NCBI RefSeq assembly: GCF_004010195.1
Contig: NC_057723.1
Span: 79,699,243 to 79,740,018 of the forward strand
Reading direction: 5' to 3'
Origin: Chiloscyllium plagiosum
Taxonomy: Eukaryota
DNA: 40,776 nt
Shown here: positions 1 through 40,776 of the stretch, piece by piece
Numbering within the stretch: position 1 is the stretch's first letter
Layout of the letters: every line of letters begins with the position of its first letter
Translations under genes and position numbers: made by a program
Notes under the pieces: generated by a model
The model's input: the letters and a program-made list of their open reading frames with translations, nothing else
Databases searched by the model: none
What the model was told of the DNA's origin: nothing

Positions 1-701
1 CTCCCAGTTTAAAATGTGATGCAATTCTGTGGACTAGCCCAAGGAATGGGGTACAAAAATATTGGTAACTATTGTCAGTCTGAGAGATCAGGAACTAACT
101 GCACAGCTGTAATTGGAGGAGCATTGAGCATGAGAGAATCTGAGTAGCTGCTGCTTCAATGTAAATTTTGTCTCTTCCATGCTGGTTGCTCCAGCTCCTT
201 TCATCACAGGTCTCATCCTCCTGTTCTTGCTGCTCCTCCAGTGACATGGTCTGTGATTGGAGGAATGTTGATGACCATTGAATCAGATTGCAAAGGATCT
301 AACTTTTTTTTATTGCATCCACAGTGGGTTCCTAGAAAAATAATAGAAATCATGGCTGCCATTATGTAAAAATATGTTTAACAGTCTAAGCTTTTCTAGC
401 AATGATAGTGTTTGTGTAGAAAATTGTAACTTGGCAAGTTTTTAAACCAGAAATGCATGTTTATGCACAGAGATATTAGCTAGATGATGAGCATTAAGGT
501 AAAGCCCAAGTCTCTAAAGTGGCAATGAATTCATAGACAGAAATTATATTCACAAAAGGGTGTCTAAATAATAATTTGCCGTTAGGTAAATTGTTCAATA
601 TTGTACCAGTAGACCCCAGCATCTGGGTCTTGAACACTACCAGCACTCATCAGAAGCCAGACTCCTTCCTGAGGGAAATGCTACTAAATAGAAATGACGT
701 G

Positions 702-1013
702 AGATTAGATTCCCTACAGTGTGGAAACAGGCTGTTCGGCCCAGAAGTCCATACCAACCCTCCGAAGAGCAACCCACCCAGACCCATTTCCCCCTGACTA
801 ATGCACCTAACCCTATGGGCAATTTAGCATAGCCAGTTCACCTAACCTGCACATCTTTGGACTGTGGGCGGAAACCGGAGTACCCGGAGGAAACCCGTGC
901 AGAGACTGGGAGAATGTGCAGACTCCACACAGACAGTCACCCGAGGCTGGAATCGAGCCCGAGTCCCTGGAACTGTGAGGCAACAGTGCTAACCACTGAG
1001 TCACTGTGCCACC
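702..1013 (-). mobile_element. tRNA-derived SINE (HE1-type shark SINE), near full length
   Basis: Minus strand starts GGCACAGTGACTCAGTGGTTAGCACTG (A-box-like) ... GGCTCGATTCC (B-box-like) and ends in the ...CCACACTGTAGGGAATCTAATC tail. The same sequence recurs at 25099, 30982, 34227, 37327 and 39170. Confidence 0.85.
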
Positions 1014-1664
1014 CAGTGCAATTTTAAGAGAACAAAACCTGTTGCTCCATTGTTGTGGTTGGTTTCTTTACTTAAATTGGCTGCAGACCTATGTATCTGG
1101 GGCTCAATGCAGTTCATTAGCAATAGATTCTTAATTGAACAGATTAACAGATGGATGAGAAATTCAAGCTTAATATTAAGGTTGTTCTACGGTGGATTCA
1201 AAAGCGTCAATTTGCCGCTTCTAAGACCTGAAGCAGGACCTGTTTAATGGAAATCCCAGGCTTTTAAGCAATGTCTTCATTGTTCAAATGTTACCAATCA
1301 TTGAATAACTAACAGAGCTTGGTTATAGTAATAGTAGTGCATCATAGTGTCAGGCATCAAAGTAGGTACTGTTATTAATTTTGTAAACTGCAACATTTCT
1401 TCATCTTTACAACAATACCTGCATTTCTTAATTTGATAAAGTACGCTGGTCCTAATCACCCTACATATTTGAAGTAGTATATAGACTTCTGAAAAGTAGT
1501 GTACATAGTATGTACATAGTTCAAACTGCATTGCCCTGGAATGCTTCCTTCAAGTGTATATTGTGTACTGGTATGGTTAGTATCTGCTGTGTTTACTTTG
1601 GGTCTGTTTAAGTATTTGCATCAGAAGAATCATTTAGATTCTAATGTTCTCTGTCTTCTTTCAG

Positions 1665-1786
1665 GTTTAGATTATGTGGTTCCAAAAGCTGGCTACTACT
1701 GCAAACTTTGCCGTCTCTTCTACACAAGTGAGGAGACAGCTAAGCAGACGCACTGTGGCACCGTTGAGCATTATGAGAGACTTAAG
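1665..1786 (+). CDS. MATR3: Penultimate coding exon of a matrin-3-family gene; C-terminal matrin/U1-type zinc finger (G)[40 protein letters not shown]
   Basis: Acceptor tcttctttcag|, donor AAG|gtaagt, 122 nt, phase 1 to 0. CxxC...HC...H pattern matches the recalled MATR3/RBM20 C-terminal finger. DYV-PK, THC, LK and the short tail favour MATR3 over RBM20/ZNF638, but orthology is not proven. Confidence 0.85.
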
Positions 1787-1868
1787 GTAAGTTTGGTTGT
1801 TCAGGGAAGCAGGTCTTTCTTTCTGTGTACCTGTCAGTTTTTTGAAGAAGATTGTAAGTTGTATAATA

Positions 1869-1955
1869 TGAAGAAGGGCATGTGCCCGAAACGTCGAATC
1901 TTCTGTTCCCTAGATGCTGCCTGACCTGCTGTGCTGTTCCAGCAATAAAGTTTCA
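1869..1955 (+). mobile_element. Penelope-like terminal-repeat stub (family B)
   Basis: TGAAGAAGGGCATGTGCCCGAAACGTCGA...GATGCTGCCTGACCTGCTGTG matches the end of the Penelope element at ~9335-9415. Confidence 0.7.
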
Positions 1956-2936
1956 GCAGTTGTATAATATGGCCTAGGTAAGGTTCAAAAGGTAACACAA
2001 GTATGGAACTATGTATTGTTGGAAAGAGGCCATTCAAATAGTGCATTTAATTCATATTTAAATTAAAATATCTCTGACCATATCTGTAAACCTTTTAGTA
2101 GGAGGATGACAGATTGAGAAATGAAAAAAGTCATTACTTTCCTGATTTTTCTTTTGGTAGCAATGCATTATTTGGGGTTTTAGAAGCTATTTTTTCCCCA
2201 TTTGGAATGTTAGTTACACCCGACAATAGTTAAACTAAGCTTAATTCAGTAGTTTTTTATTCCGTATGGATGTGTAAGAATGTGTTTTTTTATCATACTC
2301 TATCAAACAATTGAATCATTCCAAATTCTATATCCACTATGTCTAATCTTGTTGCAGTAGGGCATGAATAGTTTTTTAAATTTCCTAAATGTTTGTTTGA
2401 AGTGTGAGCTGTTAACTGTTCAGTAAGGGCAACAGGAAAACTGGAGCCTTGATGAGCAAAACAGGTAAAATATATATAATTTCTTTAATACTTTATATAA
2501 TCTCAAAGATTCAAGAAATACAGAGGAACAACTGGCAAATGAGTTAGAGCTGGTAAATTCAAATTAGGTATATCAGGTGAGGGAAGCATTGAATTAAGGG
2601 AGACCTAAAAAGACAGGTTTTTAAATTTAAAAAAAAGTTTGAGAACTAGGCACTTTAAATCTCCTAAAGCAATTTGCAACCTGATTTTGCGTTTGTTTAA
2701 AATTGCTTTTTTTTGTGGAAATGAGGTTCATTAGCAACAATACATAATTATCCTATCATTAAAAGGGTTTTTGTGATGTTACTTACTAAACTTATCCTTC
2801 TGTGGCAAGTTTACTGGACGATGTACATTAAAAATACAGAAACTCCATGAAAAACACAAGATACTGTTTTTGTGAAGCTTAAAGTAGGGGAATGCCAATT
2901 GGCTATAAACAGATGACAATTCACTCTTTACAGAAT

Positions 2937-3164
2937 CTGCAAAGTTAAAAATCTCACAACAACAGGTTATAGTCCAACAGGTTTAATTGGAAGCACTAGC
3001 TTTTGGAGCATCGCTCCTTCAGGTGGTTGTGGAGGACACAACCAGATGAAGGAGCGGTGCTCCGAAAGCTAGTGCTTTCAATTAAACCTGTTAGACTATA
3101 ACCTGGTGTTGTATGATTTTTAACTTTGTACATCCCAGTCCAACACCGGCATCTCCAAATCATG
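2937..3164. mobile_element. Fold-back mini-element (family C, probably Penelope terminal repeats)
   Basis: About 90-bp inverted arms (2941-~3030 / ~3037-3127). Flanked by TTTACAGAAT (2927-2936) and TTTACGGAAT (3165-3174). Related copies at 19523, 32553 and 36308. Confidence 0.75.
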
Positions 3165-3338
3165 TTTACGGAATGTCTCGTTCTCTAAGTTTCTAGCCAA
3201 TTTATGCAATAATATAGGATACTTTATATGCCCCTTTCAGTAAAATCTGGTCCATTCAATTGCATTAGGAGTGCAGCAATTGTTCTGTAGGCAGATATGC
3301 CATCCTCAATTTATTGTGCTGTAGACCAGGATTCATGT

Positions 3339-3447
3339 TGTAAGTTTTTTCAGTGAGTTGGTAGGTTTGTTCTCATACCTAAGAACAAACCTACTGGCTC
3401 AGTGAGCAAGCACTCAACCTGAGCTACAAATGATCTCAAAAATCGCA
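3339..3447. mobile_element. Fold-back Penelope stub (family A) with 14-bp TSD
   Basis: ACCAGGATTCATGT at 3325-3338 and 3448-3461. Internal hairpin GTAGGTTTGTTCT/AGAACAAACCTAC. The end CTCAACCTGAGCTACAAAT matches 10270-10288. Confidence 0.75.
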
Positions 3448-3663
3448 ACCAGGATTCATGTATGGCTTCATAACTGGTTATAAATTTCATTTTTATTTTT
3501 GCTTTGAAATCCATCATAAATACTTAAATAAAAATAAAATTTTACTACTTTCACTGGAAATCACTCACTCTGCTTGTCATTGTAGTTCAAATAGGTAAAA
3601 TATGGAGTTTTCTGTACCTTTGACAGTGTTAGTTAACTCAGTCTTTCTACTGTACTTTTAAAG

Positions 3664-3729
3664 AAAGCGCTGGCCAAGCAAGCTATGGAATACTGGAGAG
3701 AAAAGCAACAGCAATTCGTTCTGGAGTGA
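3664..3729 (+). CDS. MATR3: Terminal coding exon of the matrin-3-family gene: KALAKQAMEYWREKQQQFVLE*
   Basis: Polypyrimidine tract and ttttaaag| acceptor, phase 0 as the previous exon requires. Short helical K-x-L-x-K tail similar to the recalled MATR3 C-terminus (KFLNKLAEE...). TGA at 3727-3729. Confidence 0.75.
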   Translation, partial: KALAKQAMEYWREKQQQFVLE

Positions 3730-6700
3730 CTGAACAAGAACTGAGCAAAACATTGAGAAGCATAATTCCAGTATTACCCAAAACATTGAACACAATCTGA
3801 CAACCCAGATGGATATGGTCTTTTTGCAATTTTTAAATTAGAAAGATTTATATGAGTATCGTGCTCTAATGATGAAAACCTTAGGGCTGTAAGAAAGTTT
3901 GAGTTTTGAAACATTGCCGATATATTATAACTTTAATGTTCATGTTTCTTTTTGGTTTTGAAGCTTCATTAAGTGGAACTCCCAACTGCAGTAATCACTT
4001 CCTTCCAACAGTGAAACAGACTCTGTACTTCAATCCTATTATCCTACAATGTTGATCTCAAACACAGTATCATCTTTTCACAGTAAATTGTTTCTCATCA
4101 CTTAACTATATTGATTATTTTTCATGAAACAGTGATGATTTCAGTCTAGCAAATGAAGCTTCAAAATATTTTTCAAAGTTTGATTTGTTAGCCCCTGTTT
4201 AAAATAAAACTGACAGTGTTGAACTTCTAACATACAGTATTTGTCTCTGGTTAAATATCTGTGATTGGCTTGTGGAGACATTAAGCTTTTAATCATTCAT
4301 TGCTAGTTATGTTTTGTTGAGCTAATATAAATGTTGACAATGTAACTGGCAGTAACTGGAAAAAAGTAAAATACTCTTCAGAAAGAATGAATGAAAAGTT
4401 AAATGGGAATGAATCTCATCCATCATTGTTCCTTCACTGGTTTAAATTAGAATATTGAGTTGTCAGTTATGTTTTCAATTGTAAAACCATAAGTAGGGAG
4501 TTTGTAATCTGGGTTGTGATATATTGGACCAACACTGATATCCATCCATTTCAACCCAAACTAAGCAAATATTTTGAGATTTTATTTTCTTTACCACACA
4601 TATAAACATTGGAAAAAAAAATGTTTTTGTCTTAAAATAGTTGTTACTTCATTCATTCAGTGAATTTTCATCTCCAAGTAGGAATTATTGTCACCTGCAG
4701 TATAAACCAGCTATAAGAAATGTCATTGTCTGGCAATTTACATGTGCTAATTGCAACATACTTGGGATTGTTTGGCTCTTCCCTCTATGGATTAGCAGTA
4801 ATTCATGTTCTCTGTGATTTTTCTTTCATAGATTAAGGTTATGTACTGTAAGTACTCTAACATTTTTACTTTTGTAATCTTGCTAAAGAACCATATTCAA
4901 CACTTGGTGTGATGTTCAGTAAACAAAATTTTAATTTATAACAAGCTCTCAATCTGCACTGCAGAGTGTTTTCCAAATATCATACCTGGTTGTATGAATT
5001 TTGTTCATAGCAGAACATACTTAGCTCATTTTATTGACTACTGTCATATTCAGTTTTCATTAGGACCAAGTGATCACTTAATGTAACAGCCAGTTTTTGA
5101 GGCACGTAACCATAATTGTCAGAGATTTGGTCAATGCTTGAATAGTAGAATAGGTTTTTTTAAAGATCTCATGTATCAATTTAAAAGTATATATGAAATG
5201 CTGCAATTTTTATTAACTTGGCTAGCCCTCAAGTAACATGTGGAAATCTCATCAAATTTGGATGACTCAAAATTCTAAATCTGGAATGCAATAAAAAAAA
5301 GTGTATTTTGGAAGTTCCCATTACTGTGTTTTTTAGACTGAAGTAGATTATTTCAAGACAATATCTCGGCTGTGATATGGGCACCCCATTTGGCTTCTTG
5401 AGATCTTTGTATTTTAGTTCAGTCATTTAGATTGCAGCAAAATACCTGACATGCATGATGAAATCAGGGTCTCCAGACATTGGAACATGACTGCCTTAGA
5501 GCATTTAGATCAGTGCTTTCTAAACTTGAGGCTTGAAAATTGTTGTGACCGTTCAGTGAGAACTAAGAGAGCAGGGGCCTGTTACAGTGGAAGCACAGCT
5601 GTTATAATTCAGTCAGAGCTCTACAGGGGCCATTACTGCCCCAGAGGTCATGACCCCAAAGTCCAAACCCTTTCCCACTTGGGAAACCCTAATTTAGAAA
5701 TCACTGCATGAATCTCCTAGGGACAGAGTGGAATGGAAAAATATGGGGTATTTTGCTGAATTTATTGACTTGTATGCTGCATTCAGTGAAACAACTTGCC
5801 AAACAGATAATAAAGGGGCATGAACTACATTGGTTAATTCAGATGTCGTTATCCAAAATCCTGTGCAACTGCAACTCATTTTTAGATATTTCGTGTTACT
5901 GATGTCATGCACGTCATTGTGTAAATTCTTGCATATTGTGTCATAAAGATATTCAAAATATGTTTGCCATCAGTAAAAAAAAAATTGTAAATCCCAAAGG
6001 AACCAAAGTAACTTGAAACAATGGTTTGACACCACTGGATTAATTAAGCCTCGAAATTCTTGTCAGTTGCACAATTTCTAAGTGTTGCATTGTGCAGTAT
6101 TTGGAAAGTGTAGAAGTTCAGATATTTTGAAAAAAACTTGAACTGTCTATGGGGAACAAACAACAATGGCATTTGGAAAGTCTAATAACTCAGAATTGCC
6201 ATTAAAATTGATTTTTTTCATGTTGATAAGGTGTCAAAAGATCAGATTTGAGAACATTGAGAGTTCTTTCACTGTCCTAAATTTTATATAAAATAACTTG
6301 TTTTCAGTTTGACTCAGTCAAAACCAGATTCTTATCTTCATTTACAATTGAACTCAAATACTTGCTTTTGCATTTTTAAGAGCAAGCATGCTTGTCTATT
6401 AGATCTAAGAGTGTATTTAGTAAACTTCTGAGAGATGGTGTTGGTATTTAAAGTATACAGACATACTAAATCATTGCCGATTAGAACTGTGATGTACTCT
6501 TGCTTCTTGTTTAAATCTGTGGTCTTTAGTACAGACATTGTTTTGTATTCAAACTGTTGAAATATTTTTCTTTGGTTTGATCTGTAATGAACCAAATGTT
6601 GTACAAAGAAGCCTTGGTAGATCACTTGCCTTCCAAATAGATGGCCAGAATTGATAGCTAGATTACCCTATCAGGAGAATCCTTCTGGCCTGGTCAGATA

Positions 6701-7110
6701 AGTGTTCCCAATTCTTGGGCAGCATGTGAAAGCGAGATGTTCCCTCTTAGAAGTGATATGTGACTCCCAAGTGATGTATAACATTTCTGAGAACAGCTAA
6801 ACATGGAATACTGCTATAAGCAGTAAATTGGTGAGTAACTTCGTGATTTGAAAACTGGTAGTTAATGAAGTGGGCCGGCTTTCTTTTATTTCATGTTTGA
6901 TTGCAGTGTTGTTAATTGTTTGCTTTTAAACTCTTTCTTCAACTTTAATGTGTCCAGGATTGGTTGGAAAACCAGCTTTAAATGATAAAATGTGAAATTG
7001 TTGGTTTATTTTGTTTGTTTAAAATTGTGCTGTTGAGAAGGTTGGCTGGAATGGAGAGCCTGTTATGCCTGAACACTACACAATAAAACTTTTATATTGT
7101 TATTGGTGAA
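3730..7110 (+). other. Probable long 3' UTR of the matrin-3-family gene
   Basis: AT-rich and free of recognisable repeats for about 3.4 kb after the stop. AATAAA at 4203, 5290 and 7082; repeats resume after about 7300. Confidence 0.55.
7082..7087 (+). terminator. Candidate distal polyadenylation signal
   Basis: AATAAA followed by T/GT-rich sequence (cttttatattgttattggtg) at the end of the repeat-free block. Confidence 0.5.
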
Positions 7111-7477
7111 AGATGGTCTTAGGAGATTCAACTTTTTTTCCCCCCAGCAAGTGTAAGGGGATAAAGCTTGAAGTGCTGAGAAAGATAAAATCAAGAATTT
7201 GGGAGAAGTGTTTGATTAGTTTTTGTAAAAGCAGAAGGTCACAAAACCAAAACACAACAGACTTGTGGTAAACCCCTTGTGTCTCAGTTTGGTACTGTTT
7301 TCTCTCCACTGAATAACTATGTGGATTCAAATCCCACTGCAGAATTTAAACAAGTAAACTGGGCTGTCATTTCAATCTCGTGTTGAGGTGTGTTATGTCG
7401 ATGAGAGGAGACATCACATTGTGGCATGTCCACCTATTGGGTGGGTCAGTAGCATTACGCTAAAGGGCATGGTGTTC

Positions 7478-8022
7478 GAGAAGTAAGTTTGCTCACTGAG
7501 CTGGAAGATTCATTTTCAGATGTTTCGTCACCATGACTAGGTAACTTCATCAGTGAGCCTCTGCTGAAGCGCTGGTGTTATGTCCTGCTTTCTATTTGTG
7601 TTTAGGTTTCTTTGGGTTGGTGATTTCACTCCCTGTGTTGATGATATCATTTCCTGTTTTTTTTTTCTCAAGGTGGTAGATGGGGTCCAAATCGATGTGT
7701 TTGTTGACAAAGTTCTGGTTGGAATGCCATGCTTCTAGGAATTCTTGTGTGTGTCTCTGTTTAGCTTGTCCTTGGATGGATGTGTTATCCCAGTCAAAGT
7801 GGTGTCCTTCCTCATCTGTATGTAAGGATACTAGTGAGAGAGGGTCATGTCTTTTTGTGGCTCGCTGATGTTCATGTATCCTGGTGGCTAGTTTTCTGCT
7901 TGTTTGTTACAGTTCTTGCAAGGTATTTTGTAAATGATGTTCGCTTTGCTTGTTGCCTGTATAGGCCCTTTTAATTTCGTTAGCTGCTGTTTTAGTGTGT
8001 TGGTGGGATTGTCAGCTATCAA
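7478..8022 (-). mobile_element. Penelope-like element family A, inverted arm (GIY-YIG end plus terminal repeat)
   Basis: Reverse complement of ~9760-10260. The left boundary follows the TSD GGCATGGTGTTC (7466-7477). Confidence 0.85.
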
Positions 8023-8042
8023 ACTGCCATTCCTAAATGTCA

Positions 8043-9420
8043 CAGTAGAGCAAACAGTCATGGGCTCCAGCTATACCTGCCTCTTCGTCGGATATGTGGA
8101 ACAGTCCATTTTCCGCTGCTACACTGGCATCACCCCCCACCTTTTCCTCCGCTATATCAATGACTGTATCAGCGCTACCTCGTGCTCCCACGAGGAGGTT
8201 GAACAGTTCATCCACTTTACTAACACCTTCCACCCCGATCTCAAATTTACCTGGACCATCTCAGACTCCTCCCTCCCCTTCCTAGACCTCTCCATTTCTA
8301 TCTCGGGCGACCAACTCAACACGGACATGTACTATAAACCGACCGACTACCACAGCTACCAAGATAACACCTTCTCCCACCCTGCCCCCTGTAAAAACAC
8401 CATCCCATATTCCCAATTCCTTCGCCTCCGCTGCATCTGCTCCCAGGAGGACCAATCCCAATACCGAACAACCCAGATGGCCTCCTTCTTCAAAGACCGC
8501 AATTTCCCCTCCAACGTGGTTGACGATGCTCTTCACCGCATCTCCTCCACTTCCCGCACTTCCGCCCCTGAACTCTGCCCCTCCAATCGCTACCAGGACA
8601 GAACCCCATTGGTCCTCACCTACCACCCCACCAACTTCCAGATACATCGTATCATCTGCCGTCATTTCCGCCACCTCCAAACAGACCCCAGCACCAAGGA
8701 TATATTTCCCTCCCCTCCCCTATCAGCATTCCGGAAAGACCACTCCCTTCACGACTCCCTCGTCAGGTCCACACCCCACACGAACCCAACCTCCACTCCC
8801 GGCACCTTCCCCTGCAACCGCAAGAAATGCAAAACTTGAGCGCACACCTCCCCCCTCACTTCCCTCCAAGGCCCCAAGGGATCCTTCCATATTCATCACA
8901 AATTCACCTGCACCTCCACGCACATCATTTACTGCATTTGCTGCACCCGATGTGGCCTCCTCTACATTGGGATCAGGCCGTCTACTTGCGGAATGTTTTA
9001 GAGAACACCTCTGGGCACCCGCACCAACCAACCCAATCGCCCTGTGGCTGAACACTTTAACTCCCAGTCCGCCAAGGGCGCCTCCATCGCCAGACCATGG
9101 TAACACGATGCCTGGAGGAAGAGCGCCTCATCTGTCGCCTAGGAACCCTCCAACCACAAGGGATGAATGCAGATTTCTCCAGCTTTCTCATTTCCCCTCC
9201 CCCCACCTTATCTCAGTCCCAACCCTTGGACTCAGCACCGCCTTCTTGACCTGCAATCTTCTTCCTGANNNNNNNCTCCCCCAAGTCCCTCCACCCTACC
9301 TTTTATCTTAGCCTGCTTGGCACACCTTCCCCATTCCTGAAGAAGGGCTTATGCCCAAAACATCGATTCTTCTGCTCCTTGGATGCTGCCTGACCTGCGC
9401 TTTTCCAGCAACACATTTTT
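8043..9420 (+). mobile_element. Penelope-like retroelement family B, 5'-truncated and decayed (RT plus GIY-YIG)
   Basis: MGSSYTCLFVGYVEQ...FLRYINDC (YIDD-type)...LKFT...LPFLDL...YYKPTD...IPYSQFLRLRCICS...PLVLTYHP...GTFPCNRKKCKT, followed by a frameshifted IYCI.C..CGLLYIG. Contains an 8-N gap at 9269-9276. Confidence 0.9.
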
Positions 9421-10304
9421 CAGTCAGACTTCAAATCAGCATCTACAGGAAAACAGCACATACAGACCAAATACTGAACTACAGAAGCAATCATCCCAAC
9501 ACCCACAAAAAAAGCTGCATTGGAATATTATATTGACGAGCCACTATACATTGCTGCACGGAGGAAAATCACCTTTACAGTGTATTCAAAAAGAACAGGT
9601 AGCGAATGAACACAGTCTGCTAATTTCTCAGCAACAAACCCAAACAAGCAGACAAAATGCACACAGAAACCCAAGCCACTCTCCCCTACATCAAAGACAT
9701 CTCAGAAATGACTGCCAGACTACTCAGACCTCTTGGCATCATGGTAGCCCACAAACGCCATCACTAAAACAGCAGCTAATGAACTTGAAAGACCCTATAC
9801 AGACAACAAGCAAAACTAATGTTGTTTACAAAGTACTGTGCAAGGACTGTAACAAACACTACATTGGACAAACAAGCAGAAAACTAGCCACCAGGATACA
9901 TGAACATCAACTAGCCACAAAAACACATGACCCACTTTCACTAGTATCCTTACATACAGATGAGGAAGGACACCACTTTGGGACAATACATCCATCCAAG
10001 GACAAGTCAAACAGAGATGTACATGAGAATTCCTAGAAGCATGGCATTCCAACCAGAACTCTGTCAACAAACACATCAATTTGGACCCCATCTATCTCCT
10101 TCACCAACATTGAAAATGACACCGCCAACCCAAGGAAACCTAGACAAATAGAAATGGGGTCATAACACCAGTTCTCCATCCAGAGGATCACTGATGATGT
10201 TACCTAGTATGGTGATGAAGCGTCTGAAAATGAACCTTCCAGCTCAGCGAGCAAATCTACATCCAGAACCTCAATCTGAGCTACAAATCTTCTCAAAACT
10301 CATT
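9421..10304 (+). mobile_element. Penelope-like element family A, 3' part (RT thumb, GIY-YIG, terminal repeat)
   Basis: IYRKTAHTDQILNYRSNHP; NVVYKVLCKDCNKHYIGQTSRKLATRIHEH. Ends before the TSD copy GGCACGGTGTTC (10305-10316). Confidence 0.9.
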
Positions 10305-12002
10305 GGCACGGTGTTCTGCTCGGACCGCAGCCAAAGTTCCTTTCCTTAACCAGCCTTGTCAAAAACAAGGTTCTTTTACCATCAGACGCAGCCCCAATCT
10401 GTACAGTTTGCGTGGTTTAGGGTAACCAGTGAATGCTAATGCTGCAAATGAGAGATTGCAATTGATATGCTCATGACAGGAAATGAAATTAGAATAGAAG
10501 CAACAGAAGCAGGAGATCTATAAACTTCAATGATGAACCCTTCCAATAAAAAGATATATGCATCACTGAACTGCTTGAACATTTTCAATAATGTGGAGTA
10601 CAATTTCTGCTTTTGGTGCAATCAGCAATAAATTGTGGTGATTTAACATGCAGTTAAAGTTAAATTTTCCACTCAAACTTCTTTGAAATATCATGAAAAT
10701 AAAAAACAGTGCATTTGGACAGCATAACAGAATATAACGTTTTCTTGCATTAAGAAAAATGTATTGATATGTTTCGAAGTGGTAACCTGTAGTTTTATTA
10801 ATACAGCTGAAAATTGGATTATCACAAGCATCAATTTTTAATTTATCAAATCCATTATGAGAGTAGTTTTATTTTAATTACTGCCAGTGAAGGGTTTTCT
10901 TGGCCCTTTCAGCATAATTTTTATTCTCGAACGGTATTAAAAATCTAAGAAACTTGATTAATGTTCATTGCAGAATTTTAAGCACCAGTTACAATGATTT
11001 GCACAAATATCAGATATGCCAGCTCGTGGAAACTCCAGGCTTGTATATGAGTAGAGCCCGTCTGACCCAGGCATAATTTGAGAGTATGTTACTGGTGCTT
11101 GGGACATAGGTAAGTTTTAATCATTAAGACTTTGTGCCTCAGTGGAGGGAATAAGGGAGTTTTGAGAGAGAATTTGCAGAGTGATGGGCGATTCTCTTTT
11201 CAAAGCCTGTTGTTATGATGCCCAAAAGTAGCTCAAGTGTGGTCATTGTCACAAGCGCACAGAAACATTGAAATAATGAAATCCACATAAGAAATAGGAG
11301 CGGGGAGTAGATTTTACAATGTCTTGAACCTACTCCACCCATCAGTAAGATTGGACTAAGCTCTCCATCAGTTCTATTTTCTCTCATTCCATAGCCTTTG
11401 ATCCTTTTCTGCCCAAATATCATTCGTTCTCAGCCTTGAATATCCTCATTGTCTTAATACCCACAGCCCTTTTGGAAGTTGGAATTGCAAAGATTCATAA
11501 TACCAATATTTATTGGCCTCATCATGTTTACATCTGTCTCCATCCTTCCTGTTGGAAAACTTCATGTTTTCCACATTATGGTCCATCTGCAAAGGTGAAC
11601 TGATGTATCTGTGTTTGAAAAGCAATGACAAAAAATAGCCCTGAGAGACTGGCCACTTGAGCTGGACATCCAATAACTTATCAGGTGGGTGAATTGAAAC
11701 ATTTCAAGTTTTACTTTGCTTATTTAGTTTGTAATGTTATAAGCAGTTGATCCTTTTTAAAAATCAGTCATTTTTAACTTCCACAATTTTATACTACAGC
11801 ATCTCAACAAATCTTGATTAACTCTTCTGCATCAGTTAATTTTTGGTCACCAGTCCTTCACCAGTCACCAAATGTTAGTCTTGAATTAGCAGCAGCACTC
11901 TTGCCTCTCAATGAGAAGAGCTTGGGTTCAAGTCCAATTCCATACTTCATGCATCTCTGTTGACAGTTCAACATAGCAATTCTGCGGTTGTTGACTCATA
12001 GG

Positions 12003-13810
12003 TACTTACAATTCAGAAGGAGACCATTCAATTATCCTGTCTGTGCCGGTCAACAAACATCTGACTGCAATAATCTTACTTTCCACCTCCTGACCCTTAG
12101 CCCTGGATGCAATGGCAATGCAAGTGAATAAATACTGCTAAAAATGTTACAAGATATTATGACTGAATCACCTTTCAGGCAGTGTACTCCAGAAATGGGT
12201 TTAAAAAAAGTTCTCCACTTTGTCTTATCGTCAGCCTTGAACCTTAAATCTATAACCCTGGCAAATGAACCTTCTACTAATGGAAAAAGTACCTTTCTAT
12301 CATCCTATCTGTGCCTTTTGTGGTTTTCTACATCTTTATCAGGTAATTTCTCAACCTTTATTGCTCCAAGGATATCAACCTCAGCCTACCAAGTTTCCTC
12401 CTTGCTTAGACCCTTCAGCCCAAGCAGTATCCTGCTAAATCTCTGCACTGTTCATATTGCAGTCACATCCTTCCTATAATCTGTTTACTAGAACTGTACA
12501 TGCTGTTTCAATTGTAGTCTAACTTGCATTCTATACAGATCCAGCGTAGCATCCTTGCTTTGTATTATGACAAAGTGAGGATTGCAGATGCTGGAGATCA
12601 GAGCTGAAAAGTGTGGTGCCAGAAAAGCACAACTGGTTAAGCAGCATGCAAGGAGCAGGAGCGTCAACGTTTCAATGTAAGCTCTTCATCAGGAATGACG
12701 AAGAATTCATGCTCAAAACATCATCTCTCCTGCCCCTCAGATGCTGTGCTGTTTCAGCACCACACTTTTTGCTTTGTATTATGCCTTGGCTCATAAAGGC
12801 AAGTATCCTAAATGCTACCTTAACCATCTTTAACCACCTGTCCAGGTACCTTCGAGGATCAGTGGATATGTGCAGAACGGCCCCTGTAATCCTCCAGTAC
12901 TTTCCAGGGTCTTTTCATTCATAGTACAATCCCTTTCCTTGGTATACCCTCCCTATCTGCATGATCTTAGTTTTCTGGGTTGAATTCTTTTGCCACTTCT
13001 CTGACCAGGTAATTGATTTCCTCACTGTTTACCACCTTACCATTACTCATGTCATCCACAAACATCTGGATTGTTACCTGCTATGTGTAAAGTTGAATTT
13101 GTCACTAGACCACAAACAGCAAAGTAATCGGGACTAAGCCGTGAAGAATCCACACTGCAAGCAGGTTTCTAGTCTCAAACATCTGTCTACCATCATCCTC
13201 TCCTTCCTGTCTCCCTGCCAGATTTAGAACCGACATAGGTTTTTGTTTCGAATCCCTTGAACTCTCACTTTATTGACCAATCTGCCATGAGGGACCTTTA
13301 TCAAATGACTTGCTTAAGTCCATGTAAGCCACATCAAATGCATTATCCTTATCAATATTCCTGGTTACCACCTCAATAGAATTGATTAAACTTGTCAGGC
13401 ACTGCCTTCACTTAATAAATCCATGCTGCCTATCCCTAATAAAACCACGTTTCTCCAAGCTCAGTATGTTCTGCACTTTAAACATCTTTCTGATGGAATC
13501 CCTACAATGAAGCAAGTTATGATTCACCATTGAGGTTAGATTGACTGCCTTGTAACGTTTTGGTCCATCCCTCACTTTTTCAGTAATGTGTCGACATAAT
13601 CTTCTAGCCTGTGGCACATTAGCATGTGAAAGTTACTGTCCGGGCCATTGATATTTCATGCCTTACTTCCTTCAACTGTATGAAATACACTTTCTCCAGG
13701 CGTGTAGCTTTATCTACATTTAAGGCTTTTAAACCTGAGGTTATATTCTTCTGATATTTCACACTCCTTCACCTTGATGTCTACACCTGTGTCGTCCTTT
13801 TCCATTGTGA
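12003..13810 (-). mobile_element. Old, decayed CR1-type LINE fragments
   Basis: Remnant motifs (Y.AVNLTS, GFIRDRQHGF) on the minus strand with many stops; interrupted by a Penelope stub. Confidence 0.65.
12570..12768. mobile_element. Fold-back Penelope stub (family B) with perfect 15-bp TSD
   Basis: TTGCTTTGTATTATG at 12555-12569 and 12769-12783. Arms AAAAGTGTGGTGC / GCACCACACTTTT. Confidence 0.8.
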
Positions 13811-14425
13811 AAACTTAATGTGCCATACTCTTTTCCCAACATTAGTTTCTTGCTGTTTATGGGTTTTCCCTTAATCTTCATGCAGGCACTTTCTGAATAC
13901 TTTTTTTTCTTTCCTACTTTCCTTTTTGAGTTCATTTGCCTTTTTGTGCTTTTCCCAACTCTGCAGGATTGAGTTCTCAGTATCTCCCAAAAGCTTTTTT
14001 TAAATTGTCATCCTAATTTTTCTGACCCTTGTCATCCAGGGTTCTCCAGGTCTTGGACTCATTTCCTTTTATAGGAACATAGCTGCCCTGAACTCTGGCT
14101 TATGACACAGGTTTTTATCTGTAAGTAACTGCTCACAGCGCATTTGGACCAACATGCGTTGGAAGTGTACCCTTTAATGAGCTGTTAAATCCAGGCCATG
14201 GCTCCTTCATGCAGATGTGTGTAAAATATCTCATGGTGCTATTTTTACATGAGTGTTTCTGTTGATCTAGCTAATATTTATCTTGCAATCAGTATCATTA
14301 AAGTTCCTTTATTGCTTTTGCCAGGCACTTGCAATGAGAAAATTGCTTGCTGCATTTCCCTTCAGTAAAGTTGCAGCTGTATTTTAAGTGCTTTATTGGG
14401 ATGGTTTTGGATATGAAAACTCAGT

Positions 14426-15740
14426 CAGAGTCCTACAGCACGGAGGAAGGCTCTTTGGCCCAAACTGGTCCATGCTGATCAAAATGTCTGTCCACACTAA
14501 CCCCATTTCCCTGCATTTGGCCTATATCCTTATGCTTTCCTATCCATGTATTTGTCCAAATGCCTTTTAAATGTTGTTAATGTACCCACCTTAACCACTT
14601 CTGCTGGCAGCTCATTCCATATCTGTACCCACCCTGTGATTAAAAAAAAAAGTTGCCCCTCCGGTTCCCTTTTATTCTTTCTCCTCTAATCTTAAACTGA
14701 TGCTCTCTAGTCCTCAATTCCCCAATCCTGGGAAAAAGGTTTGCATTCACCCTATCCATGCCTCTCATGATTTTATATGCCTCTATAAAGTCCTTCTCTC
14801 TCCCCACCCCACCTCACTCAGTGTCCAAGCTCTAAAGTGAAAACTCCTAGCTTGTCCAACCTTTCCCTATAACTCGACCATTGAGTCCGGCAATTTCCTT
14901 GGAAATTTCTTCAGCATTCTTTCCAGGTGACCAAAGCTAAACACAATACTTAACTGCGGCATCAACAACATCTTGTATAACTGCAACATAACTTCGATAC
15001 TCAATGCCCTGACGACTGAAGGCCAGTGTGCCAAAAGCTGCCTTCACTGGCCTGTCTTTGACTCCACTTTCAGAGAACTGTGCACCTGAACTCCAAGGTC
15101 CCTCTGTTCCATTACTTAAAGCCCTCCCATTCACCATGAAACGCCTACCTTGATTTGACTGTCCAAAATGCAAGACTTCACACACCCATATTGAACTCCA
15201 TTTGCCATTTCACGGCTCACTTCCCCAGCTGATCAAGGTCCTGCTGCAATTTCTAATAGCTCTTTACTGTCCATGATACCACATATGTTAGTGTCATCGG
15301 AAAGCTTACGAATCATGCCGTGCATATTCTCATCCAAATCATCAGTATTAGATGGGCACAGTGCATTGGCCCAAATGGACTGGTGAGCAGCTACTTGCAA
15401 ATAACAGTAATGGGTCTAGCACCAACCCCTGAGGCACTCCACTAGTCACAGGCCTCCAGTCCGACAAGCATCCCTCCACTATTAGCATCTGCTTCCTTCC
15501 ATCAAGCCAATTTTGTATCCAGTTTGCCAGCTCATCCCGGGTTCCATGCAATCTAACCTTGCAGAACAGCCTACCATCTAGAACCTTATCAAAGGCCATA
15601 CTGAAATCCACGTAGACTATGTCTACAGCCCTGTCCTCCTCAACCATCTTGATCACTTCAAAAAACAAATTTGAGGTGTGATCTCCCACTATCAAACCAT
15701 GCAGCCTACTACTAATCAAATACTGTCTTTCCAAATGGGA
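14426..15740 (-). mobile_element. CR1 LINE, 5'-truncated (RT C-terminal half and 3' tail)
   Basis: VDIVYVDFSMAFDKV...WIQNWL...VTSGVPQGLVL; CEVLHFG. Confidence 0.9.
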
Positions 15741-17082
15741 TACTTTGAAAATACGAAGCATGATATAAATGCAGGTTCTTCCACTGTCAACTATCAACCA
15801 ATTCAGCCCTGATAGATGTCCTATTCCATTCATTCCCTGCTTTAAATATTGCATCTTAAGGACATGACATCTCATAAGTTACTGTTCATCCAGTACTATC
15901 TATCCTTTCAATACCTATACACTTCTTTCAAAATTTCCTTTGACCATCTTCTATTCATACAAGCGCCTCCATTGATCTTTCTAAAAAAACAGGAATGTAT
16001 CGACTGCCTATTGCTAAGTTACTGTTTTCAGATGCATTTACCACTAGGTTTCCATCTAAAACTAAAAATTAATTAGTCATTTATCAGATACTGAATCTTG
16101 AAAACTGAATATTTTAAAACCCTCTGTTTCACTTGCTTTCTAATAACCAAGTTTGGAGGAGTGTACTGGCTTTCTAGTTCTTCTACTCCATTGACCACAA
16201 CATGAACTTAAAATGCTTTGTGCAGTTACCAATATAACTGGGTATAAGCCACACAATCGATGATTTATTGTGAAAACAGGACTTATTTGACAAAGATGTA
16301 AAGAAAATTAAGACAGTTCAAAATGGGAAGTGTACTTACCATCCAAAATAACTCTTCGGAAATTAAATTTGACTATCGCATTTTGCCCAAATAATGGTTA
16401 TTTCTTGGCGGATAACAGAATATAATATGGAAAAGCCTTTACTTGATGTCGTGGCACATAAACTGAGTGTTACTGTAGCTTGTCCACAATTCATTAAGAA
16501 TTCAGAGGTTTTTCAGTAGTACATCCTCACCATTTTTTCTGGTCTCAAACTGGGTTCTTTGAAAAGGTTTCCTAAAGTTAAAGATGAACTGAGGAGCTGA
16601 ACTGGCTTTAGCCCTGTCGGACCTGCAGACAATAGCTAAAATAAAGCCATAAACCCATGCGTGGTATTTACGGTAAATGCAGCCACACAATAAATGATGC
16701 CACGTGAATTTACAAAAAGTGTCTTTAGCAAGAGAAGTCCCAATGTCCTTTTAGTGACCCCTTTGAGAAAAAGATGGCTCTTCTGTGTTCTAAAGGGTCC
16801 ATTGTTTACAATCTTTTAAGCACAAATCCTCAAAAACATCAATATCAAAAAATCTTCATCAGTCATTTGTTATTCAGCTTTGTTAATTCTCCATTAGCAG
16901 GTGCTTCAGATTGCAGACGGCAAAGCACATACAATCCCCCAGTCCCTCATCATTTGTTTCACAAATCTCTCACTAGCATCAATTAAAGTTGTCACAGTTG
17001 AAAAAAGGGCATTCAGTCCATCATGTCTGTGGTAACTTCAAGTGAACCCTGTGTCATTCTGCCTTTGCCCTGTAACTCTGCA

Positions 17083-17670
17083 CATTGAATTGAATTTATT
17101 GTCACATGTACCGAGGCACAATGAAAAGCTTTGTCTTGTGAGCAACACAGGCAGTTCACAAGAGTTAAATAGCAAAAATAAGTAAATATTAGGTAAACAG
17201 TGACAAAACAAAAACACAGGTACAGGTGAATGTTAAGAGTTTGAGAATCCATTCAGTATTCTAACAACAGTAGGGTAGAAACTGTTTTGAAACCAGCTCG
17301 TGCATGTGTCCAGGCTTCTGTACCTTCTCTCCGATGGTAGAGGTTGTAGAAAAACATTGCCAGGGTGGGATGGATCTTTGAGAATGCTGGCGGCCTTTCC
17401 TTGTCAGTGGGCCTGATTGATGGAGTCTATAGATGGGAGGTTGTCCTTTGTGATTGTCTGGGCCAAGTTCACCACTCTGTGTAACTGTGTCTGATCTTGA
17501 ATGGTACAGTTGCCATACCAGGTAGTGATACATCCAGACAGAATGCTCTCCATGGTGCATCTATAAAGGTTGGCAAGGGTATTTGTTGTCATGTCAAATT
17601 TCCTCAGCTGCCTGAGGAAGAAAAGGAGTTACTGGGCCTTTCTAACCAGTGCATCCACATGAAGAGTCCA
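17083..17670 (-). mobile_element. Rex1/Babar-type LINE 3' fragment
   Basis: LYRCTMESILSGCITTWYGNC...LHRVVNLAQTI; tail AATAAATTCAATTCAAT. Confidence 0.8.
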
Positions 17671-17767
17671 TTATTTAAATTCAGGTAATAGTCAATTGAT
17701 CTCCTGCATACCTCAATTGAACTTCCATTCAGACACCCAGCAGTGCATTATAGACACACCCACCCAT

Positions 17768-19322
17768 TTAGAGTCATAGAGATGACCAGCATGGAAACAG
17801 ACCCTTCAGTCCAACTCATCCATGCCGACCAGTTATCCCAACCTGATCTAGTCCCACCTGCCAGCACCCGGCTTGTATCACTCCAAACCCTTTCTATTCA
17901 TATACCCATCCAAATGCCTCTAAAATGTTGCAATTGTCCCAGACTCCACCACTTCCTCTGGCAGCTCATTCCATACGTGTACCACCCTCTGTGTGAAAAA
18001 GTTGCCCCTTAGGTCCCTTTTATATCTTTCGTCTCATCCTAAACCAATGCCCTCTAGTTCTGGACTCACCCAACCCAGGAAAAAGACTTTGTCTATTTAT
18101 CCTATCCATGCCCGTCAGCCTCCAACTCTCCAGGGAAAACAACCTCAGCCTGTTCAGCCTCTCCCTGGAGCTCAAATCCTCCAACCCTGGCAACATCCTT
18201 GTAAATGTTTTCTGAACTCTGTCAAGTTTCACAACATCTTTCCGATAGGAAGGAGACCAAAATTGCATGCAATATACCAACAGTGGCCTATACAATGTCC
18301 TATACAGCCACAATATGACCTCCCAACTCCTGTACTCAATACTTAGGATAGTGAAGAAGGCTTTCCAATCTACCTGTGACTCCACTTTCAAGGAGCTATG
18401 AACCTATATTCCAAGGTCTCTTTGTTCAGCAATGCCCCCTGGGACCTTACCATTAAGTGTATAAGTCCTGCTAAGATTTGCTTTCCCAAAATGCAGCACC
18501 TCTCATTTATCAGAATTAAATTCCAACTGCCACTTCTCAGCCCATTGGCCCATCTGATCCAGATCCTGTTGTAATTTGAGGTAACCCTTTTCGCTGTCCA
18601 CTACACCTCCAATTTTGGTGTCATCTGCAAACTTATTAACCCTACCTCTTAAGCTCACATCCAAATCATTTATATAAATGACAAAAAATAGAGTACCCAG
18701 CATCGATCCTTGTGGCACTCCACTGGTCACAGGCCTCCAGTCTGAAAACAACCGTCCACCACTACCCTCTGTCTTCTACCTTTGAGCCAGTTCTGTATCC
18801 AAATGGCTAGTTCTCCCTGTATTCCGTGAGACCTAACCAGTCTCCCATGGGGAACCTTGTCAAACGCCTTACTGAAGTCCATATAGATCACATCTACGCT
18901 CTGCCCTCATCAATCTTTGTTACTTCTTCAAAAAACTCAATCAAGTTTGTGAGACATGATTTCCCACGCACAAAGCCATGTTGACTATCCCTAATCAGTC
19001 CTTGCCTTTGCAAATACATGTACATCCTGTCCCTCAGGATTCCCTCCAACAACTTGCCCACCACCGACATCAGGCTCACTGGTCTATAATTCCCTGACTT
19101 GTCTTTACCACCCTTCTTAAACAGTGGGACCACGTTAGCCAACCTCCAATCTTCTGGCACCTCACCTGTGACTATCGATGGCACAAATACCTCAGCAGGA
19201 GGCCCAGCAATCACTACCCTAGCTTCCCAAAGAGTTCTCGGGTACACCTGATCAGGTCTTGGGGATTTATCTACCTTTATGCATTTCAAGACATTCAGCA
19301 CTTCCTCCTCTGTAATGTGGAC
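17768..19322 (-). mobile_element. CR1 (HER1-like) LINE, 5'-truncated
   Basis: KSPRPD..YPR; VPEDWRLANVVPLFKKG; NYRPVSL; QHGF; GVPQGSMLG; FADDTK; LDRVQKTFTRM. Confidence 0.92.
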
Positions 19323-19522
19323 AGCAAATTACTGTTAACTCTCTGTATGACAGCTAAGATGAACAAAATCATTTGTCTACGCTGGAGTCTTCATTCAATG
19401 CTGCTTGTTCAAAACTCAGTGTGCCATCTCCAGTTTAAATGTCCAATCACTGTTAGCTAATGAGTGTGTTGCTATCCACAAGGCTTTGCTATTTCAAGAT
19501 TAACACTATAGATGGTAGCCAT

Positions 19523-19712
19523 AATGTGGAGGTGCCAGTGTTGGACTGGGATGGCTATGGTCAGAATCACATGACACCAGATTATAGTCTAACAGGTTTA
19601 TTTGAAATGACAAGCTTTCGGAGTGCTTGTTAGCTGATGAAGGGGCAACACTCCAAAAACTTGTGATTTTAAATAAACCTGTTGGGCTATAACCTGGTGT
19701 CATGTGATTTCT
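19523..19712. mobile_element. Fold-back mini-element family C
   Basis: Same arms as 2941-3162 (ACACCAG.TTATAG...CTATAACCTGGTGT). Confidence 0.75.
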
Positions 19713-20144
19713 ATAGGTGATGACACTGAAGTACAGATGATGCTTTCAATCCAGCACTTGGTGATGATGCTCAAGTCATCATGTAAGACATTAATTAAAG
19801 ATGTGTTTAATTGTGTTCTAATTGTGATCCCATTTGGAGTCGCCCATAATCTTGTGAATTGGTACATGTGTTTTCATTCAGTTACAATGTTTTCAAAATC
19901 AAGATTTCATTTTTTCAAACAATTCAGATACGAAAAATATTGCAATATTATAGGACTGCAATTTTACAGATTAAGTTGCAAAAGACAGGATATCAAAAAG
20001 AACCCTCTTTGGTTAAATGGTAAGGGGCAAAGATTTAGCACAACAACAAATAGGTGTTTAAATTAATTTTGAAGTTGGGTAGTTATTAAAAGCAGAGCTA
20101 TTTGCCTTCCTAAAATTGACAAATATAGGTATTACAAAATTAGA

Positions 20145-20460
20145 AGGTGATGGCCAAGTGGTATCGCTGCACTATTAATCCAGAGATCCAGGTAATGTTC
20201 TGGGGACCCACATTTGAATCCCACCACAGCAGATGGGGGAGATTGAAATCAATAAAAATCTGGAATTAAGATTATTGTGATGATCATTATCCATTGTCCC
20301 AAAAAACACCCCATCCAGTTCACTAATTTCCTTTAACAAAGGAACCTCCCCAAGTGGTCTGGACTCCATGTGACTATGGCAGTGTGGTTCACTCTTAACT
20401 GCTCTTAGGGATGAGCAATAAATGCTAGCCTAGCCAGTGATGCCCTTACCCTGTTAATAA
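20145..20460 (+). mobile_element. Second tRNA-derived SINE family with L2-like tail
   Basis: GGTGATGGCCAAGTGGT...TTTGAATCCC head; tail GCAATAAATGCTAGCCTAGCCAGTGATGCCC, which has a decayed echo at ~24900-24955. Confidence 0.6.
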
Positions 20461-21151
20461 ATTTTTAAAATTCCCGTTTAATGATAAATTAGGATTGAAG
20501 TAAATTCTCATGTTTTGGCCTCAACTATTGGTCTTGTTCTAATGCAGGGTTGGTTACTGTTTTACTCATAGATCCACTTTGAGTTTAATGATCTCATCTT
20601 GTTTATACTTTATTCTGTTTAGTTGAAATCCTCCTTCATAGAACAGCTCTGGGTGTGTAACTGGCCTATGATGGTGTTTATGATTCAGACAAGTGTTCTC
20701 ATTTCATTTAACCCCATCAACATATTCTTTATCTGCTGCCTTCATGTGTTTTATCTACTTTCACCCTCAAATGTGTCTATGGTGTTTCATTCAGCTATTC
20801 TGTAGGAGTGAGTTCTATGTTCTAACCACTCATTGGATACATGAATGAATACCTCATGTTTATGATGCCTGCCTTTGGTTTCCTCCAAAATCACGACACA
20901 TCGTTGTATCTCAGGCAAAAGCCCTTCATCTGGGTTCCAGCACCACTCTAATCTCCAGCATCTGCAGTACTCACTTTGCATCTATCATTTAAAATCTTAA
21001 AGATCTCTCTTTGGTCCAACCTTAATTGAGGGAAATATTTACTGACTGTTACAACTTCAGTTCTTGTGTAGAATTATTTTCTATTACCTGTGATGGCAGA
21101 GTGTTTCATTTTTGTAAATACGCTTTCAGGCACCCTTACCGATTACAAGTT

Positions 21152-23600
21152 TCATAGAACATTACAGCATAGTACAAACCATTTGGCCCTCAATGTTGCG
21201 CCAACCTGTGGAATCACTCTGAAGCCTAGCTGTCCTATGCTATTCCATTTTCATCCATATGTTTATCCAATGACCATTTAACTGCTTTTAAAGTTGGTAA
21301 GTCTGCCACAGTTGCAGGCAGTGCGTTCCACGCCCCATTACTCTGAGTAAATAAACTACCTTTGACATCTGTCCTATATTTATCACTTCTCAATTAAAAG
21401 CTATGTCCCCTCGTGCTAGCTGTCACCATCCAAGGAAAAAGGCTCTCACTGTCCACCCTATCATATATGTCTCAATTAAAACACTTCTTAACCACCTTCT
21501 CTCCAACGAAAACAGTCTCAAGTCCCTCAGCCTTTCCTCATAAGACCTTTCCTCCTAGACAACACCCTAGTAAGTCTCCTCTGAACCCTTTCCGAAGCTT
21601 CCACATCGTTCCTATAATGCGGTGATCAGAACTGTACACAATACTCCAAGTGCCGCCACGCCAGAGTTTTGTACAGCTGCAGCATAACCTCATTGTTCCA
21701 AAACTCAATCTCTCCACCAATAAAAGCTAACCTGTCATATGCCTCATTAATAACCGTATCAACCTGGGTGGCAACTTTCAGGGATCTGTGTACACCGATA
21801 CTGGGATCTCTCTGCTTATCTACACTACCAAGAACCTTACCATTAGCCCAGTACTCTGCATTCCTGTTACTCCTTTGAAAGTGAATTACCTCACGCTTTT
21901 CCACATTAAACTCCATCTGCCACCTCTCATCCCAGCTCTGCAGCTTATCTATGTCCCTCTGTAACCCTGCAACATCTTCAGCACTATCCACAACTCTACT
22001 GACCTTAGTGTCATCCACAAATTTACTAACCCATCCTCCTATGCCCTCATCCAGTTCATTTATAAAAATGACAAACAGCGGTGGCCCCAATACAGATCCT
22101 TGCAGTACACCACTCGTAACTGAAAACCAGGATGAACGTTTCCCATCAGCCACCACCCTCTGTCTTCTTTCAGCTAACCAACTCTGATCTGAACTGCTAA
22201 ATCACCCTCAATCCCATGCCTCTATATTTTGTGCAATAGCCTAACTTGGGGAACCTTATCAAATGCCTTACTGAAATCAATATACACCACATCATCTGCT
22301 TTACCCTCATCCACCTGCTTGGTCACCATCTCAAAGAACTCAATAAGGTTTATGAGGCACAACCTACCCTTCACAAAACTGTGTTGACTATCCCTAATCA
22401 ACTTATTCCTCTCTAGATGATTACAAGTCCTATCTCTTATTACCCTTTCCAATACTTTACCCACAACCAAAGTAAGGCTCACTGGTCTATAATTACCAGG
22501 GTCGTCTCTACTCCCCTCCTTGAACAAGGGGACATTTACTATCCTCCAATCTTCTGGCACTATTCCTGTAGACAATGACAGCATGAGGATCAAAGCCAAA
22601 GGCTCTGCAATCTCCTCTCTGGCTTCCCAAACAATCCTGGGATAAATCCCATTTGGCCTGGAGACTTATCTATTTTTATACTTTCCAGAATTGCTAACAC
22701 CACCTCCTTCCCAATGTCAATCCCATCTGGTCTAGTAGCCTGTATCTCAGTATTCTCCTTGACAATATTGTCTTTTTCCAGTGTGAATACCAACGAAAAA
22801 TATTCATTTAGCACTCCCCCGTCTCCTCAGACTCCACACACAACTTTCCACCACTGTCCTTAGTTGGCTCTAATCTTTCTCTCGTCGTTCTTTTATTCCT
22901 GATATTCCTACAGAAAGCTTTAGAGTTTTCCTTGATCCTATCCACCAATGATTTCTCATGTCCCCTCCTGGCTCTTCTGAGCTCTGTCTTTAGGTCTTTC
23001 CTGGCTAACTTGTAAATTTCAAGTGTCTTTACTGAACCTTCATGTCTCATCCTAACTGAAGCCTCCTCCTTTCTCTTGACAAGATTCAACTTCCTTAGTA
23101 AACCACGGCTCCATCGCTCGACCACTTCCTCCCTGTCTGACAGGTACATACTTAACAAGGACATGCAGTAGCTATTCCTTGAATAAGTTCCACATTTCAA
23201 TTGTGCCCATCCCCTGCAGTTTCCTTCCTCATCCTATGCATCCTAAATCTTGCCTAATCACATCATTGCCTTTTTCCCCAGCTATAACTCTTGCCCTGCA
23301 GTATAGACCTATTCCTTTCCATCACTAAAGTAAACATAACCGATCTGTGGTCATGATCACGAAAGTGCTCACCTCCCTCCAAATCTAACACCTGGCCGGG
23401 TTCGTTACCCAGTACCAAATCTAATGTGGCCTCGCCCCCTTGTTGGCCTGTCTACATACTGTGTCAGGAAACCCTCCTGCACACATTGGACAAAAACTGA
23501 CCCATCTCAAGTACTCTAACTCTAGTATTTCCAGTGAATATTTGGAAAGTTAAAGCCCCCATAACAACTAGCCTGTTACACTCGTTCGGATCTAGAATTA
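21152..23600 (-). mobile_element. CR1 LINE, about 2.4 kb, frameshifted ORF2
   Basis: ARRGHEKSLVDRIKENSKAF; LNEYFSLVFT; NYRPVSLT; DFSKAFDKVP; GVLQGSVLGP; FVDDTK; HLEYCVQF. Confidence 0.92.
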
Positions 23601-24143
23601 TCGTTTAACCATTTGTGGATGGTTGTAGGAAGGTTGTGCCTGGACTTTGTGTCTTAATATTTCCCATTGAAACAGGAGAGGCATTGTTCTGTATCGTTGG
23701 GATAAGTGCAAATTCCTAATAGGAATATGCTCGCCAAACTATGGGCTTGAAATGATTAATAGCCAATGCTCAGTGCATCATCCATCTCCAAAGCCATCAC
23801 TCAAATGAACCAACAGCTGGAGAAAGCTAATAGGTAGAGTTGGACCTGTATACTTCAGAGCTCCCTTGGCAAGGATATATTGAAATAATCAAAATTAATT
23901 CAAGGTAAATGTTCATTATTCTTCGTAAAATCTGTACTGTGAACTGAGCAAGCTGTGGGTGTATATATAGTTCCTTAAATGCAAATTCTGCACTTTGACT
24001 GATATCAGGATCTGAATCTCTCCAACAAAGAGAGGCTCTACATAATCATTTACTCCTGATCAGCTCCCAGGCCAAATCATGTTGAAAATCATGTTCTGGG
24101 GTCCTGATGCAGATTTTCTCTTCATGGCTAAAATCACACTCAC

Positions 24144-24222
24144 GCAGCAAGTGTTCTGTTTTGATTTGCCATTCCTTATAGTTTTCTGTAATTCATTGAT
24201 CTCTTTGACTGCTTCTGCACAA
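24144..24222 (-). CDS. Candidate cytoplasmic exon of the IgSF receptor (79 nt)
   Basis: ttccacaacag| acceptor and TGC|gtgagt donor. Open in phase 2 (CAEAVKEINELQKTIRNGKSKQNTCC); gives LCRSSQRDQ* in phase 0 and VVQKQSKRSMNYRKL* in phase 1. Confidence 0.4.
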
Positions 24223-24670
24223 CTGTTGTGGAACAATGCAAAGTGGAACATTAAATGAGAAACAAGGCAGGTACAGTCTGTAATCACAATGAGCTGGGTG
24301 AGCAGAATTCTGCATGGAGGGATGAGACAAGGAATTCATACAGAAAGGTGTACAATTTGCAACTCAGAAGAAATAGGCCATTCACTGATTATATTTTAAT
24401 GTAATGAAGAATGCAAAAATATATCCATGCCTTAAAAATGCATAGTTTTTAAAATGACAGCATTGAATGACATGAGGGGCTAAATGGTCTACTCTTTGTG
24501 TGCACCTTTGTTTCAACATAATAACAATATGCCAAGAAATCAAACATTTTTGTAATTCCCAAATATCTCCAAGGTATAATTCCAGGCAAAGTCTCCATCC
24601 TTTGCTGTTCCCTTGTTGGTTTTGCTGAAATAAAAGAAAGATCTTGAGAAGGTAAACCCACAAAACTAAC

Positions 24671-24698
24671 ATGAAGATCTTCAGGCAGCTGCTCCGCA
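24671..24698 (-). CDS. Candidate cytoplasmic micro-exon (28 nt): (D)AEQLPEDLH
   Basis: T-rich tract ...tttcaaacattaag| and CAT|gttagt; the phase 2 start matches the end of the 25579-25618 exon. Confidence 0.4.
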
Positions 24699-25098
24699 CT
24701 TAATGTTTGAAATAAAAACAAGACAAAATGCTGGCAATGCAAAACAGATCAGCATTCACCAAGTCACTGACCTTCCTGATTTTGGCATATATTAAAATCC
24801 TGGGGCTTCCACTTTAATGGAATTGTCTGCTCACCGACACCAGATGGAAGGCAAGGGTTCAAGAAGGCAGTTCATTACCACCTTTCCAAGGGTAAGGAAG
24901 CAGAGGTAAGAAGTGCTGACCTAGCAGGCAATGCCCACACCGTGTGAATGAATAAGAAGAGAATTGTGACTCCTTATCCTTAAAATTATAAATCTCCTCG
25001 TGGGGTTTAAATAGCAAACTGCAAATTAATTGGTGAAAACTTGATCAGATATTATATCAAGTTGTTTTGAAGTCTGTACAAGAATTGCATCAATGATA

Positions 25099-25430
25099 AT
25101 TTAGATTAGATTCCCTACAGTATGGAAACAGGACCTCCGGCCCAACAACTCCACACTGACCATTCCTTATAGGAGTAATCCACCCAGACCCATTCCCTAA
25201 CCTTTATTTACCCCTGACTAATGCACCTAACACTACAGGCCATTTAGCCTGGCCAATTCACCTGACCTGCACATCTTTGGATTGTGGGAGGAAACTGGAG
25301 CACCCGGAGGAAACCCACGCAATCACAGGGAGAACATACAAACCCCACACAGACAGACAGTCACCCGAGGTGGGAATTGAACCCGGGTCCCTAGCGCTGT
25401 GAGGCAGCAGTGCTAACCACTGAGCCACCC
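25099..25430 (-). mobile_element. HE1-type SINE
   Basis: Same family as 702-1013. Confidence 0.85.
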
Positions 25431-25578
25431 ACTTTCACTGGATATGGAAAAGACTTGATAAAATGTAAATCAGTCTCCAAAACTCAGCAAAATTATGTGA
25501 CGCAGAATCACCTCCCCTGTGCTCAAAGCATATGATTTTTGTACAGATACCTTTAATTAGGTGTTTTCGAATACTGAC

Positions 25579-25618
25579 TCATGTCTGGTGATCGGGCTCA
25601 GCATTTCAATGACGTTTG
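25579..25618 (-). CDS. Candidate first cytoplasmic exon (40 nt): (A)NVIEMLSPITRH(D)
   Basis: ttttcaatttcttgatgcag| acceptor and GA|gtcagt donor; open in phase 1 as required after the TM exon. Confidence 0.5.
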
Positions 25619-25889
25619 CTGCATCAAGAAATTGAAAACATTTGCTTTACATCAAAGTTTCTTTAGTCTCATTTAGTATGTATCGTTCAAAAATGTGTAT
25701 TGATGTCACTGTCTTCTCAATAACACCTGCCCACTATCATAAGGTCAGAAATAGGGGAGGTTTGCCGTTGATTCAACAATGTTCAGCACCATCCATGACT
25801 TCTCAGATACAGAGACAAAAAAAAAGCTGCAGATGCTGCCTGGCTTGCTGTGTTCTCCCAGCTTCCTGCCTATTTTGGATTGCAGCAGC

Positions 25890-26212
25890 AGGAGCCTGGG
25901 AGACCACAGCAAGCCGGGCAGCATCAGGAGGCTGGGGAACACAACAAGCCGGGCAGCATCAGGAGGCTGGGAGACCACAGCAAGCCGGGCAGCATCAGGA
26001 GGCGGGGGGATCACAACAAGCCGGGCAGCATCAGGAGGCGGGGGGAACACAACAAGCCGGGCAGCATCAGGAGGCTGGGAGACCACAGCAAGCCGGGCAG
26101 CATCAGGAGGCGGGGGGAACACAACAAGCCGGGCAGCATCAGGAGGCTGGGGGATCACAACAAGCCGGGCAGCATCAGGAGGCTGGGAGACCACAGCAAG
26201 CCGGGCAGCATC
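25890..26212. repeat. Minisatellite, 9 units of 36 bp (one of 35 bp), inside a Penelope family B stub (~25815-26350)
   Basis: Unit AGGAGGCTGGGAGACCACAGCAAGCCGGGCAGCATC. Unit ends at 25925, 25960, 25996, 26032, 26068, 26104, 26140, 26176 and 26212. Confidence 0.95.
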
Positions 26213-26900
26213 AGGAGGTGCCCTGAAAAGGGCTACACAGCTCCTTCCTGATGAAGTGCTTATGCTGATTCTCCTGCTCCTCTGATGCTGCCTGACCTGC
26301 TGCGCTTTTCCAGCACCACACTTGACTCTGATCTCCAGCATCTGCAGTCCTCCAATAAGTTCTCCTTATTTATCGATCAAGCCAGTTTAATCTTCCACAA
26401 CTTAATTAAGTGACTTGGCATTGTATTTTGTTTTATAATGCTGTCTAAAGCATCTTATGATGTTTTATTTTGTCATAAGCATCGTAAAATAGATCTTTGT
26501 GGCACTGGTTTTATTGGTGGATGATCGTGGTAACCAGTCCTGACTCTCCAATTTTGTATATCCTTCAAGTTTCCTTTTAAACATCCTTTTAATCTGTATC
26601 CATCTCTCTTATTGGCAGTGCCTTACAAATCCTCACAACCCATTGCATAAAATAAATGTCCTGTTCAGGTTTACCGCTGGCTCTTCTGCTTATCTTAAAT
26701 CTATGCTATCTCCTTCTTGACCTTGCAGTAATTGAAAATAGTTCCTCGTTCTTTACTCTCCCACCCCTTGTGATTTTAAATAGCTTTACCAAATCTCCCC
26801 TTAGCATTCTTTGCTGTTAGGGGAACAAGATGGGGTAATACCTGTACTAAACAGTAGTCCCCGTTCAACTGTGCATAGAGTGCGATTAAACCAGTCTTAC

Positions 26901-27032
26901 CAGTCTCTGTGCTGGAGGAAGAAGTGGTTATCTTGTAGGTGATAGTAACAGCAGCAATAATTAAAAGCAAGCCACCGACAACAGTCACAATGCGCAGAGG
27001 AGTCATTATCCCTGGAGTTCCACTGGAAATCC
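26901..27032 (-). CDS. IgSF receptor exon 6: stalk and transmembrane (G)ISSGTPGIMTPLRIVTVVGGLLLIIAAVTITYKITTSSSSTET
   Basis: aaaaacag| acceptor and G|gtaaga donor, 132 nt, phase 1-1. Hydrophobic stretch of about 20 aa between R and K. Confidence 0.85.
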
Positions 27033-27453
27033 CTGTTTTTAATCCAAGGCGATAATAGAACTTTATTGAGTGGGGATGGAGTTATAGTCAGAATTAAACA
27101 ATTTCCTGATTCAGGAGCAAGATGTGAGTTTTAAATGGAGTGACACAACTTAATCCTTTTGCTTCCTGTAAACCAATGTGAGTATGTAAAAACCAGTCCC
27201 ATCCACAGCTAATCAGTAGCTAATGCATTACATGTCTCTACTGTTTTCACAGAACAACCCCTCAAAACAAAGCCTTCTGCAGAAAGTAAAACTTTGGAGG
27301 ATTGTTTCCAGGAGTCCAAGTTAATAATTGACTGTTGGTTCGCCTGTTCCTTTTGTAACTGCAACCCTCCCCTGTCACTCAGACACCTCCCCCTCCCATT
27401 CACACCTGTACACACACAATACACCACATTCTCACAACTGATGTGGGTCTTAC

Positions 27454-27774
27454 CCAGATACTTAGTGACCGCTCTCTGTAGCGTCTGTACCAGGGACACA
27501 TGGTTCACTTCACACCAGTAAGTATGGTTGCTCTCCCACTCTGCTGTCGGCACAGTCAGCTGGCTCAGTGTCCGGTAGGTGCCTGTACTGCCCAAAGCCA
27601 CTGCAAACTGGGTCACTCCCATATCCACTGGACCATTCTCATCTCTCCAAGTCACAGAAATATCGGCAGGGTAAAAATCTGACACCAAACAGGCCACTGT
27701 GACATTTTGCCCGGCAGAGACAGCATCGGATCGAGGAGAGATCAGCTGGATCACAGGCTCCTGAATGTAACCAT
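27454..27774 (-). CDS. IgSF receptor exon 5: third C1-set domain
   Basis: EPVIQLISP...VTVACLVSDFYPADISVTW...YRTLSQLTVPTAEWESNHTYWCEVNHVSL; donor G|gtaaga. The acceptor is the unusual gctgGAG|. 321 nt, phase 1-1. Confidence 0.88.
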
Positions 27775-28396
27775 CTCCAGCAAAGACAGGAACAGATTGT
27801 TAGATAAACAAATATTTACAACTTTATCATAGTCACCAAGTCAAATGTATTTCAGAAAAGTTAAGTGAAGGCAGAGAGCAGTGACTTTCTTGGTTTACAG
27901 CATCAATAATGTAACACTCCAAGCTCGAAGCAGAAAGTGGGATGTTAATGTTGGGATGCATTCTGGCATAGCCCTGATTACTCATACATCAGGTGAAGCA
28001 CTTGATGATTCATAAATGGATAAACTATAAGGAAATGCCAGTCAGACTGCAATGATCGAGCTCTTTGGTGAATAATAAACTACAAGCACAAGGCAGAATG
28101 GAGGGAGGTGGGAACCTATCCATTCTCTTCATAGTAGATGCAATTGATTCTGTTCCTGACTTCCCCTAATCTATAGCATAAGCAAGAGTTGAGAGTGTGG
28201 CACTGGAAAAGCACAAGCAGGCAGGCAGAATCTGAGGAGCAGGAGAATCATCGTTTTGGGTAGGAGCCCTTCATCAGGAAGCCCTTCATAAGCAAGCTGA
28301 GCAATCATACGCATAGCTTCCAGGGAGAGAGACTATAAAGGCATCTTAGTCCCACTTCTGATGAAAAGTAGTGAACTCAGCACTGATCTTTATAAT

Positions 28397-29179
28397 CAGA
28401 CTCAACCACCATTTTATACTCTTCCACATAACCTCAAATAAACACAAAATCAATGAGTTAAAAAAATCCAATTCATGGGTATGATATTGAAATCCTCCCA
28501 CTTGGTCCATTCCTGGGGTTCTACAGAACCTGGTGCTGGGGCCCTTGCTGGTTGGGATGTACATTATTGATTTGGTTCTAAAGATAGGAGGTCCATTCAA
28601 GAAGTTTGCAGATGACATGGAATGAAATTTGATTGGGTGATAGATAGTGACGAGGAGAGTTGTAAATTTCAGGAGCGTATCAACAGACTGGTCAGGTGGA
28701 CAGAGAAGCAGCAAATGGAATGTAACCTGGAAACATGTGAGTTTGGGAACTGCTACCAAGGCAAGGAATGGGGAGACCCTGTAAAGTACTGAATATTATT
28801 GGGATTTTGATGTGCATATCCGGACACTGCTGAAGATAGGAAAACATGTATCCCACATGCTTCCTTATCTACGTGTCTACTGGCTGAGGCATACAAGTGC
28901 AGGGAGCTTATGCTGGAATGAAAACAGAAGTGTTGGAGAAACTCAGCTGGTCTGGAAAGATCAGTGACGAGAGAAACAGTTAATATTTAAAGTGTAAAGA
29001 CTCCTCTTCACCTGATGTATCCCAACCAGCAAGGGCCCCAGCACTAGGTTCTGTGGAACCCCAGGTATGGACCAAGTGGGAGGATTTCAATATCATACCC
29101 ATGAGTTGGATTATTTTACTCATTGATCTTGTGTTTATTTGAGGTTATGTGAAAAAGTATAAATGGTGGTTGGGTCTGA
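28397..29179. repeat. Inverted duplication with ~165-bp arms (28397-28564 / 29015-29179)
   Basis: For example CATGGGTATGATATTGAAATCCTCCCACTTGGTCCAT versus ATGGACCAAGTGGGAGGATTTCAATATCATACCCATG. Confidence 0.9.
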
Positions 29180-29180
29180 C

Positions 29181-29970
29181 CCTACAAGGATCAGTGCTGG
29201 GTTCAGTACTTTTCATCATTTACATAAATGATTTGGATGAGAGCATAAGAGGTACAGTTAGCAAGTTTGTAGATGACACCAAAATTGGAGGTGTAGTGGA
29301 CAGCGAAGAAGGTTCCCTCAGATTACGGCGGTATCTTGATCAAATGGGCTGAGATGTGGCAGATGGAGTTTAATTCAGATAAATGTGAGGTGCTGCATTT
29401 TGGGAAAGCAAACCTTAGCAGGACTTATACACTTAATGGTAAGGTCCGAGGGAGTGTTGCTGAACAAAGAGACCTTGGAGTGCAGGTTCATAGCTCCTTG
29501 AAAGTAGAGTTGCAGGTAGATAGGACAGTGAAGAAGGTGTTTGGTATGCTTTCCTTTATTGGTTAGAGTATTGAGTACAGGAATTGGGAGGTCATGTTGC
29601 AACTGTACAGGATATTGGTTAGGCCACTTTTGGAATGTTGCATGCATTTGTGGTCTCCTTCCTATCGGAAAGATATTGTGAAACTTGAAAGGGTTCAGAA
29701 ACGATTTACAATGATATGGCCCAGGTTGGAGGATTTGAGCTACAGGGAGAGGTTGAATAGGCTGGGGCTGTTTTCTCTGGAACCTGAGGGGAGACCTTAT
29801 AGAGGTTTATAAAATCATGAGGGCATGGATAGGATAAATAGACAAAGTCTCTTCACTGGGGTGGGGGAGTCCAGACAGGTGGGGCTAGATTGGGTTGGGA
29901 TATCTGGTCAGCATGGATGGGTTGGGCTGAAGGGTCTGTTTCCGTGCTGTACATCTCTATGACTCTATGA
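29181..29970 (+). mobile_element. CR1 LINE 3' fragment, internally deleted
   Basis: QGSVLG; FVDDTK; WQMEFNSDKCEVLHFG; LERVQKRFT; ATGACTCT tail. Further older + strand CR1 pieces continue to ~30700. Confidence 0.9.
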
Positions 29971-30981
29971 TTGGGGTACAGTGAGCAGATCTGGTCACTG
30001 CTTTGTAGGAAGGATATGATTGTGCAGAGGAAACTCATCAGGATGTTGCCTGGAGCATCTGAGCTGTGAGGAATGATTGGATGCACTGAGGTTGGTATCC
30101 CTGGAGCAGTGAGGCCAGACAGGAGGCTAATAGAGGTGTGTAAGATTATATGGGGTGTAGATGGGCTGGAGAGAAAGGCACTTTTTCCATGAGTAACATG
30201 GTCAATAACCTGCATAAAGAACCTACCTCTGCTGTCTGCTCAAGAAATCTTTATGCAAAGAGTTGCCTGTGGTGGTGGTGGTGGAGGCAGAGTCATTAGA
30301 GACATTTAAGCGACTGCTGGACATGCACATGGAGAGCAGTCAATTGAGGAGTGCGTAGGTTAGGTTATTTTATTTTACATTAGGACTAATCCTCGGCACA
30401 ACATCGTGGGCTGAAGGGCCTGTTCTCTAGCCAGGGAGTATAGGTTTAAGGTGAGAGGCAGCAGACTAAGAAAGGGGTTTTGGAGGATTATGGGAGTCCT
30501 GAAGTCACTGCTGGGAAGGATGCTAGAGTCAGACATTTTCTTGATATTTCAGCAGTATTTAGAAATTTACTTGCACTGCCATAACCCGCAGGACCATCAG
30601 CTAAAAGCTGGGAAATGGATTAATCTGGTCAGATCTTTGTCAACCAGAATAGGAATGATGGGCTGATTGGCCTCCTCTTGCTGCAATTGTCTCTGAGTTT
30701 CTGGATGACCAAAGTGCACTAGTTGAAAGCAACTGAGTAACTAATCATAAACGACTTATTTTTAAAAATACAGGTATACCTCTGTTAATACAATGACCCC
30801 TCATAAAAGAGTTTGAAGTTGTAAAATAGACTATTAGCAATCTCTGTCTCTACTGTTTTAATATTTATTTACCTGCATTTCTTTATTAATTTTAGCAAAG
30901 TGTGGAATATGTAGCCTATAGGGACAACAAATGTTATAACTGGGCAGAGGGGTAACAGGAGTCCAGTCATGTTAGGAGACA

Positions 30982-32223
30982 TAAGCAGTGGTTAGCACTG
31001 GTGCCAGGGACCTGGGTTCGATTCCAGCCTCGGGTGATTGTGTAGAGTTTGCACGTTCTCCCCGTGTCTGCGTGGGTTTCCTCCGGGTGCTCCGGTTTCC
31101 TCCCACAGTCCAAAGATGTGCAGGTTTGGGTGGATTGGCCACGCTGAAGTGTTGAGAGTGTGGTGCTGGAAATGCACAGCAGGTCAGGCAGCATCCGAGG
31201 AGCCCTTCATCAAAAATGAGGCTGGGAGCCTAGGGGGTGGTGAGATAAATGGGAGGAGAGTAGGGCTGGGGACAAGGTAGCTGAGAGTGCAATAGGTGGA
31301 TGGAAGTGGGGTTAAAGGTGATAGGGTGGAGAGGAGGCTGGAGCAGATGGGTGGGAAGGAAGATTGGTAGGTCATGAGGGTGGTGCCGAGTGGGAAGGTT
31401 GGATCTGGGATAAGGTGGGAGGAGGGGACATGAGGAAACTGGTGAAATCCACATTGATGCCTTGGGGTTGAAGTGTTCCGAGGCAGAAGATGAGGCGTTC
31501 TTCCTCCAGGCGGGTGGTGAGGGAGCGGCGGTGGAGGAGGCCCAAGACCTCCATGTCCTCGGCAGAGTGGGAGGGGGAGTTGAAATGTTGGGCCACAGGG
31601 CGGTGTGGTTGATTGATGTGGGTGTCCCGGAGATGTTCCCTAAAGCACTCTACTAGGAGGCGCCCAGTCTCCCCAATGTAGAGGAGACTGCATCGGGAGC
31701 AACGGAAACAATAAATGATATTAGTGGATGTGCAAGTAAAACTCTGGATGTGGAAGGCTCCTTTGGGGCCTCGGATGGAGGTGAGGGAGGAGGTGTGGGC
31801 GCAGGTTTTGCAATTCCTGTGGTGGCAGGGGAAGATGCCGGGAGGGGAAGGTGGGTTGGTGTGGGGCGTGGACCTGATGAGGAAGTCATGGAAGGAATGG
31901 TGTTTGTGGAAAGAGGATAGGATGGGGAGAGAAATATATCTCTGGTAGTGGGGTCCATTTGTAGGTGGCGGAAATGGGGGAGGATGATGCGATGTACACG
32001 AAGGTTGGTGGGGTGGAAGGTGAGGACCGGGGGGAGTTCTGTCCTTGTTGTGTTTAGGCGGGGTGCTCAAGTATCCCATAGTGTTCAGGGATATGGAGGC
32101 TGGGTGGTTTAGCCATGGGGAATACAGGGTTACAGGCATAGGGGGTGAGTCTGGGTGGGATGCTGTTCAGAGGGGCAGTTTGACTTGGGCAGAATGGCCT
32201 GCTTCCACAGTGTAGGGATTCTA
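30982..32223 (+). mobile_element. HE1-type SINE split in two (30982-31150 and 32065-32223) by a Penelope insertion
   Basis: The SINE stops at GGCCACGCT and resumes at ...CCCATAGTG; junction repeats GCTGAAGT (31143-31150) and GCTCAAGT (32065-32072). Confidence 0.75.
31151..32064 (-). mobile_element. Penelope-like element family B, 3' fragment (GIY-YIG)
   Basis: SFTCTSTNIIYCFRCSRCSLLYIGETGRLL..CFREH...VAQHFN...EERLIFCLGTLQPQGINVDF. Confidence 0.9.
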
Positions 32224-32552
32224 CGAGGAGAAACAGATACAAAATCGATAGTTAATAGAGCAAATAGCGCCAGACAGAGCCAGGTAAGGGCAAGATAAAG
32301 TAGGCCTGCTGGGGTGAGTAAAAGGTGTTTATCTGAGACTGCAGACATCTGCTTTTCATCTGATTATCATAGGAACATAAAATCATACAATACAGAGGGG
32401 GCCCTTTCTGCATGTATTAATTATGCACAAACAAGATTGCAATTCGAGTAATGAACGGTGTATACAACAGGATGTGTTTTAAAAATGTGTTCTCTTGTAT
32501 TTGACAGAATTCTGTTCAAGTGAGTCTAGAGTACGCTCTCCCTGTGGGTGCA

Positions 32553-32678
32553 TGATGTGGAGGTGCCAGTGTTGGACTGGGGTGGACGAGATCAGAAGTC
32601 ACATGACACCAGGTTATAGTCCGACAGATTTATTTGAAATCACAAACTTTTTGAGCACTGCCCCTTCATCAGGTGAAG
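32553..32678. mobile_element. Family C stub (single arm)
   Basis: ATGTGGAGGTGCCAGTGTTGGACTGGG...CCCTTCATCAGGTG. Confidence 0.7.
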
Positions 32679-32927
32679 TCACAACAAGAATTCAACAGTC
32701 ATGACTTTGGTCTCCTCAAGGATATTTCATGCTTGAGTAGATGCAGGGATTTTAGAACATGATATCAATTTGAATGGAATATAAGGTTGTAGTAGGAAGG
32801 AGGAATGAGAATCTTTAGAAGAAACTTCACAGGATTCAAGTTAGACTTTAGGTAGTTTTAAGACACATTTAATATTCCAGGATATCTTGAGAAAACATTT
32901 AAAGACAATAAGATTCCATGTCCTTAC

Positions 32928-33242
32928 CATTTATTTTCCTCAAGCTGTGCCTCACAGGAGTTGACAACAAAACATGTTGAATTTGACAAGTGAACAAAGA
33001 TCCACATTCCCACTCATGGACAGCAACTGTGAACTCACTTCTGGGACTGTAACTCCCATTTGTATTTAAAGCTGGTGGAAGTGTTTTCGAACTAAAAGTT
33101 GTATTACAGTTATTAACTAGCCAGCCAAACACAATGTCTTTGGGATAAAATCCAACCACCAGACAAACAATTGTTGCAGTTTTCTTCACACCAACCTCTT
33201 CAGAAGTTGGAGGAAGCACATAGACAGATGGTGGGATCAAAT
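32928..33242 (-). CDS. IgSF receptor exon 4: second C1-set domain
   Basis: PPSVYVLPPTSEEV...ATIVCLVVGFYPKDIVFGW...YSPRSEFTV...EWECGSLFTCQIQH; cgtttag| and G|gtaagg; 315 nt, phase 1-1. Confidence 0.92.
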
Positions 33243-33858
33243 CTAAACGAGTAGAAGTGGTTATTGGTCAGAACAGTACTCTTCCAAAGTCAATTCAGAA
33301 GCAACAGAGTACTTTGCATTTAGATATCAAAACTTCAGGACATCCCAAAACACGTTAGAGCCACTGAATGCAGTTGCTGTAACTTTGCAAAAAAAAGTGG
33401 GATTTAATTTGCACTCAGTAAAATCCCATAAATAGCAATGAAATGAATGTCAAATGGAATATTAAGAAAATAAAACTTATTTGTTTTAATCTTATTCATA
33501 TATCAAAACAATATTTTCTCCAAGGTAGCGTGGTGTAATAATGGTTCCAGGCTAAGGAAGGCCCAGGGTCCATCTAACATGGTAGTTTACAGAGTTCCTA
33601 TAATTAATTTTGAATAACATTGAATCCCATAAATTGACAAGACTCTTCCCAGTTCTTGCCTAAACATGTGAAGGTTTCTTGTTCAAGCATGCATGTCAAA
33701 AATCTATTCCATATTCTTCCACCCTGATGGAAGAAGACATGGCCTTTTTTATCCAGCCTCTAACTGATGCTTTGATTCTGTATGTGACTGCAATGCTTAC
33801 TCTGATCATAACCTTTCATAATTTCATTCGTAACAAGGAGTGAAGTTTCACAGCTGTT

Positions 33859-34079
33859 GAGGGTGGTACATGTGTGAAATGAACTGGCAGAGGAAGTGGT
33901 GGAGGCTGGTACAATTACAGCATTTAAAAGGCATCTGGATGGGTACATGAATAGGAAGGGGTTAGACGGATATGGGCCAAATGCTGACAAATGGGGCTAG
34001 ATTAATTTAGGATATCTGGTCAGTATGGATGAGTTGAACCAAAAGGTCTGTTTCTGTGCTGCGTAACTCTATGACTCTA
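33859..34079 (+). mobile_element. CR1 3'-end fragment
   Basis: Matches 37645-37870 and the reverse complement of 17768-17990. Confidence 0.85.
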
Positions 34080-34226
34080 GGGTATTATGAATGGAATCAA
34101 AATATAGTTATGGCGCAAGTAGATCATGAGAGTTAATAAACTCATTTTTGAGCTGTCACAGAAGAAGTAATTCCCTTTAGTTGTATTTTCTACTTTTTAA
34201 AGTGTCCCACATAAAAGTAACACTGT

Positions 34227-34542
34227 GGGTGACACGGTGGCTCAGTGGTTAGCACTGCTGCCTCACAGCACCAGGATCCCAAGTTCGATTCCTGCCCTGG
34301 GTGACTGTTGGAGTTGCACGTTCTCCCTGTGTCTGTGTGGGTGTCCTCTGGGTACTCGGGTTTCCCCCCACAATCCAAAGATGTGCAGGTCAGGTGAATT
34401 GGCCATGCTAAATTGTCCATAATGATAGGTGCATTAGTCAGGGGTAAATGTAGGTGAATTGATCTGGGTGGATTGCTCTTCGGAGGGTCGGTGTGAACTT
34501 AATGGGCCAAAGGGTCTGTTTCCACACTGTAGGGAATCTAAT
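34227..34542 (+). mobile_element. HE1-type SINE
   Basis: GGTGGCTCAGTGGTTAGCACTGCTGCCTCACAG...CCACACTGTAGGGAATCTAAT. Confidence 0.85.
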
Positions 34543-35519
34543 TAAAAAAAACTGTCCTTACAGGATCAAATTCTTCTGATGTCAGAAATGGGTACACAAA
34601 CGGTGATGCTACACAGGTTAGGATGAAGGTTTTAAGCTCAAAGCAAAGATCTAGTGGTCGTTTTAAAATAGTAACAGAGTTTGGAGAGTAGTCACACAGG
34701 AACTGTCTCCACTTGTTTGAATGAACTAAACTAGAGCCACAAATATAAGACAGTCCTGCATAAATCCACAAGGAAACTTATGGTATGAAACCTCTTTATC
34801 CATACCATGATGAGATTATGAAACTCCTTGCCACAGGGTACAGCTGATGTGAGGTGAGACACCAGCTGATGAGAGAGCATTGAGTAGAAGGTTACCTTGA
34901 CAGACAAGGAGGTTCGAGTGGAACATTAATAGTGACGTGGACTAGTTGGATTGAATGGGCCATTTCTGTGCTCTGTATTCTTTGTAGTTCTACACATGAA
35001 AAATCAATTGTTGCACAGTCCACTTGCACAGCATTATTGGTTCAAAGCTGCCAGGAATATCAGCACATTTCAGGTTGAATCTGTCGAACCAGTGAACAAC
35101 TGGAGGAATTGAAACATAGGACAGTTATACGCCAAACCTGCTCCCATGTTGAAATTGTGAAATTCTACAGCTTTAAGCAGGATCTTCAAATTTGCCACAT
35201 TGCTGAGATACATAAGTACAAGTGGGCTTGTTTTAAAAGTATGTTAAAAATTTACAAAAAAGCTCAGGACTGTATGTCAATCAAACAATTGAGTTGCATC
35301 AGGCTAACTTTAATGGTATTTTCATTTGGAAGAAAGAACACAAGCTACTAAAAATTCTTAATTTTCCTCATAGACCCACTTTCAGCAAAATTTCACAAAG
35401 TTAGCTCTTGTAAATGTAGACGAAGGAAAATAAAAATATCATTGTGATTTTACAAAATGATTTCAAAGGAGATGGAACACAGCCTAACCAGTGTAATCCC
35501 AAATCCCTGTTGAACTCAA

Positions 35520-35850
35520 TTTCCCAACTGTGCCCAAAGCAGGGACAACACATCTATCCTGGGACAGGCTAAGCAAAGACATGCCAGAGAATCCCTGGAG
35601 GCCTGGCACTCCAACCACAACGCCATAAACAAACACACAGATCTAGATGCCATCTATCAACCCCTCAGAAAACAAACAGGAAATGACATCACCACAATCC
35701 CCAGGAACCCCATCCAGGAGAAAGATATAAATAGAAAGCAGGAGACAACAGCTTCACTTCACTTGGAGGTCGCCACTGATGATGTTACCTAGCCAGGTAA
35801 TGAAACGTCTGGATATCAAACCTACAGCTCAGCGAGCAAACCTACACCCC
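35520..35850 (+). mobile_element. Penelope family A 3' fragment with terminal repeat
   Basis: Homologous to 9975-10262. Confidence 0.8.
35773..35812 (+). ncRNA. Minimal type I hammerhead ribozyme motif (Penelope-associated)
   Basis: CCA-CTGATGA-T-GTTACCT(AGCC)AGGTAAT-GAAAC-GTC-TGG: intact core, 7-bp stem II, CCA/TGG stem I, GUC cleavage triplet, palindromic ACGT in place of stem III. Confidence 0.65.
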
Positions 35851-36307
35851 AAAGCAGGGAGTTTACCTGTCCCAGGAGTCTGACTCTCTAGATATTCGGA
35901 CCCATACATGAAGGAACTTGACCCTGGGATAATTCCCCTTTTCTGTTTTACCTCTAGCAAAGCTAAAGGAGTTATTGGAGATACGTTTGGACCCAAGAGC
36001 AGGGACAGCAAACATATCTATCAAAGGTAGAGCTAGGTGCAACAGCTACAGGAGGGCAAGAGGAGAAACCAGGGTGGTCCTGAGAGCAGATGTAGGAGAG
36101 AATGAGATTTTGGGAGACTTAGTGTGTAGCACAAGGGGGTAAAAATTATTTGTGAGTAGCTGGTGAGATTTTTTTAAGGCTTAAGGTTGATTCTGTGAAC
36201 TGAATTACTAGTCTAATAGACAGGAACATAGCCAGGACTTCTAAAGCACATCCTGTTTCGATTAGATTAGATCAGGAATTCTATTTCTCATGTTCTGGAT
36301 GTAGCCA

Positions 36308-36612
36308 CGATGTGGAGGTGCCAATGTTGGATGGGGATGGACAAAGTCTGAAGTCACATGACACCAGGTTATAGTCAAACAGAAACAAAAACAGAGCTTT
36401 CTGGAAAAGCTCAGAAGATCTGGCAGCACCTGTGGAGCGAAATTGGAGTTAATGTTTTGGGTCTGGTGACCCTTCCAACAGATTTATTTGAAACCACAAG
36501 CTTTCAAAGCGCTGCCCCTTCATCAGGTGCAGAAATAAAGCAGCAGCACTCCAAAAGCTTGTGGTTTCAAATAAACCTGTTGGACTGTAACGTGGGGTCT
36601 TGTGACTTCTCA
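36308..36612. mobile_element. Fold-back mini-element family C with an internal ~95-bp insert
   Basis: Arms TTTATTTGAAACCACAAGCTTT / AAAGCTTGTGGTTTCAAATAAA; unrelated insert at ~36378-36472. Confidence 0.7.
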
Positions 36613-36724
36613 CCATGTTCTGGATGGATTGACAGCTGTGGAGGAGCTTGAACAACGTTGAATCTACGTGCCTACCTCCTGGAGGTAGTACAATGACAGC
36701 CTGAGGGAATGTAGGAATCTTCAT

Positions 36725-37870
36725 CAGATGGGCCAATGGGCTGAGGAGTGGCAGATGGAGTTCAATTTAGATCAATGTAAGGTGCTGCATTTTGGAAAAG
36801 CAAATCAGGGCATGACTTATACACTTAATGGTAAGATCCTAGAGAGTGTTGCTGAACAAAGAGACCTTGGAGTGCAGGTTCATAGTTCCTTGAAAGTAGA
36901 GTCGCAGTAGGTAGGTTAGTGAAGAAGGCGTTTGGTATGCTTTCCTTTATTGGTCAGTGCATTGAGTCTAGGAGTTGGGAGGTCATGTTGTGACTGTACA
37001 GGATTTTTATTAGGTCATTATTGGAATACTGTATGCAATTCTAGTCTCCCTCCTACAGAAAGGATATTGTGAAATTTGAAAGGGTTCAGAAAAACTTTGC
37101 AAGGACATGGCCAGGGTTGGAGGATTTGAGCTATAGGGAGAGGCTGAATAGGCTGGGGCTGTTTTTCTGGAGTGTCAGAGGCTGAGGGGTGTCTTACAGA
37201 GGTTTGTAAAATCATGAGGGTCATGGATAGGATAAATAGACAAAGTCTTTTCCCTGGGGTGGGGGAGTCCAGAACTAGAGGGCATAGGTTTAGGGTGAGA
37301 GGGTAAAGATATAAAAGAGACCTAAGATCAGATTACTTACAGTGTGGAAACAGGCCCTTCGGGTCCACACCGATCCTCCAAAGAGCAACCCACCCAGACC
37401 CATTCCCCTACATTTATCCCTTCACTTTACACTACGGGCAATTCACCCTGACATGCACATTTTTTTGGACTGTGGGAAGAAACCGGAGCACCCGGAGGAA
37501 ACCCACACTGACACGGGGAGAGTGTGCAAACTCCATACAGACCATTGCCGGGGGTGGGAATTGAACCCGGGTCTCTAGCACTATGAGGCAGCAGTGCTAA
37601 CCACTGAGCCACCGTGCCACCTACTAAGGGGCAACCTTTTCACACAGAGGGTGGTGCATGTATGGAATGAGCTGCTAAAGGAGGTAGTGGAGGCTGGTAC
37701 AATTGCAACATTTAAAAGGCATCTGAGTGGGTATATGAACAGGAAGGATTTGGAGGGATATGGGCCAAATGCTGGCAAATGTGACTAGATTAATTTAGGA
37801 TACCTGGTCAACATAGATGTGTTGGACTGAAGGGTCTGTTTCATTGCTGTACAGCTCTGTGACTGTATGA
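36725..37870 (+). mobile_element. CR1 3' fragment interrupted by a SINE
   Basis: MGQWAEEWQMEFNLDQCKVLHFG...; the CR1 resumes at ~37624, with CTAAG on both sides of the SINE. Confidence 0.9.
37327..37619 (-). mobile_element. HE1-type SINE nested in CR1
   Basis: Same family as 702-1013. Confidence 0.85.
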
Positions 37871-38017
37871 CACAGGTCACCAGGCAGGTACAGAACGCTT
37901 CTATGAGGGGGAAGTCTCCCTGGCTGACTAGAATTCAGTTCCAAATACTTAATTCAAAAGTAGTTACAAGAAATTAATATATAAGATAGTGTGAATGAGG
38001 CTGTTAATTGAACTTAC

Positions 38018-38335
38018 CATCTTTGCTGATTACTTTTCTGATGGGGGAAGACAGTGTTTTATGTGAAACCAGGCAGGTGTAGTGAAGACCATGAAGCCAG
38101 TGGTGTGTTGGCACTGTCAGCTCACTGATCATGGTGTAGCTGTCTTCTGATTCCATCAGTATCCCAGAGTTTGAAACCCCTGAGGACAGCTGGGTGCTGC
38201 CAACGTACCAAGACACCGAGACAGTGTCTGGATAGAAATCACTTACCACACAGACCAGTTTGCAGTCTGCCTGGAGAGAGACTTCCTCAGGCGATGGCTG
38301 AAGGAGCTCAACGGAAGGTAGTCTGGGTGTGACAG
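38018..38335 (-). CDS. IgSF receptor exon 3: first C1-set domain
   Basis: LPSVELLQPSPEEV...CKLVCVVSDFYPDTVSVSW...YTMISELTVPTHHW...YTCLVSHKTL; tctcaacccag| and G|gtaagt; 318 nt, phase 1-1. Confidence 0.92.
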
Positions 38336-39169
38336 CTGGGTTGAGAAAATAAGGAACTGTTAGTTTAATTTCCTTCGAGTGAATCTGTCGGGATTTAGCC
38401 AGTTTTACACTGTGTTTTACCGCCACACTTTCTAACCTCACTTCAGCACCTCCTCAACATGAAGTTCACTTTTGTACTTTCCAAATCACTTTCTAAGCTT
38501 TTTTTTAAAATTACTTGTCATCAACTTATTCAGAGATGTTATTGCACAAGTTGGATGAAGGAAGCTGGCCTCCTGGTCTAGAGGTGAAGACATTGCCACT
38601 TCACCTCCCCAGCTCTTCAGCTTTCGCTTGTATGTTGCAGATCGGTTTGATGCTCTATGACCCACTGGTGACTCCTGGCTCAGTTCGCCCACTAGCTAAC
38701 ATTACACAAGCATGCTTCGCATTCTGCAGCTAATACCACGGCCTCAGCGCTCGGTAAAGTCCCACCCAGGTGCCTGGGTTAGAAGGCCAATGCTGCACCC
38801 ACATTGAATGAGAGGGACAGGATGCAGCAAATACTGCACTCTAGAAATGAGCCCCTCTGAGTCCCCACTGCCAAGCCAGCTCCCTGACTGATGGCTATTC
38901 CACACAGAGGAGGCAAGAAAACTGTTTGTTGGAGCCAATCAATTTCAGCCTCCCCCCTGCAATGAGGCTCATTCTGGACTGCTTGGAGGAGAGTGCCTGT
39001 GGTATTTCCACCTCCTCCAGCCTGGGAGAGAGAGGTTGCTGATCTCTCCTGGGCTTCATAATCATAGAAACCCCACAGTGTGGAATCAGAACATTCAGCC
39101 CAATGAGTCCCATACTGACTCTCCAAAGAGCATCTCACCCAATCTCTGTAATTCTGCATTTCCCGTGGC

Positions 39170-39375
39170 TAACCCGGACACTTATGGGGCAATTTAGCAT
39201 GGCCAATCCACTCTAACCTGCACATCTTTGGACTGTGGGAAGAAACCAGAGCACACCCGTGCAGACACAGGGAGAATGTGCAAACTCCACGCAGACAGTT
39301 GCCCGAGGCTGGAATCGAACCCAGGTCCCTGATGCTGTGAGGCTGCAGTGGTAACCACTGAGCCACCATGCCACC
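39170..39375 (-). mobile_element. HE1-type SINE, 3'-truncated
   Basis: The head is the same as in the other copies. Confidence 0.8.
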
Positions 39376-39465
39376 CCAACTTGTGCATTAACTCTGCTTT
39401 CTCTTTGCACAGAGCTTTTCCAGTGATCTCTGTTTGTGTTGCTGAATTCTGAGGTTGACACTGAC

Positions 39466-39831
39466 CTGGCTTCACATTAAGGATCACCGCACAGCCACAC
39501 CATTCACTCGTCTTGACCACAGTGTCCTTACTCTGACAGTAAAACCTCCTGGAATCCTCCTTTTTGACCGTCTCGATGATTAAAGTGAGATCACTGTCAT
39601 TGGTGGCAGAGAACCGGGGCTCGAAACCGGGATGCTGGACAATGTCGGTCGATCCTGGGCTCATGGACAAGATCCATTTGATGTTGGTGGTGCCCACTGG
39701 CACGTAACCCCAGGTTAGCACGTGGTCATCCTGCTGCCTGCTGCTGAGACACCCCAGGCTCACTGTTTCACCCTCGCGGACATCGTGTACCGCCTGCAGA
39801 ATGATCAAGTTGGCGTTGGAGAGCACTGCAT
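39466..39831 (-). CDS. IgSF receptor exon 2: V-set domain including the G (J-like) strand
   Basis: VREGETVSLGC...LTWGY...PRFS...LTLIIETVKKEDSRRFYC-QSKDTVVKTSE-WCGCAVILNVKP; CT-rich tract cttgttcag| and CAG|gtcagt; 366 nt, phase 1-1. Confidence 0.92.
39518..39546 (+). promoter_or_regulatory. RSS-like motif: CACAGTG, 13-bp spacer, AGTAAAACC
   Basis: Perfect heptamer at 39518-39524; 39538-39546 matches ACAAAAACC at 7/9. Function not shown. Confidence 0.35.
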
Positions 39832-40120
39832 CTGAACAAGGGAGAGAGAGAGAGAAAAACAGCAAGTCAGGGCAGCTTGAAATATGTTACAAATGTTACG
39901 TTGGAGAGGCACAGCCAGTCAGGCAGCATCGAGGAGGAGAGGAATCAACATTTTGAGCATAAGCTCTTCATCAGAAATGCAAAGGGCTGAGGATAGAGAC
40001 AGAATAGACAGAGAATTTGGAAACCTGGTGAGCTTTTTCAGCAATCTCTGTTTATGTTTCTGATTTCCAGTGTCCACAGATCTTTTGGTTTTCGTTTTGA
40101 GAGAGAGCTTAGCTCCTTAC

Positions 40121-40166
40121 CTATCTGCCAGGCCACCAGCAACAAACTCCAACAGCGCCTCTGCAT
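40121..40166 (-). CDS. IgSF receptor exon 1: signal peptide MQRRCWSLLLVAWQI(D), continuing into AVLS
   Basis: agaATG (purine at -3), 46 nt, TAG|gtaagg, phase 1. Basic-then-hydrophobic split leader with a 289-nt intron. Too short for the ORF track. Confidence 0.85.
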
Positions 40167-40681
40167 TCTCGGCTCCCTTCACCCTGGCCCTGATCAGTTG
40201 GGAAGCTCAAGTGACTGTGTCACTGAGAGAAGTGAACAGTCAGCTCCTTCCTCATTTGTCCAAGTGCAGCAGAGAAGGGCAGGGCATGAAGGAAACTGCT
40301 CTAGAATTAACTCTTCAATTCATCTCAAACACAACCACCAACCCTTCCCTGTACGGAAAGCAAAAAGAAAACAGTGGAAATCACAACAGGTCAGGCAGCT
40401 TGCTTTCTCTCTCTCTCTCTTTCCCTCTCTGGATGCTGCCTGACTCACTGTTATCTCCAGCATTTGCTGTTCTCAGTACAGACTCCATCGTCTGCTGTAA
40501 TTAGTCCCAAAGTTGCATGACTCCTTGCCCTTGGAGGTGACCCAACCTCCACTCCACTCAGAGATGTCAGAGCAAGGGCCTGACCTGCAGAGAGTGGGCT
40601 GCACTCTCACTAAGTTCAGGAAAGCTCAGACAATTCTGGCCACACCAAAAAAAGATCCTGAGGTTCCAGCTGCTTCCCACA

Positions 40682-40776
40682 TTAACACCCCACCCTATTC
40701 CCACTTTAACAACCACCCCGTTCCCCCTTTAACACCCCACCCTGTTCCCCCTTTAACTCCCAACTCAGTTCCCTCT
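40682..40776. repeat. About 4 copies of a ~23-25-bp C-rich tandem repeat, running off the window end
   Basis: TTAACACCCC(C)ACCCT(A/G)TTCCC(A/C)CT repeated. Confidence 0.75.

What the first reader, a model, noticed from the sequence alone, without database searches (positions are those of the whole stretch)
24144..40166. Intact non-rearranging V-C1-C1-C1-TM receptor gene shaped like an antibody heavy chain
Seen: six exons (46+366+318+315+321+132 nt) splice in phase 1 into an open 499-codon leader-V-C1-C1-C1-TM protein. The G strand lies in the V exon, and no separate D/J segments were recognised between V and C1. Known: C1-set domains are largely restricted to Ig, TCR, MHC/B2M, tapasin and SIRP/B7H6-like proteins. 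These three look like Ig constant domains (PSVxxLxPsxEE, CLVxxFYP, EW, YxCxVxH). SIRPs have V-C1-C1 and other non-rearranging VJ-C1 genes usually have one C1. Shark germline-joined IgH genes keep canonical VH (WVRQ, WGxG) and the IgH TM motif, and both are absent here. Inference: a poorly characterised or undescribed innate-type receptor, either a relic of the pre-RAG antigen-receptor precursor or an old derivative of Ig C exons.
Basis: partly seen in the sequence, partly recalled or inferred. Interest (0 to 1): 0.88.

Follow-up and report, generated by a model that had tools for sequence, protein, structure and literature searches.

The report
Short membrane-bound shark UrIg-family receptor gene
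This is an intact shark gene for a germline-encoded, antibody-shaped membrane receptor that belongs to the recently described UrIg/UrIg2 family, but it sits in a compact side branch of that family that the papers I could read do not describe.

Summary
On the minus strand lie a 46-nt leader, a 366-nt single-exon V, three C1-set exons (318, 315, 321 nt) and a 132-nt TM exon. All have AG/GT splice sites and all are in phase 1. A likely seventh exon adds a cytoplasmic tail and a stop codon, giving 545 aa.

The family is already described. The best solved match of the V exon is nurse-shark UrIg2 (9dmx, E 1.4e-15), the three C exons are colinear with its C1, C2 and C3, and both G-strand cysteines are kept. 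Flajnik et al. 2025 (PMC12227049) propose UrIg2 as a relative of the V gene invaded by RAG.

This gene is not the published UrIg2 orthologue.
- It has only three C exons.
- Its TM exon is not detectably related to the long forms.
- Its V lies outside the published clade.
- A V+C1 tree of public proteins puts its 96%-identical Chiloscyllium counterpart in a separate clade, with placement among published UrIg2 rejected (AU p=9e-5).

Whale shark and catsharks carry both lineages.

The scan noted a similar neighbour gene just beyond this window. RNA evidence could not be obtained, and the papers' supplements were closed.

The parts
40121..40166 (-). Leader exon 1 (46 nt, ATG at 40166-40164): the first part of a split leader, ending in phase 1
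   Evidence: Read; donor GT checked; identical to residues 1-15 of P0001
39466..39831 (-). Single-exon V(J) domain (366 nt) with the G strand included
   Evidence: Pfam V-set E 4.1e-07; best PDB match is UrIg2 9dmx_A at E 1.4e-15, next match 3.2e-10; 96% identical to P0001
39491..39499 (-). Codons for the Cys-Gly-Cys of the G strand (WCGCAVILNV)
   Evidence: Both Cys align with FCSCGTTLKV of 9dmx. The paper says two non-canonical disulfides link the G strands of the UrIg2 V homodimer. The second Cys is invariant and the first nearly invariant in alignment A1
38018..38335 (-). C1 exon (318 nt), C1-set domain of positional class C1
   Evidence: Pfam C1-set E 3.2e-21; best stretch on 9dmx is 133-229; groups with S. 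torazame scyTo_0006168 domain 1 at 99/97
32928..33242 (-). C2 exon (315 nt), C1-set domain of positional class C2
   Evidence: Pfam C1-set E 6.9e-19; best stretch on 9dmx is 241-336; lies in the C2 class, 96/95
27454..27774 (-). C3 exon (321 nt), membrane-proximal C1-set domain and the most conserved part of the gene
   Evidence: Pfam C1-set E 4e-22; 66.4 bits to 9dmx 365-442; 77-78% identical to the last C domain of the Mustelus and Scyliorhinus short proteins
26901..27032 (-). Connecting peptide and transmembrane exon (132 nt): ISSGTPGIMTPLRIVTVVGGLLLIIAAVTITYKITTSSSSTET
   Evidence: Translation; acceptor AG at 27034-27033 and donor GT read; 97% identical to P0001 and 71% to P0004 over the TM; helix 470-491 in the model of P0001
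24046..24185 (-). Probable last coding exon: 46-residue cytoplasmic tail plus stop (TGA 24048-24046). Rests on a model only
   Evidence: tblastn of the P0001 tail gives 89% over 47 residues, E 1.5e-26; translation. The acceptor has a poor pyrimidine tract. A better-looking acceptor (AG 24224-24223) would give a 15-residue tail instead (read). No RNA evidence

Best explanation
This is an intact gene for a type I membrane protein of the elasmobranch UrIg/UrIg2 family of non-rearranging, antibody-like genes. Its architecture is split leader, one germline V(J) exon, three C1-set exons, a TM exon and a short cytoplasmic exon.

It is not the orthologue of the published long UrIg2 (9 to 11 C domains). 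It belongs to a separate compact lineage that is sister to published UrIg2. That lineage occurs as a tandem pair of genes. Type B is V-C1-C2-C3-TM-tail, which is this gene, C. punctatum chiPu_0010575 and S. torazame scyTo_0006168. Type A is V-C1-C3-TM, which is the neighbour beyond the window, chiPu_0010574, scyTo_0006167 and the Mustelus and S. canicula 'kappa light chain-like' models.

Inferred mechanism, by analogy with the UrIg2 crystal structure. Two chains pair into a disulfide-linked homodimer through the two G-strand cysteines. C1 pairs with C1, and C2-C3 form an Fc-like stem on the membrane. The invariant V pair binds a ligand that is still unknown. The V evolves fast (43-52% identity between shark orders) while C3 and the TM are kept (77-78% and 64-72%). 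That pattern fits a ligand-driven tip on a conserved stalk or partner-binding module.

Shown here: the exon anatomy, the family relationship and the separate lineage. Inferred: dimerisation, surface expression, the tail exon and the function.
For: Anatomy.

Family. The V exon's best solved relative is UrIg2 9dmx_A (E 1.4e-15 against 3.2e-10 for the next), with WGYVP and the C-x-C G strand aligned. The C exons are colinear with 9dmx C1, C2 and C3. In the C-domain tree of 42 rows they fall in the three positional classes shared with long UrIg2 and the UrIg-like P0007 (C2 96/95, C3 96/92, C1 83/81). The AlphaFold model of P0001 finds 9dmx_A first (E 1.4e-37, 34% identity) ahead of full IgG heavy chains (2.8e-30, 24%).

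Separate lineage.
- Only 3 C1-like exons lie in the window.
- Per-exon identity to long UrIg2 is 35-43%, against 43-78% to the short proteins.
- The TM exon matches only the short proteins.
- The published-type V clade is starred and excludes the window V. It has 7 rows, including the paper's accessions XP_048449493.1, XP_051865846.1 and XP_038644097.1, with support 100/99.
- In the V+C1 tree of 10 public proteins the short clade has 99/97, P0001 with scyTo_0006168 has 100/98, and holding P0001 with published UrIg2 is rejected (AU p=9.3e-05).
- Whale shark (P0005 and P0009) and Scyliorhinus (P0048/P0004 and P0063/P0017) each hold both lineages.

Tandem pair. The locus tags are consecutive and lie on the same contigs in two species, and scan note s1-885758 reports a second such gene beside this window.
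Against: - Co-splicing, the tail exon and expression therefore rest on gene models of other species.
- On the V exon alone the deep branching is unresolved. Holding the window V with the published clade is not rejected (AU p=0.133), and the short forms as one clade get only 47/84.
- The roots are long IgW branches. In one search the outgroup was not one clade, and IgW domain 1 fell among the C3 class.
- That P0007 is UrIg is inferred only from its architecture and its single extra cysteine.
Its Fig. 1 may already show them.
Confidence: 0.8

Rival explanations
1. It is simply the species' orthologue of the published UrIg2. [quoted passage not shown]
For: 9dmx is the closest solved protein. On the V exon alone a sister position to the published clade is not rejected (p=0.133). 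The paper reports large differences in C-domain number between species.
Against: The paper reports an 11-C UrIg2 in epaulette shark and a UrIg2 transcript in gray bamboo shark. By my recalled taxonomy these belong to the same family as Chiloscyllium, the source of the nearest public protein P0001. Whale shark and catsharks hold both lineages. The AU test on V+C1 rejects P0001 among published UrIg2 (p=9.3e-05). The TM exon is unrelated to the long-form TMs at E<1e-5.
Confidence: 0.07
2. It is an unexpressed or decaying duplicate, a pseudogene in the making, that merely still looks intact.
For: No RNA run is on record as a holder. The tail-exon acceptor is weak. Amino-acid differences from P0001 run at 4-11% per exon, which could be near neutral. 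The introns are full of retroelement fragments.
Against: All seven exons are open with canonical splice sites. C3 is 77-78% identical across two shark orders. Both type B orthologues are also open. Eleven small holder runs of about 80-290 million letters hold 0.29-0.39 of the words of a stretch that is 0.32 exon. That is what transcripts would give, though it is only suggestive.
Confidence: 0.08
3. It is a germline-joined derivative of a rearranging Ig or TCR gene, with V(D)J fused by RAG in the germ line, rather than a never-split gene.
For: An RSS-like nonamer, 13-nt spacer and heptamer lie in the CDR3-equivalent. Germline-joined Ig genes are known in cartilaginous fish (mentioned).
Against: The FR2 and J motifs of Ig/TCR are missing; the V has WGYVP and WCGC. 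The V groups with the UrIg family and away from IgW VH, 100/100. The C exons fall in the UrIg-family classes. Joining removes recombination signals rather than leaving one. The residues that encode the heptamer are not kept in the other short-lineage V domains.
Confidence: 0.03

Closest known systems
UrIg2 (Flajnik et al. 2025, Sci Adv, PMC12227049; crystal structure 9dmx of nurse shark V-C1-C2-C3)
   Same: Split leader; single-exon non-rearranging VJ; WGYVP in place of WVRQ; two G-strand cysteines; C1, C2 and C3 domain classes in the same order; TM and cytoplasmic end. It is the closest solved sequence and fold.
   Different: This gene has three C domains, not 9 to 11, and no C2/C3 repeat units. 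Its V is outside the published clade at 35-39% identity, while the paper gives 50-60% among UrIg2 species. Its TM exon shows no detectable likeness to long-form TMs or to the IgM TM. It appears to be one of a tandem pair.
UrIg / tsIgH (Flajnik et al. 2023; Kondo et al. 2023, PMC10331284)
   Same: V plus exactly three C1-type domains, each in one exon, non-rearranging. The UrIg-like protein P0007 is about as distant from this gene (41-44% per domain) as long UrIg2 is.
   Different: UrIg is described as secreted only, with one extra cysteine between V and C1, and MHC-linked. In C. punctatum it is GCC18650, whereas this gene's counterpart is GCC32115. This gene has a TM exon and two G-strand cysteines.
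Membrane immunoglobulin heavy chain (IgG-like V-CH1-CH2-CH3-TM)
   Same: Same domain count and order. Full IgG heavy chains are the next-best fold matches. C exons are in phase 1, and exon 1 is a 46-nt split leader.
   Different: There are no V/D/J segments and no functional signal pair. The WVRQ and WGxG motifs are absent. There is no Ig octamer upstream of the leader; the only two in the window lie elsewhere. The TM does not match the IgM B-cell-receptor chains in the PDB. No light chain is implied.
SIRP family and other VJ-C1 innate receptors (NKp30/NCR3, PRARP)
   Same: A germline V with the J-like strand in one exon, followed by C1-set domain(s) and a TM.
   Different: No SIRP chain appears among the 60 best rows shown for any of the four Ig exons. 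The window gene's tail has no ITIM or ITAM. The domain classes are those of the UrIg family.

Membership tests
UrIg/UrIg2 family in the wide sense (non-rearranging elasmobranch Ig-like genes) | [quoted passage not shown] | tested here: met
   46-nt leader exon plus a 366-nt V exon holding the G strand; no further V- or J-like piece found
UrIg/UrIg2 family in the wide sense (non-rearranging elasmobranch Ig-like genes) | V followed by C1-type domains, one exon each, falling in the positional classes C1, C2 and C3 | tested here: met
   Pfam C1-set three times; colinear with 9dmx; class branches C2 96/95, C3 96/92, C1 83/81
UrIg/UrIg2 family in the wide sense (non-rearranging elasmobranch Ig-like genes) | V domain closest to UrIg-family V domains rather than to Ig/TCR V | tested here: met
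   9dmx_A at E 1.4e-15 against 3.2e-10 for the best antibody; the UrIg-family V group is split from IgW VH at 100/100. No IgM, IgL or TCR V of sharks was in the tree
UrIg/UrIg2 family in the wide sense (non-rearranging elasmobranch Ig-like genes) | Disulfide-linked homodimer through G-strand cysteine(s) | not testable with these tools
   The C-x-C motif is present and aligned. The disulfides are known only for nurse shark UrIg2
Published UrIg2 orthologue group (Flajnik 2025) | V clusters with the published UrIg2 V domains | tested here: not met
   Outside the starred 7-row clade (100/99). P0001 with published UrIg2 is rejected on V+C1 (AU p=9.3e-05). On V alone a sister position is not rejected (p=0.133)
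Published UrIg2 orthologue group (Flajnik 2025) | In sharks, C2/C3 units repeated (9 C in nurse shark, 11 in epaulette shark) | tested here: not met
   Three C1-like exons in 40.8 kb, and the TM exon lies 421 nt after C3
Published UrIg2 orthologue group (Flajnik 2025) | TM about 50% identical to the IgM TM, with Leu-Leu-Ile-Phe at its centre (paper's statement) | tested here: not met
   The TM reads GGLLLIIAAV. No IgM BCR chain is found at E<=10, and there is no hit to long-form TMs at E<1e-5. The nurse shark TM itself was not available to me
Published UrIg2 orthologue group (Flajnik 2025) | Linked to IgM/IgW/IgNAR/TCR alpha-delta/PSMB5 (the antigen-receptor complex) | not testable with these tools
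The scan notes place Ig/TCR genes on other pieces
Published UrIg2 orthologue group (Flajnik 2025) | Expression highest in gill and liver, not in lymphocytes | not testable with these tools
UrIg (MHC-linked, secreted) | Secreted form only; a single extra cysteine between V and C1; highly conserved V | tested here: not met
   A TM exon is present. There are two G-strand cysteines. The V is only 43-52% identical between orders. The C. punctatum UrIg is a different protein, GCC18650
Germline-joined IgH/IgL genes of cartilaginous fish | Canonical FR2 (WVRQ/WYQQ) and J motif (W/F-G-x-G) | tested here: not met
   The V reads LTWGYVPVG and EWCGCAVILNV

The most novel reading that the evidence does not exclude
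Galeomorph sharks carry a third, undescribed branch of the UrIg family, besides MHC-linked UrIg and the long UrIg2. It is a conserved tandem pair of compact membrane receptors. One of them (this gene) keeps the four-domain V-C1-C2-C3 plan that Flajnik et al. postulate for the UrIg/UrIg2 precursor, here still attached to a TM. Because it is sister to the whole published UrIg2 clade, which includes rays, it would predate the shark-ray split. It would be the closest living model of a membrane-bound, heavy-chain-only, pre-RAG antigen receptor.
Probability: 0.4. Interest if true: 0.72.

Novelty: new member of a known kind. Interest (0 to 1): 0.5.

Why it matters
UrIg and UrIg2 are at present the best candidates for relatives of the V gene that the RAG transposon split. 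A further lineage adds an independent data point for reconstructing that ancestor. This one is compact, membrane-bound, shaped like a minimal heavy chain, and found as a conserved gene pair with a fast-evolving V on a conserved C3/TM stalk. It also gives a much smaller ectodomain for expression and ligand hunting than the ten- to twelve-domain UrIg2. If the supplements of the 2025 paper already list these genes, the finding reduces to a correct re-identification of a known family.

Tried and rejected
- SIRP, tapasin and MHC kinship: not among the 60 best PDB rows shown for any Ig exon.
- UrIg itself: rejected, because of the TM exon, the two cysteines and a different C. punctatum protein.
- IgW or IgM heavy chain: P0055 and P0056, returned by the search with P0012, are IgW with a VH. 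They served only as outgroups.
- Extra decayed C exons in the long introns: none found.
- Ig octamer upstream of the leader: none.
- Hidden D/J segments: heptamers are at chance level.
- A relic of the ITIM-like tail of scyTo_0006168 at about 25530-25625 (minus strand): tblastn E only 0.037, with a stop and Tyr replaced by Phe. Too weak to claim.
- The neighbour ORF at 1541-1924 as a synteny marker: only a weak zf-U1 hit (E 0.0046, below the cut-off) and mixed Atlas leads. Not usable.
- The search for homologous proteins with P0001, whole and V-only, gave few rows (4 and 1). In the whole-protein search only the 8000 candidates sharing most words were scored. Absence of further orthologues is therefore not shown.
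- The UrIg 2023 paper (PMC10530332) is not held. I know it only through citations.

Full report
**What is there.** The gene lies on the minus strand. Reading the sequence and a script check give these exons.

| Exon | Coordinates | Length (nt) |
|---|---|---|
| Leader | 40166-40121 | 46 |
| V | 39831-39466 | 366 |
| C1 | 38335-38018 | 318 |
| C2 | 33242-32928 | 315 |
| C3 | 27774-27454 | 321 |
| TM | 27032-26901 | 132 |

Each exon has an AG acceptor and a GT donor, each junction is in phase 1, and each exon is open (TM exon translated). Pfam calls the V exon V-set (E 4.1e-07) and the three C exons C1-set (3.2e-21, 6.9e-19, 4e-22).

tblastn of each exon against the window finds no further V-like or C1-like exon below E 1e-3, so there are three C exons only. 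The one N run (9269-9275) is far from the gene.

**The end of the gene.** The 1498 nt end in phase 1 without a stop. The public protein P0001 (545 aa) continues after the TM with a 46-residue tail. That tail is encoded at 24185-24046, at 42 of 47 residues and E 1.5e-26, ending in TGA. The exon lengths then sum to 1638 nt, which is 545 codons plus the stop and equals the length of P0001.

This exon rests on a gene model only. Its acceptor has a purine-rich tract. An acceptor 37 nt upstream with a better pyrimidine tract would give a 15-residue tail (read).

**What family.** Against all PDB sequences the V exon's best match is 9dmx_A, 'UrIg2 V-C1-C2-C3' (E 1.4e-15; the next is a single-chain antibody at 3.2e-10). 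The alignment covers the unusual WGYVP(x)G stretch and the G strand, where WCGCAVILNV aligns with FCSCGTTLKV. The C exons match 9dmx at 133-229, 241-336 and 365-442, that is C1, C2 and C3 in order.

I read the abstract and sections 6, 7, 8, 11, 12 (part 1 of 2), 16 and 19 of Flajnik et al. 2025 (PMC12227049). The paper describes UrIg2 as follows.
- It is a non-rearranging gene with a split leader, a single-exon VJ and 9 (nurse shark) or 11 (epaulette shark) C1-type domains plus a TM and cytoplasmic part.
- It is linked to the IgH/TCR alpha-delta complex and is expressed mainly in gill and liver.
- It is a disulfide-linked homodimer whose V domains are joined by two non-canonical disulfides between the G strands.
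- It is proposed as a relative of the V exon invaded by the RAG transposon.

**Closest public proteins.** An exhaustive HMMER search with the V exon gave 47 proteins at E<=1e-3.
- P0001 is 96% identical. It is GCC32115.1, hypothetical protein chiPu_0010575 of Chiloscyllium punctatum, with the same architecture throughout.
- Five more hits (P0002-P0005, P0044) are short relatives from Mustelus asterias, Scyliorhinus torazame, Rhincodon typus and C. punctatum.
- Six hits (P0009, P0010, P0012, P0014, P0017, P0022) are of the long or published type.
- P0007 is a 457-aa V+3C protein from an unnamed Logan assembly.
- The remaining 34 are other V-set proteins without C1 domains like these.

Per-exon identity of the window gene:

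| Compared with | V | C1 | C2 | C3 | TM |
|---|---|---|---|---|---|
| P0001 (C. punctatum) | 96 | 95 | 91 | 89 | 96 |
| scyTo_0006168 (P0004) | 52 | 72 | 66 | not in the model | 72 |
| Mustelus / S. canicula / S. torazame type A proteins | 43-48 | 48-51 | absent | 77-78 | 64-69 |
| Long UrIg2 (P0009, P0012, P0054) | 35-39 | 33-41 | 39-44 | about 40 | no hit at E<1e-5 |

**Is it the published UrIg2?** Three accessions that the paper lists as UrIg2 are in my set. They are XP_048449493.1 (P0009), XP_051865846.1 (P0010) and XP_038644097.1 (P0063, in the 90% cluster of P0017). P0054 is XP_041031359.1, next in number to the paper's white shark accession.

In a V tree of 18 rows these and their kin form a starred clade of 7 rows (100/99) that excludes the window V (one search gave the same with 17 rows). 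On V alone the deeper order is open. A tree holding the window V and P0001 with the published clade is not rejected (AU p=0.133), and all short forms as one clade get only 47/84.

With V+C1 of 10 public proteins, using P0001 as stand-in, the picture is clear.
- Short clade: 99/97.
- P0001 with scyTo_0006168: 100/98.
- Mustelus with the two Scyliorhinus type A proteins: 99/96.
- Published clade: 100/100.
- Holding P0001 with published UrIg2 is rejected (p=9.3e-05).
- Short plus published as sisters against P0007: 94/91, not starred.
- Short plus P0007 as one clade is not rejected (p=0.08).

The C-domain tree had 42 rows; 7 near-identical repeat domains of the long forms were left out. It gives the three positional classes and puts each window domain with the short-lineage domains. 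Its weaknesses are that the IgW outgroup was not one clade and that IgW domain 1, a very long branch, fell inside the C3 class.

Whale shark holds both a published-type V (P0009) and a short-type V (P0005). Scyliorhinus holds both P0063/P0017 and P0048/P0004. The two lineages are therefore paralogues.

All named species with the short type are galeomorph sharks of two orders; those taxonomic assignments are from my own knowledge.

**Tandem pair.** chiPu_0010574 (P0044) and chiPu_0010575 (P0001) share one 1.98-Mb scaffold. scyTo_0006167 (P0051) and scyTo_0006168 (P0004) share one 447-kb contig. Adjacency is inferred from the consecutive tags.

The scan's own unchecked note s1-885758 reports a leader-V(J)-C1-C1-TM gene 8.4 kb beyond this window's end. 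That fits type A. I could not read that DNA.

**Structure.** AlphaFold2 on P0001 with an 11-row family alignment gave mean pLDDT 71 and pTM 0.36, with four Ig domains and a helix at 470-491. Foldseek against the PDB ranks 9dmx_A and 9dmx_B first (E 1.4e-37 and 2.5e-36, 34% and 33% identity). Whole IgG heavy chains follow from 2.8e-30. The TM-scores are low (0.38/0.46), as expected for a flexible string of domains.

**How it probably works (inferred).** By analogy with 9dmx the protein would be a disulfide-linked homodimer, with V-V joined through the kept C-x-C motif, a C1 pair and an Fc-like C2-C3 stem anchored in the membrane.
- The tail of the window gene has no ITIM or ITAM (motif definitions from my own knowledge).
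- Its S. torazame orthologue carries an ITIM-like SVYQNV.
- The Arg at the outer TM edge is Trp in the relatives, so no conserved charged TM residue points to an adaptor.
- The contrast between a fast V and a conserved C3/TM suggests a changing ligand and a fixed partner.
- A TM-skipped isoform is predicted for the S. torazame type A gene (P0052), so soluble forms are possible.

**What I could not do.**
There is therefore no junction or expression evidence.
- The run search found no holder on record as RNA. Eleven small holder runs (about 80-290 million letters) hold 0.29-0.39 of the words of a stretch that is 0.32 exon. That is compatible with transcripts but proves nothing.
- Supplements were closed. 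Table S1 and Figs S1-S2 of the 2025 paper may already list these genes.
- Searches of the held papers for 'UrIg2' found 2 papers. A search for six accession numbers or locus tags of the short proteins found none.

**Verdict.** The kind is known: the UrIg/UrIg2 family. Within that family this is a member of a compact, membrane-bound sister lineage that the main texts I could read do not describe.

Noticed in passing
window 39518-39546 (minus strand), inside the V exon: An RSS-like string GGTTTTACT, a 13-nt spacer and CACTGTG sits in the CDR3-equivalent, followed by 52 nt to the exon end. It is the only match to the nonamer-13-heptamer pattern with up to 2 mismatches in the window (0.06 expected; 6 of 100 shuffles have one). 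The spacer length was chosen after seeing it. The letters are forced in part by the R-F-Y-C and D-T-V-V codons, and DTVV is not kept in the other short-lineage V domains. This is also scan note s1-885950.
   Followed up: partly
window 27209-27453 (minus strand), directly after the C3 donor: Reading through the C3 splice donor stays open for about 81 more codons and is cysteine-rich, with no Pfam match. It could be a secretory tail or chance. RNA is needed to tell.
   Followed up: partly
window 32928-33242 (C2 exon): Compared with C. punctatum P0001, the window's C2 has two extra cysteines (NNC for NNH, and EWEC for EWES). This may be a new intradomain disulfide between loops at the same end of the domain.
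   Followed up: no
window 25882-26218, intron between the TM and tail exons: A 36-nt minisatellite with 9.4 copies and 91% matches. It produces the long repetitive ORFs on both strands listed.
   Followed up: yes
window about 25530-25625 (minus strand): A very weak likeness (tblastn E 0.037) to the ITIM-like cytoplasmic tail of S. torazame scyTo_0006168, with Phe for Tyr and a stop. It may be a decayed ancestral tail exon.
   Followed up: no
window 18894-19301, 21626-22156, 29149-29352 and neighbours: Reverse-transcriptase (RVT_1) fragments of retroelements lie in the introns and downstream. Two long ORFs, 7934-8839 (+) and 31372-32139 (-), resemble each other but match no Pfam family.
   Followed up: partly
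window 1541-1924 (plus strand): An ORF with a weak U1/matrin-type zinc-finger match (E 0.0046, below Pfam's cut-off) and mixed Atlas leads (ZDBF2, matrin-type, AKAP95-like). It may be an exon of a neighbouring gene.
   Followed up: partly
public proteins P0048-P0053 (Scyliorhinus) and P0002 (Mustelus): The type A relatives are annotated 'immunoglobulin kappa light chain-like'. The paper's catshark UrIg2 is annotated 'T cell receptor beta chain MC.7.G5-like', and a white shark UrIg2 piece 'titin-like'. The automatic names hide the family.
   Followed up: yes
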